From Chloroflexota bacterium (GTDB lineage: Bacteria > Chloroflexota > Dehalococcoidia > GIF9 > AB-539-J10): a stretch of DNA of 64,000 bases. Below are positions 1-64,000 of this stretch, in pieces (within the stretch, counting starts at the first letter, position 1; each line of letters starts with the position of its first letter). The translations under genes and the position numbers were made by a program. The notes beneath the pieces were generated by a model. That model searched no databases. It saw only the letters and a list, made by a program, of their open reading frames with translations, and was not told where the DNA came from. The DNA lies in assembly GCA_037444365.1 (NCBI GenBank), contig JBBIMO010000006.1, positions 167 to 64,166 on the forward strand, given 5' to 3'.

Positions 1-2
1 AC

Positions 3-1439
3 GGCAAGTGCGTCAAGGTCTTCAGCGGCTACACGGACGAAGAGCTGGTTGAAGACTGCGATGACAAAGACGGCTGGGTTGACACTGGCAAAACCCGATG
101 GGTAGATGACACACCCTGCACCGAGAAGGAGCAGAAGGAGCAGGAATACCGGGACTACTTCTGCGATGCCGATGAGGGCTGTGACTACGATATTGACGAC
201 ACCCGGTGGGTGGATACCGGCAATACCAGAGGATTGGAACCAGTGGCAAATGCCGGCCCTAATAGGACAATTAACTCAGGTGAGTCTATTGAGTTGGATG
301 GCTCTGCGTCCTATATAGAGGAGTGTGGGGATATCGAAGGTCATATAGAGTACCAATGGAGGATAAAGGGTGGAGCAGTGATACAGGCTTGGTCGGCTGA
401 TCCAACAGTATTCGTCTCTCCCACAGTGACTACGACCTATACCCTGGAGGTCCGCTGCTCTGCACTACCGGTTTGCACCGACAACGACGATGTGGTAGTA
501 ACGGTTCGAATTCCAGTTACACCTGCCGGTGGAGGCACCGCCGTTAGTTGCCCTACGTCCAGATATCTCACGGTGGACTGGGAAGGATGTAACACCAGCA
601 GGCCACTCTACAGCAACAACAAGCTAGCAGTTGACCTCCTCGGACCCAGTCCTGATAACAGCCACAACTTATTCCTGGAGCGGGGAACTCGGGCACCCAT
701 TGTTGGTCAAAAAGTACACTATGTGATATTTGTTAGAGAGCTTGAGAACATACCAGCTACTCCCGAGAACACTGTGGCACTGATAGTCTTCAACATAACT
801 CCCGAGGATGCTGTTTTCGACAGGGATATTCTCCTCACACTGGGTCTGGACGAATCACAATTGCCAGCGAATGCTCTAGATGTAACCATGGCCTACTATA
901 ACGATGTTGACGGACGCTGGGAGGAAATGGAATTCGAAGCAGGAGGGCCAAGCGGAGTGGCAGAGCTAACTCTTTCTGCGCCAATAAGGCACTTCAGTAT
1001 CTATGGCATACTGGCCGAGCTTGCCCCGCCGCCTCCACTACCACCTGCCACCTTTATGCCCAGTGCCTTGAACATAGAGCCCAGCGTGGAAAAGACTATC
1101 TTCATGACCAGGACCGGGCAGAGTGTTACCATCTCCGTAAATGTAGCCAACACCGGTGGGCAGTCAGGCAGTTATGCTGTTGTGCTAAAGCTAAATGGAG
1201 AGACAGTAGATACCAGGACGGTGACCCTGAGCCCCGGACAAAGCCAGCGCGTCAGCTTCACCCCGTCCGGGTTAGATTACGGACAGTATGAGGTGGAGGT
1301 AGCAGGGTTGACTGGCCAGTTCACAGCGTCACGCACCATCACCTGGTGGCTTATCATCCTCATAATAGCCGCGGTTGGGTTGATTATCTGGGGAGTGGTC
1401 TGGAGCAGAAGACGTGGCAAAGCGCGGCAAGAGACATAG
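3..1439 (+). CDS. Cell-surface protein, 5' partial (frame open to the window edge); PKD-like repeat, CARDB-like domain, C-terminal TM anchor
   Basis: The frame of the 210..1439 ORF stays open back to nt 3. It has 'PVANAGPNRTINSGESIELDGSAS' (PKD-like) and 'SVTISVNVANTGGQSGSYAVVLKLNGETV' (CARDB-like). The C-terminal hydrophobic helix 'WWLIILIIAAVGLIIWGVVW' is followed by the basic tail RRRGKARQ. Confidence 0.6.
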   Translation, partial: GKCVKVFSGYTDEELVEDCDDKDGWVDTGKTRWVDDTPCTEKEQKEQEYRDYFCDADEGCDYDIDDTRWVDTGNTRGLEPVANAGPNRTINSGESIELDGSASYIEECGDIEGHIEYQWRIKGGAVIQAWSADPTVFVSPTVTTTYTLEVRCSALPVCTDNDDVVVTVRIPVTPAGGGTAVSCPTSRYLTVDWEGCNTSRPLYSNNKLAVDLLGPSPDNSHNLFLERGTRAPIVGQKVHYVIFVRELENIPATPENTVALIVFNITPEDAVFDRDILLTLGLDESQLPANALDVTMAYYNDVDGRWEEMEFEAGGPSGVAELTLSAPIRHFSIYGILAELAPPPPLPPATFMPSALNIEPSVEKTIFMTRTGQSVTISVNVANTGGQSGSYAVVLKLNGETVDTRTVTLSPGQSQRVSFTPSGLDYGQYEVEVAGLTGQFTASRTITWWLIILIIAAVGLIIWGVVWSRRRGKARQET

Positions 1440-1452
1440 AGAGATAAATGGG

Positions 1453-1482
1453 GGATAACCGAGCCTGAGGGCTCGGTTATCC
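1453..1482 (+). terminator. Perfect 13-bp stem / 4-nt loop hairpin just after the surface-protein stop
   Basis: GGATAACCGAGCC-TGAG-GGCTCGGTTATCC lies 14 nt after the stop at 1439. There is no clear T-tract after it. Confidence 0.45.
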
Positions 1483-1899
1483 TGTCCCTCTAACGATCAG
1501 CTCATAGTTCTCCCTCCATAACGCGAGGGAGCCAGAAAAACGGGCAAGTCAGGAGAAGTCAACCTCACCTCAGCCTTCTCTGTTCGAGGGAGAAGGGATT
1601 GGAGAATCGCCAGCGCATTGCTACGCCCCTGTTTATCCAAGTGTGGCATCCCCGCCTCAAGCACACCGCTATCAGCATTAAGTAACCCATTGAAAACAAT
1701 CAAAGACAGTGAAGTGAAAACCAGGCATCATAGGAGATAAGCCTACACAAATCCCCGAAAAGTACCGGGAAAGTGAGGGATTTTTCCGTTTCCGGCGACT
1801 TCAGATATGACGAAAGTACTAGTTAATCAGTTTTCTTAGTCGATGAGGAAGACCCTCGCTAGAGGCTGTATAACTAGTAAAGAGAAAAAGGTAACAGAT

Positions 1900-2394
1900 A
1901 TGAGGCGCACATTGATTCTCGTCATTCTTGTCTCGTTGGGGGCTTTACCAGCATTTTTGTCAGGATGTACGTCGGTTATAGCTCAGACCAGAGAGCCTTA
2001 TACCTATGCTTCTGAAACTTACAACGCTTCCAGAGTTTCGCCGGCAACTGAGCAGGAAGTTCTGAGTTTTCTTGTCCAGGACCTCACAGACAGGAATCTG
2101 TGGATAAAGGGGGTTTATGAGTGTGGACATTTCTCCGCTGATCTCTGGTGGAATGCTTATATGCAGGGGCTGGAGGCCTGTATGGTATGGGTGAAACACT
2201 GGAAGCAGGGTGCAGAACAGGTTCACTGGTTGGTTAAGTTTCACATCAGAGCCGAAAACCAAAACTACTGGCTCTGGGTAGAGCCGTCAAACGATGAAGT
2301 TGTTAACGAAGGCGACTACACAATCCAGGATGCCTTTTGTGGCGCGGAAGCTGTGAGACTTTGCAGGACCTGGTGGGCAGCAAGCTCTAGCTAG
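1900..2394 (+). CDS. Hypothetical lipoprotein
   Basis: The internal ATG at 1900 gives 'MRRTLILVILVSLGALPAFLSGCTS', a signal peptide with the lipobox L-S-G-C. No catalytic family was recognised. Confidence 0.5.
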   Translation: MRRTLILVILVSLGALPAFLSGCTSVIAQTREPYTYASETYNASRVSPATEQEVLSFLVQDLTDRNLWIKGVYECGHFSADLWWNAYMQGLEACMVWVKHWKQGAEQVHWLVKFHIRAENQNYWLWVEPSNDEVVNEGDYTIQDAFCGAEAVRLCRTWWAASSS

Positions 2395-2406
2395 AGCCAG
2401 GATTCC

Positions 2407-2892
2407 CTAGTCCCCTTCTTCCTCAATAGCCTCAAACAGCTTCTCTTCACTGTTCAGATGGTCAATGTAGAGAATGCCGTCGAGATGCTCGATTTCCTGT
2501 TCCAGAGCCTGAGCCAGAAGCCCCTCTGCTTTGAGCCGAAATACCTTCCCATGGCGGTCTTTGGCCCTGACTTTCACCGTCACCGCCCTTTCTATCTCAC
2601 CGAAGTAGCCAGGTATGGATAGACAGCCTTCCCGGACTATTCGCTCGCCCTCTTTCTTTACTATTTCAGGATTGATTAGAGTGATGAGTTCCTGCTCCGG
2701 TAGCTCGATGACTGCTATGCGGAGCAACACTCCCACCTGCGGAGCAGCCAGACCGGCTCTATTGGGTTCCGCACGCAGTGTATCAATCATGTCATCGATC
2801 AACTTCCACACGGAGTTGTCAATCCTGGTTACCTTCTTAGCTTTTTGCCGCAACACAGGGTCGGGCAAAGTGCGAATCTTCAAAACTGCCAT
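2407..2892 (-). CDS. def: Peptide deformylase
   Basis: All three PDF motifs are present: 'GLAAPQVG', 'EGCLSIPG' and 'EIEHLDG'. Length is 161 aa. Confidence 0.9.
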
Positions 2893-3045
2893 GCTTCTTC
2901 TGAAAACACACCGGGCTACTATGCCATACCGATTATATCATTGCCTGCTAACTGAAATCACACCGTCTATCCGAAAAAAACAATTGACCCTGGTTGCAGA
3001 TGGGATGTAAAATCAGCCGAAAGCAGTCTGTCAGAAGGGAGATAA

Positions 3046-3834
3046 ATGGCAAATCAAGATGCTGTTCGACTGGATGTCGAAGGTAACATCGCGACGGTGC
3101 TACTGAACCGACCGAAAGCACTAAACGCCTTTAATCACGACGTCTTACTGGGCCTTCAACAAACGGCGCAGGCCATAAAAGAAGACCCTGCGATCAGAGT
3201 TGCCATCCTGACTGGTGCCGGTGACAAGGCATTTAGCGCCGGACTGGACTTGAAGATGGTAGCCTCCGGCACTGGCCCAATGGACATCTTCCCCCGCTAT
3301 CGACAGGGCTATGATTCCCTTTACGGACTGAAGATGATATTGACCATGTATGAAGAGCTAGCCGTACCGGTGATAGCTGCCATAAACGGATACTGCCTGG
3401 GGGCAGCCTTCGAGCTCATTCTTTGCTGCGACATACGTTTGGCTTGTGATACTGCCGTGTTCGGGCTTCCTGAGATCCAGCTAGGAGTCATCCCGGACCT
3501 GGGCAGCACACAGCGGTTACCCCGAATAGTGGGACCGGGCATCGCCAAGGAATTGATTATTACCGGACGGAGAATTGACGCTGCCGAAGCTCTCCGGGTC
3601 AGGCTGGTAGACCACATGTACCCCAAGGACCAGCTATTGATTGAAGCTAAGAAGCTCGCCCAGGAGATAGCCAGAATTAACCCTTACCTTGTCCAGGGCG
3701 CCAAAAGGGCAGTCAATATTGCGGCTTCAACGCCCCTGGACATAGGGCTCCGCATGGAGACCGATATATGCCTCAGCTCAGGCAGTGGCGCCGGGATGGG
3801 TCAGGCCGCCCAGGACTTCATGAAGAAGGAATAG
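3046..3834 (+). CDS. Enoyl-CoA hydratase/isomerase (crotonase) family protein
   Basis: 'RPKALNAF', '[12 protein letters not shown]' and '[19 protein letters not shown]' are typical crotonase-fold oxyanion-hole segments. A GGGAGA RBS precedes the ATG. Confidence 0.85.
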
Positions 3835-3849
3835 CCTCAACACGCCTCG

Positions 3850-4170
3850 GGAGCTGGGAGCTGGCACAAGCGGCCGCCTGCTTACGCAGATATGAGAGAA
3901 TCAGAGCCTGGCCTATGATATTCACACTTGCACCAAGCACTTCCTTGAGTCAGGGTCATCTCTAGTTCATGCCGGCGTCGCCCCAGAGAAGCCGGAAATA
4001 GCTCTGGCGACAGTCCTCCGACAGCTATCTCGAATCAGACAGGGCACTACGGCACCGATTGACCACGAAGACAGTCTATAGCGGCATAGGAGACGACCTA
4101 AGATGCTTGCCCAAATAGAAGATTGCCAACAAGCTGGGCTTTCCACCGGGTTGAGACACAGTGTAGTAAA
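3850..4170 (+). pseudogene. Decayed 3' fragment of an M16 peptidase paralogue
   Basis: The nucleotides are collinear with about 11270-11560 of the intact M16 gene, for example 'gagaatcagagcctggcctatgatattcacactt' vs 'gagaatcgaggcctggcctatgacatccacactt'. In the parental frame there is a TGA at 3893-3895 (CGA in the intact copy) and a TAG at 4079-4081. Confidence 0.6.
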
Positions 4171-4215
4171 CACTCCCGCCTTGCACTCTATTCCCCAAGC
4201 CGCTCGCCGAAGATG

Positions 4216-5076
4216 TTAGAGCATCACCGTTAAGAGCCTGTGCAATTCGATAAGAGCCCAGGCATTCTGCTCCAGGTCGAAGCTATCCACGGCTGCCCGT
4301 CTCTGGCCGGAGACCCCATCCACAGCACCCCTAGCTACTATTTCCTTGATTATTTCCTTCTCCCACTCCACCGAGGGTAACAGATTGCATCCGGCCAGCC
4401 GGGACAGTGCAGCCACCAGCCCGTATCCTCCCCAGTTGGAAACGCTGGCAATAACCAGCTTATTGACCGGAGTAAGGGCGGGGTCCTTAGGCAAGGTCTC
4501 CACTGCCGGTATGTATTCAGCCAAATTGCCCATGCCAATCTCGTTGCCCCCATCCCCTATGCCCAGAGTCTTCTTCTGGCCCAAAAAGAGGTAATCAATC
4601 TTAGCCGTGTACTCACTTATGTCTTCGCCCACCATGCTCAGATACTTTCGGCTGCCGTTAAGCCCACACCTCTCCACGGAAATCATGAGAGAGGGTTGAA
4701 TTTCGGCTAGGATAAGTTGGGCAAACCGCTTGCTGGAATTGTGATCGGTTATGGGAAAACTGATTACCCTGTCCTTTCCCACGATATCACTGGGAAAGAG
4801 AGGCATCGTGTATTTATCGGTAACATAGATGACATCGAACCCAAGTGCATGCAGGGCCCGGCCGATGGCCAGGGCCCCCGGGGGGCCATCAGTCTCTGGA
4901 GCACCCGCACTGAGGATGTAGAAACCAGTAGCGATTATGGCCGGCCTCTGGCTCCGTTTCCTCCTCTCAAGAACGAAGCCAGCCGCCTCGTGACAAAAGT
5001 CGGCAGGCAGATAATCCCTCAGCGCTGACATACCCCTGCGATCATGGCTCAGGATTATCTCTTCAACTGACATCAC
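4216..5076 (-). CDS. DUF4392-family protein (D-glutamate cyclase-like C-terminal domain)
   Basis: 286 aa with 'IIATGFYILSAGAPETDGPPGALAIGRAL', which I recognise as the DUF4392 signature. It is the last gene of the pxp-containing minus-strand array. Confidence 0.55.
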   Translation of the reverse strand: MMSVEEIILSHDRRGMSALRDYLPADFCHEAAGFVLERRKRSQRPAIIATGFYILSAGAPETDGPPGALAIGRALHALGFDVIYVTDKYTMPLFPSDIVGKDRVISFPITDHNSSKRFAQLILAEIQPSLMISVERCGLNGSRKYLSMVGEDISEYTAKIDYLFLGQKKTLGIGDGGNEIGMGNLAEYIPAVETLPKDPALTPVNKLVIASVSNWGGYGLVAALSRLAGCNLLPSVEWEKEIIKEIVARGAVDGVSGQRRAAVDSFDLEQNAWALIELHRLLTVML

Positions 5077-5157
5077 TACTTACCCATGGAACACTTCGTT
5101 TCTTCCCGGAGTTCAGGATGTAACCACTGGCGCTTCCGAGATACTAACCAGGTCGCT

Positions 5158-6108
5158 CTAATGGTCTTGACTGAGGTATTCCCTGACAGCGTCGATGGTC
5201 TGTTCATATCGTCTCAGCAATTGATAGGCTTCCTCTTCCGTAACCTGTAGGAACCTCACCCTGGCTCCCATCTCAGCCTGAGCTAATTTGGGCAAGTCAA
5301 CTGAGCTCACCGTAGCTATCTTGGCATACCCGCCAGTGGTCTGACGGTCGGCTAGAAGAATGATGGGCAAGCCATCTCCCGGCACCTGTACTGCTCCCGG
5401 AGGGATACCATCTGATACAATATCTGCCACCGCCCTGTGCTCTATCGGTGATCCCTCGAGACGACAGCCCATGCGGTCGGTCTGAGCTGAAATCACATAT
5501 TCCGAGTGCAGAAATGTTTGGATGCCTCGCTCAGTGAAGTAATCATCCTGGGGGCCGAGGATTACTCTCAATTCATTCTCGACCTGATACTCCGGAAGAT
5601 ACTCCGGTGGCACTTTCCTCACGGAGATTCTCTGCCGGGCTTTTCCACTGTGCAGGCGGTCACCGGAGCGTAACGCCCTCCCCTCTAGGCCACCCAAGTG
5701 TGATCTGATATAGGTCGATCGACTCCCCATGACTTTGCACACGTCTATCCCGCCAGCTACAGCCAGATAGCTTCGACAACCCCGTCTGGGGCGGCCAAAT
5801 GAGATAACGTCGCCAGAACAAACCTTAACTGCCTCCCACATGGGCAAAGGGCTGTTGTTCAAAGCCAGGCTGAGGTCAGCTCCGGTAACGGCCACTGCTG
5901 TGTCACTAAGGACCTGCAAGCGAGGGCCCAGCGCCGTTATCTCCAGGCAAGCGTGTCTCTCGTCATTGCCTACCAGCAGATTAGCTAAGAGCAAAGCGTA
6001 GCTATCCATTGCTCCAGAGACAGGCACCCCATACTGCTGATAACCATACCGTCCCTTGTCCTGAATGGTGGTCAATAAGCCGGGTTGAATGACCTCAAAT
6101 ACCTCCAT
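5158..6108 (-). CDS. pxpC: 5-oxoprolinase subunit C (KipA / allophanate hydrolase subunit 2 family)
   Basis: 'PGLLTTIQDKGRYGYQQYGVPVSGAMD' and 'DRQTTGGYAKIATV' are typical of the family. I chose the start at M7, which has a GAGGGG RBS and sits 2 nt after the pxpB stop. Confidence 0.8.
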   Translation of the reverse strand: MEVFEVIQPGLLTTIQDKGRYGYQQYGVPVSGAMDSYALLLANLLVGNDERHACLEITALGPRLQVLSDTAVAVTGADLSLALNNSPLPMWEAVKVCSGDVISFGRPRRGCRSYLAVAGGIDVCKVMGSRSTYIRSHLGGLEGRALRSGDRLHSGKARQRISVRKVPPEYLPEYQVENELRVILGPQDDYFTERGIQTFLHSEYVISAQTDRMGCRLEGSPIEHRAVADIVSDGIPPGAVQVPGDGLPIILLADRQTTGGYAKIATVSSVDLPKLAQAEMGARVRFLQVTEEEAYQLLRRYEQTIDAVREYLSQDH

Positions 6109-6110
6109 TC

Positions 6111-6851
6111 TCACGCCCCTCTGCAAAGCGGAGTCTCTTTCACTCGATAGGTCCCTTGCTCCACTTCCTCCCTTATCCGGTTGAATTCCTGAACAGTTAT
6201 CTCGACAAATTTCACGTAGTTACCCATCTCTAGCAAGGCCGGCGGGGTTTTCTTAGGGTCGAACAACTCTATGGGAGTCCTGCCGATAAGGCGCCATCCC
6301 CCGGGACTCTCCGCCGGGTATATTCCGGTCTGGTTCCCAGCTATTCCCACCGACCCTGCCGGTATCTTCGATCGTGGCGTTGATAACCTAGGGGTTGCTA
6401 TACGTGGACACATCCCCCCCAGATAGGCAAAGCCAGGGATGAACCCTAGCATATGAATCAGGTAAGCTCTACCGGCATGAAGACGAATCACCTCCTCAGG
6501 AGATAGACCATTATGCTTGGCCACATATTCCAGGTCACAGCCGTTTTCGCCCCCGTAGACTGTGGGCACCTCCGTAACCTTTGACTCGAGATGTTCACCA
6601 CCCTCCGTCTTCTGTGCCAGCACTTCCAGCTTGGTTCTCATCTCTCCGGGGCTTGTCTGACGCGCATCATAGTAAACAAGCAATGACCGATAGGTAGGAA
6701 CAGTTTCAACCAGCTCTGGTAGTCTGGCCTCTTGTATGGCGACCAGCAGCCGCCTGACCCGGAGGTTTAGCTCCGGGTTAATCGTGTCCCCAAACTCGAC
6801 GAAGAGCGCAGTGTCTCCGCCTGGCAGAATTCGTGGTTTCTCATAGATCAT
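6111..6851 (-). CDS. pxpB: 5-oxoprolinase subunit B (KipI / allophanate hydrolase subunit 1 family)
   Basis: 'GDTALFVEFGD', 'VPTYRSLLVYYD' and 'GFIPGFAYLGG...AGSVGIAGNQTGIYP' are family motifs. Confidence 0.8.
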   Translation of the reverse strand: MIYEKPRILPGGDTALFVEFGDTINPELNLRVRRLLVAIQEARLPELVETVPTYRSLLVYYDARQTSPGEMRTKLEVLAQKTEGGEHLESKVTEVPTVYGGENGCDLEYVAKHNGLSPEEVIRLHAGRAYLIHMLGFIPGFAYLGGMCPRIATPRLSTPRSKIPAGSVGIAGNQTGIYPAESPGGWRLIGRTPIELFDPKKTPPALLEMGNYVKFVEITVQEFNRIREEVEQGTYRVKETPLCRGA

Positions 6852-6879
6852 CGCCTGGCTTCTCCCGGTTTGATCGGGA

Positions 6880-7647
6880 CTACTTACAAAAGGCGCTCAT
6901 TGGCACTATGGCCACGCCCGCTGCTTCCAGCCTCTGCCGCAGTGTTCGCGCCAAGACTGCCGCTCCCCGAGTATCACCGTGCAGACAGATAGTCTCTGCT
7001 CTCATCTCCACCGCCTGGCCATTGACGGCTATTACTTTTCCTTCCGTGACAATCCCCAGAACTCTGGTTATGACCTGTTCAACATCGCAAATCACCGCTC
7101 CGGGATGCCGGCGGGGAACGAGAGTACCATCAGGGTTCACTGCCCGGTCGGCAAAGGCTTCGCAGGCCACCCTCAGCCCAAGCTCACGACCTGCCTTCAT
7201 CAAGGCGGAGCCCGCCAGTCCCACCAGAATCAGGTCAGGATCTACCTGTCTGACCGCTTCGGCAATCGCTCTGGCCAGTTCCATATTGCTGACCACCATG
7301 TTGTACAAAGCTCCATGAGGTTTGACGTGCTGAAGTTTCTTTGTCTTGGTAAATGCCTGGAGGGCGCCAATCTGATACATAACGTAATCTCTGGCCTCGT
7401 CAGGGCTTATCATCATTTCTCTCCGTCCGAAGCCCATAAGGTCAGGGAGGCCAGGATGAGCTCCGATGCCCACACCAGCTGCCTCAGCCAAACGCACCGT
7501 CCGTCCCATATACGTGGGGTCGCCTGCATGAAATCCGCAGGCAATGTTAGCCGATGAGATATGCGACATTATGTCTCCATCAAATCCCAGCTCATAAGTC
7601 CCAAAGCCTTCTCCCATATCGCAGTTCAGATCCACTTTCCTTCTCAT
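6880..7647 (-). CDS. pxpA: 5-oxoprolinase subunit A (LamB/YcsF family)
   Basis: The N-terminus 'VDLNCDMGEGFG', plus 'ANIACGFHAGDP' and 'VKPHGALYN', are LamB/YcsF hallmarks. Confidence 0.85.
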   Translation of the reverse strand: MRRKVDLNCDMGEGFGTYELGFDGDIMSHISSANIACGFHAGDPTYMGRTVRLAEAAGVGIGAHPGLPDLMGFGRREMMISPDEARDYVMYQIGALQAFTKTKKLQHVKPHGALYNMVVSNMELARAIAEAVRQVDPDLILVGLAGSALMKAGRELGLRVACEAFADRAVNPDGTLVPRRHPGAVICDVEQVITRVLGIVTEGKVIAVNGQAVEMRAETICLHGDTRGAAVLARTLRQRLEAAGVAIVPMSAFCK

Positions 7648-7710
7648 CAGATTCCTCCATTAAGAGACAGGCACCAAAACTCGGTATCACGGTTCCGCAT
7701 GGCTCGCCCG

Positions 7711-8490
7711 TCATAAAGCAGCCAGCTCTTCATCCAAAACATCGGTAATGAACATGTGCCCCGGTGAGTGCGTTATCATCAGCGGCAGTTTGGATCTCAA
7801 CGCCACGACCTGAGACGTAACACCACACGCCCAGAACACAGGCACTTCATCTTCCTTGATTTCGACGTAGTCCCCATAATCTGGATGCTCCATATCCCTA
7901 ATACCTATCTTCTCGGGATTGCCTATGTGCAGGGGAGCTCCGTGTGCCATACGAAACCGCGACGTTATCTGAACGGACCTCACCACTAATGATTCATGGA
8001 TGGGCCTCATGCTCACGACAACGGGTCCAGAGAACATACCCGCTGGCTTGGCCTCAATGTCGCTCACGTACATCGCCACATTCTTGCCCTCCTCGATATG
8101 CCGCAAACGTATCCCAGCTCTTATCAAGGCTGACTCGAAAGTAAAACTGCAGCCAAGTAGAAAACATACCAGATCATCATTCCAGTAGCCAGTGACATCT
8201 CTCTCCTCTGCCACAAGCTTGCCATCTCGGTAAACTCTATACAGGGGTATGTCCACCCTGAGGTCGGCCCCTGGAGCCGTTAGATCAGGTTCGTATTTCC
8301 CGGGTTCCACCACTTCAAGAACCGGGCAAGCTCTAGGGTTACGCTGGCAGAAGAGAAAGAAGTTAAAGGCCACGTCCTTAGGCAATATCACCAAATTGGC
8401 CTGGGCATAGCCCGGGGCTAGGCCTGCCGTGGGCCGCACCAGCTCGCCCCTCCGGATGAGCGCCCTTACTTCTCTAGGACCTCCATACAT
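7711..8490 (-). CDS. DUF1445 / UPF0317 putative hydro-lyase (D-glutamate cyclase-like catalytic domain; YcsI-like)
   Basis: 'TAGLAPGYAQANLVILPKDVAFNFFLFCQRNPRACPVLEV' is the DUF1445 signature as I recall it. It is the first gene of the array upstream of pxpA, as with ycsI in B. subtilis. Confidence 0.7.
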   Translation of the reverse strand: MYGGPREVRALIRRGELVRPTAGLAPGYAQANLVILPKDVAFNFFLFCQRNPRACPVLEVVEPGKYEPDLTAPGADLRVDIPLYRVYRDGKLVAEERDVTGYWNDDLVCFLLGCSFTFESALIRAGIRLRHIEEGKNVAMYVSDIEAKPAGMFSGPVVVSMRPIHESLVVRSVQITSRFRMAHGAPLHIGNPEKIGIRDMEHPDYGDYVEIKEDEVPVFWACGVTSQVVALRSKLPLMITHSPGHMFITDVLDEELAAL

Positions 8491-8739
8491 AAGGACAGCC
8501 AGAGTTCACAGCCTCCCCCCATCTCCCTACCACTTCATCCTACCACCGCTATGATACTACACCCTACCTTTGTCAACAATAGGACAGGCTAACCATCACG
8601 ACTAGCCGGGGCAGAAGACACCGGGAAAGATGGCCGTCGTCAACCTCGGTGACACCTCCGAGCCTGTATCGTGCAACTGCCAGTAAGCTTGGAGAGCAAA
8701 CCCAACACTGGTTACATCGTGTCCCTTCCCACAAACTAT

Positions 8740-10065
8740 CTACATCCCCGCGGGCAATTCCCCAATAGCATTGTCAGCCTCGGCATCACCTATGGCCTTG
8801 ACCAGAGCCTCGACCGTCCTGTCAATGTCCTTTCTGGTATGAGCCACTGACAGTATGAACATTCTCCCCTGGTGCGTGTGGATCCCACGATGAAGAAGGT
8901 ACACACCCAGTTTGTGTTTCTCCTCGCTCCCAGCTAGCATCTTCTTCATGTCTGTAGTAGGTGGGTTCCCAGCACCATCTACCTCAAAGTCAATCGGACC
9001 GAAGTATATGTGGATGATAGATCGGCCATAAAGACGCCAGTTATAGCCGCATTCGCGTAGCGCCCTGTTGCCCGTCTGTCGCATATAAGCCCCTATTTCA
9101 TTGACCTGCTTCTGAACCGAACCGTCCTTGAGGAGTTTGCAGGCAGCGATACCGGCAGCACATACGATAGGCATCGCATTCCAGGTTCCCGAATGATGGA
9201 CCCACCTTTCAGCATGAGGTCTAGGTTCCAACATACCCATGACGTCGGACCGCCCGGTCAAGACCCCGGCCGGCATTCCCCCCGCCACACACTTACCAAA
9301 GGTAGTCAAATCCGGCCTTAACCCCATCAGCCCACCCCACCCGCTAGGCCCATCACGAAAGCCGGTAACCACCTCGTCTAGAAGCCAAATGGTGCCATAC
9401 TTTCTGGCCATGGGCCCCACGGCACGGATGAAGTCAGGTTCCCACGGGATCTGGCCGCCCATGCGGGCACCACCACCCTCGGTGAGGACTATGGCATATT
9501 GCTCCGTGCCCAACTCCTCTTCCAGCCTCTTGAGGTCATGCATCGGTACTACACTGACCTCTGAGTTAACTACGCCCGGCCCACCAGAGGCTACCAATTC
9601 CTCAGCCCAGCCATGGAAGTTCTCTTCGAACTTGAGGATTCCTCTCCTACGGGTGAAAGCCCGGGCAATCCTCAGCCCCATCATGTTAGCTTCCTGCCCA
9701 CACGCGAAAAACTCGACCCTCTCTGCAGTTGGTACCATGCTCTTTATCAATTCCGCCCACTCGATTTCCAGCTCGTGCGAGGCACTATAGAGAATCCCTC
9801 TGGTCAGCTGGTCCTGCATCGCCTTAACTATGGCTGGGTGGCCGTGGCCCAGTATCAGGGCACCATGCCCATTTCTATACTCAATATATTCGCGGCCATC
9901 TACATCCCAGATCCTGGAGCCCTGGGCATGAGTCATGTAAGGACCAAAGGGATTCCACATACGGCCGACGTGGGTAACTCCCCTGGCAGCAAAATGCTTC
10001 AGCGCCCTTTCGTGTAACTGCTTTGATTTGGGATGTGATTTGACGAATTCGTCGATGACACTCAT
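8740..10065 (-). CDS. Class-III (GSA-aminomutase-like) PLP-dependent aminotransferase
   Basis: 'DVDGREYIEY..GHGALILGH', 'LLDEVVTGFR' and the PLP-lysine segment 'TTFGKCVAGGMP' fit the family. I chose the start at the internal ATG preceded by GGAGGGTG. Confidence 0.8.
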   Translation of the reverse strand: MSVIDEFVKSHPKSKQLHERALKHFAARGVTHVGRMWNPFGPYMTHAQGSRIWDVDGREYIEYRNGHGALILGHGHPAIVKAMQDQLTRGILYSASHELEIEWAELIKSMVPTAERVEFFACGQEANMMGLRIARAFTRRRGILKFEENFHGWAEELVASGGPGVVNSEVSVVPMHDLKRLEEELGTEQYAIVLTEGGGARMGGQIPWEPDFIRAVGPMARKYGTIWLLDEVVTGFRDGPSGWGGLMGLRPDLTTFGKCVAGGMPAGVLTGRSDVMGMLEPRPHAERWVHHSGTWNAMPIVCAAGIAACKLLKDGSVQKQVNEIGAYMRQTGNRALRECGYNWRLYGRSIIHIYFGPIDFEVDGAGNPPTTDMKKMLAGSEEKHKLGVYLLHRGIHTHQGRMFILSVAHTRKDIDRTVEALVKAIGDAEADNAIGELPAGM

Positions 10066-10447
10066 TTTCACCCTCCGTCCCAAGTTTAGTCAGTCACGGT
10101 AGCCTTGTCAAAAGCTTCAGGCAGCAGAGAGCAATCCTGCACACTAATACTCAGTGAGACATGGGTATAGGTAGAGAATACCTCCGCGCAAGCAAGGAAA
10201 TGCCGCTCACCAGCAGACGGCAACACGCAGACGGACTTCCGGAATCTTCTCGATACCTCAGAGGCAACCTACCTTGCCCCTTGTGCCCGCTGTAACAACA
10301 AGCACCGGCCAGGTTCACAACCAGACCACACCCCCGCATAGGCATTGTGATGATTCTTCTTTTGTTTTAGTTAGCCAACTGCCAGCAACTGCGCCATGAG
10401 GTGATCAGGAACAGCTTCAGCAGACAATTAACTATCATTGACGCGTA

Positions 10448-11752
10448 GTGGCAGACAAAGTAGAATTTGCCGTTATGTACAACAAGGCTGTGCTTGACAA
10501 TGGCTTGAGGGTAATCACCAGTACGATGCCTCACAGCCGCTCAGTATGCCTTGCTATCCTGGTAGGATCCGGCTCCTGCCACGAGACTGAAAGGGAGGCG
10601 GGCATATCCCACTTCGTCGAGCATCTGCTTTTTAAGGGCACGCAGCGGCGACCAACAGCCAAGAACATAAGTGAGGATATCGAGGGCGTCGGTGGCATAA
10701 TCAATGGCGGCACTGATAAGGAGATAACTGTATATTGGTGCAAAGTCGCTAGTCCCCATTTCCCGATTGCCCTGGACGTGCTATCTGACATCTTGCTCAA
10801 CTCCCGTTTTGACAGCAAGGATATTGAACAGGAGCGCCATGTCATCATGGAGGAGATCAATATGAACCTCGACATCCCCCAGCAAAGGGTAGGCATGCTC
10901 ATAGACGAGCTGCTATGGCCAGAACAGCCGTTGGGGCGAGAAGTCACCGGATACAAGGAAACCGTGTCTTCCATAACGAGGGAGCACCTGCTAAGCTACG
11001 TTGCCCGTAGATATATGCCCAATAACACTGTGCTCAGCATCGCTGGCAACATCCAGCATGAAGAGTGCATGACTCAAATCAAGCCGCTGTTCGACAAGTG
11101 GGCCGCCGGTGAGTTGACGGCTCGCTACCTGACTAATGACAAGCAGACGGAGGCCAGAATTCGTGTCGAGCCCAAGGATATTGAGCAAGCTCATCTCTGC
11201 CTCGCTGTCCACGGCTTCTCCCATTCCCATCCCCAGCGTTTTGCTCTCGATCTACTTAGCACAGTGCTGGGGGCTGGCATGAGCAGCCGCCTGTTTACGG
11301 AGATACGAGAGAATCGAGGCCTGGCCTATGACATCCACACTTATACCGAGCACTTCCTCGACTCAGGGTCATTTGCCGTTTATGCCGGCGTTGACCCACA
11401 TAAGCTGGAAATCGCCCTCGCAGCTATCCTGGAACAACTATCTCAGATCAAACAGGGAATTACCGCGATGGAGCTTACCAGGGCCAAGGAGCTGTCAAAG
11501 GGAAGATCGTACTTGCGGTTTGAGGACAGCCAGCATGTTGCCTTATGGTACGGTGGGCAGGAGATATTGACTCGACAAATCCTGGACATAGACGATGTCA
11601 TTTCAATTGTGGATGCTATCACCATAGATGAACTAAAGGAAGTGGCGCGCCACATTCTGACCGAAGATAGACTGAATCTAGCCATAACGGGACCCGCCGG
11701 TCAAGGCAATCTCCCCGGAGAAGAACCTTTGAGACAATTGCTTAAGCTTTGA
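10448..11752 (+). CDS. M16-family (insulinase/pitrilysin-like) zinc peptidase
   Basis: It has the inverted zinc motif 'HFVEHLLFKG' and the downstream 'E' in 'VIMEEINM'. The start is uncertain: GTG at 10448 or ATG at 10475, neither with a clear RBS. Confidence 0.85.
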   Translation: MADKVEFAVMYNKAVLDNGLRVITSTMPHSRSVCLAILVGSGSCHETEREAGISHFVEHLLFKGTQRRPTAKNISEDIEGVGGIINGGTDKEITVYWCKVASPHFPIALDVLSDILLNSRFDSKDIEQERHVIMEEINMNLDIPQQRVGMLIDELLWPEQPLGREVTGYKETVSSITREHLLSYVARRYMPNNTVLSIAGNIQHEECMTQIKPLFDKWAAGELTARYLTNDKQTEARIRVEPKDIEQAHLCLAVHGFSHSHPQRFALDLLSTVLGAGMSSRLFTEIRENRGLAYDIHTYTEHFLDSGSFAVYAGVDPHKLEIALAAILEQLSQIKQGITAMELTRAKELSKGRSYLRFEDSQHVALWYGGQEILTRQILDIDDVISIVDAITIDELKEVARHILTEDRLNLAITGPAGQGNLPGEEPLRQLLKL

Positions 11753-11759
11753 TAGCAAT

Positions 11760-11789
11760 GGAGAGAGCCGCCTCACGGCGGCTCTCTCC
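11760..11789. terminator. Bidirectional intrinsic terminator between convergent M16 peptidase and groEL
   Basis: A perfect hairpin GGAGAGAGCCGCC-TCAC-GGCGGCTCTCTCC is followed by the T-rich 'attgttgttatgtgttgtt'. Confidence 0.7.
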
Positions 11790-11827
11790 ATTGTTGTTAT
11801 GTGTTGTTATGGCAACCGGCGCCAGTT

Positions 11828-13758
<1,931 letters not shown>

Positions 13759-13783
13759 ATTCCCTCCTTTCCTGAATATATTC

Positions 13784-13810
13784 TTAGCACTCGACCATTG
13801 AGATTGCTAA
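13784..13810 (-). promoter_or_regulatory. CIRCE operator (HrcA binding site) upstream of groES
   Basis: TTAGCACTC-N9-GATTGCTAA has one mismatch to the consensus TTAGCACTC-N9-GAGTGCTAA. It sits between the candidate -10 and the groES RBS. Confidence 0.8.
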
Positions 13811-13816
13811 ATTCCA

Positions 13817-13844
13817 ATTATATCATCAAAAACAAAAAAAGCAA
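13817..13844 (-). promoter_or_regulatory. Candidate sigma-70-type promoter of groES-groEL
   Basis: The minus strand reads TTGCTT-16 nt-TATAAT immediately upstream of CIRCE. Confidence 0.5.
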
Positions 13845-13873
13845 GAGCCTGCGGCCAGGATTTTGGGATTTTT

Positions 13874-13902
13874 TTGCACCGTTACACTAAACCGTGTATA
13901 AT
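13874..13902 (+). promoter_or_regulatory. Candidate promoter of the XRE-HTH gene (near-leaderless transcript)
   Basis: TTGCAC-17 nt-TATAAT, with the -10 ending only 8 nt before the ATG at 13911. There is no room for an SD sequence. Confidence 0.45.
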
Positions 13903-13910
13903 TGTAAGCG

Positions 13911-14177
13911 ATGGAGCCCGCCAAAAGAGCTAAGAGACAATGGAGCAAAGAAGAGGTCCGCGCCTTGAGGCAACATCTGAAGTTGACTCAAGCCAGACTG
14001 GCTGAGGAATTAGGCACGCGACAGCAGACAATCAGCGAATGGGAAACGGGGATGTATCGGCCCCGCGGAGCATCGGCTACCCTGCTCAGCATAGTTGCCG
14101 AGCGCAGTGGTTTCACCTACCGAGCACCCAACAATCTCGAGTGCTTGGCCGCAGAGAATCAGGATGAATCAAGGTGA
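13911..14177 (+). CDS. XRE-family helix-turn-helix transcriptional regulator
   Basis: 'LKLTQARLAEELGTRQQTISEWETG' is a classic HTH_3 core. Length is 88 aa. Confidence 0.75.
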   Translation: MEPAKRAKRQWSKEEVRALRQHLKLTQARLAEELGTRQQTISEWETGMYRPRGASATLLSIVAERSGFTYRAPNNLECLAAENQDESR

Positions 14178-15522
14178 AAGGGAACAAGTAGGTTTTTTGC
14201 CTATGATTACACGTAATCGGATAGGCTTCTCGGAGAAGCAGGCGGCTCTGATATGGCGGCAGCTGGCGACAAAGGAGCTGCTTTCCACAGGACACGGCCC
14301 ACTAGAAGTGGTCTATCCGGGACGGGCGGCCGGTGGCAATGGCCCCGATTTTCGGGATGCAGTCATTGCGCACAAACTGCACATGGCGAAGGGGGATGTC
14401 GAGGTTCACGTTAAATCCAGCCATTGGTATAGTCACGGGCACCATGCTGATGCTGCTTATAATGGTGTCATCCTTCATGTCGTAACGTGGCATGATTGTG
14501 ATTCCGCCACCTTACTGCAGAGCGGCCAGCCGGTTCCCGTGCTCTGTTTGGCCAGGGCATTGCGGCACCAGCCATACTTGCTGCCTCCCCAGCTACCCTG
14601 TTTTGAAATCCTGGGTCGCCTAGATGGGCAAACTCTGACGCGGACATTAGACGCTGCCGGTGAAGAAAGGTTCAGAGAGAAAGCCAGGTACTTCCAAGAC
14701 CAGGTGCAACGTGAGGAGCCAGGTCAGGTGCTCTTCCGGGGCATGATGAGGGCGCTGGGTTATGCCAGGAACACAAAACCATTTGAAGAACTTGCCGATA
14801 GAGTGCCCCTCAGCGCCCTTGAAGCCACAGAGGGCTTGGCTGTGAAGCAAGCCCTACTGCTAGGCAGAGCCGGCCTTTTGCCCTCCCAAAGACGACTAGG
14901 AAAGTCTCTCAGGGGAAGAGAGATCCAGGAATTGGAGCAAATATGGCGCTCAGAGGGCAGAGGCATTGAAGCCATGAAGGAGGACGACTGGAGCTTCTCA
15001 CACATATACCCCAACAATTCCCCGGTGCGCCGTCTTGTCGCCCAGAGCTACCTTCTCGAGCGTCACTGCGCAGAAAAACGGCTGGCAGGGATACTGCGGT
15101 TGGTGAAAGAGGCTTCTTTGGCCGCTGGGCACCGCGTGCTGGAGAAGGGCCTGACCGTGACTGCCGGTGGCTACTGGCAGCACCATTTCGATTTTGGTAT
15201 GAGAAGTAAGACAAAGATACCAGCTCTTCTGGGGAACAGCAAGGCACGGGAGATGATCATAAATGTGATACTGCCATTTGCCTTCTGCTGGGAAGAACGG
15301 ACCGATCAGCCGAAGCTAGGAGCGAATATCATGAAGCTTTACCACAATTATCCCAAACTGGCTGAGAATTGCCTGACGCGGCACATGAGGAACCAGTTTG
15401 GCTTAGAAGAACGCTTCGTCTTGAATGCCTGTCATCAGCAAGGCCTCATCCACATCTTCAGGAACTACTGCCGGGAGGGCAGATGTAGCCAATGTCACCT
15501 GGGCAGTCAAGCATCCCCCTGA
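14164..15522 (+). CDS. DUF2851-family protein
   Basis: 'GNGPDFRDAVI...GDVEVHVKSSHWYSHGHHADAAYNGVILHVV' matches my recollection of the DUF2851 N-terminal core. The start is set at ATG 14164, overlapping the HTH stop by 14 nt; ATG 14203 is an alternative. Confidence 0.6.
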   Translation: MNQGEREQVGFLPMITRNRIGFSEKQAALIWRQLATKELLSTGHGPLEVVYPGRAAGGNGPDFRDAVIAHKLHMAKGDVEVHVKSSHWYSHGHHADAAYNGVILHVVTWHDCDSATLLQSGQPVPVLCLARALRHQPYLLPPQLPCFEILGRLDGQTLTRTLDAAGEERFREKARYFQDQVQREEPGQVLFRGMMRALGYARNTKPFEELADRVPLSALEATEGLAVKQALLLGRAGLLPSQRRLGKSLRGREIQELEQIWRSEGRGIEAMKEDDWSFSHIYPNNSPVRRLVAQSYLLERHCAEKRLAGILRLVKEASLAAGHRVLEKGLTVTAGGYWQHHFDFGMRSKTKIPALLGNSKAREMIINVILPFAFCWEERTDQPKLGANIMKLYHNYPKLAENCLTRHMRNQFGLEERFVLNACHQQGLIHIFRNYCREGRCSQCHLGSQASP

Positions 15523-15938
15523 TGACTCTGTAGCCATGACAGATGTTATCAACCCACGGCAAGCCCTTTCGGTGTGAATAAACCGTCATCTTCTCCAACC
15601 CAAGTGGTAGTCCAAATAATCGTATACATCCAAGGGGCAAACGATGAGGAAAAATGCTCGCAATGGCCTGCGGTCGGGTAAGCAGGCTCGGTAGATAGTG
15701 ACAAATTCCCGGAAACGAGTTATCATATGGCCGAGGGGCAGTGGTCTATCAAGGAAAAGTAGAGAGATATGTTGCTTCCTTGACACGACACTCTACTGAA
15801 GGAGTAGTCGCCTCAGGGGTGTGCTTTTTCATTGTAGGCATACGGTGCGAGTTCATCCCTCGTACCGGCACCGGAATCGCCAAAGGGTCTCCACACGTGG
15901 AGATTCTTTGTTTTATGACATACAGAAGGGGGTAATGA

Positions 15939-17060
15939 ATGACTGACTTTGAAAAAACACTTGTGGAATTTCTGGAGTCCAGAGGATCATTCGAGCGGAT
16001 GGTCATCATGAATGATGCGAAAACAGGGCTTGAAGTTAGCATTGTCGTTCACAACACCACACTGGGTCCGGCTCTGGGCGGAACCAGATGGTATCCGTTT
16101 CCCACGAGAGTTGAAGCCCTTGTTGATAATCAGCGACTGGCAAGGGACATGACGTACAAGCTGGCTCTGGCTCTGGGCGAAGACACCGAAATGGCAAAGA
16201 GCGGCGCCGGTTTTGGGGGCGGCAAGGCGGTGATCAGAGGCCAGCCAACACAAGACAAGGACAGGAGAAAGGAACAACTGCGAGCTTATGCCGGAGTTGT
16301 GAACAGCCTGGCTGGCAAATTTGTTACTGCGGTTGACGTAGGGACTTCCGTTGAAGACATGATAACAATGAAGGAGGTGACGAAATGGGTGGCGGGGCTG
16401 CCCAAGGAAATGGGAGGGAGCGGAGACGCTTCACCGCACACAGCCTCTGGCGTCATCTGGGGACTCAAGGCCTACCTGGAGGCAGTGTTTGACAGTGACT
16501 CGTTGCGGGGCAGGACTGTCGCCATTCAAGGCGTTGCCGGCAAAGTGGGCAAGAACCTGGCCAGAGAGCTTGCCCGGGAGGGAGCAACACTTGTCGCTTC
16601 AGACATAAACCAGGCGGGCGCTGCGGAAATAGCGAAGGAGGTAGGCGCCAGGCTTGTGCCTCCCGACGAGATACACAACCAGAAATGCGACGTGTTTTCA
16701 CCCAATGCTCTGGGCGGGACCCTGAATGACGATACCATACCCAAACTGAAGTGCCGCATCACGTGCGGGGCAGCAAATAATCAACTATGGGAACCTGCCC
16801 GGCATGCGGAAATGCTCCATCGCAGAGGAATCCTTCACGCTCCCGAATTCTGGGTAAACGCCGGGGGTGTGATTAATGTCGTTCACGAGTTTCACCCCAA
16901 AGGATACTCCGAACAAAGGTCCGCAGCAGACATCAAGAGGATCTACGACCGGGGCAAGACGATAATAGACATTTCGCGAAAGGAGAACGTCCCCCCTTAC
17001 ACTATCGCTGTCAGGCTGGCTGAAGAAAGGATTCGCAAGGCTAGCAAAACAAGTCGTTAG
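15939..17060 (+). CDS. Leucine/valine/phenylalanine dehydrogenase-family amino-acid dehydrogenase
   Basis: It has 'LGPALGGTRWYP', the catalytic-Lys segment 'GFGGGKAVI' and the Rossmann motif 'VAIQGVAGKVG'. A strong RBS GAAGGGGG precedes the ATG. Confidence 0.85.
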   Translation: MTDFEKTLVEFLESRGSFERMVIMNDAKTGLEVSIVVHNTTLGPALGGTRWYPFPTRVEALVDNQRLARDMTYKLALALGEDTEMAKSGAGFGGGKAVIRGQPTQDKDRRKEQLRAYAGVVNSLAGKFVTAVDVGTSVEDMITMKEVTKWVAGLPKEMGGSGDASPHTASGVIWGLKAYLEAVFDSDSLRGRTVAIQGVAGKVGKNLARELAREGATLVASDINQAGAAEIAKEVGARLVPPDEIHNQKCDVFSPNALGGTLNDDTIPKLKCRITCGAANNQLWEPARHAEMLHRRGILHAPEFWVNAGGVINVVHEFHPKGYSEQRSAADIKRIYDRGKTIIDISRKENVPPYTIAVRLAEERIRKASKTSR

Positions 17061-17117
17061 GGACATGTGCCTGACTGGAATCCATAGCGTCGTTTCGCCT
17101 CTGCATAGGACGTACAC

Positions 17118-17351
17118 ATGCCAAAGGGAACCATAGTAGTTAGTCGAGAGCGGTGCAAGGGATGTGGACTGTGCATCGCCTTCTGTCCCGAGGATGTGCT
17201 GGCATATTCAGGTGAGCATAACCGAAGCGGGTACAACGTTGTTTGCCTGAAACAACCTGAACGCTGCATCGGATGCGCCTTCTGTGCCCAAACATGCCCT
17301 GACATAGCAATTGAAGTCTATCGAGAGAAGAAACCGCAGCATAGGAAGTGA
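17118..17351 (+). CDS. 2-oxoacid:ferredoxin oxidoreductase delta subunit (2x[4Fe-4S] ferredoxin)
   Basis: Two Cys motifs are present: 'CKGCGLCIAFCP' and 'CIGCAFCAQTCP'. Length is 77 aa. Confidence 0.8.
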   Translation: MPKGTIVVSRERCKGCGLCIAFCPEDVLAYSGEHNRSGYNVVCLKQPERCIGCAFCAQTCPDIAIEVYREKKPQHRK

Positions 17352-17370
17352 CATCATAGAAAAGCTTCTG

Positions 17371-18408
17371 ATGACAGGAAATGAGGCTATGGCTGAGGCG
17401 GCCATTTGCGCAGGCTGTCGCGCCTACTTCGGCTATCCCATCACCCCCCAGAACGAGCTACTTGAGTATATGTCAGCCCGTATGCCTGCGGTGGGCGGCG
17501 CGTTCGTCCAGGCAGAGAGCGAAGTGGCAGCAATCAACATGTGCTACGGAGCATCAGCAGCCGGCGTACGTACCATGACCTCGTCCTCTAGTCCCGGCAT
17601 AAGCCTCAAAATGGAGGGAATATCCTATCTTGCCGCTGCGGACCTCCCCTGCGTGGTGGTCAATGTGGCACGCGGTGGCCCCGGACTAGGCAACATAGCC
17701 CCATGTCAAGGTGATTACTTCCAGGCAACCAAGGGAGGAGGACACGGCGACTATCGCATGATCGTCCTCGGGCCCGCCACCATCGCGGAGGCGATTGAAC
17801 TGGTGACTCTGGGCTTCGACCTGGCAGATAAATACCGCGTTGCAGTGATGGTCCTGTCCGATGGCATGCTCGGCCAGATGATGGAGCCGGTTGTGCTTCC
17901 GGAACCGGTTGACCCCGCCTCACTACCCACCAAGCCCTGGGCTCTCACCGGTGCCAAGGGCCGCCATCCCAACGCAGTCACGAGTTTCGCCATGGATCCC
18001 GTAGATCTGAACCGGATCAATACCCAACGCCAGGGACGTTACCGTCAGATAGAAGAAAAGGAGACACGTTACCGGGAAACTGAGACCTCTGACGCTACTA
18101 TTGTCATAGTTGCCTATGGCACGGTGGCTCGAATCGCCAGAACGACGGTCAAAATGGCCAGAAGCCAAGGCATCAAGCTGGGACTGGTGCAACCTATTAC
18201 ACTGTGGCCCTTTCCATCCGCGGCACTGCGCTCGTTATCCAGCCGGGTCAATACCATCCTCACCGTGGAGCTGAGCGCAGGCCAGATGGTGGAGGATGTG
18301 CGCCTGGCAGTAGGCGACCGGGCAAAGACTCCATTCTACGGTCAGCTCGGCGGACTGGTGCCCACGCCAATGGACATCTTGAACGAGGTGAAACGTCATG
18401 TCAGTTAA
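17371..18408 (+). CDS. 2-oxoacid:ferredoxin oxidoreductase alpha subunit
   Basis: 'LMTGNEAMAEAAICAGCRAYFGYPITPQNE' and 'ESEVAAINMCYGASAAG' are typical of POR/VOR/KOR alpha subunits. The start is taken at the first ATG after the delta stop. Confidence 0.85.
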   Translation: MTGNEAMAEAAICAGCRAYFGYPITPQNELLEYMSARMPAVGGAFVQAESEVAAINMCYGASAAGVRTMTSSSSPGISLKMEGISYLAAADLPCVVVNVARGGPGLGNIAPCQGDYFQATKGGGHGDYRMIVLGPATIAEAIELVTLGFDLADKYRVAVMVLSDGMLGQMMEPVVLPEPVDPASLPTKPWALTGAKGRHPNAVTSFAMDPVDLNRINTQRQGRYRQIEEKETRYRETETSDATIVIVAYGTVARIARTTVKMARSQGIKLGLVQPITLWPFPSAALRSLSSRVNTILTVELSAGQMVEDVRLAVGDRAKTPFYGQLGGLVPTPMDILNEVKRHVS

Positions 18409-19156
18409 CACGGACGATATGGTCAGAGTGTTCGAGCGACCCCGCTGCCTCACCGATGCCCAGTTCACTTATTGCCCGGGTTGCCAGCATGGAATCGTGA
18501 CACGAATCATCGCTCAGACCATAGACGAGCTCGGCATCCAGGAACGCACCGTAGTCGTGGCTCCGGTCGGTTGTTCAGTCAGCATGTACGAATGGTTTCG
18601 CTGCGACGGAATACAGGCCGCCCATGGCCGGGCGTGTGCAGTTGCCACAGGTATCAAGCGAGTGAACCCGAACCTGATTGTTTTCACCTATCAGGGCGAC
18701 GGTGACCTGGCTGCCATCGGCACGGCGGAATCAATCCATGCTGCCAACCGCGGCGAGAATATCACCGTAATCTTCATCAACAATCAGATCTATGGAATGA
18801 CTGGAGGGCAGATGGCGCCCACCACCCTCATCGGGCAGCGCGCAACCAGTTGTCCCGACGGGAGGAGGGCTCAAGTCGCCGGCTATCCGATTCACTTCGC
18901 AGAGATGATCGCCCAACTCGAAGCCCCCGTCTACATCACCCGTCATGCGCTCTACGACCAGAAGCGAATTATGGCAGCAAGTCGGGCCATCAAGAAAGCC
19001 TTTCAATGCCAGATTGAGGGGAAAGGGTATTCGCTGGTGGAGATACTTACCAATTGCCCGACCAACTGGCATATGAGTCCCATTGACAGCAACAGCCACT
19101 TGATGAACGAAGTAGTCAAGGCATTCCCCCTTGGCGACCTTGTGGACAGAAGTTAG
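18398..19156 (+). CDS. 2-oxoacid:ferredoxin oxidoreductase beta subunit (TPP-binding)
   Basis: It has 'YCPGCQHG', 'GCS' and the TPP motif 'YQGDGDLAAIG...NNQIYGMTGGQ'. It overlaps the alpha stop. Confidence 0.85.
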   Translation: MSVNTDDMVRVFERPRCLTDAQFTYCPGCQHGIVTRIIAQTIDELGIQERTVVVAPVGCSVSMYEWFRCDGIQAAHGRACAVATGIKRVNPNLIVFTYQGDGDLAAIGTAESIHAANRGENITVIFINNQIYGMTGGQMAPTTLIGQRATSCPDGRRAQVAGYPIHFAEMIAQLEAPVYITRHALYDQKRIMAASRAIKKAFQCQIEGKGYSLVEILTNCPTNWHMSPIDSNSHLMNEVVKAFPLGDLVDRS

Positions 19157-19157
19157 C

Positions 19158-19694
19158 ATGGAGAAGTCATTTGTATTTGCTGGCTTCGGTGGACAGGGAG
19201 TCATCCTGGCAGGCAAGCTCCTCGCCCAGGCAGGCGCAGACTACGGACTGCAGGTAACCTGGCTTCCCTCCTACGGCCCGGAGATGAGAGGCGGCACTGC
19301 CAATTGCACCGTGGTTCTTTCCGATCAGCCAATCGGCTCGCCCGTGGTGGACAATCCGACCGTTCTGGTCGCCATGAACCTGCCCTCCTTCGACAGATTT
19401 GAGAAGACCGTGGCCAAGGCAGGCATCGTTTTGGTCAATTCCTCCCTTGTCGCCCGCCCCACAGAGCGAAACGACGTGCAAGTGCTGAGCGTGCCAGCAA
19501 ATGACATCGCCATGTCACTGGGCAACTCCCAGACAGCCAACATGGTGGCACTTGGCGCGGTCATCAAGGCTACGGGGATAATCTCGCTCGACCTCATGAA
19601 AAGCACGATGGTCAAGGCGCTCAGTCACAAGAGCCGTGCCAAGCTCATAGCATTGAACAAACAAGCGCTGGATGCAGGATACAACGCTGTCTAG
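19158..19694 (+). CDS. 2-oxoacid:ferredoxin oxidoreductase gamma subunit
   Basis: 'FAGFGGQGVILAGKLLAQA' and 'SYGPEMRGGTANCTVVLS' fit the gamma subunit. The ATG is 1 nt after the beta TAG. Confidence 0.85.
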   Translation: MEKSFVFAGFGGQGVILAGKLLAQAGADYGLQVTWLPSYGPEMRGGTANCTVVLSDQPIGSPVVDNPTVLVAMNLPSFDRFEKTVAKAGIVLVNSSLVARPTERNDVQVLSVPANDIAMSLGNSQTANMVALGAVIKATGIISLDLMKSTMVKALSHKSRAKLIALNKQALDAGYNAV

Positions 19695-19963
19695 AAACGC
19701 ATCCAGAAATCACACCGGGGCATTGAGACTGCGTGTTCTTCAGCAGAGTCTTCCCTGCCCAGGCGAAGAATCCTCAAGCGTCCTTGCTCGCCACGGCGGG
19801 TCTGACACAAACCAAAGCGCGAGTCATCCGCCAAAAGCTGTGCAAGTCGCGCCTCACGCTACTCAGAAAGGCTGTCTGGAAACTAAGCTGTCTGCAGTGC
19901 AAGCCGCCGAGAAAAGCTCTCGAGGTTGTGTATCGCCCCGTCCCGGGAACCGCAAGTTGGAGC

Positions 19964-20206
19964 TCAGAAGTCCTCGACCCAGCCAACAATCCCCGGTCCC
20001 GCGTTGGCGCAGGTGACGGCAAAGTCCTCGTGAGAAACACGGTCTGACTCCGAAATGTCACCCAGGATGGCAACAGACTTTTGCCCCTTCATTATCGCCT
20101 TCTGGATTGCCACGGTAAGAGTGGCGACATCATCATAGAGGTGTTTCGTTTCTGTCTCCAATTTCCTGCTCCCTGAACTAGCTATCATGTTGAATAATGT
20201 TAACAA
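19964..20206 (-). CDS. Small hypothetical ORF (80 aa), possibly a gene remnant
   Basis: It is the only sizeable ORF in a 735-nt poorly coding gap, with no clear RBS. It has a weak, gap-requiring resemblance to the SpeH-type AdoMet decarboxylase core ('DISES', 'AVTCAN'), which I do not trust. Confidence 0.25.
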   Translation of the reverse strand: MLTLFNMIASSGSRKLETETKHLYDDVATLTVAIQKAIMKGQKSVAILGDISESDRVSHEDFAVTCANAGPGIVGWVEDF

Positions 20207-20429
20207 TAGCTACATAGGCTGTCTATCACCAAGAAGTCCCACACCTGGACACTGAACTCCTCCGCCTATAGCCCAAAAGTACCAAAGAAATGAAAATTCC
20301 ACATTCCAACCACTAGATACCAGCCAAATTCAAAAACCAACAGAAAAAAGAAAACGACAGGTCAAAACTCTTCACATTTGTTGTGTCATTTTGCACTTAT
20401 GCTCTTGGTTCTTTGCCTTTGAAGGGGGG

Positions 20430-21434
20430 TTAACCGAGGCTGAGGCTGGGCACTACATCCAGGTCATATCCGCTTGCCTGGCCATCCCGTAGACGATAAT
20501 AGCCACAAGCAGCCACCATAGCAGCGTTGTCGGTACATAAGTCAGGAGGAGGAACAAGAACCATCACCGGGGAGTTGGCCAGGAATTGCTCCCTTAACAT
20601 TCTGTTAGCTGCCACCCCACCACTCAGCACAATCTGCTCCACCTTCAGTTGCCTGGCAGCCACGATTGTTTTGGTCACCAGCACATCGACTACAGCTAAC
20701 TGAAAACTGGCCGCGGCATCCGCGGCTGAGAACCCTCCCTGGTGCACAAGATGCCACAGAGCGGTTTTCAAGCCACTGAAGCTGAAATCATGGCTGTCCT
20801 TGAGCCAGGCCCGTGGAAGCGCCAAACAAGGGATCCCAGAGCTAGCTGCCCGTTCGACAGCCGGACCCCCGGGGTAGCCCAAGCCCAGGATTCTGGCCGC
20901 TTTGTCAAAAGCTTCACCAGCAGCGTCGTCACGAGTGCGCCCCAATCTCTCGAACCCTCCGTGCCCCCTCATCAGCATTAAGTCACTATGTCCTCCAGAG
21001 ACGATGAGACAGAGGCAGGGGAATTTCACCTCAGAACCCACTCCCACTATCCCGGCTCCCGTCAAGGGAGAGGAGTCAAGCCAGTTGGCATAAACATGTG
21101 CCTCCAGATGGTTGACCCCGACAAGGGGCAATCCTGTTGCTAAAGCAATTGCCTTGGCAACGTTGACGCCGACCAGCAGTGACCCGGCCAACCCCGGGCC
21201 AAAGGTCACAGCAATGCCATCGATATCCTGCCAGGAGATTCCAGTCATTGCCCGGCTGATGACCGGGATGATAGTAAGGAGATGCTGCCGCGAGGCAACC
21301 TCGGGCACTACGCCACCATAGCGAGCGTGAATATCTATCTGTGAGGCGACAACGTTGGAGATGACCCGTCTGCCATCCTCCACTATAGCAGCGGCAGTTT
21401 CGTCGCAGGACGTTTCAATGCCCAGAATTCTCAC
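20430..21434 (-). CDS. tsaD: tRNA N6-adenosine threonylcarbamoyltransferase
   Basis: '[16 protein letters not shown]', '[12 protein letters not shown]' (metal-binding His pair) and 'SGGVAAN' identify the Kae1/TsaD family. Confidence 0.92.
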
Positions 21435-21639
21435 GGCCTGCTAACTTTATAGCAATCCCCGGCATAATGCCAACCCTTGATTCTGAATTGACGTTGCAGG
21501 CAAAACAACAGCAAACAGGCCCTCAGCCACGAGATACAAACAACCCAACTACCACCCCTTACCTCAAGTAGCTAAGGGCCTGTATAAGGCATCCGAAGCC
21601 TATGCTGTGTCAGAACTTGATAACGTTTCTTGCCTGGTA

Positions 21640-21993
21640 CTACCCAGGCTTTGCAACTGCCCACAGAGCCTTCACCGCAGAAATAACTGCAGCTGGTGCT
21701 ACCAGGACAGCAATGCGGCTCAGTATGTTGCCCAGTACCTCACCTACGCGCAGTGTTCCCAGTGGAGCAAAGGCGTTGCCCACCACAACCAGGGCGATCG
21801 TGGCTAACAACAAAAGCATGACCTCTTTTGCCGTAACGTTCAGAAAGCCGATTATTATTCCCAGTATTACCAGCACTACGACGATGGTCTGGTTCTCGGG
21901 CATCAAGAAACCGGCAATGATGGCCAGAATGAAACCAATGATGAATGCCCAGAAACCCACGAAGCCCAGAAATCCTTTTTTCTCTGTAGCCAT
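21640..21993 (-). CDS. Small integral membrane protein (about 3-4 TM), function unknown
   Basis: 117 aa, almost entirely hydrophobic helices ('FLGFVGFWAFIIGFILAIIAGFL', 'IVVVLVILGIIIGFL', 'LLLLATIALVVVG'). A GGAGGG RBS is present. Confidence 0.5.
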   Translation of the reverse strand: MATEKKGFLGFVGFWAFIIGFILAIIAGFLMPENQTIVVVLVILGIIIGFLNVTAKEVMLLLLATIALVVVGNAFAPLGTLRVGEVLGNILSRIAVLVAPAAVISAVKALWAVAKPG

Positions 21994-22266
21994 ATGACCC
22001 TCCTTTTCTTTGATGTATCGAATGCAAAGCTGGCTAGGCTTTGCCCCCGATAATTGCTGAGGCAGCGTCCTTCTTCACAGATGTGGTGTGACTGCTTCTG
22101 CTGCCCTTTCGCCGGCAGCCTTCGTCACATGCGCCATCCATCTGCCTGTTAGAAGCAATCAGCCTCCAGCAAAGTGCCCCAATAGCATTTCGGGGCAGCT
22201 CAGAATTAGCCTGCGTTTTTGTACACCTCCTTTTTCAAAGTCGAGGCATTGTTTCCATACCTCGCA

Positions 22267-22460
22267 TTACGAGGTATTATGAACCAATGCACGGAAAAAG
22301 TCAATAGGGCAAGCTGCAATCCCGTGAATTGCCATATCATCAACTGAAGATGAAGTCGGAATGGCCAGGATTCCCGCTGCAAGTGAGATTCGCGCCAAAT
22401 CAAATCGCGCAAAGACTTGCCTGGCTTTGTCCACTGTGTTAACGTAGCCTTGCATTCCAA
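22267..22460 (-). pseudogene. Possible C-terminal remnant of an fdhD-like (FDH sulfurtransferase) gene
   Basis: The minus-frame translation 'NTVDKARQVF..ISLAAGILAIPTSSSVDDMAIHGIAACPIDFFR' resembles the FdhD C-terminus ('HNAvDK...AAGIPiLva.SAPtSLAvelAee.GitLvGFlR'). The N-terminal about 200 aa are absent because mobA occupies that position. This was recognised by eye only. Confidence 0.25.
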
Positions 22461-22471
22461 CGGTTCTGATT

Positions 22472-23077
22472 ATGACCTCCATCATTGTCGCCGGCGGCAG
22501 AAGCCTGAGACTCGGGCGAAGCAAGGCCCTGGAGATGATCGGAAACAAGAGCCTTATCCAGTGGGTAGTTGACCGGCTTTCTGTCCTCAGCACCGAGATA
22601 ATCATAGCCACTGCTCATGGCGAGGCAATCCCCTGTTCCTCGGCGATAAGGATGAAGACTGCTGCAGATATCTATCCGGGCAAGGGACCTCTGGCGGGCA
22701 TTTACTCGGGTTTAACAGCCTCATCCAGTCCACGAGCCATTGTTGTTGGCTGCGATACACCTTTTCTGAGCGTGGGCTTGCTCAAGTACATGACTCGAAT
22801 ACTGGGGGACTGTGATGTCGCCCTGCCCAGAATTGGAGAGATGATCGAGCCCCTGTGCGCAGTGTATTCCAGGAATTGCTTAGCTCCTATCCAGGAGTTG
22901 CTGGAGCGAGATGAACGCAGCATCAGAACACTTTTCGCCATGGTGAGGGTGCAATACGTTCAAGAGGACGAGATAAACAGGTTTGACCCGGAGCACCTAA
23001 GCTTCCTCAATATCAATAGCCATGAAGACCTGGATAGGGCTAGACGGCTGGCAGCAGAGAAGGGAGAGCTCGTTTGA
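22472..23077 (+). CDS. mobA: Molybdenum cofactor guanylyltransferase
   Basis: The N-terminus 'IIVAGGRSLRLGRSKAL' and 'PGKGPLAGIYSGL', 'VVGCDTPFL' are MobA motifs. This fits the bis-MGD formate dehydrogenases nearby. Confidence 0.8.
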   Translation: MTSIIVAGGRSLRLGRSKALEMIGNKSLIQWVVDRLSVLSTEIIIATAHGEAIPCSSAIRMKTAADIYPGKGPLAGIYSGLTASSSPRAIVVGCDTPFLSVGLLKYMTRILGDCDVALPRIGEMIEPLCAVYSRNCLAPIQELLERDERSIRTLFAMVRVQYVQEDEINRFDPEHLSFLNINSHEDLDRARRLAAEKGELV

Positions 23078-23109
23078 CCTCTTCGCTGTGGATGGCAAAA
23101 CGACTGAAG

Positions 23110-23583
23110 TCACTTGTTAGCATGGAGAGAGGCTGCTTGAGCTTGATGAATTACCTTGGCTGGCTCCTGAGCATCCTTCCTCAAGGGACTGGGGCCGAGC
23201 TTCCTAATCTCGGAGATGAAATCAGTTACCACCTGAGCAAACCTTTGCCCCTCGGCAGCGGACACCCACTCCAGCTTCAGCCGTTCCGGCTCGATTCCCA
23301 ACTGGGGCAAGAGTTTCTTCAGAAGCAACATCCTCCTCAACGTCTTGTAGTTCCCCTCCAAGTAGTGACAGTCCCGGGGGTGGCATCCCCCTATGAAAAC
23401 ACCATCAGCCCCCCGTTGAAAGGCTTCCAGAACATACACAGGGGCTACCGCTCCAGAACACATCAGCCTTATCATTCTCAAATTCGGTGGATATTGAAAC
23501 CGGCTTATCCCAGCAAGGTCAGCACCAGCATAGGCACACCAGTTACAACAGAAGCCAATAATCCTGGGCTCGAAACTATCCAT
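23110..23583 (-). CDS. mvhD: MvhD-like (methyl-viologen-reducing hydrogenase delta subunit family) [2Fe-2S] protein
   Basis: 'IIGFCCNWCAYAGADLAG...MIRLMCSGAV...FQRGADGVFIGGCHPRDCHY' is the MvhD/FlpD signature. Confidence 0.85.
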   Translation of the reverse strand: MDSFEPRIIGFCCNWCAYAGADLAGISRFQYPPNLRMIRLMCSGAVAPVYVLEAFQRGADGVFIGGCHPRDCHYLEGNYKTLRRMLLLKKLLPQLGIEPERLKLEWVSAAEGQRFAQVVTDFISEIRKLGPSPLRKDAQEPAKVIHQAQAASLHANK

Positions 23584-23710
23584 CTAACTCCTTCGGAGAA
23601 ACCCCAATTTCCGGGCTCTAAACGGATTCAAATCTCTAACCTGAAATAACAAAACTCTCTTATTCCTGGCTTTGCACATTTGTGCTTTGGCATCTAATGC
23701 TTGGTATCTC

Positions 23711-26700
23711 CTATCCTCCTGCTAAAGCAGCGTCAAGCATTGCCGAGACTTCGCCTCTGGTGAATCCTCGCTGCTGAACAGCGCCCGAGGGACAGGCGGC
23801 ACAACAAGTGCCACAACCCTTGCAAAGAGCTTCGTTTACGGCAGAAACTCCCTTGTCTCGATTCACAGCTATTGCCCCGTAAGGGCAAAGGACTTCACAC
23901 ACACCACAACCGCTGCATAGAGCCTCGTCGACGTAAGCGACTATTCCTTCACCAATTATGGCATCCTTGACCAGTATGGTAGTAGCACGAGAGGCAGCAG
24001 CTTTAGCCTGGGCAATGCTCTCCTCGAGAGATTTCGGCGCGTGAGCCAGCCCGCACACAAACACCCCATCCGTAGCAAAGTCAACGGGACGCAGCTTGAC
24101 GTGTGCTTCAAGGAAAAAGCCGTCTTGATTCACGGGCACCTTGTATAGCATGGCAAGCTCCCTCGCATCCGGTGAAGATGCCATTGCTACACTCAGGCCA
24201 ATGATGTCGGCGTCTATAGCTATCTTATCGCCAAGCACCTTATCATTGACCTCCACCCTGAGCAGAAGCTGACTACCTTTCCTCTCCTGTCTCACCTTAG
24301 GCTCTTCTTCCGGCTCGTAATGCAGGAAGATAATCCCTTTCCGCCTTGCTTCTTCATAATACTCCTCGTAGAATCCGTATGTCCTTATATCCCGGTAAAG
24401 GATATAGACATTCATAGCAGGTTTCATCTCTTTGAGTTTCAGGGCGTTCTTAATCGCCTCGTTGCAGCATACCCTGGAGCAGTAAGGCCGTTCCTCGTTT
24501 CGACAACCCACACACTGAATCATGACCAGATTGCCGCAGTCAACGATATCGGGATTCCTCTTGACTATCTCTTCCTCAAGTTCAAGTTGGGTGAGCACTC
24601 TGGGGTCTCTTCCGTAGAGATATTCATCTGGCTTGTGCTCTTCAGCTCCCGTGGCAATTATGGCGACGCCATGGTCTATCTTCTCTATGACTCTACCTCT
24701 ATACCTCATTATCTCTGTGGTGAAGTTGCCAACATATCCGTGGACGTCCACGATCCAGGTATCTGTATACACTCTAATTCCGGGATGTTCCTCAACTTCC
24801 TTAACAAGCCTGCTCAGGAATTTCCGGACATCCGTGCCATCCAGGCTGTAGTGTATCCTTCTGGCTATCCCACCAAGCACGTTGCTTCTTTCGATAAGAT
24901 GAACCTCGAATCCCTGCTCCGCTAATGTCAAAGCGCTGGTCATTCCTGCCACCCCTCCCCCAACAACCAACGCCGCCCGGTTGACCGGCAAAGACAGAGG
25001 CTTCAGAGGCTCATTCAGCCTGGCTTTGGCTACCGCCATTTTCACCAGGTCTTTGGCCTTCTCAGTTGCCTTGTCTGGCTCATGCATATGTACCCAGGAA
25101 CACTGGTCCCGGATATTCGCCATCTCGAAAAGATAGGGGTTCAGCCCGGCCTTCCTGATTGTTTCACGGAACAAAGGTTCGTGAGTCCTCGGGGTACAAG
25201 ACGCCACGACAACCCGATTGAGCTTGTACTCCTCAATGACCTTCGTTATCCTCTCTTGAGTATCCTGAGAACAGGTGAAGAGATTTCTTTCAGCATAAAC
25301 CACATTCGGCAAGGTTCTGGCAAATTCACTGACATCAGGGACACTTACATACCCGCCGATATTTATTCCGCAGTGGCAGACGAAGACTCCGATTCGCGGT
25401 TCTTCCCCCGCCACATCTTTTTCCGGCGGGTATTCTTTTGCCCTAGTCAGAGTGTTTCTTGCCGGGGCTAGAAGAACAGATATTTCACCCGCAGCACCGC
25501 TCGCCTGCATCACTGTCTCGGGAATGTCTTTAGGTGCCGAAAAAGCCCCACAGACGAATATTCCCGCCCTGGAGGTCTCCACCGGTGAGAAAGGCTTTGT
25601 GTGGCAAAACCCATAAGGATTAAGCTGGATTCCAACTTTCTTAGCAAGCTTAACCAATTCTGGAGAAGACTCGAAACCGACAGAAAGCACCACCATACCG
25701 AATTTCTCAGTCTTTGTTGCACCATCCTCGGTAGTGAATTTGACTAGCAGGTCGCCCGTGCTATCTGCCGCTTCAACGTTGTACACTTTCGACCTGACGA
25801 ATCTCATGCCGACCTCGTCTCTGGCTCGTTCATAGTACCTATCAAAGTCCTTGCCGTGAGTCCTGAGGTCCATGAGGAAGATAGTTGCTTCCAAGGGAAC
25901 AGTGCTGTGTTCCTTGGCGATCATTGCTTCCTTGATAGCGTAAGTGCAACAAACAGAAGAGCAGTAAGGCCTGCCGTGTTTGGTATCTCTGGAGCCAACG
26001 CACTGGAGAAAGGCTATCTTCTGGGGCGGTGTAAGATCAGAAGGCCGCAACAGGTTCCCTTGGAAAGGACCAGAGGCAGACAATATCCGCTCAAATTCGA
26101 TGCTGGTCACCACGTTACGAAATCTGCGGTATCCAAGTTCATATTGAATGGAGGGGTCGAAAAGCTCATATCCACCGGCGAATAGAATAGCACCGACCTC
26201 CAGTTCCAGTTCCCTCGGTTTGTCCTCAGCCAGAACTGCCTTTGCCTCGCAGACGTTAGAGCAGCCCTTACAATCCATCTGCCCGGTAATCTTAAGACAG
26301 TTGTTGATGTCTCTCGTGTACTTGAGAGGAACTGCCTGGGGGAAAGGCACGTAGATGGCTTTCCTCTTAGCCAGGCCTTGGTTGAATTCGTCGGGAAGCA
26401 CGATAGGGCAGACATTGATTCGAGAAATGGCCTGCTTCTTACAGGCTTCTATACATTTCCAGCAGCCAGTGCAATTGAAGGTATTGTAGATAGGCTTCTC
26501 GCAGTTGCATTCCTCTGCTTGTTCCTTTGAGCAGGTTATGCCGATGAAGATCAGTCCGTCTGTGTTGAGGACACCTGTCTCGGCAAGTTTGTCCAGAGCT
26601 CGTTCATCACATCCCCTAGATACTATCGCAAACCGCTTATCCGGCCACTTGGTCTTGACCTGAAGGGCAAACTTGGCGACGCTCTGTCGGGGATCTATCT

Positions 26701-26875
26701 CCATCTCTGACAGTTCCTCCTTGTTTGTGAAGAGACAGAGACCGACGTGACCCCATCTTCTGCGCAGACCAATCACTCCATCGTAGCCCTCGCTCAGAAT
26801 CTCCCGAGCCTTGGCTATTATTGCTTCCTTCTCCAGCATTCTTTTTGTAGCAGCTGCCAGCGTCATTTCGCTCAT
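23711..26875 (-). CDS. Large tandem HdrA-like flavo-iron-sulfur protein (1054 aa), made of three parts
   Basis: Residues about 1-130 are an unassigned domain. Residues about 130-490 are an HdrA core C-part lacking its own dinucleotide-binding start: they match HdrA from the inserted ferredoxin domain onward ('PDEFNQGLAKRKAIYVPFPQAVPL', 'FLQCVGSRD...PYCSSVCC', 'GIFVCGAFSAPKDIPETV') but have no GxGxxG. Residues about 495-1054 are a second complete HdrA-type unit with an N-domain ('IGVFVCHCGINIGGYV'), an FAD site ('LVVGGGVAGMTSAL') and a C-terminal ferredoxin domain ('CSGCGVCEVLCP', 'CKGCGTCCAACP'). Confidence 0.85.
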   Translation of the reverse strand: MSEMTLAAATKRMLEKEAIIAKAREILSEGYDGVIGLRRRWGHVGLCLFTNKEELSEMEIDPRQSVAKFALQVKTKWPDKRFAIVSRGCDERALDKLAETGVLNTDGLIFIGITCSKEQAEECNCEKPIYNTFNCTGCWKCIEACKKQAISRINVCPIVLPDEFNQGLAKRKAIYVPFPQAVPLKYTRDINNCLKITGQMDCKGCSNVCEAKAVLAEDKPRELELEVGAILFAGGYELFDPSIQYELGYRRFRNVVTSIEFERILSASGPFQGNLLRPSDLTPPQKIAFLQCVGSRDTKHGRPYCSSVCCTYAIKEAMIAKEHSTVPLEATIFLMDLRTHGKDFDRYYERARDEVGMRFVRSKVYNVEAADSTGDLLVKFTTEDGATKTEKFGMVVLSVGFESSPELVKLAKKVGIQLNPYGFCHTKPFSPVETSRAGIFVCGAFSAPKDIPETVMQASGAAGEISVLLAPARNTLTRAKEYPPEKDVAGEEPRIGVFVCHCGINIGGYVSVPDVSEFARTLPNVVYAERNLFTCSQDTQERITKVIEEYKLNRVVVASCTPRTHEPLFRETIRKAGLNPYLFEMANIRDQCSWVHMHEPDKATEKAKDLVKMAVAKARLNEPLKPLSLPVNRAALVVGGGVAGMTSALTLAEQGFEVHLIERSNVLGGIARRIHYSLDGTDVRKFLSRLVKEVEEHPGIRVYTDTWIVDVHGYVGNFTTEIMRYRGRVIEKIDHGVAIIATGAEEHKPDEYLYGRDPRVLTQLELEEEIVKRNPDIVDCGNLVMIQCVGCRNEERPYCSRVCCNEAIKNALKLKEMKPAMNVYILYRDIRTYGFYEEYYEEARRKGIIFLHYEPEEEPKVRQERKGSQLLLRVEVNDKVLGDKIAIDADIIGLSVAMASSPDARELAMLYKVPVNQDGFFLEAHVKLRPVDFATDGVFVCGLAHAPKSLEESIAQAKAAASRATTILVKDAIIGEGIVAYVDEALCSGCGVCEVLCPYGAIAVNRDKGVSAVNEALCKGCGTCCAACPSGAVQQRGFTRGEVSAMLDAALAGG

Positions 26876-26882
26876 GCGCCCG

Positions 26883-28922
26883 TCACTCCTTGCAGATTTT
26901 CACAGCGCAAACCTTCAACTCAGCGATTTTGGCCTCAGGGTCCAAATATCTACTCGTAAGCACATTGGCCGCACATTCGGCGAAGTGGAAAGGTATGAAC
27001 ACAACGCCAGGTAGGATTTCCTCTGTGACCAAAGCCCTTATTCGAATCTCCCCTCGCCGCGACTGCACTTTCACCATGTCACCTTGAGATATAGAGAGCT
27101 TTTTAGCATCCTTAGGGTTGATCTCGACATATCCGGTGGGTAGCTCCCTTTCCAGTCTCGGAATTCTGCGAGTCATCGTTCCGGTGTGGAACTGGAACAT
27201 CAATCTGCCCGTGGTGAGAATAAATGGATACTCTGCGTCAGGTAACTCAGCAGGCTCTTTGAAGTCAACAACAAGGAATTGCCCCTTGCCTCGAGTGAAA
27301 GCGTCCTTGTGAAGGAATCTGGTTCCGGGATGATCCTTGGAAGGACATGGCCAAGACACAATCTCTCCTTTATCCAAGCGCTCATAGGATATGCCGGCGT
27401 AGATTGGCGTGAGCGACACAATTTCCTCCATAATCTCCCTAGAAGATGCGTAGCTGAAGTCTGTTGCTCCCATCCTCTTGGCTAGCTCACTCACGATGAC
27501 CCAGTCAGGTTTGGAATCTCCTACCGGCTCCATAGCCTTCCTTACTCTCTGAACTCTTCTGTCCGTTGCAGTGAACGTGCCTTCTTTTTCGGCAAACGAA
27601 CAGGCTGGAAGTACCACGTGAGCAAACTCAGCAACCTCGGAAAGGAATATATCCTGCACCACCAAGAAATCAAGCGAACTAAGGGATTTCTTCACGTGAT
27701 TTATGTCGGCATCTGACAGCGCCGGGTTCTCTCCTACGATGTACATTGCTCTAACCGCGCGGTCAATAGCAGCCTCAGTCATTTCGGTTGCTCTCAGGCC
27801 GGGTGTGGGAGACAGCTTAGTTCCCCAGGCCTTTTCGAATTTATCCCTCGCTTTGCTATCAACAACTGGCTGGTAGCCCGAAAAGACGTTGGGCAGCGCG
27901 CCCATGTCGCAAGCACCCTGGACATTGTTCTGCCCGCGCAACGGATTCACTCCTGTGAATTCGCGGCCAACATTGCCTGTGAGCATTGCCAGGTTGGCAA
28001 TACACAGCACATTCTCGGTGCCCGTGGTGTGCTGAGTTATGCCCATACCATAGAGAATGCTGCCCCTTTCGGCTCTGCCGTATGCCTTGGCGGCCTTCTC
28101 CAGTAGAGCTTTGCTGACACCTGTTATCTGACAGACCTTCTCAGGTGGATATTCCTTAAGCTTTTTCTCCAGCGCCTCAAATCCTTCGGTCCGCTCTCTA
28201 ATGAAGTCCCTGTCCTCAAGGCCCTCTCTAGTAATGATGTGCATGAGTCCGTTCAAGAGAGCAGCATCGGTGCCTGGCTTATGCGGGAGGTAGATGTCAG
28301 CAAAGTCAACCAGCGGCGTACGACGAGGGTCAGCAACAATGAGTTTCGCGCCTTTCTCCTTCGCTCGCATAACCCTCAGGCTTACGAGGGGGTGCTGCTC
28401 CGTTGTGTTGCTTCCTATCACGAAGATGCAATCTGCATGTTCTATTTCCGGCACGCTATTTGTCATTGCGCCGCTGCCGAACGCTTTCGCTAGTCCGACC
28501 ACTGTCGGGGCGTGGCAAAGGCGTGCACAGTGGTCAATGTTATTCGTGCCTATGACAGTTCGGGCGAATTTCATCACCACGAAGTTTTCTTCATTCGTAC
28601 ACTTAGCGGACGACAGAATCCCTATAGAGTCTGGCCCATACTTCTCCTTGGTGACGATGAGGCGTTTCGCCACTATGTCCAGAGCCTCTTCCCAACTTAT
28701 AGGTTCAAACTTGCCGCTTTGCTTTATCAAAGGCGACTTGAGCCGATCAGGATGGTTGATGAAGTCGGCAGCGTTTCTTCCCTTTATACAGGGCTTTCCC
28801 TCACTCATTTCATCTGTCTTGCAGGGGACAACGCCGGTGACCTGGCCGTCCATAACCTGGAGATACAACTGGCAGCCACAGCCACAGAACGGGCAGACAG
28901 TCAGCACAAAGTCGCTGTTCAT
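26883..28922 (-). CDS. fdhA: Formate dehydrogenase catalytic (alpha) subunit, Cys-type, short form (bis-MGD molybdo/tungstopterin enzyme)
   Basis: It has the N-terminal [4Fe-4S] motif 'CPFCGCGCQ...CIKG' and the active-site '[11 protein letters not shown]', with Cys136-His137 where Sec-His sits in seleno-FDHs. The C-terminal MopB_CT-like barrel reads '[19 protein letters not shown]'. The start ATG overlaps the upstream stop (ATGA). Confidence 0.85.
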
Positions 28923-29902
28923 TTCCTAAGCTCCGGTCTTATCAAGGGTCTTTCCTTAACTCTCTTGATAAGCCTCCTTTTTGTCTTTTCATCTATGCCC
29001 GGAATGACTTCAAAAATGGACTCAGGGGACTGGCGCCACATTAGCTGATGAATAGTGCGCAATGGTATATCCATGCCACAGGCCTCTTCGCACATGCCAC
29101 AGTTTACACACAAATTGGCAACGCGATAAGCTCTTATCACCTGGAACAAGGGCACGGACGGAGGTATTTCGCCGGGCTTGATCCACTCTGCATCGTCTAG
29201 CTCAGATCCGTCATAGATCCACACTGGGCAAACATCGCGGCATCCAAAGCACTTGATACACCGGCTAAGTTCTGCCTGCCAGAACTTCTTTCGCGACTCT
29301 TCATCCATCAAGCTTACTCGCTGACTTAGAGTCTCTCGTCCTTTCCCCTCCTGCTGCTCAGGGAGAAGCTCTGTCAGCTTTCGCCGTTCGAGCGAAACAT
29401 TAGTCATGGCGTGGTTTTCCTTGTTCTCTTCACGGCAAGCCAAGGCACATTCGCCACACTGAACGCACTTCGCTTCATCTATTAGTATGCGGTCCACCCA
29501 TATCTCTTCTTCTCTTTCCTTAAGGTTGCTGACGTCTGACTGCGCACACAGTCCACAACCAGTGCATTTACTCACGTCGATGTATCGAGGTCTCTGCAGT
29601 ATCTTCACTTTGAAACACCCTTCCTGTCCTGAGACCTCTTCGAGTTCAGCGTTGGTTATTAGCTGAATATTGAGATGTCTGCCAGCCTCTACCAACTTGG
29701 GCGATAAGATACACATCGAACAATCGTTAGTTGGGAAGGTTTTATCTAGCTGAGCCATTACACCGCCGATTGAGGGCGACTTCTCCACCAGGTAAACGTA
29801 ATATCCGGACTCAGCAAGGTCGAGAGCTGCCTGAATCCCCCCTATGCCTCCACCGACGACAAGGACTGCTCCTACTTTGCCGTTCCCATTTTCCTTCTTC
29901 AT
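28919..29902 (-). CDS. HdrA N-terminal (FAD/dinucleotide-binding) fragment fused to a Cys-rich Fe-S domain
   Basis: '[54 protein letters not shown]...[18 protein letters not shown]' corresponds to the first about 120 residues of the HdrA thioredoxin-reductase-like core. After that come '[11 protein letters not shown]', '[12 protein letters not shown]' and '[11 protein letters not shown]'. The start is set at the ATG with a GAGGAAAGGGG RBS (M32 of the track ORF). Confidence 0.7.
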
Positions 29903-29915
29903 AGCACCCCTTTCC

Positions 29916-30383
29916 TCACAGTCTTTGCAATGCCTTGGCAGCGAGCTCCGAAGGTTTGACTTCGACCCCCCGAGACCTAGAGTCAACAATTGCACTCACC
30001 ATCTCATGACGCAGTTTCTGGGAAAACACGTCGATTTCCTTTATCTTTTCAACAAAAGGTGAGGCGACATATCCCTCCCTCACCGCCAGGCTTCTCAGGG
30101 CCTTCATGATATCGGCAAAATCAACATTCTGGGGACAATGTCCCTGACAGTTATAGCACTGGATGCAGAACCAGATTGTCTCTGAGGAAAGGACTTCCCT
30201 CCTCATACCCAGCAGTACCATACGAATGATCCGACGAGGGTTGAACTTCTGGTCGATATCAGCAACAGGGCAGCTTGCAGTGCACAGGCCACAGGCAAAA
30301 CAAAGCTTGACATTCTCTCCGCCAGGCTCATTGGCAACATCGTACTTAAACTTTGTATCCAGTTCACTCAAAGCTACAGTCAT
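29916..30383 (-). CDS. hdrC: HdrC-like 2x[4Fe-4S] protein
   Basis: '[12 protein letters not shown]...NPRRII' and '[15 protein letters not shown]' fit the HdrC/Fer4_17 pattern. Length is 155 aa. Confidence 0.75.
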
Positions 30384-30418
30384 TTTCGCCTCCTTGGTTT
30401 CCGCTCAGCAGAGTGACT

Positions 30419-31312
30419 CTATAGTAGTCCGGCAGCCCCCAATATCTCAGGCACTTTTTCCTCCCGTCCAATAAACATGATGTGCACTCCATCACAGACT
30501 TTCTCCTCCTTCATTTGCCTTATCATCCGGGCTGCTATTTCTATTCCTTTGGCAATCCCTGTTCCCTTCGGGGCCTGGGACAGTTCATCAATGATACGTT
30601 GGGGGATAGAGATACCAGGGACGTTCTCATTCATGTAGGCAGCCATCTTTGCCCCGATAACAGGCACTATGCCGCCAAGGATCTTGACCTTTCTATCTCT
30701 CTTACGGATAAACTCCACAAATCTCTTCAAGTCATCAAGTTCATAAACCGCCTGCGTCTGAATGAAGTCCACTCCCGCCTTGAGTTTCTTTTCAACCTTG
30801 ATAAGCTGCGGCTCAAGCGGATCAGCTGAAGGAGTACCTGTTGTTCCAATACAGAAGTCAATGCCTCCATCAAGTTCATTGCCCGCCATATCCTTGCCGG
30901 ACTTCATGGTGTGAACAAGATGGATGAGCTGCACCGAATCGAGGTCAAACACTTGCTTGGCTTCCTTATGATCACCAACATCAATGGAATCACCGGTAAG
31001 GCAGAGAATATTATTCACTCCCCGCGAGCACGCGAACAGAAGATCTGCTTGAATCGCCAGACGATTCCGGTCGCGGCAGGTTACCTGAAGTATCGGCTCG
31101 CCACCGTGTTCTTTGATCAAGAGGCAGACCCCCAGGGAAGGATAGCGCATGACGGAGCTTTGATTGTCAGTTACATTCAGAGCATCCACCTTATCCTTGA
31201 GAAGCTCAATATGCTCTATCGCCTTCGACACGCTGGAGCCTTTCACCGGCCCCACCTCGGCTGTTACAACGAAGCGCTTTGTCTTAAGAGTCTCCCTAAA
31301 AGGCTTTGCCAT
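30419..31312 (-). CDS. metF: Methylenetetrahydrofolate reductase, paralogue 1 (Hdr-linked)
   Basis: 297 aa with 'VVTAEVGP', 'DALNVTDNQ', 'QVTCRDRNRLAIQADLL', 'NNILCLTGD' and 'GVDFIQTQAVY'. This is the acetogen-type short MetF pattern. Confidence 0.85.
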   Translation of the reverse strand: MAKPFRETLKTKRFVVTAEVGPVKGSSVSKAIEHIELLKDKVDALNVTDNQSSVMRYPSLGVCLLIKEHGGEPILQVTCRDRNRLAIQADLLFACSRGVNNILCLTGDSIDVGDHKEAKQVFDLDSVQLIHLVHTMKSGKDMAGNELDGGIDFCIGTTGTPSADPLEPQLIKVEKKLKAGVDFIQTQAVYELDDLKRFVEFIRKRDRKVKILGGIVPVIGAKMAAYMNENVPGISIPQRIIDELSQAPKGTGIAKGIEIAARMIRQMKEEKVCDGVHIMFIGREEKVPEILGAAGLL

Positions 31313-31323
31313 CCTTCACCCCC

Positions 31324-31983
31324 TTAAGCTTTTCCCGCCTGGATCTTCCCGGGCCTTTTCACAGCCCGATAATTCTTCGGCGCGTAGTAATTCCGCATCA
31401 AATCAAGCCTCCCTTGCTTTTCCAGCCTGCGATAAATCAGAACCCACCCACAATCCTTATCCGGATCTATTTCGCACTTTCCTCCCCTCTTCGTACCGCC
31501 ACAAGGCCCATTAAGAAGCCCCTTGGCACAGCGAACTATGGGGCAGACACCCCCCGTTCGATCCAGAAAACAATCGCCGCAACCACCACACATTTCTATC
31601 CAAAGCCCTTCTCCTTGTGGCATCCCGATAAAGACAGTGTTGACTCCCGGAAACACCGGCTTGTCCTCAAACATCTCAGCCATAGTTTGCACTCCCGACC
31701 CACAGGCTAAAGAGAGAACCGCATCAGCTTCCGCAACCTTATCCTTAATCTCTGCTACCATCTCCCTTTCGCATTGTCTCTCCACAGTAGCCTCAATGGC
31801 GACAATTCCATTCCCTTTTGCACTTCTAGCTAACCTCAGTTGTGAGGCAAGTATCGCCACCTCTTTCTCTCCACCAGCCCAACAAACAGTGACGCAGGTA
31901 CCACAACCCGCCACAAGCACCTTCTTGTAGGGGGCAACTAGTTCCTTGATCTCTTCCATAGGCTTTCGTTCGGCGATTATCAT
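31324..31983 (-). CDS. metV: MetV (MTHFR C-terminal-like Cys-rich subunit), paralogue 1
   Basis: 'VAGCGTCVTVC', 'CGGCGDCFLDRTGGVCPIVRCAKGLLNGPCGG' and 'CEIDPDKDCGW' match the MetV pattern. It is directly upstream of metF. Confidence 0.8.
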   Translation of the reverse strand: MIIAERKPMEEIKELVAPYKKVLVAGCGTCVTVCWAGGEKEVAILASQLRLARSAKGNGIVAIEATVERQCEREMVAEIKDKVAEADAVLSLACGSGVQTMAEMFEDKPVFPGVNTVFIGMPQGEGLWIEMCGGCGDCFLDRTGGVCPIVRCAKGLLNGPCGGTKRGGKCEIDPDKDCGWVLIYRRLEKQGRLDLMRNYYAPKNYRAVKRPGKIQAGKA

Positions 31984-31984
31984 G

Positions 31985-34021
31985 TTACCTCCCAGGCTCT
32001 TTTGCCGTCTTGATCATCTCATTTACTGCTCCAACAAACTTGTGGGGCGCATTGGGGCTGAGGTTGAACATCGCAACACGTCTGCCATCCACCCTAATCT
32101 CTTTCAACAGCATGTCGCAGTATTTCACCCTCTCTTTGGCTCTGGTGTTTCCAGTGATGTGATGGCAGGCGCCCTCTTCACACCCCATCACCAGCACTGC
32201 TGCTGCACCCTTTTCGAAAGCCTTCAGGATATGAAACACATCCACCTGGCCAGCACAGGGCACCCGGATTATTCGCAGATTCTCCGGGTAATGAAGCCTT
32301 AGTCTTCCCGCTAGATCAGCAGCAGGATAAGCAGAACGCTCACAACAAAACGCTACATGGCACCCATTCAACGCCTTTCCTACCGCCTCAAGCTGAGTCA
32401 CGATCTCCTCATCTCTATGACCTTGAAATCTTATCGCCTTAGCCGGGCATATTGCAGCGCAAATGCCACAAGCATAGCAAGCGAGGTCTGAAATCCCGGC
32501 CACCTCCTTGCTATTATCTGTTCGAGTTAGGTGGATAGCGCCATGCGGACAAACACGAATGCAAGTAAGGCATGCCACGCACTTCTGAGGGTCAGCTCTC
32601 ACTTTCTCAACATCCACCGGAATTCTTCCCGCGGACAAGAGCTCGTGCACAGACATGACCACACTGGAAATATCTGCCAACACACTCCCTATGCCTGAGT
32701 CACCCCGACATCCACCAACAAAAAGTATTCCCTTTCTCTCCGAGCCAACGGGATACAGGTGGACGTTCTCATCCTGTAAGAAGCCTCTGGAGTCTCTCCT
32801 CACGTTCAGCAAGAGATTCAAGGTTCCAGTTCCCTCTCCAGGGAGATAAAGCTCCTCCGCAACCAGAACGTCACAGGCCAAGCTTATATCTTCTCCGAGA
32901 AAAGTATCTCTAGCCTCGATTCCTACCCGCCCGTTCTCCACAGCAATCCTCGGCGATGCATCGGTCTTCACAAACACCACCCCGCAGTTTCTCGCCTCCC
33001 GGTAAAGTCTCTCCATTCCTTGGCCATCTACTTTAGCGTTCTTGTAGAAGACGTAAATCTCGCTGCCCCACTTCTTCTTGGCTGCCAAAGCGTTGTTAAG
33101 GGTAGCCACCGCGGCAAAGCGAGAGTTCTCATCGGAAAAGTCAAACATCAAACATATGGTTCTAGGCTCTTTCTCCAGATTAGGATTAACAAGCATACTG
33201 CAGAACTGCTCTTGCGATACAATGTTCGGGCCGGCGATCGCCCCGCCTCCAGTTCGCAACTCCGGTCCGAAATCCGACGCAAGCCTAGTTTGACATCCTA
33301 TGGCGAGGACTATCGCCCCATACTTGCGGATGATTTCCTCTACCCCTTTTCGTATCACTACTCTGAAATCACCTACCTTCCCCTCTACTGCCGTCATCTG
33401 AGCAGACGTCAAGATCTCAATGTTTTCATCTATCTCTGCCGCACTTATCATTGAATCTGTGTCAAAACAGCAGAAGCGTTCCGATTCCTCGGCCCCAATT
33501 CCCAGAAGCGCCTCTTCCTGCAATAGGGTTGTGCGCAGCCCAATTCGAGATAGCTGGAGAGCCACATTGATTGCCGAGAATCCGCCACCGACCACGAGAA
33601 CCTCTTTGTTCACGGGCAATTCCTTCTTCTCTATTGGCTGAAGTGACCGAGCCCTGCGTACCGCCATCTCCATAAGCTCCACAGCCTTCTCAGTAACATC
33701 CCCTTCATGAGCCCAAGAGCACTGCTCCCTGATATTTGCCATGGCCAGTAGGTGCTCATTTAGCCCAGCCTCTTTCAATACTCCTCGGAAAATATGCTCC
33801 TGAAATTCAGGAGAGCAAGCAGCAACGACAACTCCCTCTATGTGCTCCTCTTTGATACGGGAAAGCATCTTCTCCCTTCCTTCCTCAAGACACAGGTTGG
33901 AACTCAAGTCTACAGAGGCGACACCGGGGAGTGCCGCTGCCTTTCCAGCAGCGATATCAAAGTCGATATTCTTTATGGCTCCACCGCAATTACAAAGAAA
34001 AACGCCTATTCTTCTATCCAT
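31985..34021 (-). CDS. HdrA-like protein with C-terminally fused MvhD domain (678 aa)
   Basis: It has an N-domain ('IGVFLCNCGGAI...ANIREQCSWAH'), a dinucleotide site ('LVVGGGFSAINVAL') and a ferredoxin domain ('CVACLTCIRVCP', 'CYACGICAAICP'). These are followed by MvhD: 'VAFCCERSAYPAADLAG...IIRVPCAGQV...FEKGAAAVLVMGCEEGACHH'. Confidence 0.85.
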   Translation of the reverse strand: MDRRIGVFLCNCGGAIKNIDFDIAAGKAAALPGVASVDLSSNLCLEEGREKMLSRIKEEHIEGVVVAACSPEFQEHIFRGVLKEAGLNEHLLAMANIREQCSWAHEGDVTEKAVELMEMAVRRARSLQPIEKKELPVNKEVLVVGGGFSAINVALQLSRIGLRTTLLQEEALLGIGAEESERFCCFDTDSMISAAEIDENIEILTSAQMTAVEGKVGDFRVVIRKGVEEIIRKYGAIVLAIGCQTRLASDFGPELRTGGGAIAGPNIVSQEQFCSMLVNPNLEKEPRTICLMFDFSDENSRFAAVATLNNALAAKKKWGSEIYVFYKNAKVDGQGMERLYREARNCGVVFVKTDASPRIAVENGRVGIEARDTFLGEDISLACDVLVAEELYLPGEGTGTLNLLLNVRRDSRGFLQDENVHLYPVGSERKGILFVGGCRGDSGIGSVLADISSVVMSVHELLSAGRIPVDVEKVRADPQKCVACLTCIRVCPHGAIHLTRTDNSKEVAGISDLACYACGICAAICPAKAIRFQGHRDEEIVTQLEAVGKALNGCHVAFCCERSAYPAADLAGRLRLHYPENLRIIRVPCAGQVDVFHILKAFEKGAAAVLVMGCEEGACHHITGNTRAKERVKYCDMLLKEIRVDGRRVAMFNLSPNAPHKFVGAVNEMIKTAKEPGR

Positions 34022-35299
34022 TCAATGGCTTCCTTGCTTGCCTCGCCTTTGGCTTGCGGATTGGCCTAGCACTTGCATTGCCTTCGAAGCTGCAGCTATC
34101 CCGTGAGAGATGGAACCGGGTATATCCTTGGGCCCTTGGCAAGTTCCGGCGACGAACACACCATCAACATTGGTTTCATTTGAACCGATGGAATCCCTTA
34201 CATCAAAGAATCCTTCGTCAGTCAAATTTATCCCCAGAATCCTGGCCAAATCCCAGGAGTTCCTGCCAGGAGAAATACCCACAGAAAGGACCACAAGGTC
34301 AAAAGTGTCCCGACAAACCTTTCCCTCAGAGACATCTTCAAACTTCACCTCAAGCTCGCCAGGTAAGGTCTGCAGAACCTCCACTGGTACTCCCCTCACA
34401 AATCGTATACTTTGCTTGTATTTTTCATAGAATTGAGCAAAGCCCTTCCCGGCAGTCTGCAGGTCGATGTAGAAGATAGTCACCCTGGTATCAGGACTCT
34501 GATATTTGATAAGCCCGGCCAGTTTCATAGCATACTTGCAACACACCTGCGAGCAGTAACCGTGACCCTCGTCTCTCGAGCCAACACACTGAACAAAAGC
34601 AATGTTCCGGGGCTCTTTACCGTCTGCGCCAAGCCTGAGACGGCCTTCGCGAGTGAAAACCTGCTCCAGATCAAGACCAGTCAGGACATTGGAGTACCTA
34701 CCGTAGCCGAGAGAACCCTTCATTCTGGCGTCAAAAACATCAAAGCCGGTGGCAACAATGATGGCACCGACGTTCAACTCCTGCTCTTTTGGCTTGAGAG
34801 CAAACTCGATAGCTTGGGTAGGGCAGTTCGCCCGGCAGACATCGCATTTCTCCCCTTTGGAGCGCAGACAGAGTCCTTCATCGAGAACGTAGGAAAAAGG
34901 TGTTGCTTCAGCAGAAGGCGGATGAATCGCCTTTGGGTTAACGGGGCAGACCTCGGTGCAAACGCCGCAAGCTATGCATCTCTGTTCATCAACATGGTGG
35001 GGCTGCTTGACTATTCCGACTTGAAAGTTGCCCAGCTCGCCCGTAAGTCTTGCTATCGTGGAGTAGGTCAGGACCCTAATGCGAGGATGAGCTACCGCTT
35101 CCTTGATCTTGTCGAGAACTACACAGGCAGAACACCTGGAACAGACATCCGTTGCCTTACAACAAAAAGAGGCACTATGCCCACCAACCACCGCCTCCTT
35201 CTCAACCAGATAGACACTTATACCCGCATTAGCTAGCTCTAACGCTGACGCTACCCCTGATACACCCGACCCAAAAACCAGAACGCTTTTGTTTTCCAA
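34022..35299 (-). CDS. HdrA-core-like flavoprotein with inserted ferredoxin domain, but no N-domain or C-terminal ferredoxin domain (425 aa; TTG start)
   Basis: 'VLVFGSGVSGVASALELANAG', the inserted Fe-S motifs 'CIACGVCTEVCP' and 'CDVCRANCP', plus 'FVQCVGSRD..GYCSQVCC' and 'GVFVAGTCQGPKDIPGSI'. The only in-frame start is TTG, with an AAGGAA RBS. Its stop abuts the next gene's start. Confidence 0.8.
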   Translation of the reverse strand: MENKSVLVFGSGVSGVASALELANAGISVYLVEKEAVVGGHSASFCCKATDVCSRCSACVVLDKIKEAVAHPRIRVLTYSTIARLTGELGNFQVGIVKQPHHVDEQRCIACGVCTEVCPVNPKAIHPPSAEATPFSYVLDEGLCLRSKGEKCDVCRANCPTQAIEFALKPKEQELNVGAIIVATGFDVFDARMKGSLGYGRYSNVLTGLDLEQVFTREGRLRLGADGKEPRNIAFVQCVGSRDEGHGYCSQVCCKYAMKLAGLIKYQSPDTRVTIFYIDLQTAGKGFAQFYEKYKQSIRFVRGVPVEVLQTLPGELEVKFEDVSEGKVCRDTFDLVVLSVGISPGRNSWDLARILGINLTDEGFFDVRDSIGSNETNVDGVFVAGTCQGPKDIPGSISHGIAAASKAMQVLGQSASQRRGKQGSH

Positions 35300-35343
35300 G
35301 GTCGTTCCTTAGGTCTCAAAAATCGTATCACTTTACACCTTTT

Positions 35344-35742
35344 CTACTTTTTTAGCAACCCCTCAACCCTGTTCACTAGTTCCTTGGCGTCAACTGGCTT
35401 CTGAAGATAATCATCTGCCTCCATCATCATTCCTTCCCGCATGGAAAGATGCATCTTCTCCCTGTCTTCAGGATAAACAGTCAGCATCAACACCGGGATG
35501 TTGGAGAAGAAATAGTACTTCTCGTCGGTCTTGAGCTCATGGCAGACATCAAATCCGTGTTTGCCGGGCATTATCACATCCAGTATGATTAAGTCAGGCC
35601 TCTCATCCACTACTTTGCGCAAACCTTCGAACCCATCATATGCAGATATGACCTCATAGGACTTGGGCTCCAGGATTCTTCTAACCACTGTGTGTACATC
35701 ACGGTCATCGTCAATGAGCAAAATTCTGGTTTGCTTTAGCAT
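35344..35742 (-). CDS. Receiver-only response regulator (CheY-like)
   Basis: 'RILLIDDD', the phospho-acceptor 'LIILDVIMPG' and a conserved 'K' in 'YLQKPV'. At 132 aa it has no output domain. Confidence 0.85.
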   Translation of the reverse strand: MLKQTRILLIDDDRDVHTVVRRILEPKSYEVISAYDGFEGLRKVVDERPDLIILDVIMPGKHGFDVCHELKTDEKYYFFSNIPVLMLTVYPEDREKMHLSMREGMMMEADDYLQKPVDAKELVNRVEGLLKK

Positions 35743-36136
35743 CCTTTCCTCCTTTAGACAAAAGCTTCTCTACACGCTGGAGCAACACAAAGGGCTCTAT
35801 GGGCTTCTCTATATAGTCATCAACAGACAGCTTACGGCCTAGTTCCAGTTCGTAGCGCCTCTGGCTAGCCTCCTCCCTGACTGAACTGATGACAAGAACC
35901 GGAATGTCAGGATATCCTCTCTTCTGGCAACCCTCCAATTCCCTAACCACAGCAAAGCCATCCATCCCTGGCATTAGAAGATCCAAAAGCATTATGTCTG
36001 GCTTCTCTTCTTTCAACTTCTTCAACGCCTCAAATCCGTCACAAGCCTCAATTACCTGATAGGAGCGTGACTTCAATACACTGGCGATTGCCAGCCGCAT
36101 GTCAGGATCATCATCCACTATCAAGACCTTCGGCAT
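35711..36136 (-). CDS. Receiver-only response regulator (CheY-like)
   Basis: 'KVLIVDDDPD', 'IMLLDLLMPGMDG' and 'YIEKPI'. At 141 aa it has no output domain. It overlaps the next response regulator by 32 nt. Confidence 0.85.
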   Translation of the reverse strand: MPKVLIVDDDPDMRLAIASVLKSRSYQVIEACDGFEALKKLKEEKPDIMLLDLLMPGMDGFAVVRELEGCQKRGYPDIPVLVISSVREEASQRRYELELGRKLSVDDYIEKPIEPFVLLQRVEKLLSKGGKDAKANQNFAH

Positions 36137-36141
36137 ACGCT

Positions 36142-37299
36142 TTACTCTGCTTGTTTCGGAGCCTTGGGCAAAACAAAGGTGAACGTGGTTCCCTTGCCTG
36201 TCTCAGGACAGGGACTTGTTGCCCAAATCTTGCCACCGTGACCCTCGACTATCTTCTTGCTTATGGAAAGCCCCAAGCCAGCTCCTCTCTTTTCCATGTC
36301 CAGACCCTTATAGAAACCATCGAATACTTTGGCCAAGTCCTCAGTGGGAATTCCAACACCTGTGTCAATCACATCAACACGCACATGATCCTTCTCGTTC
36401 CTCGCTCTAACCGTTATCCCGCCCGTCGGAGTGAATTTTATGGCATTGGATAGCAGGTTCGTCATGACTTGCTTGAGCCTGCCGGCGTTCCCTACAATCG
36501 TGGGAAGCTGTCTGGGCGCTGCGACATCCATCTGCAATCCCTTTTCCACAGCTAACGGACGCATCATCTCAGTGCAGTCTTCTATCACTTTCAGCAAGGA
36601 GACTTCCTCAGTCCTGAATTCCCCAAAATCAACGCGCGAGAAGTCAATCATGTTGCTTATCAAATTGAGAAGGTCAGAAAGCCTCTTGCTGCTCCTTTGC
36701 ACGATGTTCTTCTGCTCATCACTGAGCTCTCCGACAAAGCCATCAAGCAACAGCCGATTGTAGCTCTCTGCGGCAGCCAAAGGGGCCTTCAAGTCATGAA
36801 AGATCACCGACAGAATGCGCTCCATCGTTTGTTTAGTATGCTGCAGTCTCGAAGCAACCACTTTCACAAGGTTGTTCGCTACTTTGTAACCCATTTGAGG
36901 GTTTTCATCCAGCAGGGCTCTGAGTTTCTCTCCGTCCAGTGCGATAATCTCAGTCCTCTCCAGACACCGACCCGAGGAAGTAAGAATATGAGGTTCCATT
37001 AGTGCAGACCAGCAGAAACTGCTCCCTTCCGATAATACATCGATTGTGGCCCTTTCAGCTGCGCTACGGCTTATGGTAAGCTCCGTCTCCAGAGCTACCT
37101 TGCCCGATTTGAGAGTCTGAACATAGTTACAGTGCGCACCCTCGCAGAACATGACCGCCCCTGCTTCGTAGAACTGCTCCTGGCAAAGCGGGAGCAGTTT
37201 GTCCAGTTCCTGGTCGGTCAAGCCCTGGAACATCTCTGAAGACCTCAGGGTTTCCTTGATTGAGTCGAGTTCTGTTGTTGCTTCCATTGGCCGCCGCAT
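36142..37299 (-). CDS. Cytoplasmic sensor histidine kinase with N-terminal cyclic-nucleotide-binding-like domain
   Basis: It has a cNMP-like N-domain ('FQGLTDQELDKLLPLCQEQFYEAGAVMFCEG'), the H-box 'FHDLKAPL', the N-box 'NLLSNAIKFT' and G-boxes 'DTGVGI' and 'GAGLGLSISKKIVEGHGGKIW'. There is no TM segment. I moved the start to the internal ATG (37299 or 37287) to avoid overlapping the divergent metF. Confidence 0.85.
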   Translation of the reverse strand: MRRPMEATTELDSIKETLRSSEMFQGLTDQELDKLLPLCQEQFYEAGAVMFCEGAHCNYVQTLKSGKVALETELTISRSAAERATIDVLSEGSSFCWSALMEPHILTSSGRCLERTEIIALDGEKLRALLDENPQMGYKVANNLVKVVASRLQHTKQTMERILSVIFHDLKAPLAAAESYNRLLLDGFVGELSDEQKNIVQRSSKRLSDLLNLISNMIDFSRVDFGEFRTEEVSLLKVIEDCTEMMRPLAVEKGLQMDVAAPRQLPTIVGNAGRLKQVMTNLLSNAIKFTPTGGITVRARNEKDHVRVDVIDTGVGIPTEDLAKVFDGFYKGLDMEKRGAGLGLSISKKIVEGHGGKIWATSPCPETGKGTTFTFVLPKAPKQAE

Positions 37300-37415
37300 A
37301 TTATAACCACTTCGGCAGATGATTGCAAAAAACCCTAACGCGGAGTAACACCCGAACATTGCCCTAAATGGGACATTCTGGCATACTGTGCTAAAATCAT
37401 GTCGGGAGTCCACAA

Positions 37416-38339
37416 ATGAAGACAAAGAGCAATCTAGCCAGGATACTAGATATCGGGCAATTTGCCGTCACCGCCGAAATCAGCTCTCCGCAAAATACAC
37501 AATTCGATACGATCAGGAAGAACATGAGCCTCATCAAGGGCTACGTCGATGCCTTCAATGTCCCTGACGGACAGGCAGCAGTGGTAGCAATGGCGAGCTG
37601 GGCAGTCTGTCTTGTGGGAATACAGGAAGGGCTCGATGCCATAGTCCACATGACCTGCCGCGACCAGAATCGAATCGCCCTCCAAATGGACATCTTGGCA
37701 GTGTCCGCTTTTGGCGTTAACAATATACTTTGTCTCTCCGGGGACCCTATTTACTTTGGAAATCATCCCAAGGCGAAGCCCGTCTTCGACATCGATTCTC
37801 TCCAGCTAATCAAGATGGTCAAGCAACTAAGAGATGAAAGGAAATTCGATAATGGAGAGGTACTAGTGGGAACAGAGCCCAGGCTGTTCATCGGGACAAC
37901 TATGAACCCTTCTGTTCAACCGCTAGAGGCCGCTGTAAACCGCCTTGAGGAAAAGGTTACCGCTGGAGCAGATTTTCTCCAGACCCAGCCTATATATAAC
38001 ATCGATGGATTCAGGAAATGGATGGAAGTAGTTCGAGAAAAGGGATTACATAAAGCGGTAAGAATTCTGGCTGGCATTGCTCCTGTAACATCCTTAGCAG
38101 CAGCAAGATATATGAAGACCAAAATCCCCAACATGGATATTCCTGATGCAATTATTGAACGCCTTAAGAAAGCCCGTAACAAAGAAGAGGCGGCAGAGGA
38201 AGGGATAAGTATCGCCGTCGAAACAGTCAATCAACTAAAGCAGATTGAAGGAGTAGCCGGTGTACATATCATGACCCTACAGCGAGAGGAGCTTATCCCC
38301 AAGATCTGCAACAGAGCCAGCCTCTACCCTCGCCCCTGA
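37416..38339 (+). CDS. metF: Methylenetetrahydrofolate reductase, paralogue 2 (stand-alone, only plus-strand gene in the cluster)
   Basis: 307 aa, by eye about 60% identical to paralogue 3 (same 'MKTKSNL' N-terminus, 'HMTCRDQNRIALQMDIL', 'NNILCLSGD', 'GADFLQTQPIYN'). No adjacent metV. Confidence 0.85.
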   Translation: MKTKSNLARILDIGQFAVTAEISSPQNTQFDTIRKNMSLIKGYVDAFNVPDGQAAVVAMASWAVCLVGIQEGLDAIVHMTCRDQNRIALQMDILAVSAFGVNNILCLSGDPIYFGNHPKAKPVFDIDSLQLIKMVKQLRDERKFDNGEVLVGTEPRLFIGTTMNPSVQPLEAAVNRLEEKVTAGADFLQTQPIYNIDGFRKWMEVVREKGLHKAVRILAGIAPVTSLAAARYMKTKIPNMDIPDAIIERLKKARNKEEAAEEGISIAVETVNQLKQIEGVAGVHIMTLQREELIPKICNRASLYPRP

Positions 38340-38370
38340 AGGATATAGAAACCCATTTCCTGTGACGTAC

Positions 38371-41040
38371 TCAGATCTTCTTCACTTTCACTGCTGCAAC
38401 TTTGAGTTCAGGGGTCTTGCATACCGGGTCGAGCTTTGGATTGGTGAGGACGTTAGCAGCACTCTCGACAAAATGGAAGGTCATGAACACTACTCCTGAG
38501 GACAAAGTATCAGTAACTTTGGCTTTGGCGATAACTTCACCGCGTCGGGAACTGATCTTGACTCTGTCACCTTCAGCTATGCCAAATCGTGAAGCATCCT
38601 GAGGACTGATTTCCACCACACCTTCCGGCTCTATGATATTAAGCCCAGCTACCTTGCGGGTCATAGTCCCGGTGTGGAAGTGATACAAGCTGCGTCCTGT
38701 GGTGAGAATCAGAGGATATTGCATATCTGGTACCTCTCCTGGAGGCATGTACTTCAAGGAAATGAACCTGCCCTTCCCCCTGGTGAAGGTATTCGTGTGC
38801 AATATCGGCGTACCTGGATGCCCGTCGTGGGGACAAGGCCATTGCAGTCCCACGTTCTCCAATCTCTGGCAACTTATCCCACCATAGCTAGGAGTAACAC
38901 TGCGAATTTCCTCCATTATCTCAGAGGGGTCGCTATAGTCAAAGCCTTTAGCTCCTAATCTTCGGGCTATCTGGCAGACAATCCACCAATCAGGCCTGGA
39001 ATCGCCGACTGGCTCAATGGCTTTCCTTACCCGCTGCACCCGGCGTTCTGTGTTAACGAAAGTCCCATCCTTTTCAGCAAAGCTGGCTGCAGGAAGAACT
39101 ACATGAGCAAACTTGGCCGTCTCAGAAAGAAATATGTCCTGGACTACCAGAAACTCTAATTGTGCCAACGCCTTCTGAACATGTTGAACATCAGCATCAC
39201 TCAATACCGGGTTCTCACCGACTATGTAGAGCGCCTTCATATCCTTGCGGTATGCAGCTTCAATCATCTCAACCAACGTCAGGCCAGGAGAAGGAGACAA
39301 AGAACACCCCCAAGCAGTCTCAAACTTCTGTCTGATAGCCGAATCAGTCACCGCCTGGTAGCCAGGATAGACGCTAGGCAAGGCACCCATGTCACACGCA
39401 CCCTGCACATTGTTCTGGCCTCTGAGGGGATTCACCCCAGTTGAGGGCTTGCCGATATTCCCGGTGAGCATGGCCAGGTTAGCAATAGCCAGTACATTGT
39501 CGGTGCCATGGGAATGCTGTGTCATGCCCATCCCATAGAGGATGGTGGCAGGACTATGGGCAGCAAACATACGAGCAGCCTCTACCATCCTGTCCTTCGG
39601 CACCCTTGTGACCTCCTCCACAAAAGCAAGGTCAAACGCGGCCAATGACTCTTTGAAAGCATCGAAGTTCTCGCATCTGTCCTTGATGAAGGCTGAGTCA
39701 AACAACTTCTCATCTACTATGACCCGCATCATCCCCATGAGCAGAGCGACATCCGTGCCAGGATGATGCTGAAGCCAGACATCAGCAAGACGACACAAAT
39801 CTATTTTCCTAGGATTAGCGACGATTAGTTTCGCCCCATTCTGGGCTGCCTTTCTCAGTTGCAGCCCCATTACAGGGTGACTGGTCGTGGGGTCATTTCC
39901 CATCGTGAGGATACAAGCTGCATTCGGTATCTCGCTGATGGAGTTAGTCATAGCACCGCTGCCAAAACTCTGAGCCAAACCAGCCACAGAAGCAGCATGG
40001 CAGAGGCGGGCGCAATGATCAACATTGTTGGTACCCATCACCACTCTGGCAAACTTCTGAATGACATAGTTCTCCTCATTGGTGCACTTGGCTGAGGCAA
40101 CGAAGCCTACCTCACTGGGCACATAGCTTCCCAATTTACGCGCCACCAAACCCAGCGCCTCGTCCCAGGATGCCTGCGTCAACTCCCCATTCTTTCTTAT
40201 CAAGGGCGAGGTCAACCGATCAGGGTGATTGACAAAGTCATAGCCAAATCGACCCTTGACGCAAAGAACACCCTTGTTCACGACACTATTGACATCGCCT
40301 TTGACATTGACGATAGTATTGCCCCGAACACCCAAATAGATACCACAACCCACACCGCAATACGGGCAGATGGTCTTAACTTCGCGCGACGGCTTCCGCA
40401 TGTTTCTTGGGACCAGGGCTCCGACTGGACATCTGACAACACACTCCCCGCAGGACTCGCACTTCGATTCTATGATCGGCTTGTCTTTCATAGCGCTGAC
40501 CTTGGTTGCATAACCACGGAAAGCAAAGTCAATGGCGCCTACTCCTTGAATCTCTTTGCAGGTACGTACACAGATGCCACAAAGCACGCACTTGTTCAGG
40601 TCACGAATGAAGAACGGGTTCGAGTCATCAACGGGAATGGTTCTTACAGTCCGTTTTAATCGCTGAAGTCGCCTTTCTTCTATACCTATATAGCGGGCAA
40701 CTTCCTGTAATTTGCATTCCGCATTCTTGGCACACTCAAGACAGTCCGAGTAGTGGTTCACGATAAGGAGTTCAGCGGCGATGCGGCGTACTTTGTTTAT
40801 CTCGGGGCCTTCTGTTCTCACCACAATTCCTTCCTCAACTGGCGCCTTGCATGAAATGGTAAGCCCTCTCCCCTCAATCTCAACCATGCATAAGCGACAT
40901 CCGCCAAAAGGACAGAGATCCGGATGATAGCAGAGATGTGGGATGTAGATGCCATGCTCTAGCGCCGTCTTGAGTATAGTATCTCCTTTGTTTGCCTTGA
41001 TCGGTACTCCGTCAATTGTGAAGGTAATCTCATCAATCAT
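38371..41040 (-). CDS. fdhA: Formate dehydrogenase alpha subunit, Cys-type, long form with N-terminal [2Fe-2S] and multiple [4Fe-4S] domains
   Basis: The N-terminus 'ITFTIDGVPIKA...CYHPDLCPFGGCRLCMVEI' is NuoG/HydA-like. It also has 'CVLCGICVRTC', 'CESCGECVVRCP' and 'CPYCGVGC', and the active site '[11 protein letters not shown]' (Cys-His). The start ATG overlaps the nuoF-like stop (ATGA). Confidence 0.9.
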   Translation of the reverse strand: MIDEITFTIDGVPIKANKGDTILKTALEHGIYIPHLCYHPDLCPFGGCRLCMVEIEGRGLTISCKAPVEEGIVVRTEGPEINKVRRIAAELLIVNHYSDCLECAKNAECKLQEVARYIGIEERRLQRLKRTVRTIPVDDSNPFFIRDLNKCVLCGICVRTCKEIQGVGAIDFAFRGYATKVSAMKDKPIIESKCESCGECVVRCPVGALVPRNMRKPSREVKTICPYCGVGCGIYLGVRGNTIVNVKGDVNSVVNKGVLCVKGRFGYDFVNHPDRLTSPLIRKNGELTQASWDEALGLVARKLGSYVPSEVGFVASAKCTNEENYVIQKFARVVMGTNNVDHCARLCHAASVAGLAQSFGSGAMTNSISEIPNAACILTMGNDPTTSHPVMGLQLRKAAQNGAKLIVANPRKIDLCRLADVWLQHHPGTDVALLMGMMRVIVDEKLFDSAFIKDRCENFDAFKESLAAFDLAFVEEVTRVPKDRMVEAARMFAAHSPATILYGMGMTQHSHGTDNVLAIANLAMLTGNIGKPSTGVNPLRGQNNVQGACDMGALPSVYPGYQAVTDSAIRQKFETAWGCSLSPSPGLTLVEMIEAAYRKDMKALYIVGENPVLSDADVQHVQKALAQLEFLVVQDIFLSETAKFAHVVLPAASFAEKDGTFVNTERRVQRVRKAIEPVGDSRPDWWIVCQIARRLGAKGFDYSDPSEIMEEIRSVTPSYGGISCQRLENVGLQWPCPHDGHPGTPILHTNTFTRGKGRFISLKYMPPGEVPDMQYPLILTTGRSLYHFHTGTMTRKVAGLNIIEPEGVVEISPQDASRFGIAEGDRVKISSRRGEVIAKAKVTDTLSSGVVFMTFHFVESAANVLTNPKLDPVCKTPELKVAAVKVKKI

Positions 41041-42923
41041 CTTTGAACCTCCGCTAGTTGTCCCGGAACACACTCCACCGCCCTGAAGCGGTCAGGACAT
41101 ACGCTAAGACATACACCGCACCTGATACACTGCTTCTGGTCAATTACATGGACTTGCTTCTTTGCTCCGCTTATGGCACCGACAGGGCACTCCCTTAAGC
41201 AAATCAGGCAAGCCCTGCACTTATCCGGCAGGATACGGTAGGAGATAAGAGCCTTGCACACCCGAGCTGGACATTTCCTCTCATAGATATGCGCTTCATA
41301 TTCCTCACGGAAGTAGCGGATGGTGCTGAGCACGGGGTTTGGAGCACTCTGTCCCAGACCGCAGATTGAGCCTATCTTAATTGCTTCACCTAACTCCAGA
41401 AGCAAATCGATGTCCTCAGGCCTGCCCTTCCCTTCAGTGATAGCTTTGAGGATTTCGAGCATCTGCAGGGTTCCCAGTGTGCACAAGGAACACTGGCGGC
41501 AGGTCTCTTTTTGGGTGAAGTCTAAGAAGTAACGCGCCATATCAACCATACAGGTGTCTTCATCCACCGCCACCATGCCCCCAGACCCCATCATCGAGCC
41601 AGCAGCGGTCAGCGTGTCGAAATCAACAGGTGTATCCAGCAGACTTGCTGGGAGACATCCACCTGAAGGACCACCCGTCTGCACTGCCTTGAAACACTTG
41701 CCTCCGGGAATTCCTCCACCAATATCATAGACAATCTCACGGAGGGTAATCCCCATAGGCACCTCTATCAAACCGCAGTTCGCTATCTTGCCAGCCAGGG
41801 AGAACATAGCGGTGCCCTTGCTCTTATCAGTGCCTACACCAGCAAACCAATCCGCTCCTTTGTTGATAATCCACCGGATGTTGGCGAAGGTCTTCACGTT
41901 GTTGAGCAGAGTAGGATTACCCCATAACCCCACCTCAGTGGTTCTGGGACGGGGAAGGGGCTTCGGCATTCCTCTATTGCCTTCGATGGAGAGGGTCAAT
42001 GCGGTAGACTCTCCACAGACAAAGGCTCCAGCCCCCTGGAAAATTCCTATATCAAAACTGAAGTCACTGCCCAGAATATTCTCCCCCAGAACCCCCTTTT
42101 CCCTTGCCTGAGCAAGAGCAGTTTCCAGATACTTCACCGCCACGGGATACTCAGCACGCACATAGACATACCCTCTCTTCGCCCCAACGGCATAGCCAGC
42201 AATTGTCATTCCCTCCAGAACCGAATGGGGATCTCCCTCCAGCACCGAGCGATCTTGAAACGCCCCGGGATCGCCTTCATCGGCATTGCAGATAACATAC
42301 TTCTCATCGTCAGAGGCACGGCGACATGCTTCCCACTTTCGCCCGGTGGGGAAGCCAGCACCTCCAAGACCCCGCAACCCAGAACGTTTCACTTCACTAA
42401 TAACACTGTCTGGCTTCATTTCAAGAACCGCCTTTTCCAAAGCCTCATACCCACCACTGGCAATATAATGGTCGATGTCTCTAGGGTCGATAAAACCGCA
42501 GTTCCAAAGAACCCGTCTTACCTGTGGCTTAAGTGCCGGTAAGTCAAAAAGACAAGGAACTCCTTCAACGCTGCCTTCCGTACTCCCCAAGGCATAATCT
42601 GCCAGAAGATTGTCATTCACCAGATAACCATCAACAATCTCCTTGGCTCTTTCTGGAGAAACGTTACGATACCAGATACTCGGCCGTCCTGGTTTCGCGA
42701 TGCAGACCACCGGCTCAGCATAGCAGAGTCCGAGACAGCCAGTTTCTATGATTTCCGCCTCAATATTGCGGCCTTCCAGTTCTTGACTGAATACCTTCAC
42801 TACGTCCAATGCTCCAGCGGACCGTCCACAAGTTGCCGTGCCTATAAGAATCAAGGGCTTTTTGCTTTGCCGCAGCGCCTCTCTTTTCTTTTTTGCGTCT
42901 CGCTTCACCTTCTCAAAGTTCAT
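41037..42923 (-). CDS. NuoF/HydB-like NAD(P)H- and FMN-binding Fe-S subunit (paralogue 1)
   Basis: It has an N-terminal thioredoxin-like [2Fe-2S] segment ('ILIGTATCGRSAGA...GCLGLCYAEP'), 'GLRGLGGAGFPTGRKWE', 'GAFVCGESTAL' and 'ETCRQCSLCTLG'. The C-terminus carries 'CRACLICLRECP' and 'CIRCGVCLSVCP'. Confidence 0.9.
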   Translation of the reverse strand: MNFEKVKRDAKKKREALRQSKKPLILIGTATCGRSAGALDVVKVFSQELEGRNIEAEIIETGCLGLCYAEPVVCIAKPGRPSIWYRNVSPERAKEIVDGYLVNDNLLADYALGSTEGSVEGVPCLFDLPALKPQVRRVLWNCGFIDPRDIDHYIASGGYEALEKAVLEMKPDSVISEVKRSGLRGLGGAGFPTGRKWEACRRASDDEKYVICNADEGDPGAFQDRSVLEGDPHSVLEGMTIAGYAVGAKRGYVYVRAEYPVAVKYLETALAQAREKGVLGENILGSDFSFDIGIFQGAGAFVCGESTALTLSIEGNRGMPKPLPRPRTTEVGLWGNPTLLNNVKTFANIRWIINKGADWFAGVGTDKSKGTAMFSLAGKIANCGLIEVPMGITLREIVYDIGGGIPGGKCFKAVQTGGPSGGCLPASLLDTPVDFDTLTAAGSMMGSGGMVAVDEDTCMVDMARYFLDFTQKETCRQCSLCTLGTLQMLEILKAITEGKGRPEDIDLLLELGEAIKIGSICGLGQSAPNPVLSTIRYFREEYEAHIYERKCPARVCKALISYRILPDKCRACLICLRECPVGAISGAKKQVHVIDQKQCIRCGVCLSVCPDRFRAVECVPGQLAEVQR

Positions 42924-43374
42924 CTTGCTCCCCCTTTGTTAGAAGTTCTTTTACCTTTTTGGGGGTCATTTTGGATTCAACTTTTCCGTTGATTACTAAG
43001 CAAGGTGCCAGAGCACAACACCCAATACAGGCTACCGTTTCCAGCGAATACTCCAGATCAGGTGTGGTTTCTCCTTCTTCAATCCTCAGTTGCCTCTTCA
43101 TCTCGTCAAGAATCTGTGGGGCGCCACGCACATGGCAAGCTGTCCCTCGGCACACCGTCACCCGCGTCCTTCCCAGAGGAACAAAGCGGAACTGGGAATA
43201 GAATGAGGCAATGCTGAAGACCTTGCTTTCCGCCACTCCGCAGAACTCAGCCACCTTGGCCATAGCTTCCTCTGGGAGATAGCCATATTCCGCCTGGACT
43301 CGCTGCAAAATGGGAATCAGCTCACCCTGGTCTCCTTTGTAAGAGGATAGGATTCCCGATAACTGGTATTCCAT
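42913..43374 (-). CDS. NuoE/HydC-like [2Fe-2S] subunit (paralogue 1)
   Basis: 'LIPILQRVQAEYGYLP', 'VCRGTACHVRG' and 'CIGCCALAP'. The start is set at the ATG preceded by AGGAGG. It overlaps the nuoF-like start by 11 nt. Confidence 0.85.
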   Translation of the reverse strand: MEYQLSGILSSYKGDQGELIPILQRVQAEYGYLPEEAMAKVAEFCGVAESKVFSIASFYSQFRFVPLGRTRVTVCRGTACHVRGAPQILDEMKRQLRIEEGETTPDLEYSLETVACIGCCALAPCLVINGKVESKMTPKKVKELLTKGEQDEL

Positions 43375-43464
43375 GCAGTTTCCTCCTTGCTTTCGGTAAC
43401 TTTCTGACACTCGCATTTAACCCGAAACTTTGGAATGGTTACCATTCTTCCCACAAAACCTAGC

Positions 43465-44115
43465 TCAGGCAGAGGGCACACCTCTGACCAGCTTCCAAAC
43501 GATGGTTTCGCAGAGCACAGCAATGTCTTCTGTGGAAAGATAATCGGAAATACTAGTGTCGAACAATATACTCCCATTGGGAGCAAGCTCCCCATCGCCT
43601 CTCCACAATACAAATGTGATAGGCACATATGGGAAAGCGTTAATGGTTACAGATACATCCCCATAGTCTGCCTTGCGGCCTCCTGATTTTGCGGAAGTAC
43701 TTACTAGCAGTTCAAGATTACTCCCAAACCGCTTTACAAAAGGCGCTATAGCTCTCTGGGAAAATGCCGGGAAGTAGCTAATGCCTCCTGGTAACTGCTT
43801 ATAGGTAATCAATTTGCCGGTGGGTGGCGTGCCCTTTGCCCCAGTGAAATAGTGAAGTATCAGGATCTTGTCCCTTAAGGACACCTCCATACTGCTATCA
43901 CCCAACAAAATCCTTACGTCAGGAAGCAGGATGTGACACAACTGACCCAGATAGTCAATGCCTATCTTGCGCGGTCCCACGTAGCGGGCGCCAGTCTTAC
44001 GACACTGACCTTCCATATCACTGATTCTTGCCACCTGCTCACGAGCAAGCCTGTAAGAGATATCAAAACCTCTTTCCCAAGGACTGCCTGACAAAGAACT
44101 GCGATCTCGTATCAT
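43465..44115 (-). CDS. Hypothetical protein, possibly DUF3786 family
   Basis: 216 aa, translationally coupled: its start overlaps the metF-3 stop by 4 nt. The family assignment is from memory of DUF3786 proteins near corrinoid/WLP genes and is not verified. Confidence 0.5.
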   Translation of the reverse strand: MIRDRSSLSGSPWERGFDISYRLAREQVARISDMEGQCRKTGARYVGPRKIGIDYLGQLCHILLPDVRILLGDSSMEVSLRDKILILHYFTGAKGTPPTGKLITYKQLPGGISYFPAFSQRAIAPFVKRFGSNLELLVSTSAKSGGRKADYGDVSVTINAFPYVPITFVLWRGDGELAPNGSILFDTSISDYLSTEDIAVLCETIVWKLVRGVPSA

Positions 44116-45041
44116 ATGACCGACTTAGGACGAGGCAAAAGACGCGCCGCCTCCAATACTTCAGGCACAACCTCCTCCCATTCGATAGCCATAACATGGA
44201 CGCCAGCCACGCCATCAATCTCACGCACTTGATTAATAATATCAACGCACAGCCTTATGCCTTCCTTGGGCACCTGTTCTTTGGGTACTCCCTGGAGCCG
44301 CGCAATAACGCTGTCGGGCACGTCCATGCCTGGAACCTTGGTCTTCATATACCTTGCAGCGCCCACTGACTTTATGGGCGCGACACCGGCAAGTATCTTC
44401 ACTCTCTCATGCAAACCTCTGTCCCGCACCATTTTCATCCACTCAGCAAACCTCTCTACATTGTAAACAATCTGGGTCTGAATGAAATCCGCACCCGTTG
44501 CCACTTTCTTAGCAAGACGCGCTGCTCTAAACTGCACAGGGTCGGCAAAAGGGTTTTCAGCAGCCCCGATGAACAGATGTGGCTCGACCGCCATCACCTC
44601 GCCACACTGGAGCTTCTTCTCGTCCCGCATGCCCTTCACCACCTGAACCAGTTGGATCGAGTCCAGGTCATACACGCCTTTGGCAGTCGGATGGTTACCG
44701 AACTTCTGGTGGTCTCCTGTGAGGCACAACACATTGTTTATGCCCAATGCCGCAATCCCCAGTATATCCATCTGGAGGGCGATACGATTGCGGTCGCGGC
44801 AGGTCATCTGGGCAATAGGGTCCAGACCTTCCTCCCCAGCTATAAGGCAGGCTGCCCACGATGCCATGCGCACCACAGCGGTCTGTCCGTCGGTAACATT
44901 GCAGGCATCTACATAGCCCTTGAGCAGCCTCGCTTTCCTTCTGATCACTTCGCGGTCAGCGCTTTGAGGTGGCCCCAGTTCACCGGTCACAGCGAATTGC
45001 CGAGCTTCCAGCACCCGTTCCAGATTGCTTTTGGTCTTCAT
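44112..45041 (-). CDS. metF: Methylenetetrahydrofolate reductase, paralogue 3 (NuoEF/FdhA-linked)
   Basis: 309 aa with 'QMTCRDRNRIALQMDIL', 'NNVLCLTGD' and 'GADFIQTQIVYN'. It is preceded by metV-2. Confidence 0.85.
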   Translation of the reverse strand: MKTKSNLERVLEARQFAVTGELGPPQSADREVIRRKARLLKGYVDACNVTDGQTAVVRMASWAACLIAGEEGLDPIAQMTCRDRNRIALQMDILGIAALGINNVLCLTGDHQKFGNHPTAKGVYDLDSIQLVQVVKGMRDEKKLQCGEVMAVEPHLFIGAAENPFADPVQFRAARLAKKVATGADFIQTQIVYNVERFAEWMKMVRDRGLHERVKILAGVAPIKSVGAARYMKTKVPGMDVPDSVIARLQGVPKEQVPKEGIRLCVDIINQVREIDGVAGVHVMAIEWEEVVPEVLEAARLLPRPKSVI

Positions 45042-45072
45042 TGCTCCTCCAATTCTTTCGCTCGCGTAGCAG

Positions 45073-45723
45073 TTAACGAAACCTTCTCACTGGCGGTCCT
45101 GAAAGCAGACTGACACTCCAATTCTTAGGCTGCACGAGTTTCTCCAGTCTGTCAAGCTGTCCTAACTGGGCAAAGCGTTCGTAAATCAGTTGCCAGACGC
45201 ATGGTATGCTAGCATCAACTTCACATTTGCCAGCTTGTGAGCCGCCACACGGACCATTGAGCAAATGCTTAGAACATCGCGCAATAGGACATAGCCCACC
45301 AGTGAACCCCAGCATGCAATCACCACACTCCAGGCATCGCTCCGACTCCTTCCATTCAGCGTGGGCACCGCCTGATGACAAGGTGTTGCACCCGGGATAT
45401 ACAGCCTTGCTCACCAGTTCCGCCACGGTCTGCACCCCGGCTCCATCGGTCAAGACCAGGATAGCATCGGTGCCAGCAATTTCCTTTTTGTAAGACCTGA
45501 GCTTCAACTTCGTTAACGTGCTATCACACAACATGTCAACAACCAGCGACCCAGTGACGGTTTTCCCCTTCTCCTGTAACGTATTTTTCATTTCGGCCAC
45601 TTGCCTTTCCCCACCACTACCCCAGCCCTGAGCACAACCATTACAGCCTATGAGAAGGATGCTCTGATCGCTTTCCACATAGCTTAGAATCTCACCAATT
45701 GGTTTTCGCTCCGAAATCAGCAT
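45073..45723 (-). CDS. metV: MetV, paralogue 2
   Basis: 'LIGCNGCAQGW', 'CLECGDCMLGFTGGLCPIARCSKHLLNGPCGG' and 'CEVDASIPCVW', the same Cys pattern as paralogue 1. Confidence 0.8.
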   Translation of the reverse strand: MLISERKPIGEILSYVESDQSILLIGCNGCAQGWGSGGERQVAEMKNTLQEKGKTVTGSLVVDMLCDSTLTKLKLRSYKKEIAGTDAILVLTDGAGVQTVAELVSKAVYPGCNTLSSGGAHAEWKESERCLECGDCMLGFTGGLCPIARCSKHLLNGPCGGSQAGKCEVDASIPCVWQLIYERFAQLGQLDRLEKLVQPKNWSVSLLSGPPVRRFR

Positions 45724-45734
45724 TTGTCTCTCCT

Positions 45735-46229
45735 TTACGCCCTCACCATATTCCTCTCCTCGCTAGAGAGGTTAACGGAGGTATCCAGTTCTGCCAAAAC
45801 GGCTTCCACTATCTGACTCATCCTGTCCCTAAGCTCGGGCGACAACTCCAAGCCCCAATCCACTTCCTTGGGCTCGACGCCGATAACGACAGCCTCACCT
45901 ATCTCGACAGAATCAGGGTGCCAAAGACGCAGCCATGTTAAGCTATCCACCAAGCTCACATCGTGAAGAGATAGAAATGGCTTTTGCTCTAGAGTTACAT
46001 CTTTTAGGCGAAAGCGATAAATTTGCCCGGGCGTTCCCCCACCCTTAACAGCATCAACTATGACCAATTTATCAGCTATGCTGAGAAACTGCCCTACATC
46101 GGAGCATGTACCGGCATCAACTATTGTTACATCTGGTAGGTTGATCCTCTCGAGAGCATGCACCACGTGACAACCGATACCCTCATCCTTAAACAGGACG
46201 TTCCCTATTCCCAGCACGAATTTGCCCAT
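45735..46229 (-). CDS. [NiFe] hydrogenase maturation endopeptidase
   Basis: 'VLGIGNVLFKDEGIG...VVHAL' and 'VDAGTC...LVIVDAV' fit the HyaD/HycI family. The start is set at the internal ATG (M14). Confidence 0.8.
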   Translation of the reverse strand: MGKFVLGIGNVLFKDEGIGCHVVHALERINLPDVTIVDAGTCSDVGQFLSIADKLVIVDAVKGGGTPGQIYRFRLKDVTLEQKPFLSLHDVSLVDSLTWLRLWHPDSVEIGEAVVIGVEPKEVDWGLELSPELRDRMSQIVEAVLAELDTSVNLSSEERNMVRA

Positions 46230-46303
46230 TCTCTCACAAACTCCCCTTCCCACTCTTGTCCCCACCATCGTAGGGACAGGCCTTCAAAGGGGGGAACTAT
46301 TTG

Positions 46304-47863
46304 CTAACAAACTCTCAATTTGCCTAAGTCATGCCCCTTGGGACTGAGCAAATGTATGGAACAGGCGAGACAAGGATCGAAGGACCTAACAATGCGGACT
46401 ACCTCGAAGGGATTAGCCTCATTCCTTATCTTGGTGCCAATCATAGCTTGCTCCAATGGTCCGGGCTGGTCCTTATCATCTCTGGGAGACATATTCCAGG
46501 TAGATGGGGTGATGACTTGGTAATTAGCAATCCTGCCTTCCTTTATTTCTACCCAATGCCCCAAGCCACCCCTCGGACCATCAGCCAGTCCCATGCCAGT
46601 AGCTTGCCTGGGGAGTTCGTAGCTTATGTAAGCCGGCTCGCCAGGCTTTAGTTGTAAGACCCAATCGACCATGGCATCGACAACAAATTTAGTCTGCAGA
46701 GCCCGACAGAGATGCCTCCCCATAACAGAAAATAAGGCCTTCGGTTTTAGACTAAGTTGTGACAATGTGGAGTCAACCAAATTCCTGACTTTGTGATTGC
46801 CATCGGCATAGTTGACCATCATCTGAGCCAATGGCCCGACCTCGAAGACCATTCCACCGTAGCGAGGTGATTTAAGCCAGGAATAAGCACCTCTCTTTCC
46901 TTCGTCGAGAACAACATCCCCCTGGGAGGGATGTCTGCCGCTGATAGAATCAGCATACCAGGAATGCCTCACCTCTTCGGTGATCTTAGCCGGATCCAAT
47001 TCACGAAACTTGAGATCGGTAGAGGTAGTCCCAGGCCTGAAAAATCTTTTCCTCTTGGTGAGGTCAGCTTCCTTTCCATCCAGCTCATAGGAGCCGTAAG
47101 TAAGCAAATCACCACAGCCATAACCAATCTCAAAGTAATCGGAGTAAACGTTGGCTACCGCCAGCACATCGGGGAGATAAACATTATCAACAAACTCTTG
47201 AAGTGCCTTTAACCTCCACAGGAAGGACGTCATATTATCAACCGTAGGTACAGAGGCAACTCCACCTGGCATTATGGCCATGTTGTGAGGTACCTTGCCA
47301 CCAAATATAGCGAGCATCTCTTGACCTTTGCGACGCATGTCAAATGCTGCCACATAGTGAGCCACCGCTTGTTCATTGACTGGATCAGGCAGCCGATAAT
47401 CACCTTCATAACGGGGTACAAAAGGTCCCAATTCCCCTCGCGCAATGAAGTTCCTTATGGAATTCAAGGCAGGATTATTTCCTTCGTACTTTGCTAACCG
47501 CGCTACGTCCACATAGTCAAGAGCCGCCAAGTGATAGAAGTGCAAGATGTGGTCAGCGACATGGGCTGCCCCCAGAATCAAATTGCGAATAACTCTACCG
47601 TTATCGGGTATCTTGTCGCCGATGCCCAAAGCGCTATCCAAGTTCAGGGCAGCGACAGTCGAATGTACTGTGGGACACACACCACAAATCCGTTGAGTTA
47701 TTCGTTGCGCATCACGAGGGTCTCTGCCCCTCAGGATTAACTCTAAACCACGGAACAGCATCCCTGAGCTTCTGGCCTCTTTCACTTTGCCACCATCAAC
47801 CACCACCTCCACCTTGAGATGCCCCTCAATACGCGTAACTGGATCGATCGTAATCTTGCCCAT
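46304..47863 (-). CDS. [NiFe] hydrogenase large subunit
   Basis: It has 'IDPVTRIEGH', the L1 motif 'RICGVCPTVH' and the C-terminal L2 motif 'DPCLACSIH'. L2 is followed by a 15-aa extension, the substrate of the adjacent protease. Confidence 0.92.
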   Translation of the reverse strand: MGKITIDPVTRIEGHLKVEVVVDGGKVKEARSSGMLFRGLELILRGRDPRDAQRITQRICGVCPTVHSTVAALNLDSALGIGDKIPDNGRVIRNLILGAAHVADHILHFYHLAALDYVDVARLAKYEGNNPALNSIRNFIARGELGPFVPRYEGDYRLPDPVNEQAVAHYVAAFDMRRKGQEMLAIFGGKVPHNMAIMPGGVASVPTVDNMTSFLWRLKALQEFVDNVYLPDVLAVANVYSDYFEIGYGCGDLLTYGSYELDGKEADLTKRKRFFRPGTTSTDLKFRELDPAKITEEVRHSWYADSISGRHPSQGDVVLDEGKRGAYSWLKSPRYGGMVFEVGPLAQMMVNYADGNHKVRNLVDSTLSQLSLKPKALFSVMGRHLCRALQTKFVVDAMVDWVLQLKPGEPAYISYELPRQATGMGLADGPRGGLGHWVEIKEGRIANYQVITPSTWNMSPRDDKDQPGPLEQAMIGTKIRNEANPFEVVRIVRSFDPCLACSIHLLSPKGHDLGKLRVC

Positions 47864-47867
47864 TAGT

Positions 47868-48731
47868 TCAAACCTCCTCTGGCAAAGCAGATTCGCTAAG
47901 TTTTTCGTAAAGCGGGGCTATGTCAAAAAACCCAGGCTCCGTGCAGCCGATACAAGTGGCACCACAACCAACACACCAATTTACCCTGTCGTTCCACAAT
48001 CTCACAGGGCAATCAGCATGTGTTATCGGTCCCCGGCAGCCTAGTTCATAGTTGCACCCGGGATCGCCAAACTTCTTAGCGAATTTGTTTTCGTCGTAGT
48101 AGGCCCGCCTCGGGCAGTTCTCATGGATTGTCTGCCCGTAGAAAGCCTTGGGACGTCTGTGTTCATCCAAATCCTCTGCCCTAGGTAGGCCCCAAAGCAG
48201 CACACTCGCCACTGTACCGACAAACCACTCGGGATGCGGCGGACAACCCGGTATGTTTACCAAAGGAGTATTGATCCCCTTGCCTTCCAAAATGCCGCCC
48301 ACACTACGGCACCCGGTAGGATTTGGATTGGCCGCAGGAATTCCACCAAATGCAGCGCAAGTCCCCAGGGCCATAACCGCCAGGGCATCCTTGGCTAGTG
48401 TTTCCACCCACGATTGCATGGTTGTCGGCTTCCCTTCCCGCTCGCCAAACACACCATAGATGCCCTCCCTGGCTGTAGGTATAGCTCCCTCCACGATCAA
48501 GATGTATCCTTTCTTCTTCTTGCGTGAGGTATCTACCATAACCTCGATTATGGGCGCTCCCGCCCCCGCCATCACAGTGGGATGAAACCTGAGATTGATA
48601 TGGCTGCCAGGCAATACTTCGTCAACCAGGATATTCTTGATAGAGGGATTTACCGCATTGAGAAGGGAGACTGAACAACCGGTACATCCAGCGGCCTGTA
48701 ACCATATCGCCGGGTATTCTTTTGTAGCCAT
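47868..48731 (-). CDS. [NiFe] hydrogenase small subunit, no Tat signal (cytoplasmic)
   Basis: It starts 'MATKEYPAIWLQAAGCTGCSVSLLN' with no twin-arginine leader. It also has 'GTCAAFGGIP', 'IPGCPPHP' and distal-cluster Cys residues 'CPVRLW...CVGCGATCIGC'. Confidence 0.88.
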   Translation of the reverse strand: MATKEYPAIWLQAAGCTGCSVSLLNAVNPSIKNILVDEVLPGSHINLRFHPTVMAGAGAPIIEVMVDTSRKKKKGYILIVEGAIPTAREGIYGVFGEREGKPTTMQSWVETLAKDALAVMALGTCAAFGGIPAANPNPTGCRSVGGILEGKGINTPLVNIPGCPPHPEWFVGTVASVLLWGLPRAEDLDEHRRPKAFYGQTIHENCPRRAYYDENKFAKKFGDPGCNYELGCRGPITHADCPVRLWNDRVNWCVGCGATCIGCTEPGFFDIAPLYEKLSESALPEEV

Positions 48732-48793
48732 AGGTCCTCACCTGCCTTTCAGCATATTTTCGCCAACCCTCCATCGGGAGGCCATTGCCTCAA

Positions 48794-49561
48794 TCACAAA
48801 CGCAAGCCCTCAGCTATCTCCTTGATCTTCAGCTGCAGAGGTGAATTCTGGGGGAGTTCAGTTACAGGCCTGCCATTCATTTCCAGCGCCCCCATGTTGG
48901 TGTCTTCTGGAATCAGGGCAATAACCTTCAAGCCAGATTCATCAATTGCCTTGTTAAGCTCTGGAGACAGGTCATTTCTCACACGATTAACTACCAGCCC
49001 GACTTTGCCCACGTTTGACCTTAACTCCCTAATAAGCTCCTTCATACGAGCAGCCGTAGTGACTCCCTTCATTGTGGGGTCAGACATGATGAGCAAAACA
49101 TCCACGTCTCTGGTTGTTTGGCGACTAATGTGTTCCATACCTGCTTCGCAATCCATCACAACATAAGCATACTTATAGTCCTTCACCAGCTTATCTAATG
49201 AAGCGCGCAGAAATTCATTCGAGGCGCAGTAACATCCGGGCCCTTCCGGCCGGCCCATCGCCAGAAGATCAAAGCCTTTAGATTCAACCAGCGACTCCAC
49301 TATCCTGCCAAAAAGATATTCCGACTTGGAAATCGTGGGGCTTAACCGGCCTGCCGAGACATCCTCAGCCATTCTCTCCCGTATTCTACCCACAGTCCTG
49401 CTATCATCCACAGACAGACCTAGCGCCTGACTGAGATTCATGCTCGGGTCAGCGTCCACCGCCAGAACCAGACCCTTCTGGGAAAGAAGCTTGATGAGTA
49501 AGGCAGCAACAGTAGTCTTGCCTGTCCCTCCCTTTCCTGCGATAGCAATCGTTTTCGTCAT
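48794..49561 (-). CDS. cooC: CooC/AcsF-type Ni-insertion ATPase
   Basis: It has the P-loop 'IAGKGGTGKTT' and the CxC nickel motif 'GPGCYC'. Its ATG overlaps the upstream TAA by 1 nt (TAATG). Confidence 0.85.
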   Translation of the reverse strand: MTKTIAIAGKGGTGKTTVAALLIKLLSQKGLVLAVDADPSMNLSQALGLSVDDSRTVGRIRERMAEDVSAGRLSPTISKSEYLFGRIVESLVESKGFDLLAMGRPEGPGCYCASNEFLRASLDKLVKDYKYAYVVMDCEAGMEHISRQTTRDVDVLLIMSDPTMKGVTTAARMKELIRELRSNVGKVGLVVNRVRNDLSPELNKAIDESGLKVIALIPEDTNMGALEMNGRPVTELPQNSPLQLKIKEIAEGLRL

Positions 49562-51462
49562 TACCCCTCTCTCCTTTCAGACAAATCTGCGGAAGGCAAC
49601 AGGCTAACAGGCGATAGCTTCACCACAGCACTGTACTCGCGAGGGCAGACATCCAAGCATGTACCACACTTAGAGCATTTGCCCTGGTCAATAACCTTCA
49701 CCTCCCCCTTATCCCCTCTAATTGCCTCCGTGGGGCAGGTCAAGATGCAATGCTCGCAGGCTCTATCACACTTCTCGGGAAGGATATAATACGCAGTAAG
49801 CTCTCGACATACTCTGGCAGGGCAGCGCCTCTCTAAGACATGAGCTTCGTATTCCTCTCGGAAATAGTGCAGGGTTGTGACGATAGGATTAGGAGCTGTC
49901 TTTCCCAAGCCGCAGAGCGACCCTCCTTTTACATCCTCTGCTAATGCGAGAAGAAGAGCAATGTCATCTGTTTTGCCTCGACCAGCCGTGATGTCCTCCA
50001 GAATGTGTAGCATCTGGAGAGTCCCCAAACGACACATGGTGCACTTGCCACACGACTCCTTGGTTGAGAAGTCAACAAAAAACCTGGCAGCATCAACCAT
50101 GCAGTTATTCCCGTCCATGACAATCATACCGCCCGAGCCCAGCATGGACCCAGCCCCTCGAAGGGAATCATAATCAATAGGAATATCCAGCAGACCCTCG
50201 GGCAGGCACCCCCCAGACGGCCCTCCAATCTGCACCGCCTTGAACCGCCCGTCCTTGGCAATGCCACCGCCGATGTCGTAGACAAGTTTACGAAGCGTCG
50301 TTCCCATAGGCACCTCAGTCAATCCCGAGTTAACTACCTTGCCTGCCAGGGTAAACATTGCTGTGCCCTTGCTTCCCTCAGTGCCGACGGAGGCAAGCCA
50401 ATCTCCTCCTCGCTCAATTATCAAAGGAACAAAAGCAAAGGTCTTCACATTGTTGAGCAAGGTGGGTTTATTCCACAAGCCAGCCTCACTGAGGCGAGGA
50501 GGCCTCGGTCTAGGTTCACTTCTTCTGCCCTCCATAGCTGCAACCAGTGCAGTTGCTTCTCCGGAAACGAAGGCACCAGCTCCGGCCGTTATCTCGACGT
50601 GAAATCCGAAATCACTGTCCAGTATGCCCTCTCCCAGAAAACCCAGTTCACTTGCTTGTCTTAAAGCAATTCGGATACGCTCGATAGCCAAAGGATACTC
50701 GGCACGCACATAAATATAGCCCTGCCTGGCACCTATGGCATAGCCGGCAATAATCATGCCCTCAATAACCTGATGGGGATCACTCTCCAGAACGACTCGG
50801 TCCATAAAAGCACCAGGGTCACCTTCATCAGCATTGCATATTACATACTTTGGCGTGCCTTCAGCCTTCCGGCATTGCTCCCACTTCAGATGCGCGGGAA
50901 ATCCAGCACCTCCCCGCCCCCGCAACCCGGATTTCCTCAACTCCCCAATTATCCTCTCGGGCGGCATTTTTAGTGCCCTCGCCAAGCCGCTGTAGCCGCC
51001 GTTGGCAATGTAGTGATTTATGTTTTCAGGATTGCTGTAACCACAGCAGCGCAGTATAAGACGAAGCTCATGCTCAAATCTGGGAAGCTCGGGAATATAG
51101 ACTGCCTCTCCACCACCCCCTTCAAGCATGCCCAAGGCAAGCTCAAGGCATGGGTCATCGCCGGCAACGTAACCTTCCACTAGGCGGGGTACAATCTCCG
51201 GAGTTACACTGGAATACACTACACGTGAAGAGCCAGGCTTGGCTATGGTAACCAAGGGCTCAGCATAGCACAGCCCCATGCAGCCAACCTGGATAATCGG
51301 GACTTCCAGACCCTGTCGGGCCAAAACCTTATCAAAGGCATCGATTACATCTAAGGCGCCAGATGCCCGCCCGCAGGTAGCTGAGCCAACAAGAATATAG
51401 CTGCCCCGCTGCAGAGCTTCCCATTCCAACCTAGCTCTACTATAGATTTCCTCAAAAGTCAT
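49561..51462 (-). CDS. NuoF/HydB-like NAD(P)H- and FMN-binding Fe-S subunit (paralogue 2)
   Basis: It has the same architecture as paralogue 1: 'GSATCGRASGA', 'GLRGRGGAGFPAHLKWE', 'GAFVSGEATAL', 'ESCGKCTMCRLG', and C-terminal 'CEHCILTCP' and 'CSKCGTCLDVCP'. Confidence 0.9.
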   Translation of the reverse strand: MTFEEIYSRARLEWEALQRGSYILVGSATCGRASGALDVIDAFDKVLARQGLEVPIIQVGCMGLCYAEPLVTIAKPGSSRVVYSSVTPEIVPRLVEGYVAGDDPCLELALGMLEGGGGEAVYIPELPRFEHELRLILRCCGYSNPENINHYIANGGYSGLARALKMPPERIIGELRKSGLRGRGGAGFPAHLKWEQCRKAEGTPKYVICNADEGDPGAFMDRVVLESDPHQVIEGMIIAGYAIGARQGYIYVRAEYPLAIERIRIALRQASELGFLGEGILDSDFGFHVEITAGAGAFVSGEATALVAAMEGRRSEPRPRPPRLSEAGLWNKPTLLNNVKTFAFVPLIIERGGDWLASVGTEGSKGTAMFTLAGKVVNSGLTEVPMGTTLRKLVYDIGGGIAKDGRFKAVQIGGPSGGCLPEGLLDIPIDYDSLRGAGSMLGSGGMIVMDGNNCMVDAARFFVDFSTKESCGKCTMCRLGTLQMLHILEDITAGRGKTDDIALLLALAEDVKGGSLCGLGKTAPNPIVTTLHYFREEYEAHVLERRCPARVCRELTAYYILPEKCDRACEHCILTCPTEAIRGDKGEVKVIDQGKCSKCGTCLDVCPREYSAVVKLSPVSLLPSADLSERREG

Positions 51463-51463
51463 C

Positions 51464-51601
51464 TTACGTTACAGACACTTCTGAATTCAAAGCACCAGAC
51501 TCTGAACAAATACACATGCCTAGACTCAGGTGCAAGGTTGCCTCGGCACTCCGATTCTGCCATTGCTTGAAATCCTGGATTTCGCGCTCACGATTTGCCA
51601 T
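51464..51601 (-). CDS. Candidate 45-aa small ORF exactly filling the nuoE2-nuoF2 gap
   Basis: My manual translation gives MANREREIQDFKQWQNRSAEATLHLSLGMCICSESGALNSEVSVT. The ATG is 2 nt after the nuoE2 TAG and its TAA is 1 nt before the nuoF2 ATG. It has no convincing SD and no recognised family. Confidence 0.25.
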   Translation of the reverse strand: MANREREIQDFKQWQNRSAEATLHLSLGMCICSESGALNSEVSVT

Positions 51602-51603
51602 AT

Positions 51604-52110
51604 CTAAGTCTTGTTTCTTCGTTTCGGCTCTTCTTGAGCTTCCTGCTTATACGGTATTAAGGCTTCTTCAACCCTAAACGGCGTCATCTTAGGTAGAATC
51701 CTATCCTTTATCACTATGACGGGAGCCAACATGCAGCACCCAATACAAGCGACCCTTTCCAAGCTGAAGCTACCATCATTGGCTGTCTCGCCTACTCGGA
51801 TACCTAACTCACGCTCTAATGCCTCCAGGATAAGTCTACCCCCCGCAAGGTGACAGGCTGTCCCCATACAAACCATGGTATGGTATTTTCCTAATGGAAC
51901 AAAGCGAAACTGGTTGTAAAAGGTAGCAACCCCCCAAACCTCAACATCCGGCATCCCCAGAAAGTCAGCAATTGCCTGCAGTGCTTTTTTCGGGAGATAT
52001 CCCAGCCCCATCTGGACTTCCTGCAGTAGCGGAACCAGATTCTTTTTCTCTTTCCTGTAATGTCCCAGAATCCCAGCTACTGCTTGGCCAGCTTGTTCCT
52101 CTGTAATCAT
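51604..52110 (-). CDS. NuoE/HydC-like [2Fe-2S] subunit (paralogue 2)
   Basis: 'LVPLLQEVQMGLGYLP', 'VCMGTACHLAG' and 'CIGCCMLAP'. The start is set at internal M15 so that it does not overlap the acsC stop. Confidence 0.85.
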   Translation of the reverse strand: MITEEQAGQAVAGILGHYRKEKKNLVPLLQEVQMGLGYLPKKALQAIADFLGMPDVEVWGVATFYNQFRFVPLGKYHTMVCMGTACHLAGGRLILEALERELGIRVGETANDGSFSLERVACIGCCMLAPVIVIKDRILPKMTPFRVEEALIPYKQEAQEEPKRRNKT

Positions 52111-52123
52111 CTTTTCAGCAAAC

Positions 52124-53494
52124 TCAAGACAAACCCTTAAGTTGCTTAGCAAGCGCGGGCAGAAAAGCCGCTATTCCCGTCGTTTCCCGGGGACCAACTA
52201 TCACTTCCCATTCAAGGTTCAAGGCATCCTCAAGTTCACCTTTGATTCTGGCCACTTTCCCTGGAATAATCAGCTTTCTATGTTTCACCTTGTCCTTGAT
52301 GCCAGATTTCTTGATAAATGCTCCTACGGAATCGCCGCTGAATTTGCCTGCTGCCCAAGCAGTGAGGACACCAAGTCCATCCGCATCCTTAACACAAATG
52401 TAGGCGGGAACCTTGGTGGCTTCAACAGCCGATGAGACCAGGAAGTAGGTCAATGCCCAGTTTGAAGTGACAAGGACCGGGGAAGATTCATCAGGTTCTC
52501 CCACTTCATAATACTTCTGTTCTACTGCCATAGGAAAACGAGGGTCAGTATAGATGTTAAGCCGTTGAACCAGAAGAGGAAGCAGGGAATACTGGTTGAA
52601 ATCCGAAAAGACAATAATGCTAGCCCACTTACATATGAACGCCGAACCTACCAGCATTTCCTTCAGCCTATCTTTTGCCATAAAGCAAGGAAAGGCAATG
52701 GTGGGATAGCCCAGAGGTCTGAAACCCTGCTTCAGTGCCGCCTTCCTGATGAAAGTCTGGTCTCTTATTGCCTCCTGCAAGTCCCTAGAACCGGGGTCCA
52801 AAATCAATTCCTCAATCCCAGCATCCTTTAACTTGGCAGTCAGAGGGACAAGCTCTTCAACACTTTTCGCGCAAACGCCTACGGGAGTGACATTTGCTTT
52901 GATGCTTGGAATAGCCCTATCAATGTTTTCCTTCGTTATGGGATAAAGAAGTGGACGTCTGTCTGCACATATGTCCCGTGCCGAAAACAACGCATCCATA
53001 TCCTTTGAGATTAGGACCATGCCCACGTCCGTGGATTGGTAAACCTTCTTCACTAAGGCCAAGAACCTGCTCTTGTCCCCCGATTCAGAATGAAGTGCAA
53101 GAAGGTCAGCTCTCAGACTTACACCCACCCACGGAAATTGCAGTTCCTGTATCTTCCTTATCTTCTCCTCGATCCTGGCATTGTCCTCTCTGTCTGAGAT
53201 AAGAAGGGCTATGCCTGGTTTATGGACGAATGTCTTCTCGTGCCGATATATCACTTCTTCGTTCCCAATCTTAAGGGCATTCTTCCCTGAGCCTATGGTG
53301 ACGAGCTTTATCGGCGGCGCCAGAAGATCCAGAAGTTTGGCTTTCACCTCCTCCGAAAGGTAAGGGCATTTATCTACAGCAGCCCCACCAGACGCCAGCT
53401 TCATGGCAAAAGCAAAGCAAGTAGGAAATCCGCAGTCCTTGCAAGGTTTCCTGCCAGGAAGCATTTTTACAATCTCAGAACCTGCAATTGGCAT
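52124..53494 (-). CDS. acsC: Corrinoid iron-sulfur protein large subunit (AcsC / CdhE-type)
   Basis: It has the N-terminal [4Fe-4S] motif 'CKDCGFPTCFAFAMKL...CP'. Length is 456 aa. Confidence 0.88.
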   Translation of the reverse strand: MPIAGSEIVKMLPGRKPCKDCGFPTCFAFAMKLASGGAAVDKCPYLSEEVKAKLLDLLAPPIKLVTIGSGKNALKIGNEEVIYRHEKTFVHKPGIALLISDREDNARIEEKIRKIQELQFPWVGVSLRADLLALHSESGDKSRFLALVKKVYQSTDVGMVLISKDMDALFSARDICADRRPLLYPITKENIDRAIPSIKANVTPVGVCAKSVEELVPLTAKLKDAGIEELILDPGSRDLQEAIRDQTFIRKAALKQGFRPLGYPTIAFPCFMAKDRLKEMLVGSAFICKWASIIVFSDFNQYSLLPLLVQRLNIYTDPRFPMAVEQKYYEVGEPDESSPVLVTSNWALTYFLVSSAVEATKVPAYICVKDADGLGVLTAWAAGKFSGDSVGAFIKKSGIKDKVKHRKLIIPGKVARIKGELEDALNLEWEVIVGPRETTGIAAFLPALAKQLKGLS

Positions 53495-53553
53495 GCTAAC
53501 CCTCCTTCTGTGCTATCAGCTATCAGTTAGCTGAATACTGGTTACTCGTGTAT

Positions 53554-54795
53554 CTATGTTGGAAGCTTTACCTCCCCCTTTACCCAAGGATGCCCAACCC
53601 TATCCAAGAACGCAGAAAGCTCATCCACGTTCTTGACATCTTCTTCCGTCGCTATCTTGTTGTAGAGTCCTTTCGCCTGTAAAACATCCTTGAACCTTTC
53701 CTTGATATCCTTAGGCATCCACACTACTCTGGCCAGGCCACCGTCCGCCTGAATGAATTTGGGAGATCTCACTTGCTCCAGCCCGGTTCCCAATCTTCCG
53801 TCTATCTGTTTACCTCCCGAAGTATCACCAGCCATGCGGGAAAAGGTTTCCCCGATGACCGTTTCGCCCTTGTACTCCCTGTTCACTAGCCCAAAAGCAT
53901 CTAATTCAGGAATGTAATATACGATTGCTTCAAAACAGCCACAGGACGTATGGGGGTGCTCGAAAGCACTGTAGAGATAGACCCTATCATAGGTTCCTAA
54001 CGATTTTTCCCGCACTACGGCGTTCAACCCTTCGTACTCACCCTTCACAGGATCCAAAAGCTGCCCTTTGGCAATGCCAAATATCGGTCCCTCGGGATCA
54101 ATCTTGGCAGCCGCGCGACCATCAAACCAGTTTATGGCACCGCAATTGGCAATCCTATCTGGAGCTATAGTGCACATGTGAGTAGGGGCAAAGCTCTGGC
54201 ATAGGGCACACCCGTAAAACGTATCCACATCCTCATCCCTGAGAGCCCTCGCCCGAGCGTCTCTTGCCTGATATGTCTTTAAAGCTGCGGGCAGAAGTTC
54301 GGCTACCTTCTTAGCATCAGTAATCAGAGTCGTTTGGATCTTCTCGATAATTGGCAACTCAGAGCTGAAAAGAAAGTTATAGATTGCCCCCAATTCATGC
54401 AGAGAGGCAAACCCTTTTGCATGACATTCCTTATTCATCCTTAGCCATATATCCTGTCTCTGATTCATATGATACCAGCCCTCAATCATATTGGTGAACA
54501 TATGAATTCTTCTTTCGATTATTGGTTCGGCATCCTTGTCCAGCTCGGAGCCGGCGACGTCAACCAGAATGGCCAAAGGATAGCTGCCGATCTTCTTCTC
54601 GTCATCGTAGGGTTTCAGCTCACTCAAGTCAGGGCCGATGACCTGCACCTTATCATGTTCTATCTCTTCAGGCTTTTTCAGTGTTGCCAACTCAAATTTG
54701 TGTGCTACCCTTGGCCCGCCGAACTCAATGTATAGGTTCTCCTTCCGTATCACCTCGCCTTCGTATTGAGGCCCTATGTCTACATGAAACTCCAT
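53554..54795 (-). CDS. cdhC: Acetyl-CoA synthase catalytic subunit, short archaeal CdhC-type (no bacterial AcsB N-terminal domain)
   Basis: It starts 'FHVDIGPQYEGEVIRKENLYIEFGGP' as archaeal CdhC does. The A-cluster ligands are 'CALCQSFAPTHMCTIAPDRIANCG' and 'SCGCFE'. It is 413 aa, against about 730 aa for bacterial AcsB. Confidence 0.88.
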   Translation of the reverse strand: MEFHVDIGPQYEGEVIRKENLYIEFGGPRVAHKFELATLKKPEEIEHDKVQVIGPDLSELKPYDDEKKIGSYPLAILVDVAGSELDKDAEPIIERRIHMFTNMIEGWYHMNQRQDIWLRMNKECHAKGFASLHELGAIYNFLFSSELPIIEKIQTTLITDAKKVAELLPAALKTYQARDARARALRDEDVDTFYGCALCQSFAPTHMCTIAPDRIANCGAINWFDGRAAAKIDPEGPIFGIAKGQLLDPVKGEYEGLNAVVREKSLGTYDRVYLYSAFEHPHTSCGCFEAIVYYIPELDAFGLVNREYKGETVIGETFSRMAGDTSGGKQIDGRLGTGLEQVRSPKFIQADGGLARVVWMPKDIKERFKDVLQAKGLYNKIATEEDVKNVDELSAFLDRVGHPWVKGEVKLPT

Positions 54796-54798
54796 CTC

Positions 54799-55350
54799 TT
54801 ACTCTCCTTTCTTTAAGTTGCTTATTAGGCTATCTAAGAAAGCCTTCCATTGCTCGTCTTTCCTGAAATTGGGAAGCGAATAATTGGCATGTGGAAAATA
54901 ATGTTTACACAAAGCCATTGTCTTCAAGTGAGGAGCAAAGTGCTTAAGCGTAGACAGACCCTGAGTCCCAAGGTCACTCCTGACCCCCAAGAACATCACC
55001 AGGTCATGGTTTCCCTCCTTCTTAACCCCCCGCCAGCCAGGGTCCTTAAGTGCATTTATTATCTCCACAGCATCGTAAACGCAATCTGGCTGTACTCCCA
55101 ACTCCACAATCCTGCCCCTAGTTTGAGCTGTAGCGCAGATGGGAATACCAGCCGCCTTAGCTATGTCCAACGCGTACTCCAGCAGTGGTTTTCCATCAAG
55201 CATAGACGTCAACACAAGCGGACCAATCACCAGCAACGGCCTTTTTGCCCTCCTGATGAGGTCGGCATACTCCGCCGGGTCTTCAATCAACCTCCCCGAC
55301 TTGATTCCGGTTAAGACGTTTACTCTGTGGCGTGGTATTGTTGCACTCAT
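54799..55350 (-). CDS. cdhB: CODH/ACS epsilon subunit (CdhB)
   Basis: 'IRRAKRPLLVIGP', 'DPGWRGVKKEGNHD' and the C-terminal 'DEQWKAFLDSLI' parallel methanogen CdhB as I recall it. It lies between cdhA and cdhC. Confidence 0.75.
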   Translation of the reverse strand: MSATIPRHRVNVLTGIKSGRLIEDPAEYADLIRRAKRPLLVIGPLVLTSMLDGKPLLEYALDIAKAAGIPICATAQTRGRIVELGVQPDCVYDAVEIINALKDPGWRGVKKEGNHDLVMFLGVRSDLGTQGLSTLKHFAPHLKTMALCKHYFPHANYSLPNFRKDEQWKAFLDSLISNLKKGE

Positions 55351-55362
55351 TTTGCCCTCCTT

Positions 55363-57675
55363 CTAATGTATCACTGCGTCCACAGGGACTTTGCTGGGAT
55401 AAGTTCCAATCAGGGTGGGAAGACCTACAGGCTCCTTCGGTTTCCAGCCAATTCTCTGTAGATGCTCTCGCACCTCCTTCTTGTACACCAGGGGAATATC
55501 GGGGTCCCTGCGCACGAAGAGGTGGATGTCCTCAGGAAGGCCGTCTCCCATATATTTCTTGTGCAGGGAGATGTAATGATTCAGCTTAACTGCCCTTCCT
55601 TGCGGGGTATCATTCTTCCTTATGCACAACTTGGGGATCATAACCATGGCTTTTTCCTTTGTTTCGGTGACATAGGCTAGGTGCTCGGGTGAAGGCTCTC
55701 CACTATCCACAATCTCCTTCTTCCTGGCATCCATAACCCTCCAATCACCTTCCTCCTTCTTTGAGAGATATAACCTTCGGTATTTGGAGGAGTGAGGCCC
55801 CAGTACCACCGGGATACCTAGCCTGTTACAACCAGTCGCGATCGCAACCGCCTTCTGAGAATATACTCCCCAGCCCACTCCAACAGCACCCAACCTGCTT
55901 ATGGTATGATCAGCTACTACCTCGTAGTTCCCCCTCAGTGGAAGCTTGGCAAAGATATTGACCACCTTTATTGCCGCTCCGGTGATATGGCTGTTGGCAA
56001 CACAGGAACCCACGTTCACCACCCCACCAGCATCAAAATTGGGAGGATATTTCTCGTAAATGGTCTTGCCTTCCGCATCCTTTTTCATACCCACCACCAT
56101 GGCAGCACAACCTGAAACCACAACGATGTATTTCCTCTTGGCAAACTCCTCGACCATTTCGGGAAGATCTCGTATATCCGGATAATTGGAGCAACCAACA
56201 AAGGCAACGATTCCGGGAATCGTGCCTAGCGTTATGGGCGCCCCAACAGTCCTGATCTCCGTATCCATAATCGGACCACGCCCAGCCCTCATTTTCCAAC
56301 TTTCCTTGCTCGCTGCCACCTGCATTATCTTGAAAATGGGGATCTTGCGTGGGCACTCTGCTTCGCATTTGCCACAGCCGACACACAAGCTGAATTGCTC
56401 CCTTATCAGGTCAAATTTGCCCTTGGCAACCTCAGCTATACCAGCACCGATGTTGAAAAGGTTGGGGCACACCTGCTCACACATGCCACAAACGTTGCAC
56501 TTCTGAGCCAGTTCCTTAGCCTCCTCCTCTCTCAGCCACTCCTTTCTCCTCAGCGGAGCAATTTGCATAGCAACTTTGGCTGCTACCTCGGCCGCCTTTC
56601 GCGGTTCCAGAATGGCGAAATGCTTCTTGTCATCCACCATCTGCTTCACTATCTCCTCCGTATCCATCGCGGAGGCGTCCTCAAGCCCATACATGGCTTT
56701 ATCCAGGGTGGCAATTAGTGCCGCCCCAGTTCTCGATGCCTCAATGGGCATATCCGTTCTAATACACTGCTCATCCGTCATAATGACATCGGCAATGCCG
56801 CTTCTCAGGAAGAACAACTGCCGCGAAAAAGGACCAACAACTCTCAGCCTGTCGCAATACCTGGCTGTTTCGTTGGCAGTGCAGCATATACCAGCAACCT
56901 CTACCTTGTCGTAAAGGTCGTTCTCCCGCAAATAGTCAACAACCACGGTTGAAGTCGCCGGGTTATGTCCTACGAACAAGATTACCGGTTTGCTTTTGTC
57001 CACCGCAGCCCATCCCAAATCTACAAGGGGTGTGTCGGCAACCGAAGTCGGGTAACCAAACCCCACTATCTGAGCAATATCAGCCACTTCCATTCCCACG
57101 TGGTCCAGCATCCCAGCGTGCAAGGCCTTCGACTCGTAATCCAGATAACTGCCTTCCTGTCCCATGTTGGTGGAATCGAGAAGATGGGCAAGCTCCTTGT
57201 AGACGTATTCTATGGCTACTACAAGGTCACCCAGAGTCTCAGGCTTCAGGCCCACAACAGTTCTGATATGCGGTGCTTCGATATTGACCGCCCCACCCAG
57301 ATCTATCTTCTTGTCAGCACCATGTCTTTCGATCAGGAACTCCAAGATATGACCGGCATGGGAGCTGTGAGCGGAGCACCCCATCAAACAAGCCAGAAGC
57401 ACCCATCTTGCTTGCTGGGTAGCTATATCAATGCCGCAGGCACCTCTCCTTGTTTCTGTGAGGTCACATTTGCCATAAGTACAGAAGCAACACAGATCAC
57501 AAAACGGCGCATAGAAAGGCGCATAGGTTTTCAACAGCCTCATATCCCAGCTTCTGAGGTCGGGAATCTCCGGCATCGGCGTGCAGCCGACTGGCTCCCA
57601 CGGAACCTCTGCTCTTATCTTCTTCTCAATTTCCTCTAGTTTACGTGTTATTTCTTTTACCTTTAGTTCTGCCAT
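55363..57675 (-). CDS. cdhA: Carbon monoxide dehydrogenase catalytic subunit, archaeal CdhA-type (770 aa, with inserted 2x[4Fe-4S] domain)
   Basis: It has the N-terminal Cys cluster 'FCDLCCFCTYGKCDL...GACG' and the inserted ferredoxin motifs 'CNVCGMCEQVCP' and 'CVGCGKCEAECP'. C-cluster region segments include 'GCSNYP' and 'VGSCVANSH'. Confidence 0.9.
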   Translation of the reverse strand: MAELKVKEITRKLEEIEKKIRAEVPWEPVGCTPMPEIPDLRSWDMRLLKTYAPFYAPFCDLCCFCTYGKCDLTETRRGACGIDIATQQARWVLLACLMGCSAHSSHAGHILEFLIERHGADKKIDLGGAVNIEAPHIRTVVGLKPETLGDLVVAIEYVYKELAHLLDSTNMGQEGSYLDYESKALHAGMLDHVGMEVADIAQIVGFGYPTSVADTPLVDLGWAAVDKSKPVILFVGHNPATSTVVVDYLRENDLYDKVEVAGICCTANETARYCDRLRVVGPFSRQLFFLRSGIADVIMTDEQCIRTDMPIEASRTGAALIATLDKAMYGLEDASAMDTEEIVKQMVDDKKHFAILEPRKAAEVAAKVAMQIAPLRRKEWLREEEAKELAQKCNVCGMCEQVCPNLFNIGAGIAEVAKGKFDLIREQFSLCVGCGKCEAECPRKIPIFKIMQVAASKESWKMRAGRGPIMDTEIRTVGAPITLGTIPGIVAFVGCSNYPDIRDLPEMVEEFAKRKYIVVVSGCAAMVVGMKKDAEGKTIYEKYPPNFDAGGVVNVGSCVANSHITGAAIKVVNIFAKLPLRGNYEVVADHTISRLGAVGVGWGVYSQKAVAIATGCNRLGIPVVLGPHSSKYRRLYLSKKEEGDWRVMDARKKEIVDSGEPSPEHLAYVTETKEKAMVMIPKLCIRKNDTPQGRAVKLNHYISLHKKYMGDGLPEDIHLFVRRDPDIPLVYKKEVREHLQRIGWKPKEPVGLPTLIGTYPSKVPVDAVIH

Positions 57676-57678
57676 TTC

Positions 57679-58584
57679 TCACCTCGCTCGTATAGTCTCC
57701 TTTACTAATTTCAAGGTCTCCGGATGCCTCAAAACAAGGATATTTGCTCCAGCCAGCAAAAGCGATAGTGCTGTTATGCCTTCCCAAAGCAATCCTTGTT
57801 CCTTGCTTTCCTTAGCCTGTCTTGTCTTCCAGCACTCTCCACCCAGATTGGCAATAATAGGCATCATAGTCATACTGTCCTTGGTCATAATCCCAATCTG
57901 TTTCACTCTTTCTATTAGAGAGAAACCATACTCCATGCCGTAGCCCAACGCCGAAGTCAAGGGGTCAATCACAATTCTGTCAGGGGGGAAGAACTTGCTG
58001 AGCTTCACATTTAACTCCTTAAGCAAATTGATGTCCAGAGGAGTCTGGGCAATAGCAGTGTGTCCGTGGTCCAGAATTGCCTTGCCAACCGCTTCGTAGT
58101 TCTCCTTAAGCGCCGGACCCACAAGCAGATTCATCCCATCACACACCTCAGCAACCTTGGAAAGAACCTCAACATCCTTCTTTTCATCTCCTGAACCATA
58201 GACAATCAACGGCACATTTATGGCTTCGGCCACTTCTTTAGCCAATGCCGCAGCTTGGCTAGCGGGAGCATCCTTGACCGCCGGGTCGGTACTCATTAGA
58301 AAGAGAGAAACGGCATCCACATTAAAGGCTTCACACTTCCTAGCCCATTTTATCGGGTCAGCAATCACGTCTCTAAAGGGCTCAATCAGATGCTCCGGCC
58401 AATCTTCAGGCTTCATATCAGCAACTTCCAAAGCGAACTTCGCTGGATTGGGATTTGAGCCCTGGTCAAAAAAGTGAAAGGGGAGAATACTCTCCCCCCC
58501 GATCTTCAAGCTCTTCTTTCCCTTCCCAATCGTTACCTCTCTGACTACCCCTGTATATGCTTCAACTGGTGCTTTATATTCCAT
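57679..58584 (-). CDS. acsD: Corrinoid iron-sulfur protein small subunit (AcsD / CdhD-type, bacterial-sized 301 aa)
   Basis: It is a TIM-barrel subunit with 'VREVTIGKG..LKIGGESILPFHFF' and 'VDAVSLFLMSTDP'. It lies 3 nt upstream of cdhA. Confidence 0.85.
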   Translation of the reverse strand: MEYKAPVEAYTGVVREVTIGKGKKSLKIGGESILPFHFFDQGSNPNPAKFALEVADMKPEDWPEHLIEPFRDVIADPIKWARKCEAFNVDAVSLFLMSTDPAVKDAPASQAAALAKEVAEAINVPLIVYGSGDEKKDVEVLSKVAEVCDGMNLLVGPALKENYEAVGKAILDHGHTAIAQTPLDINLLKELNVKLSKFFPPDRIVIDPLTSALGYGMEYGFSLIERVKQIGIMTKDSMTMMPIIANLGGECWKTRQAKESKEQGLLWEGITALSLLLAGANILVLRHPETLKLVKETIRAR

Positions 58585-58703
58585 TCCTGATCCTCCTTCA
58601 CTTTACCAAGGTTATCTGACAAGCCGCCTGCCATTCTGCGCCCCAACTTGCCGGGGCGAAGCATCCAGGCCCTTCGATATGGCTCAGGGTGACAAACTGA
58701 TTG

Positions 58704-59591
58704 TCAGCTTTCAAGCCAGGCATCAGAGTATAGGGTCCCCCCGATAAGAACCCTGGCAGTCTTAACATAGTCAACTTCCTTCTGGGATAGGACGGACAGG
58801 TCTATGTCCTCCCCGTCCATAGCCTTATGAATAAGCTCGACAACTCTCGGCATCCCTCCCCCGATCAAGCTCATAAGCTCTGTGTCCAATGGGTCAGCGA
58901 TGGCTGAATAAAGTCCATTTCTCGCAAGCATGACCAGATAAGTGCGGTTAAGAAGCGGCCTAAGTGCCCCTGGGACCCCATTAGACGTATTGGAAAGCCC
59001 TACTGTGGATTTAACCCCGGGCAAAACATCCTCAAGTATCTTGATGAATTCCAGATTTAGCACAGTGAACCTCTGTCCCTCTCCAGCCGTGCTGATGGGG
59101 AGAAGTATGGGGTCAACCCAGATATCTTCATTTGGAATTCCCAGCTCATTGGCATACTCAACCGTGCCCATAATGCTATCTATTTTGGACTCAACATCCG
59201 GGGGCATCCCCTTATCCGTCATCACCGAAAGCACTACATTGCAGTTATGCTTTTTGGCCAAAGGAAGCATCTGCTCCTTGGAAATAGCTTTTCCTGAAGC
59301 GGAGTTGAGCAGGGGTCTTTGCCGACAAGCCTTTAAGCCCGCCTCCATAGCCACGGGATTCAGGGTATCTATAGACAAAGGTAAATCAGTAGCCTCCTGC
59401 ACTGCGTTGACCAACCACTGCATGGTCTCTTCAGTGTCTTTCTTCATTGGGCCAACGTTCAGGTCAATGTAGTCCGCTCCAGCTTCAGCTTGGGCCCTAG
59501 CTAAGCTCTGAATCACCTTGGGATCTCTTTCTCTTATCGCTGTGGAAACCTCTTTAGCTATGACATGTATATTCTCGCCGACAATGACCAT
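58704..59591 (-). CDS. acsE: Methyltetrahydrofolate:corrinoid/Fe-S protein methyltransferase (pterin-binding MeTr)
   Basis: 'IVGENIHV', 'GADYIDLNVGP', 'PLSIDT' and 'VGLSNTSNG' form a DHPS-like pterin-binding barrel. The start is set at the ATG preceded by GGAGG (M16 of the track ORF). Confidence 0.85.
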   Translation of the reverse strand: MVIVGENIHVIAKEVSTAIRERDPKVIQSLARAQAEAGADYIDLNVGPMKKDTEETMQWLVNAVQEATDLPLSIDTLNPVAMEAGLKACRQRPLLNSASGKAISKEQMLPLAKKHNCNVVLSVMTDKGMPPDVESKIDSIMGTVEYANELGIPNEDIWVDPILLPISTAGEGQRFTVLNLEFIKILEDVLPGVKSTVGLSNTSNGVPGALRPLLNRTYLVMLARNGLYSAIADPLDTELMSLIGGGMPRVVELIHKAMDGEDIDLSVLSQKEVDYVKTARVLIGGTLYSDAWLES

Positions 59592-59639
59592 TTCGAATAC
59601 CTCCACTCTGTTGCTTTGAGGGCCGAAACAAACCATCGA

Positions 59640-59668
59640 AATATAGCAGGGAAAAGTCTAGTTGTCAA
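59640..59668 (-). promoter_or_regulatory. Candidate sigma-70-type promoter in front of acsE (head of the long minus-strand array)
   Basis: The minus strand reads TTGACA-17 nt-TATATT, with the -10 ending about 48 nt upstream of the acsE ATG. It lies in the only sizeable non-coding gap upstream of the array. Confidence 0.45.
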
Positions 59669-59839
59669 ACACCGCTGCCTTTCAAGCGATTTCCACACCT
59701 GCATCAAACTCATTGACTTATCACCAGAGACGGACCTGCAGACATCTCCAATCAACGTCCATTGCACCGCTCTGCTATAATTCCTGTGAATAGCAACCAG
59801 CGGACAAATCGCACGATGCTGGCGATCGCCTATGGATGA

Positions 59840-60368
59840 ATGGCCAAGGACCATTACGGGATTCCGGGCGTATCTCGCGGCGCCTCTGGCGCAGGGGTCA
59901 AGAAGGCCTGTCGGAAACTGGCCATGCAATATCATCCTAGCTGTAAACCCTGCAAAGGGAAATGGGCCAATGACAAATTCAAGGAAGTCAACGAGGCTTA
60001 CGGAGCCCCCGGCGACCCTCAGAAGAGGAACCAACATGACCACTTTGGCACTGTCGGCAATGCAGGCGACATCTCTAGCAGTCCTTTCACCGCAACCACA
60101 TTGGAGGAAATGATGAAAGATTTCGGCGGGGCTGGTCTGAGACTCAACTTTCTCGATGAGGTATTTGGCGACTTCTTGAAGGGTAGCGGCCCCTCCTTAT
60201 CCTTTAGGACCTTCGGAAGCAAAGAGGATACTAAGGGGACGAGGGAAGAGATTGGACATAAGAATTCCTGCCGGGGTGAAACCGGGCGACGTGGTGAGAC
60301 ATGGGAATGTCCCCCAAACGAGCGGCGGCTTGCTGGGCGATATTCTGATCCAAGTTGCAGTCAAATAG
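59840..60368 (+). pseudogene. Degenerate, frameshifted and truncated dnaJ/cbpA-like gene
   Basis: The frame from 59840 gives a J-domain relic, 'DHYGIPGVSRGAS..VKKACRKLAMQYHPSCKP...KFKEVNEAYGAPGDPQKRNQHDHFG', with HPD changed to HPS and many conserved residues lost. A different frame (about 60180-60368) gives 'GKRLDIRIPAGVKPGDVVRHGNVPQTSGGLLGDILIQVAVK*', a DnaJ CTD-I strand. The zinc finger and CTD-II are missing. Confidence 0.65.
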
Positions 60369-60390
60369 GCGCGAGGCTTGTGAAGAGAGG

Positions 60391-61026
60391 ATGAAGGAAA
60401 CAAGGGTGACATTCCCCTGCGGTGAGCTTGCCCTCGAAGGAATACTGCAGATACCGGGAGGTGCCGGACGTTTCCCGGCGGTGATAGTCTGCCACCCTCA
60501 TCCGCTTTACGGGGGCAGCATGGATAACAATGTGGTCTGCAGCCTCACTCAAACATTGACACGGGCACTGTTCGTTTCATTCAGATTCAACTTCCGCGGA
60601 GTAGGTGAGAGTCAAGGAGAGTTCGATCACGGAATAGGAGAACAGGACGATGCTGAAGCAGCCATTGCCTTTGTGAGTACCATAGAACAAGTGGACCCCA
60701 GGAGAATCGGGCTTGCCGGCTATTCGGCTGGTGCCGGCTTTGCTTTCCTTACTGGCTCCAGAGATGCCCGAATTAAAGCACTAGCGGCGGTCTCGCCCCC
60801 GCTCAATATGTTCGACTTTGACTTCCTCAGAGACTGCTCCAAACCAAAATTCCTTATCTCGGGAAGTAGGGACAGTTTCACACCCACCAGCCAATTCCTC
60901 GAGTTTTGCCAGAGCCTACCTCAGCCCAAGGAGTGCCAAGTCATTGAAGCAGCAGACCATTTCTGGTGGGGATATGAATCTAGCCTGGCTGCCGAAGTGA
61001 CTAGTTTCTTCACCAGAAATTTGTAG
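60391..61026 (+). CDS. Alpha/beta-fold hydrolase (COG2945-like)
   Basis: It has 'AVIVCHPHPLYGGSMDNNVV', the nucleophile elbow 'GLAGYSAGAG' and 'ADHFW' (catalytic His). The start is at the ATG preceded by GAGAGG. Confidence 0.7.
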   Translation: MKETRVTFPCGELALEGILQIPGGAGRFPAVIVCHPHPLYGGSMDNNVVCSLTQTLTRALFVSFRFNFRGVGESQGEFDHGIGEQDDAEAAIAFVSTIEQVDPRRIGLAGYSAGAGFAFLTGSRDARIKALAAVSPPLNMFDFDFLRDCSKPKFLISGSRDSFTPTSQFLEFCQSLPQPKECQVIEAADHFWWGYESSLAAEVTSFFTRNL

Positions 61027-61190
61027 TCTCAGCCTGACCCTATACGGCGCTCTACGCACTTGCCAAAGCGGGTTTTGCATACCAGTACATTAGATGGTAG
61101 TATTGCAGGTTACGTCGGAGCATTCACTTTGAAGAGCCACCTACGAGACGACTCTGCTCCGAAGCGATCAAAGACAGAAATCTTCGTGCC

Positions 61191-62471
61191 ATGCACTGGA
61201 ACTTAGCTTGGAAGCCACGTAGGATATTCTACGGGTGGTGGGTGGTTGTCGCCTGCTTCTTTATCTCGCTCTACACGGGCGGAGTGGTCTTCTATGGGTT
61301 CACTGCTTTCTTCGAACCGCTAGCAACTAAATTTGATTGGAGCTATGCGCAAATCTCATTTGCCGCCTCGCTCCGCGGCATGGAAGCTGGCCTTCTTGCC
61401 CCGGTGGTTGGAATACTCGTCGACCGGTGGGGCCCGAGACGTCTTCTGTTCGGGGGAACGATTGTTTCCAGTCTGGGGTTGATACTTCTGAGTCATACCA
61501 ATTCACTAGCCATGTTCTACGGAGCTTTTCTACTGCTGGCCGTAGGCATGAGCGTTTGTAGCAGCACAGTGCTAATGACAGCAGTTGCCCACTGGTTCAG
61601 GAGGAAAATAGGCATAGCCACCGGGGTCATGGTCTCCGGCTACGGCTTCAGTGGCCTGCTCGTTCCGGTCATAGTTCGACTCATTGACACATATGAATGG
61701 CAAAAGGCTCTCACTATCCTTGCCATAGGCATGCTGGCCCTGTGTCTCCCACTTTCCATTCTAGTTCGCCACAAACCTGAACAATATGGCTATAGGCCCG
61801 ATGGTGACGCGGAAGGCGCTCCAACCTCGAGCAACAATTCGGCTCAGGCAGCAATTGCCGAAGTGAATATTGCGACCAGACAGGCCCTTAAGAGCCGTAC
61901 CTTCTGGCACATAGCCCTGTCATTACTATGCCAGGCAACAATAGTGAGTGCCGTGGTTACACACATAATGCCATACCTCAACAGCATCCAGATCACCCGG
62001 GCACATTCGAGCCTAGTAGCTAGCCTTCTCGCACTGGTAAGCATCGTGGGCCGGCTCGTCCTGGGGTGGCTTGGAGACAGGTTCGACACAAGGCGAGTAA
62101 TGGCCAGTGCCTTTGCCATGATGTGCGGGGGCTTACTCTTCCTTGGATTTGCTTCCTCGGACACCGTATGGCTGCTAACGCCTTTCCTTATACTTTTCGG
62201 TGTCGGCTACGGGGGCAACAACACGCTGAGAGCTTCCGTGATAAGGGAGTCCTTTGGCAGAACTAGCTTCGGCACCATCCATGGTTTCGTACTGGGCACA
62301 ATGGCACTGGGAAGCGTCGCCGGCCCTCCTCTAGCCGGATGGGTATTTGATAACTCGGGCAGCTATCACACAATATGGCTTGCCTTTGCGGGCCTAGCCA
62401 TCGCAGCCATGTTGCTCGCTCTGACCACCCCACCAGCCACCTATGCCACCCAACCAAGCCACAACAGCTGA
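61191..62471 (+). CDS. MFS transporter
   Basis: It has about 12 hydrophobic segments and MFS motif A, 'GILVDRWGPRRLL', with a second copy 'GWLGDRFDTRRVM' in the C-terminal half. Confidence 0.85.
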   Translation: MHWNLAWKPRRIFYGWWVVVACFFISLYTGGVVFYGFTAFFEPLATKFDWSYAQISFAASLRGMEAGLLAPVVGILVDRWGPRRLLFGGTIVSSLGLILLSHTNSLAMFYGAFLLLAVGMSVCSSTVLMTAVAHWFRRKIGIATGVMVSGYGFSGLLVPVIVRLIDTYEWQKALTILAIGMLALCLPLSILVRHKPEQYGYRPDGDAEGAPTSSNNSAQAAIAEVNIATRQALKSRTFWHIALSLLCQATIVSAVVTHIMPYLNSIQITRAHSSLVASLLALVSIVGRLVLGWLGDRFDTRRVMASAFAMMCGGLLFLGFASSDTVWLLTPFLILFGVGYGGNNTLRASVIRESFGRTSFGTIHGFVLGTMALGSVAGPPLAGWVFDNSGSYHTIWLAFAGLAIAAMLLALTTPPATYATQPSHNS

Positions 62472-62534
62472 CCAACCGCTTTGAAGAGGATTGCAAATAC
62501 GCCGGGTCAAGTGCAGCATTGCATTTGACGCCGT

Positions 62535-62999
62535 TCACTGCTGAAGGTCAAGGATATCATCGAGTATAGAGGCTGCATCATAGACAAGGCCAGCACACTT
62601 GGTTCGAAAGACTCCGCTATCTCTTGCTGATTTGAGTTCACGGGCATTACTCAAGTCATATCCGATGAGTTCCCGACATTCGGTGGAGCCATGAAGTGCT
62701 GTAAACCTGCCTATGAACTCCTTCGCTAACCGGTGTGTCTCTTGTCTGGACTTCTCGTCACTCAGATTCACCTGACCGTGTTTCAGCCCGATAACCATAA
62801 TTGCTCCGGTCACAGCACCACACGTCCTCCCCATGCGCCCTATTCCGCCCCCAAACCCGCAGCCAATCTTCAAAGCCAATTCCTTCTCTAGCCCCAGCTG
62901 TTGACTGTATGTTGCAAACACTGCAGGGGCGCAGGAAAAGCCCTTTTCCAGTTGCTTCTTTGCTTCCTCTGCTTTGCTCATCCTCTTCCCTACAGTCAT
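62535..62999 (-). CDS. C_GCAxxG_C_C family putative redox protein
   Basis: 'GFSCAPAVFATY', 'GFGGGIGRMGRTCGAVTGAIMVIG', 'CRELI' and 'CAGLV' reproduce the family Cys pattern. Confidence 0.7.
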   Translation of the reverse strand: MTVGKRMSKAEEAKKQLEKGFSCAPAVFATYSQQLGLEKELALKIGCGFGGGIGRMGRTCGAVTGAIMVIGLKHGQVNLSDEKSRQETHRLAKEFIGRFTALHGSTECRELIGYDLSNARELKSARDSGVFRTKCAGLVYDAASILDDILDLQQ

Positions 63000-63106
63000 A
63001 GAAATCTATCTCCATCATATCTCTGAAGACTTCAAGAAGTAAAGACCAGTCTTAGACCACAACGCATTGACTAAGTGATTGCTGCGACGGTGTCACGACA
63101 GAGTCG

Positions 63107-64000
63107 TTATCGCGTCTTGCGACGGAGCTTGCTACAGACTGTCTCAATTCGTGCCAGTGCTTCGTCAATATCCGAGGATGACACCATGCGATGAGTAACC
63201 GCACGGAAGGGGCGACCATCGCGCAGGCCTACCTTCACGCCTGTTCCTTCAAGGCTCTCCACAAACTCGACAACAGACCACTCCGGGGGTATGTGGAACA
63301 TCACGATGTTGGTAGCCACATCATCCTGAGCCAGCTTAATCCCTTTGATGCCCGCCAGGCCCTCCGCCAGACGTTTCGCATTAGCATGATCTTCCGCCAG
63401 ACGATCTATCATGGTCTCCAGTGCCACGATGCCCGCAGCAGCGATAACCCCCGCCTGGCGCATACCGCCACCCAACATCTTACGAAACTTCCGCGCCCGC
63501 CCTACGAAGTCCTTGCTCCCACATAGAAGCGACCCAACCGGCGCACTCAGCCCCTTGGAAAGACACAATGCCACTGAATCTGCACCCCGTGCCAACGCAG
63601 ACACCGACACGCCTAGGGCAACTGCTGCGTTGAAAATGCGTGCGCCATCCAGATGCACTTTTAGTCCACGCCCATGGGCTAGATCACACACTTCGTTTGT
63701 GTACTCTTCTGTAAGGACAGCGCCGCCACAGCGATTATGCGTGTTCTCCAGACAAATGAGCGCCGTCCTCGGGTAGTGGATATCCTTGCTGCGAATCGCC
63801 GGTTCGATGTCATCCAGATTCAGACGTCCACAGTTATCAGTCGGCACGGTACGCACGGTTACACCGCCCAGGACCGAAGCGCCACCCACTTCATACCAGA
63901 AGATGTGTGCCTCATCTCCCAGTATGACCTCGTCTCCACGGTTAGTATGAGTGAGCACTGCCACAAGATTACTCTGGGTGCCAGAGGTGACGAAGAGCGC
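63107..64000 (-). CDS. ltaE: Low-specificity L-threonine aldolase (5' partial; frame open to the window edge)
   Basis: It has 'ALFVTSGTQSNL' (from nt 63965-64000), 'RGDEVILGDEAHI', 'ICLENTHN', 'HLDGARIFNA' and the PLP-Lys segment 'CLSKGLSAPVGS'. Confidence 0.8.
   Translation of the reverse strand, partial: ALFVTSGTQSNLVAVLTHTNRGDEVILGDEAHIFWYEVGGASVLGGVTVRTVPTDNCGRLNLDDIEPAIRSKDIHYPRTALICLENTHNRCGGAVLTEEYTNEVCDLAHGRGLKVHLDGARIFNAAVALGVSVSALARGADSVALCLSKGLSAPVGSLLCGSKDFVGRARKFRKMLGGGMRQAGVIAAAGIVALETMIDRLAEDHANAKRLAEGLAGIKGIKLAQDDVATNIVMFHIPPEWSVVEFVESLEGTGVKVGLRDGRPFRAVTHRMVSSSDIDEALARIETVCSKLRRKTR

Follow-up and report, generated by a model that had tools for sequence, protein, structure and literature searches.

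A MetFV operon without HdrB is predicted to encode two asymmetric HdrA pseudo-dimers, one opened by a formate-dehydrogenase cassette

Introduction

How would an Hdr-type system be wired that carries its HdrA modules twice, is linked to MetFV and a formate dehydrogenase, and lacks HdrB? A nine-gene operon of a Chloroflexota bacterium, a Dehalococcoidia-type host, raises this question. The initial annotation of the window, by which we mean the whole 64-kb stretch of DNA analysed (64,000 nucleotides), described two parallel Hdr-like modules related by gene fission and fusion, with MetF as presumed terminal acceptor. We examined the operon at the level of domains, residues, phylogeny and gene order in relatives.

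Results

Nine co-directional ORFs occupy the minus strand between 23110 and 35299 (Table 1), and both their coordinates and their Pfam content match the gene-by-gene domain list of the initial annotation. Intergenic gaps measure between -4 and 35 nt, with a single wider one of 127 nt before g9, and from this spacing we infer that the nine genes are co-transcribed. The coding region of g6 starts at the ATG at position 29902 and encodes 327 aa, in agreement with the public record; the 358-aa GTG ORF, which overlaps g5, was rejected. Directly upstream, co-directional and 44 nt from g1, lie histidine kinase and response regulator genes that had been overlooked; they occupy the same place in L002, L003 and L010, and partly in L004 and L007.

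Table 1. Genes and sub-gene features of the operon and its upstream neighbours.
Feature	Coordinates	Strand	Description
Histidine kinase with cNMP-binding domain and two receiver-only response regulators	35344-37425	-	Pfam
g1, HdrA core 1	34022-35299	-	425 aa; FAD fold with inserted Fer4 domain; TrxR-like FAD domain with inserted 2x[4Fe-4S] ferredoxin
g2	31985-34021	-	678 aa; Rossmann fold, C-terminal Fer4, FlpD/MvhD (residues 556-674, 1e-41)
HdrA unit 1, g2 residues 1-548	32378-34021	-	FAD domain degenerate
MvhD 1, g2 residues 556-678, fused to unit 1	31988-32356	-	FlpD PF02662, 1.3e-41
g3, MetV	31324-31983	-	DUF5981, PF12225, 1e-33
g4, MetF (methylene-THF reductase)	30419-31312	-	MTHFR, PF02219, 3e-37
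g5, HdrC-like dicluster protein	29916-30383	-	155 aa; Fer4_8, Fer4_17
g6	28919-29902	-	327 aa; core 2 N-part and cassette Fe-S domains
HdrA core 2 N-part, g6 residues 1-108	29579-29902	-	FAD-binding beta-alpha-beta fold, Cys194/197
Cassette Fe-S domains, g6 residues 109-327	28922-29578	-	Fer4_8, Fer4_17 and related
g7, FdhA	26883-28922	-	Predicted Cys-type formate dehydrogenase catalytic subunit
g8	23711-26875	-	1054 aa; FdhB-like domain, core 2 C-part and unit 2
FdhB/FrhB-family N-terminal domain (predicted), g8 residues 1-133	26477-26875	-	Four invariant Cys (89, 115, 123, 125)
Inserted ferredoxin and core 2 C-part, g8 residues 134-482	25430-26476	-	5ODC residues 246-472
HdrA unit 2, g8 residues 485-1054	23714-25423	-	N-domain, insert-less FAD domain, C-terminal ferredoxin
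g9, free MvhD 2	23110-23583	-	FlpD, 5e-56

Three building blocks, an insert-bearing HdrA core, an insert-less HdrA unit and MvhD, had been described as occurring twice with different fusion boundaries, and BLASTP bore this out. Residues 108-414 of g1 matched residues 135-472 of g8 (36%, 3e-52), the N-termini of g1 and g6 were 35% identical, residues 4-546 of g2 matched residues 494-1049 of g8 (28%, 2e-54), and the MvhD part of g2 matched g9 (34%). Set 1 consists of g1 and g2, its MvhD being part of the same chain as the unit, and is the module that lies next to MetFV; the gene order, hdrA-mvhD-metV-metF, matches that of Moorella. Set 2 comprises g6, g8 and g9. Fusion states proved truly variable among relatives: unit 1 and MvhD are fused in 83 of the best 120 clusters and unfused in 37, in L010, the closest FdhA-type relative, the two are separate with an ATGA overlap, and the number of polypeptides in set 2 varies from one to three. 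The possibility of internal duplication found no support as a recent event. Core 1 and unit 1 each formed their own clade (100% bootstrap), core 1 and core 2 were exclusive sisters in 0/200 bootstraps, and the set-2 cores of MetFV operons formed a single clade (100% bootstrap) whatever the cassette. By these trees, sets 1 and 2 are old paralogous lineages and no recent duplicates.

We predict that each set forms an asymmetric HdrA pseudo-dimer, a type of arrangement for which archaea and Moorella provide published precedents. Core 1 aligns to 5ODC HdrA residues 145-565 (E 1.5e-95) and retains Cys194/197, the eight insert cysteines, Cys386/399/403/404, and E356 and K409, which are published bifurcation-signature residues (PMC12054007). 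Unit 1 retains the N-domain cysteines 11, 13, 46, 71 and 103 and eight C-terminal ferredoxin cysteines; it lacks Cys194/197, its TrxR-cluster cysteines are changed to D/-/A/A, and E356 and K409 are replaced by C and N, respectively. In set 2, the core 2 C-part retains all eight insert cysteines, the TrxR-cluster cysteines, E356 and K409. Unit 2, which aligns to 5ODC residues 2-241 and 469-638, lacks Cys194/197 and the insert, and with its TrxR cluster, E356 and K409 retained it is fully equipped. The core is thus predicted to supply the flavin with K409/E356, Cys194/197, the [4Fe-4S] cluster toward HdrC and the inserted ferredoxin, and set 1 probably has a single competent flavin, that of core 1. 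The logic of HdrA heterodimers has already been published, and the residue complementarity found here agrees with that model (PMC9012536). Functionally, the two sets are not parallel as had been suggested, since the TrxR-domain [4Fe-4S] cysteines and both signature residues have been lost from unit 1.

Core 2 had been read as split, and it is indeed interrupted in two genes, but not by simple fission: our alignments place a formate-dehydrogenase cassette exactly at the start of the inserted ferredoxin domain. Three pieces make up the cassette: the C-terminal Fe-S domains of g6, FdhA (g7) and the FdhB-like N-terminal domain of g8. Upstream of it, the core 2 N-part carries a 12-residue motif near-identical to the N-terminus of the NfnB-type relative P0011. 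The Fe-S region of g6 comprises a ferredoxin-like and an HdrC-like dicluster part; in a group of relatives that we call class A loci (order HdrC-HdrB-HdrA-MvhD-[N-domain+dicluster]-FdhA), the dicluster part follows the FdhB-like N-domain in one chain, which is a stand-alone beta subunit. We predict that g7 is a bona fide FdhA of the cytoplasmic Cys-type: it scored 910 bits against TIGR01591, above the equivalog cutoff of 666, its best solved relatives are 9T1S_L, 7QV7_S and 7BKB_D, and its active-site motif is ARLCHAPTV (Cys-His). It is 56% identical to the NuoG-fused FdhA of the same window. Residues 1-133 of g8 gave no Pfam match. Their profile matched the FdhB chains 7BKB_E and 9T1S_M (E about 0.002), the AF2 model of residues 1-125 has a pLDDT of about 90, and Foldseek returned 7BKB_E (E 2.4e-5, rmsd 2.0 A), then 8RVU_E, HCAR, Fsr and FrhB, so that profile search and fold comparison support an FdhB/FrhB-like domain. 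Neither this 133-aa domain nor the extra Fe-S domains of g6 had been noticed before. Selenocysteine read-through as the cause of the split was rejected, because the reading frames of g6, g7 and g8 differ and g6 and g7 overlap by ATGA. The same FdhA-split layout, with selenocysteine, is found in Desulfobacterales.

At the cassette site, relatives carry an NfnB/GltD-like module (L002, L003), a NuoEF(G) module (L009) or the FdhA cassette (L007, L010, L013), and L004, with nothing at this site, has plain tandems followed by MvhGA. With the cassette left aside, g8 shares 84% identity with the NfnB-type protein versus 75% with the FdhA-type protein of L007. In addition, MetV (g3) is 85% identical to its L002 orthologue, and MetF (g4) is 40% identical to a second MetF of the window.

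The reported absence of HdrB was confirmed, as Pfam scans of 49 ORFs found no CCG/HdrB domain in the whole window; the sole CCG tripeptide within a real ORF lies in a NuoF. The HdrC-like g5 scored 94 bits against TIGR03290 HdrC, below the cutoff of 160, and covers only profile positions 30-133 of 198 in NF041779. Its 155 aa compare with 190-199 aa, measured on stop-to-stop ORFs, for HdrB-adjacent HdrC, and this shortness would fit the loss of an HdrB partner. Furthermore, FdhA-split HdrA elsewhere stands behind HdrC-HdrB (L009b, L014, L015, L019, L020, L029, L033, L035, L036), whereas here that slot is filled by MetV-MetF-HdrC. This swap supports the earlier presumption that MetF would be the terminal acceptor site. 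Together, these comparisons show the nine genes to be a predicted HdrB-less member of the Hdr-type (Moorella-type) MetFV systems with two asymmetric HdrA pseudo-dimers.

Discussion

Among the closest known systems is HdrCBA-MvhD-MetVF of Moorella thermoacetica and Sporomusa ovata, with which the operon shares the clustering of metV and metF with hdrA and mvhD, an HdrC-type dicluster subunit and methylene-THF as presumed high-potential acceptor. A further likeness is their double HdrA, a fusion in which Cys197 and N-domain complement each other (PMC9012536). The operon described here differs in several ways: neither the window nor the orthologous operons examined encode HdrB, two HdrA pseudo-dimers take the place of a single one, one of the two is split into core and unit::MvhD, a second, free MvhD is present, and the HdrC-like subunit is shorter. 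Its formate-dehydrogenase cassette stands where Moorella and Sporomusa have, by inference, a GltD-like NADH module. It should be noted that neither bifurcation nor a second acceptor has been proven for the Moorella and Sporomusa enzymes (PMC9430772).

Methanogen Fdh-Hdr(-Fmd) and Vhu/Mvh-Hdr-Fwd complexes (7BKB, 9T1S, 5ODC, 9SW6) share the HdrA fold and cofactor ligands (E 1e-95 to 1e-180), MvhD, an FdhA close to g7 (9T1S_L, 7BKB_D), the FdhB fold of the g8 N-domain, and the idea of attaching a Mo/W-pterin CO2/formate enzyme firmly to a bifurcating HdrA. However, they are homodimers of a complete HdrA and not asymmetric pairs, and use HdrBC with heterodisulfide where MetFV takes the place of HdrB here. 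Methanogen FdhB is a complete F420/FAD protein docking via MvhD; here only its N-domain and a dicluster domain are present, built covalently into HdrA where the inserted ferredoxin lies. Among archaeal and ANME HdrA (HdrA3-6, 9-13; Chadwick et al. 2022), the same division of labour exists between a Cys197-bearing and an N-domain-bearing half. In the typing of PMC12054007, MvhD fusion corresponds to type Ia and two TrxR domains per chain to type II, and type III has a ~500-aa NfnB-like insertion in the inserted ferredoxin, the site of the cassette here. Unlike our operon, these tandem or NfnB-inserted forms are archaeal and mostly adjoin HdrBC. In the literature searched, no insert is described as a separately encoded FdhA cutting an HdrA core into two genes, and no operon with two such HdrA pairs and MetFV but no HdrB. 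The same component families do occur in HdrBCA-MvhD-FdhBA clusters of marine Chloroflexi and Desulfobacula toluolica, which class A loci match (Sewell et al. 2017), and in the split hdrA / fdhB-fdhA loci and HdrL, an HdrA/GltD fusion, of Desulfobacterium autotrophicum (Strittmatter et al. 2009). These clusters have CCG proteins and lack MetFV, and their pieces are annotated as separate fdhB, fdhA and hdrA genes; that one HdrA core is interrupted by a permuted beta subunit and FdhA was not recognised there.

The most likely reading, to which we give an even chance, is that the operon links formate/CO2, methylene-THF and ferredoxin by reversible flavin-based bifurcation. The cassette would be the mid-potential port: FdhA would oxidise formate, and electrons would reach the core 2 flavin by way of the Fe-S clusters of the cassette and the inserted ferredoxin. 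The high-potential electron would then move through the core [4Fe-4S] cluster, g5 and MetV to the MetF flavin for methylene-THF reduction, a route replacing HdrB and heterodisulfide, while ferredoxin or a partner enzyme would receive the low-potential electron from the unit clusters or MvhD. In reverse, an oxidative Wood-Ljungdahl pathway could turn methyl-THF and reduced ferredoxin into formate. The cassette equivalents argue for formate as donor, since NAD(P)H modules at this site are sensible only as mid-potential partners. We also count in its favour the size of Moorella HdrA (162.8 kDa), which oxidises NADH (PMC9430772); the NfnB-type P0011, at 163.3 kDa, is of like size. In solved methanogen complexes, however, polarity is opposite: low-potential electrons leave through the inserted ferredoxin, and MvhD together with the C-terminal ferredoxin is the point of entry (PMC13518236, PMC9012536). 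Formate donation at the cassette therefore requires a re-wired HdrA.

A Wolfe-cycle-like coupling that keeps the methanogen Hdr-Fwd wiring is possible, though we consider it doubtful. The donor, H2 via a hydrogenase or another partner, would enter by MvhD and the core 2 flavin would bifurcate, sending the high-potential electron over g5 and MetVF to methylene-THF and the low-potential one over the inserted ferredoxin to the spliced-in FdhA for reduction of CO2 to formate. Run oxidatively, the system would confurcate electrons from formate and methyl-THF at the MvhD port. The cassette does sit exactly at the inserted ferredoxin, which in solved complexes feeds polyferredoxin and tungstopterin FwdBC (PMC13518236), and one CO2 per methylene-THF reduced suits the pathway stoichiometry. 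All relatives examined have an MvhD behind set 2, and MvhG-MvhA come next in L007, L009b, L014 and L017, which suggests that H2 may enter there and FdhA may have another role. In class A loci, which presumably use formate as donor, beta subunit and FdhA stand behind MvhD and outside HdrA, so the integrated layout may have a different role. Against this coupling, sister proteins 75-84% identical have NfnB/GltD-like or NuoEF modules at the cassette site; low-potential electrons to NAD(P)+ make little sense, and this equivalence thus argues for a mid-potential port. Moreover, no Mvh hydrogenase was found in the 64-kb window, its NiFe enzyme being group-1-like, and a separate NuoEF-linked FdhA is at hand for the CO2/formate step.

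It is unlikely that two separate enzymes are merely co-transcribed, one being set 1 with MetVF as a minimal Moorella-like reductase without HdrBC, the other (g5, set 2, FdhA and MvhD 2) a formate-dependent Hdr-type bifurcating enzyme with a non-MetF acceptor, possibly via HdrB or HdrD encoded elsewhere. The Moorella-like order core-unit-mvhD-metV-metF (PMC5736913) and the 35-nt gap between metF and g5 would fit such a division; in many genomes the block of HdrC, g6-like, FdhA, g8-like and MvhD genes stands alone with HdrB or an HdrD-like CCG protein, and the L009 contig carries both kinds of cluster. Yet the nine-gene order, with HdrC directly after MetF and no HdrB, is kept at 50-89% protein identity with four cassette types, the set-2 cores of MetFV operons have their own clade, and g5 is shorter than HdrB-adjacent HdrC. 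Very unlikely is a canonical HdrABC-type complex, in which an HdrB from outside the window would join g5 and a disulfide-type substrate would be used alongside or instead of methylene-THF. The window is only 64 kb of the genome, FdhA-split HdrA relatives usually adjoin CCG proteins, and the Moorella and Sporomusa systems include HdrB, with an HdrB-MetF interaction in pull-downs (PMC9430772). Against it speak the low coverage of HdrC profiles by g5 and the absence of any CCG gene within 10 kb in the MetFV-type operons examined (window, L002-L007, L010, L013); the sole nearby CCG gene, on the L009 contig, lies in a separate divergent cluster.

This operon, a variant within a known enzyme family, offers natural experiments on the energetic coupling of methylene-THF reduction, a step of the Wood-Ljungdahl pathway.

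Two HdrA-like heterodimers in a MetFV operon

ORF mapping placed nine genes (g1 to g9) in the operon, all in the same direction on the minus strand and spaced by -4 to 35 nt, with the exception of 127 nt ahead of g9. Pfam annotation matched exactly the domain list that the initial annotation had given for them (see table). The start used for g6 agrees with the public record; a longer GTG ORF would overlap g5. The FlpD domain of MvhD (PF02662) scored 188 bits in g9 and 142 bits at the C-terminus of g2, both above cutoff, and both segments align with MvhD relatives and carry the conserved cysteine pattern. metV and metF are clustered and co-directional with hdrA and mvhD, an arrangement kept in five related loci of other genomes (L002, L004, L007, L010 and L013), and the window's relatives were almost entirely Dehalococcoidia/Chloroflexota metagenome-assembled genomes (MAGs). 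The operon is embedded in a Wood-Ljungdahl "super-cluster" comprising an archaeal-type CODH/ACS, two NuoEF pairs, a NuoG-fused FdhA, a second MetVF pair, a lone third MetF and a NiFe hydrogenase. The signalling genes directly upstream of it hold the same position in relatives L002, L003 and L010. A promoter/terminator scan returned nothing exceeding shuffled expectation, and an Rfam scan gave zero matches.

Features of the window and of related loci, with domain content of g1 to g9 from Pfam
Feature	Coordinates (strand)	Length	Content
Operon g1-g9	23110-35299 (-)		nine genes
g1		425 aa	FAD fold carrying inserted ferredoxin (core 1)
g2		678 aa	HdrA-like without insert (unit 1); MvhD/FlpD domain at end
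g3, g4			MetV, MetF
g5		155 aa	HdrC-like dicluster protein
g6	ATG start at 29902	327 aa	N-part of FAD fold, then Fe-S motifs
g7			molybdopterin enzyme
g8		1054 aa	C-part of FAD fold, then second HdrA-like unit (unit 2)
g9			free MvhD
Signalling genes	35344-37425 (-)		cNMP-binding histidine kinase; two receiver-only response regulators (without output domain)
Third MetF	37416-38339 (+)		MTHFR between histidine kinase and NuoG-fused FdhA; no adjacent MetV
NuoG-like::FdhA fusion	38371-43416 (-)	900 aa (fusion)	Cys active site; with NuoF and NuoE
Second MetV-MetF pair	43465-48731 (-)		neighbours: DUF3786 protein, HycI protease, NiFe hydrogenase
CODH/ACS	48794-59636 (-)		CdhA, epsilon CdhB, CdhC, CdhD-like, pterin-binding methyltransferase; CooC-like ATPase; second NuoE-NuoF pair
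Tandem HdrA genes, L004	6198-15849		two consecutive 1008-aa genes, MvhD after each, then MvhG-MvhA
HdrB-containing order, L019	13537-14208		HdrC, HdrB, g6-like, FdhA, g8-like, MvhD, MetV
HdrB-containing order, L029	13417-14208		as L019

The proposal that three building blocks (an insert-containing HdrA core, an insert-less HdrA unit and MvhD) occur twice was borne out by Pfam and by BLASTP repeats. Core 1 was 35-36% identical to core 2 (the g6 N-part plus g8 residues 135-472), unit 1 (g2 4-546) was 28% identical to unit 2 (g8 494-1049), and the MvhD part of g2 was 34% identical to g9. This idea is correct, yet already known. [quoted passage not shown] We found no single chain with all four HdrA domains; they are spread complementarily over core and unit. 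Because of this complementary split, and because all four HdrA-like proteins score far below the NCBIfam HdrA and HdrA2 cutoffs, cores and units are HdrA-like heterodimer halves like those of PMC9012536. The cofactor-binding repertoire and the pseudo-dimer logic are established at this level. The core/unit pattern is that of the heterodimeric HdrA which Chadwick et al. reported in tandem or fused archaeal HdrA and in Moorella MetFV-associated HdrA (PMC9012536), and falls under types Ia and II in a 2025 classification (PMC12054007).

The two sets had also been called parallel, a description we do not retain, since they are not equivalent. The TrxR-like FAD domain with K409, E356 and the Cys386/399/403/404 cluster is complete in core 1, core 2 and unit 2, whereas in unit 1 the cluster cysteines are gone, E356 is replaced by C and K409 by N; K409 and E356 are signature residues of the bifurcating flavin (PMC12054007). 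In a neighbour-joining tree of the shared TrxR C-part (200 bootstraps; a distance tree on about 230 columns only), core 1 and unit 1 each formed their own clade and the set-2 cores from all MetFV operons formed one clade, every one with 100% bootstrap. Core 1 and core 2 were exclusive sisters in 0 of 200 replicates, and a recent internal duplication, for which a phylogeny had been suggested as a check, is ruled out by these bootstraps.

A formate dehydrogenase cassette in the second core

The molybdopterin enzyme g7 scored 910 bits against TIGR01591 (cutoff 666), has three Pfam domains (Fe4S4, molybdopterin and dinucleotide-binding) and carries the active-site motif ARLCHAPTV of the Cys-His type. 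Among solved structures it is nearest to the Fdh of Hdr complexes and to HDCR FdhF, and by sequence it is a genuine formate dehydrogenase alpha subunit (FdhA). The first 133 residues of g8 are conserved, with four invariant cysteines, and gave no Pfam match. A profile of this N-domain matched FdhB of methanogen Fdh-Hdr complexes (7BKB_E and 9T1S_M, E about 0.002), and Foldseek with its confident AF2 model (pLDDT about 90) returned 7BKB_E (FdhB) as the best match (E 2.4e-5, rmsd 2.0 A over 106 columns), followed by other FrhB-family proteins. A degenerate MvhD had been suspected from the cysteine pattern and was rejected, as the profile and fold searches favour FdhB/FrhB. The domain stops at about residue 130 and passes straight into the HdrA inserted ferredoxin. 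Because the C-terminal FAD/F420-binding domain of the FdhB/FrhB family is absent from g8 (no Pfam FrhB_FdhB_C match), the N-domain is a remnant of that family and not a member. Selenocysteine read-through fusing g6, g7 and g8 into one protein was likewise discarded: these genes lie in three different frames (g6 and g7 overlap by ATGA) and are therefore not one gene interrupted by selenocysteine codons.

The FdhB-like N-domain is rare, with 69 representatives among 1.84 billion proteins. Scanning species-representative genomes located it in 84 places, of which we kept 80 loci, all in MAGs of Dehalococcoidia, Desulfobacterales, Syntrophales, Anaerolineae, Actinomycetota and Aminicenantes, and local annotation revealed two layouts. 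In class A a fusion of the domain with an HdrC-like dicluster domain makes up a free beta subunit (about 280 aa), and the gene order is HdrC-HdrB-HdrA-MvhD-beta-FdhA, which is the HdrBCA-MvhD-FdhBA cluster of Sewell et al. Class B, which includes the window along with 28 species representatives, has a split beta subunit permuted around fdhA: the dicluster part terminates the gene opened by the core N-part (g6), and the N-domain opens the gene (g8) in which the inserted ferredoxin and the remaining core follow. The initial annotation had explained core 2 by gene fission. That the core lies in two genes and is partly fused was confirmed; simple fission was not, because the permuted beta subunit of class B identifies the "fission" as the insertion of a formate dehydrogenase (FDH) cassette where the inserted ferredoxin domain begins. 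The cassette site itself is established.

Three further proteins (P0131, P0149 and P0155) join the FdhB-like N-domain directly to MvhD and a dicluster ferredoxin, with both orders represented, and these fusions suggest that the domain is a general adaptor between FdhA and MvhD/HdrA. In class B loci L021-L033, L037 and L059 (Desulfobacterales and others), FdhA, MvhD and the core N-part are each broken into two neighbouring ORF pieces that share a frame (136+544 aa and 75+76 aa are examples), as is expected where TGA encodes selenocysteine. In the window, these proteins have cysteine in every case.

Exchange at the cassette site and fusion states in relatives

Proteins 59-86% identical to g8 take four forms: one split by FdhA; an unsplit tandem HdrA of 1008-1017 aa; a 1490-aa protein with an NfnB/GltD-like NAD(P)H module within the inserted ferredoxin domain, which matches the HdrL/type III idea; and one with NuoE, NuoF and a NuoG-like N-terminus interrupting the core. 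All four share one operon frame (core 1, unit 1, MvhD, MetV, MetF, HdrC-like, set 2 with its cassette, MvhD), extended by MvhG-MvhA in some relatives. Outside the cassette, g8 was 84% identical to the NfnB-type protein versus 75% to another FdhA-type protein, and the window's core 2 paired with the NfnB type in the neighbour-joining tree (61% bootstrap); it follows from this closeness and grouping that close relatives have exchanged cassettes.

The fusion of unit 1 to MvhD flips repeatedly. Among the best 120 clusters it was fused in 83 (640-678 aa, carrying FlpD) and unfused in 37, and in L010, the closest FdhA-type relative, unit 1 and MvhD are separate genes with an ATGA overlap. An assembly indel behind the g2 fusion was considered, given that L010 and L002 have separate genes and differ by one base at the junction, and was rejected on the 83 fused clusters. 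The tandem HdrA genes of L004 bring that operon to three HdrA pseudo-dimers, set 1 included, and one of its MvhD proteins reaches 252 aa through a long extension at the C-terminus. L007 (GCA_040757495.1), labelled Thermodesulfobacteriota, has the window's operon at 50-80% protein identity, and its taxon label could reflect lateral transfer or a binning error.

Absence of HdrB and the candidate acceptor

The claim that the window lacks HdrB was upheld. The CCG domain (PF02754), the hallmark of HdrB, was found in none of the 49 ORFs of the window by Pfam, and a six-frame scan of the window for the CCG motif hit a real ORF only once, at a chance tripeptide in NuoF; together these scans rule out a hidden CCG/HdrB domain there. 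Nor was a CCG gene found near MetFV-type operons of this family in the orthologous operons examined. In nine loci (L009b, L014, L015, L019, L020, L029, L033, L035 and L036) the class B block follows HdrC-HdrB, whereas in the window's clade it follows MetV-MetF-HdrC instead. Both CxxCxxCxxxCP motifs are present in g5, which is matched by Fer4_8 and Fer4_17 and is shorter than canonical HdrC: only the first two thirds of HdrC profiles were matched, and it scored 94 bits against TIGR03290 (HdrC), under the cutoff of 160, with the C-terminal third of the profile unmatched. Because MetV-MetF-HdrC takes the HdrC-HdrB position and g5 is short, synteny supports the earlier suggestion that MetF, probably reached via MetV and g5, replaces HdrB and the heterodisulfide as acceptor. 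An HdrB gene may lie elsewhere in the genome. Two Dehalococcoidales loci (L019 and L029) have a Moorella-like order with HdrB, plus the FdhA cassette; no MetF was detected after MetV in L019, and L029 meets a contig edge there.

Other redox genes in the window

The third MetF shares 55% identity with the second and 40% with g4; L002 carries this gene at the equivalent position. The second MetV-MetF pair is 40% identical to g3/g4. The NiFe hydrogenase beside it is group-1/NiFeSe-like (NF033181, 690 bits), not Mvh/Vhu, and was discarded as the Mvh partner of MvhD. Its small subunit begins right at the first cluster motif without a Tat signal, so the enzyme appears to be cytoplasmic, and this locus may provide an H2-linked alternative methylene-THF reductase. 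The NuoG-like::FdhA fusion is 56% identical to g7 and with NuoEF is a predicted NAD(H)/ferredoxin-linked FDH, possibly of Bfu type, adjoining the Hdr-linked one. The CODH/ACS is an archaeal-type set in a bacterial genome.

Discussion

Tandem and heterodimeric HdrA, MvhD fusions, NfnB insertions, Hdr-type MetFV reductases and HdrBCA-MvhD-FdhBA clusters have been published, as have split hdrA genes beside fdhBA in Desulfobacterium. In the searchable literature we found no recognition that fdhA and a permuted FdhB remnant interrupt one HdrA core at the inserted-ferredoxin boundary, no description of this site as a swappable port (FdhA, NfnB, NuoEF or nothing), and no conserved Dehalococcoidia operon with two HdrA pairs and MetFV without HdrB.

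In the MetFV systems of Moorella and Sporomusa the physiological donor and second acceptor are unknown (PMC9430772). For the window's operon we infer the direction of electron flow, and a donor port and a low-potential exit at the cassette are not separable from sequence alone. The reading we favour, with middling confidence, takes the cassette as a mid-potential port: formate would be oxidised there, the core 2 flavin would bifurcate the electrons, methylene-THF would be reduced via g5 and MetVF, ferredoxin would be the low-potential acceptor, and the whole reaction would be reversible. It is preferred because the NAD(P)H and NuoEF modules that share this site can sensibly act only as mid-potential partners, and because Moorella HdrA (162.8 kDa), the one biochemically handled relative, which oxidises NADH (PMC9430772), has the size of the NfnB-insert form (163.3 kDa).

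The main rival is the wiring of methanogens, in which low-potential electrons would let FdhA reduce CO2, with H2 or some other donor feeding in at MvhD. In the solved methanogen complexes the inserted ferredoxin domain is indeed the low-potential exit toward a CO2-reducing tungstopterin enzyme (PMC13518236), and MvhG-MvhA follow MvhD in L007, L009b, L014 and L017; with the modules found at the cassette site in relatives also in view, we consider this analogy rather unlikely to hold. Under that wiring, the methyl branch would have its first and fourth reductions coupled in a Wolfe-cycle-like manner. We hold it rather improbable that, through an FDH spliced into HdrA at the low-potential exit, one enzyme lets exergonic methylene-THF reduction drive CO2 to formate. 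If it did, formate oxidation would, in reverse, pull the difficult oxidation of methyl-THF; the arrangement would mirror, in a bacterium and on folate, the way methanogens couple last and first steps in the Wolfe cycle; and the cassette site would let lineages re-plug this coupling to NAD(P)H or NuoEF modules.

The comparison also shows that "fdhB" and "hdrA" genes annotated around fdhA in Desulfobacterales and Chloroflexota are pieces of one interrupted HdrA. Taken together, the operon family forms a natural series: the complex is otherwise conserved, one of its sites holds an FDH, an NAD(P)H module, NuoEF or nothing, and HdrB appears dispensable across these variants. This series narrows the hypotheses to MetFV being able to replace HdrB as acceptor and to the inserted-ferredoxin site being a general plug-in port, and it identifies concrete proteins for expression and assay. 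It is also relevant to how uncultured Dehalococcoidia, an abundant group in anoxic sediments, cycle carbon and hydrogen/formate.

Follow-up and report, generated by a model that had tools for sequence, protein, structure and literature searches.

A predicted HdrA flavoprotein divided between two genes on either side of a formate dehydrogenase gene

The operon and the composition of its proteins

In the window, i.e. the whole stretch of 64,000 nt analysed here, three open reading frames follow each other closely on the minus strand: 28919–29902 (327 aa, p327), 26883–28922 (679 aa, FdhA) and 23711–26875 (1054 aa, p1054). Their junctions were read directly from the sequence. The p327 gene and fdhA share an ATGA stop/start overlap, and a 7-nt gap (TGA cgggcgc ATG), with AAGGAG upstream, separates fdhA from the p1054 gene. 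Coordinates, lengths and junctions are all as given in a first-pass annotation, and fdhA is translationally coupled between the other two genes. The ATG of p327 at 29902 lies 13 nt past the stop of an HdrC-like gene; this start is supported because homologues share the identical N-terminus MKK(E/Q)NGNGKVGAV.

The remaining genes of the operon are listed in Table 1. Residues 16–116 of p425 (425 aa) align to p327 and 108–414 to p1054 135–472, while p678 4–546 align to p1054 494–1049. According to its sequence and this alignment, the flavin unit of p678 lacks the HA4 cysteines. The operon has two complete sets of HdrA units, along with two MvhD domains. By its matches, p155 is a true HdrC homologue. 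No HdrB/CCG partner was found among the window ORFs examined, and tblastn with an HdrB/CCG query gave no match in the window above the print threshold.

Table 1. Predicted features of the operon, in the direction of transcription
Feature	Position	Strand	Basis
p425: unsplit HdrA unit-1 paralogue (FAD start, Cys-rich Cys197-region, inserted ferredoxin, TrxR part 2), first operon gene	34022..35299	-	Pfam
p678: HdrA unit-2 paralogue (N-domain, degenerate TrxR-like unit, C-terminal ferredoxin) fused to MvhD	31985..34021	-	Pfam FlpD at 556-674
MetV, small subunit of methylene-THF reductase	31324..31983	-	Pfam PF12225, E 1e-33
MetF, methylene-THF reductase	30419..31312	-	Pfam PF02219, E 3e-37
p155: HdrC homologue, 2x[4Fe-4S]	29916..30383	-	8rvv_C (E 9e-22), 5odc_C (E 5e-19)
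p327 1-112: N-terminal segment of thioredoxin-reductase-like FAD domain, HdrA unit 1	29567..29902	-	aligns to HdrA 145-245
p327 113-160: shortened inserted ferredoxin, CTGCGLC ... [11 protein letters not shown], 7 Cys	29423..29566	-	aligns to HdrA 246-304
p327 161-198: charged, variable linker	29309..29422	-	columns poorly conserved in A1; low pLDDT (AF2)
p327 199-327 + stop: FdhB C-terminal-type FeS domain (FdhB'-C), [12 protein letters not shown] ... [11 protein letters not shown]	28919..29308	-	match to 9t1s_M 270-375
FdhA: Mo/W-bisPGD formate dehydrogenase catalytic subunit, Cys type (HCARLCHAP), 679 aa	26883..28922	-	Pfam; structure matches
p1054 1-134: FdhB'-N domain, 4 invariant Cys (C89, C115, C123, C125)	26474..26875	-	same domain as N-terminal half of 265-300-aa FdhB' proteins adjoining FdhA
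p1054 135-215: complete inserted ferredoxin domain, HdrA unit 1	26231..26473	-	aligns to HdrA 246-312
p1054 216-480: second segment of FAD/TrxR domain, unit 1	25436..26230	-	alignment to HdrA
p1054 491-625: HdrA N-terminal FeS domain, unit 2	25001..25405	-	491-730 aligns to HdrA 2-241
p1054 626-975: TrxR-like domain, unit 2; own GGGVAG, HA4-type Cys, E767, K809	23951..25000	-	Pfam, HdrA alignment, alignment A2
p1054 976-1054 + stop: C-terminal 2x[4Fe-4S] ferredoxin domain	23711..23950	-	aligns within HdrA 469-638; Pfam Fer4 at 979-1032
MvhD, [2Fe-2S] adaptor, last gene, 127 nt past p1054	23110..23583	-	Pfam FlpD, E 5e-56

Residues 12–157 of p327 align to residues 145–304 of HdrA in the solved structure 5ODC (E 2e-41). 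The FAD-domain segment carries GGGIGG and DKTFPTNDC, in which C61 is the equivalent of Cys197. These residues are invariant in alignment A1, as are the cysteines of the short ferredoxin (C113, C116, C119, C146, C149, C152 and C156). Further downstream, residues 199–306 match FdhB (9t1s_M, E 1e-19), with additional matches to 8rvu_E and 7bkb_E. By these alignments p327 consists of the N-segment of HdrA unit 1, a short ferredoxin and FdhB'-C. The HdrA core with its FAD site had already been recognised in the first-pass annotation, and this part stands; its "extra Cys-rich domain" is now assigned to FdhB.

The similarity of p1054 to HdrA of 5ODC is extensive (overall E 7e-180), with 135–379 aligning to HdrA 246–472, 491–730 at E 9e-80 and 870–1039 to HdrA 469–638. 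The homology does begin at the inserted ferredoxin, as had been noticed, since residue 135 onward aligns to HdrA 246. The preceding 134 residues had not been set apart; they constitute a domain of their own, which corresponds to the N-terminal half of a small FdhB-like protein and runs directly, with no linker, into the inserted ferredoxin at its first Cys motif. They have no match in Pfam and weak similarity to residues 86–128 of canonical FdhB (domain E about 2). The following part of unit 1 carries the HA4 cysteines C292/C305/C309/C310, E262, K315 and the C-terminal FAD motif GIFVCGA..PKDIP, all invariant in alignment A2; the roles of E356 and K409 have been described (PMC12054007). Pfam dinucleotide-binding motifs are found in p1054 only at 633–697, in unit 2, which agrees with the claim that the first module lacks such a start of its own and leaves no cryptic FAD start in unit 1. 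Unit 2 had been called complete, but in the alignment to HdrA neither an inserted ferredoxin nor the DKTFPTNDC/Cys197 motif was found, and the pair corresponds to the known asymmetric (type II) HdrA. Its C-terminal ferredoxin domain is the MvhD-side entry in solved Hdr complexes. By these criteria p1054 comprises FdhB'-N, the inserted ferredoxin, the C-segment of HdrA unit 1 and HdrA unit 2. AF2 monomer models of both proteins were poor (pLDDT 56 for p327 and 61 for p1054).

The two HdrA pieces had been proposed to complement each other. This holds for the flavin fold; in the ferredoxin they overlap on 5ODC HdrA, with a short copy on p327 and a complete one on p1054. The protein encoded between them is, as had been stated, a Cys-type FdhA and a canonical FDH: its best match is 9t1s_L (E 3e-238), it also matches FdhF of HDCR (7qv7_S, E 2e-227), and it has Cys, then His, where 9t1s_L has Sec.

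HdrA and FdhB' both appear to have been cut in two and their halves exchanged between p327 and p1054. The starting proteins would be a fused, asymmetric type II HdrA and a minimal FdhB-like FeS subunit, FdhB', made up of an N-domain and the C-terminal FeS domain. In one locus (L018) a 268-aa protein directly upstream of a Sec-FdhA joins FdhB'-N-like and FdhB'-C-like domains, and an HMM of the N-domain matches every split large subunit as well as about 45 small FdhB' proteins. Chain p327 contributes the FAD-binding start (GGGIGG) together with the Cys197 ligand; p1054 provides the C-terminal FAD motif, the flavin-N5 lysine K315 and the HA4 cysteines. With the FdhB' halves divided in the same way, the flavin domain and FdhB' would therefore fold only across both chains. 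FdhA would thereby be held at the inserted-ferredoxin arm of that unit in which the bifurcating FAD is expected. That the FeS partner of FDH is apparently split as well, its halves swapped onto the two HdrA halves, is new relative to the first-pass annotation.

Conservation of the cassette and of the insertion site

A search of related genomes recovered the same split in 35 species-level genomes, and the order [TrxN+FdhB'C]-FdhA-[FdhB'N+u1C+u2] is kept in all 35 wherever the contig extends. They belong to about six phyla, as labelled Dehalococcoidia and other Chloroflexota, Desulfobacterota, Acidobacteriota, Fibrobacterota, Lentisphaerae and Planctomycetota; further metagenome contigs, one from Spirochaetota, carry the same cassette. 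This constancy, together with the separation of the FAD-binding start from the rest of the FAD domain, bears out the earlier suggestion that the flavoprotein is assembled around FDH. The two closest loci are 90–93% identical to the window in the N-part of p327 and 86–87% in the p1054 units. The un-split, un-swapped state, with unsplit HdrA, MvhD, FdhB' (265–300 aa, N and C halves) and FdhA in this order, was found in 45 genomes.

Where the contig is long enough, MvhD follows the cassette in most loci, and in five species-level loci (L083/L117, L118, L121, L122; Planctomycetota and Lentisphaerae operons) an Mvh-type hydrogenase (MvhG/MvhA) comes after it. Directly upstream, MetV-MetF-HdrC is present in the window and at least 12 other loci. 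In operons of this MetFV type the HdrC homologue is always between MetF and p327, and there is no HdrB. Other lineages have the cassette with HdrB/CCG proteins (HdrBC/CCG) and without MetFV (L081, L085, L088, L092/93, L097/98).

A contig syntenic with the window (L089; flanking genes 69–91% identical) encodes a single HdrA of 1491 aa, which is 74% identical to p327 1–121 and 85% to p1054 188–1053 and has an NfnB/GltD-like insert of about 500 aa between these stretches. In L088 a 133-aa TrxR-N fragment is followed by NuoE, NuoF and a 1089-aa protein of NuoG-N plus the rest of HdrA, cut at the same point as p327/p1054. As the inserts in both loci sit at the same point, the inserted-ferredoxin site of HdrA appears to act as a socket for redox modules.

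Relation to known HdrA systems

Two complementary TrxR-like units also make up type II HdrA (Moorella HdrABC-MvhD-MetFV, ANME HdrA3/4, BamE of class II benzoyl-CoA reductase). As here, Cys197 and the inserted ferredoxin belong to one unit, the N-terminal FeS domain and the C-terminal ferredoxin to its partner, and MvhD, HdrC and MetFV are associated. However, in the window a break at the inserted ferredoxin divides unit 1 between two polypeptides, and each of these bears one half of an FdhB-like protein. The operon is also without HdrB and, compared to ANME HdrA3/4, the order of units is reversed, with the Cys197-unit first. In HdrL or type III HdrA (Desulfobacterium autotrophicum HdrL, ANME-1 HdrA9-11) a GltD- or NfnB-like foreign redox module likewise occupies the inserted-ferredoxin site, and the HdrA of L089 has exactly this form. 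There the module is of NAD(P)H type and in frame within a single polypeptide, whereas in the window it is a multi-subunit FDH, so that the host gene is split and the FeS partner of FDH divided between the fragments.

Like the complex predicted here, the methanogen supercomplexes Fdh-Hdr-Fmd and Mvh-Hdr-Fmd (7BKB; 9SW2-6) are HdrA-centred, bifurcating and physically wired to a Mo/W-pterin CO2-reducing enzyme via the inserted ferredoxin arm, with no free ferredoxin. FdhA and the C-terminal FdhB domain are homologous to methanogen FdhAB. In the literature's account of the supercomplexes FDH is the donor on the MvhD side and Fmd reduces CO2 via polyferredoxins, whereas here FDH would itself occupy the inserted-ferredoxin arm and the predicted high-potential partner is MetFV, not HdrB with heterodisulfide. 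Colinear clusters ("HdrBCA-MvhD-FdhBA" of marine Chloroflexi and Desulfobacula; D. autotrophicum hdrA loci with fdhB/fdhA) are built from the same blocks, type II HdrA, MvhD, small FdhB' and FdhA. Their HdrA and FdhB' are intact and the order is hdrA-mvhD-fdhB'-fdhA, whereas the window has the halves reciprocally swapped and fdhA flanked by the chimeric genes. The F420-dependent FdhAB, to whose 9t1s_L FdhA is closest, share the C-terminal FeS domain of FdhB. Unlike these, no FrhB_FdhB_N or FrhB_FdhB_C (F420/FAD-binding) domain was detectable here with Pfam, and the active site has Cys in place of Sec. A published description of the split HdrA/FDH cassette was not found in the literature, in line with the earlier remark that the arrangement was not recognised as described.

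Predicted electron transfer

We lean towards a reading in which p327, FdhA and p1054 form one obligate complex, the formate/CO2 enzyme being built onto one arm of the flavoprotein. The low-potential branch would serve CO2/formate and the high-potential branch methylene-THF, with a donor delivered through MvhD. [quoted passage not shown] The HdrC homologue, leading to MetFV, would be the high-potential branch, again by homology. In the Planctomycetota and Lentisphaerae operons the donor at MvhD may be H2 via MvhAG. The predicted reaction, 2 donor(red) + CO2 + methylene-THF <-> 2 donor(ox) + formate + methyl-THF, would involve no free ferredoxin. It would become a confurcation if the Wood-Ljungdahl pathway is oxidative, formate oxidation then pulling the difficult oxidation of methyl-THF.

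[quoted passage not shown] From this role in solved HdrA-type complexes we infer the electron direction in the FDH/HdrA complex, and therefore favour CO2/formate on the low-potential branch over a formate-driven scheme. Formate-driven bifurcation as in methanogen Fdh-Hdr, proposed in the first-pass annotation, is not supported in that form: FdhA would be tethered covalently via FdhB' to the low-potential output arm and a separate MvhD is retained, which makes formate as donor a rival rather than the best reading.

This rival is possible, yet rather unlikely. In it formate would be the mid-potential donor, with electrons going from FdhA via FdhB' and the inserted ferredoxin to the bifurcating FAD. 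From there one electron would pass through HdrC and MetFV to methylene-THF and the second to a low-potential acceptor, ferredoxin or a different one, that leaves via MvhD or elsewhere. Formate is a proven Hdr donor in methanogens, whose Fdh-Hdr complexes use it and whose FdhA subunits are closest to the one here. As CO2/formate (-430 mV) is close to H2 (-414 mV), thermodynamics allows either role. The paralogous sockets hold modules of NAD(P)H-oxidising type (NfnB-like, NuoEF), which speaks against the reading we favour: these are classical mid-potential donors, so electrons might enter at the socket. A formate-donor reading has been given to the colinear HdrBCA-MvhD-FdhBA clusters (PMC5736913), and the same source cites the Moorella Hdr-MetFV enzyme as reported to oxidise NADH. 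However, with the separate MvhD of the cassette, and the Mvh-type hydrogenase after it in five loci, such a scheme would have two donors and no obvious low-potential exit.

MetFV might also belong to the second HdrA pair (p425, p678-MvhD) instead of the FDH cassette. The operon would then encode two separate complexes, under common regulation since both take part in the Wood-Ljungdahl pathway: a methylene-THF reductase, MetFV-HdrA'(p425/p678-MvhD), and an independent FDH-HdrA-HdrC-MvhD enzyme with a high-potential acceptor other than methylene-THF. The doubled sets of HdrA units and MvhD domains in one operon, and the split cassettes that occur elsewhere with HdrB/CCG proteins and without MetFV, are in line with this. 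We nevertheless regard it as improbable, given the fixed place of the HdrC homologue between MetF and p327, the lack of HdrB in MetFV-type operons, and the degenerate p678 flavin unit with its missing HA4 cysteines. Deprived of MetFV, moreover, the window cassette would have no evident high-potential acceptor.

A mis-assembly placing fdhA inside hdrA, or a broken hdrA pseudogene, for which nothing was found in favour, is rejected in view of intact frames and the same gene order in 35 independent genomes and many metagenome contigs, the added conserved domains with invariant cysteines on both fragments, the translationally coupled junctions and the two closest loci, at 90–93% (p327 N-part) and 86–87% (p1054 units) identity.

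The cassette, which in the reading we favour would couple CO2/formate and methylene-THF within a single complex, is conserved in many uncultured anaerobes, beside methylene-tetrahydrofolate reductase genes.

The operon and the divided HdrA unit

The nine genes from p425 to MvhD form a tightly packed operon, which runs on the minus strand from 35299 to 23110 (see table). Junctions from p425 to p1054 lie between a 4-nt overlap and a 35-nt gap, and MvhD starts 127 nt past p1054. The start of p327 is an ATG 13 nt past the HdrC stop codon, and its homologues have the same N-terminus. The ATGA stop/start overlap of p327 and FdhA as well as the 7-nt gap behind FdhA, both described in the first-pass annotation, can be read directly in the sequence: the FdhA stop codon is followed by cgggcgc and then by the ATG of p1054, with AAGGAG located just upstream. 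Scanning the operon for promoters and terminators gave a number of sites no higher than in shuffled sequence. The histidine kinase and the two response regulators directly upstream are candidate regulators of the operon. Their arrangement is kept at 86–89% identity in the related locus L089, where the syntenic kinase has a cNMP-binding domain. Two long plus-strand ORFs at mvhD, with low-complexity translations, are probably not genes.

Features of the operon, of its surroundings and of related loci (window coordinates unless a locus is named)
Location	Strand	Feature	Content
34022–35299	-	p425	HdrA unit: FAD start and inserted ferredoxin
31985–34021	-	p678	HdrA N-domain, TrxR-like unit, C-terminal ferredoxin, MvhD
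	-	MetV	methylene-THF reductase, small subunit
	-	MetF	methylene-THF reductase
	-	p155	HdrC homologue, 155 aa
28919–29902	-	p327	first part of HdrA unit 1
26883–28922	-	FdhA	679 aa
23711–26875	-	p1054	remainder of unit 1 and whole unit 2
	-	MvhD	[2Fe-2S] adaptor
35344–37425	-	regulatory genes	histidine kinase, two tandem single-domain response regulators
23074–23649, 21602–21997	+	long ORFs	antisense to or overlapping mvhD and its downstream region
37416–38339 (+), 44112–45041 (-), 45073–45723 (-), 43465–44115 (-)		further genes	two more MetF, second MetV, DUF3786 protein
38371–42923	-	second formate dehydrogenase	900 aa, NuoG-like N-terminus (2Fe-2S, 4Fe-4S); overlaps gene of 628-aa NuoF-like flavoprotein
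46304–48731	-	NiFe hydrogenase pair	inside the Wood-Ljungdahl cluster; small subunit 287 aa
52124–59636	-	archaeal-type CODH/ACS	CdhA with ferredoxin insert, CdhB epsilon, CdhC, CdhD, CdhD-like, AcsE-like pterin-binding protein; NuoE/NuoF-like genes and CooC downstream
L088:3071–9146		second kind of split HdrA	MetV, MetF, HdrC, TrxR-N fragment (133 aa), NuoE-like (153 aa), NuoF-like (640 aa), 1089-aa protein
L089:8001–12476		1491-aa HdrA	locus order: kinase, two response regulators, p425, p678, MetV, MetF, HdrC, 1491-aa HdrA, MvhD, MobA, TsaD
L104:9592–10695, L108:14457–15425		protein after MvhD	~320–370 aa; equivalents in L105, L106, L109

Alignment to 5ODC, a solved HdrA, places residues 12–157 of p327 on HdrA 145–304, and residues 135–379, 491–730 and 870–1039 of p1054 on HdrA 246–472, 2–241 and 469–638, respectively. 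The p327 protein carries GGGIGG at 17–22, a Pfam match to FAD_oxidored/NAD_binding_8 over 13–51 and, in DKTFPTNDC, the residue C61, which is equivalent to Cys197 of HdrA and invariant in the alignment of the p327 family. The inserted ferredoxin and the C-terminal FAD motif of unit 1 are contributed by p1054 and, like the GGGIGG start, show no variation in the family alignments. The FAD domain is consequently not found on a single polypeptide: p327 supplies HdrA 145–245 and p1054 HdrA 313–567, and fdhA separates their genes. Pfam finds no dinucleotide-binding start in unit 1 of p1054, as had been stated from the sequence alone, and a cryptic FAD start was rejected by Pfam and by the alignment to 5ODC. 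The complementarity suggested for the two halves holds for the flavin fold, but the cut is not clean, as the ferredoxin is duplicated: that of p327 is shortened with both Cys motifs present, that of p1054 is complete.

The ligands are conserved in both units. Unit 1 has the HA4 cysteines C292, C305, C309 and C310 together with E262 and K315 (in 5ODC C386, C399, C403 and C404, E356 and K409), and unit 2 has C788, C799, C803 and C804, E767 and K809 and its own FAD start. All of these HA4 cysteines and E/K flavin residues are invariant or nearly so in the alignment of the p1054 family; E356 and K409 have been linked to the bifurcating flavin (PMC12054007). Unit 2 had been taken for a complete HdrA, which has to be revised, since both the inserted ferredoxin and Cys197 are absent from it. 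The HdrA N-terminal FeS domain is located at 491–625 of p1054, so that, as in type II HdrA, one unit has Cys197 and the other the N-domain. Such an asymmetric type II pair is already known from ANME archaea, Moorella and BamE (PMC12054007; preprint 10.64898/2026.04.10.717634).

The same operon holds an unsplit counterpart: residues 16–116 of p425 align to p327 and 108–414 to p1054, and p678 aligns to p1054 494–1049. The TrxR-like unit of p678 is without the four HA4 cysteines, and p425 has the Cys-rich CCKATDVCSRCSAC in place of a 12-residue stretch. Judged by these residues, the p425/p678 pair looks partly degenerate. AF2 monomer models of p327 and p1054 reached a mean pLDDT of 56 and 61, which is too low for claims on domain packing, and the matches of the p1054 model in Foldseek were HdrA and TrxR folds only, none of them informative on its N-terminal domain.

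Exchange of halves between HdrA and an FdhB-like protein

The gene product between the two halves is a formate dehydrogenase catalytic subunit, matching Pfam PF04879, PF00384 and PF01568. In the alignment to the solved FdhA chain 9t1s_L its active site HCARLCHAP lies opposite HCARL(Sec)HS, and RGQNNVQG is conserved. In p327 the last ~130 residues correspond to the C-terminal FeS domain of FdhB (199–306 versus 270–375 of chain 9t1s_M, E 1e-19; also versus 280–381 of chain 7bkb_E), and p1054 begins with a separate domain of 134 residues, which has four invariant cysteines and matches no Pfam family. Neither p327 nor p1054 1–134 matches the Pfam families FrhB_FdhB_N or FrhB_FdhB_C, which hold the FAD/F420 site, even to E 10. 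An HMM of the p1054 N-domain did not match the canonical FdhB of locus L081, and what was found is a weak local match of FdhB 86–128 to this domain via its L018 homologue. An assignment to FrhB/FdhB_N was therefore rejected, and the name FdhB'-N rests on gene context, not on family membership.

This context is provided by locus L018. There, the gene immediately before that of a Sec-FdhA encodes a 268-aa protein in which homologues of the p1054 N-domain and of the p327 C-domain are directly joined. The N-domain HMM matches every large subunit of a split cassette and, furthermore, ~45 small proteins of 265–300 aa. Their 45 loci are colinear, with an unsplit HdrA, MvhD, the small FdhB' (N and C halves) and FdhA. 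The fusion in L018 and the colinear loci let us conclude, on sequence grounds, that the window genes are the product of a reciprocal exchange: HdrA (A1-A2) and FdhB' (B1-B2) gave A1-B2, which is p327, and B1-A2, which is p1054, with fdhA between them. No linker separates FdhB'-N from the inserted ferredoxin, which it joins at the first Cys motif, and FdhB'-C is attached by a variable linker of ~40 residues after the ferredoxin of p327. With this covalent connectivity the FAD domain and FdhB' would each be reconstituted across both chains, locking FdhA on the inserted-ferredoxin arm.

Desulfobacteraceae loci such as L104 and L108 encode after MvhD a further protein, the start of which is weakly FdhB'-N-like and the end an FdhB-C-like FeS domain. 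This protein is a candidate for a third FdhB'-type adaptor.

Spread of the cassette and modules at the inserted ferredoxin

A locus search with p327 alone found none, and the full-length alignment gave generic HdrA loci only, because the DKTFPTND pattern is universal. Specific recovery was achieved with the C-terminal part of p327 against species-representative genomes. It yielded 35 loci, none from an isolate, and in all of them, as far as the contig reaches, the order is [TrxN+FdhB'C]-FdhA-[FdhB'N+u1C+u2]; MvhD follows in most of those whose contig extends far enough. This conservation excludes a mis-assembly or a pseudogene as explanation. The loci are labelled as Dehalococcoidia and other Chloroflexota, Desulfobacterales, Desulfatiglandaceae, Desulfohalobiaceae, Syntrophobacterales, Acidobacteriota, Fibrobacterota, Lentisphaerae, Sedimentisphaerales, Pirellulales and Phycisphaerales, and one bin bears the label Woesearchaeota. 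Metagenome contigs show the same arrangement and add an example from Spirochaetota. The nearest genome loci, labelled Dehalococcoidia, are 90–93% identical in the N-part of p327 and 86–87% in the p1054 units. Homologues of p327 (314–340 aa) are numerous and are named just 'ferredoxin' or '4Fe-4S dicluster protein' in the databases. The cassette family is narrow (clustered at 50% identity, no more than 8 groups score E 1e-30 or better) yet occurs in about six phyla, which suggests horizontal spread.

The first-pass annotation had proposed a search of related genomes for the split and for an unsplit ancestor. The split exists in the 35 loci and an un-swapped colinear order in the 45. An in-frame unsplit version with FdhB' inserted was not among the best 150 representatives, the longest of which has 488 aa. 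A 460-aa variant has the HdrA N-domain in front, giving a single HdrA split around FdhA beside HdrC and HdrB.

Among the closest relatives of p1054 are proteins of ~1490 aa, 80–86% identical over residues 188–1053; plain unsplit forms of ~1010 aa exist as well. One of the ~1490-aa proteins, P0128, has a p327-like start, and the two Cys motifs of its inserted ferredoxin are separated by a GltD/NfnB-like module of ~500 aa, an insertion already known as HdrL or type III HdrA (PMC12054007). Its contig, L089 (JGI 3300057050 Ga0568865_0000635), shows gene-for-gene synteny with the window at 69–91% identity of the flanking genes, and the 1491-aa gene replaces p327-FdhA-p1054. Among close relatives, the NfnB/GltD-insert and the FDH-split forms appear as module alternatives for a single locus. 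A different split of HdrA at the same residue occurs in L088 (JGI 3300060621 Ga0568923_0001332), where the 1089-aa protein has a NuoG-like 2Fe-2S/4Fe-4S N-terminus followed by the inserted ferredoxin and the remaining HdrA; the opposite strand of this contig also carries an FDH-type split cassette. This comparison suggests that the inserted-ferredoxin site of HdrA is a socket for modules, being empty or filled with NfnB, NuoEF or FDH.

A bifurcating HdrA complex with a formate dehydrogenase is as such already known; the apparently new element is the cassette architecture. No published description of split HdrA forms was found in a literature search that covered subscription journals (e.g. a 2021 BBA review of HdrA modules) only in part, so that this absence is not proof. 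As far as searched, the gene and protein architecture is undescribed.

Possible electron flow and meaning for the methyl branch

In known HdrA-type complexes the donor branch leads from MvhD (or BamF) to the C-terminal ferredoxin, the high-potential branch from HA4/E4 to HdrC/B (or BamD) and the low-potential branch via the inserted ferredoxin, with free ferredoxin, polyferredoxins to CO2-reducing Fmd, or BamC and tungsten-pterin in the fused-HdrA class II benzoyl-CoA reductase as destinations (PMC9012536; PMC13580544; preprint 10.64898/2026.04.10.717634). [quoted passage not shown] The predicted reaction would be 2 donor(red) + CO2 + methylene-THF <-> 2 donor(ox) + formate + methyl-THF, which would match the stoichiometry of the methyl branch and make free ferredoxin unnecessary. 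In the reverse direction, electrons from formate (-430 mV) and methyl-THF (-200 mV) would be confurcated to a carrier at ~-315 mV. Domain content, ligand conservation, covalent connectivity, synteny and the replacement of modules are read from the sequences, whereas the formation of a complex, its chain of clusters and the direction of flow are predictions.

Several candidate partners are encoded close by. The window has MetF, MetV, a fused HdrA, MvhD and HdrC together, as in the Moorella-type HdrABC-MvhD-MetFV complex, and MetV-MetF-HdrC is directly upstream of the cassette here and in at least 12 other loci. Pfam searches of the operon genes and of a set of further window ORFs gave no HdrB, the CCG-domain subunit, nor did tblastn with an HdrB query list a window match; genuine HdrB/CCG proteins are located upstream of the cassette in other loci. 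Operons of Lentisphaerae, Sedimentisphaerales and Pirellulales run on as MvhD-MvhG-MvhA (large subunit versus MvhA E 4e-109), which closes a three-substrate set of H2, CO2/formate and methylene-THF.

Taken as a whole, the window is a Wood-Ljungdahl supercluster. Besides extra MetF and MetV (three MetF paralogues within 15 kb) it encodes a NiFe hydrogenase, a NuoG-type FdhA accompanied by NuoF-like partners, an archaeal-type CODH/ACS and CooC. The second formate dehydrogenase is likely NAD(P)H-linked and possibly bifurcating, and with it the organism has at least two cytoplasmic FDH systems. The large subunit of the hydrogenase is closest to periplasmic group-1 [NiFeSe]/[NiFe] enzymes (E 1e-130) rather than to Mvh.

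Tentatively, the cassette may be read as a bacterial equivalent, working without ferredoxin, to the 'Wolfe-cycle' supercomplex of methanogens. A mid-potential donor on the MvhD side (H2 via Mvh in Planctomycetota and Lentisphaerae) would be bifurcated at the FAD between two polypeptides, the low-potential electron passing to the tethered FdhA for reduction of CO2 to formate and the high-potential one to methylene-THF at MetFV. Formate could instead be the donor, as the first-pass annotation proposed. Its observation of a divided HdrA stands with the corrections made here, and its interpretation finds support in part. In favour of formate in this role, it is a proven Hdr donor, and NAD(P)H-type modules occupy the same socket in paralogues. 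We regard formate as the donor as plausible, if somewhat doubtful. That there are two complexes, with MetFV belonging to the p425/p678 pair encoded before it, appears unlikely.

If CO2 and methylene-THF are indeed the two acceptors, the first and the last reduction of the methyl branch would be coupled 1:1 and, running backwards, formate oxidation would pull methyl-THF oxidation. The long-sought third substrate of Hdr-MetFV enzymes would then be named in the cassette lineages, and the inserted-ferredoxin site of HdrA would be an evolutionary plug-in socket. Which co-substrate Hdr-linked methylene-THF reductases use, and with what energetics, has been a question since the description of the Moorella complex, as has the driving force for methyl-THF oxidation in the reverse Wood-Ljungdahl pathway. 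The division of a flavin domain over two genes is a rare case, and a clear one of reciprocal half-exchange between two proteins that would enforce complex formation. NfnB-like, NuoEF and FDH modules at one site suggest a general rule for the unannotated 'HdrA-like polyferredoxin' genes of metagenomes. The cassette represents a natural experiment, in which a CO2/formate catalyst is hard-wired to a defined arm of a bifurcating flavoprotein beside MetFV, and this in numerous lineages of anaerobes from the subsurface and from sediments, and it gives a specific testable reaction.
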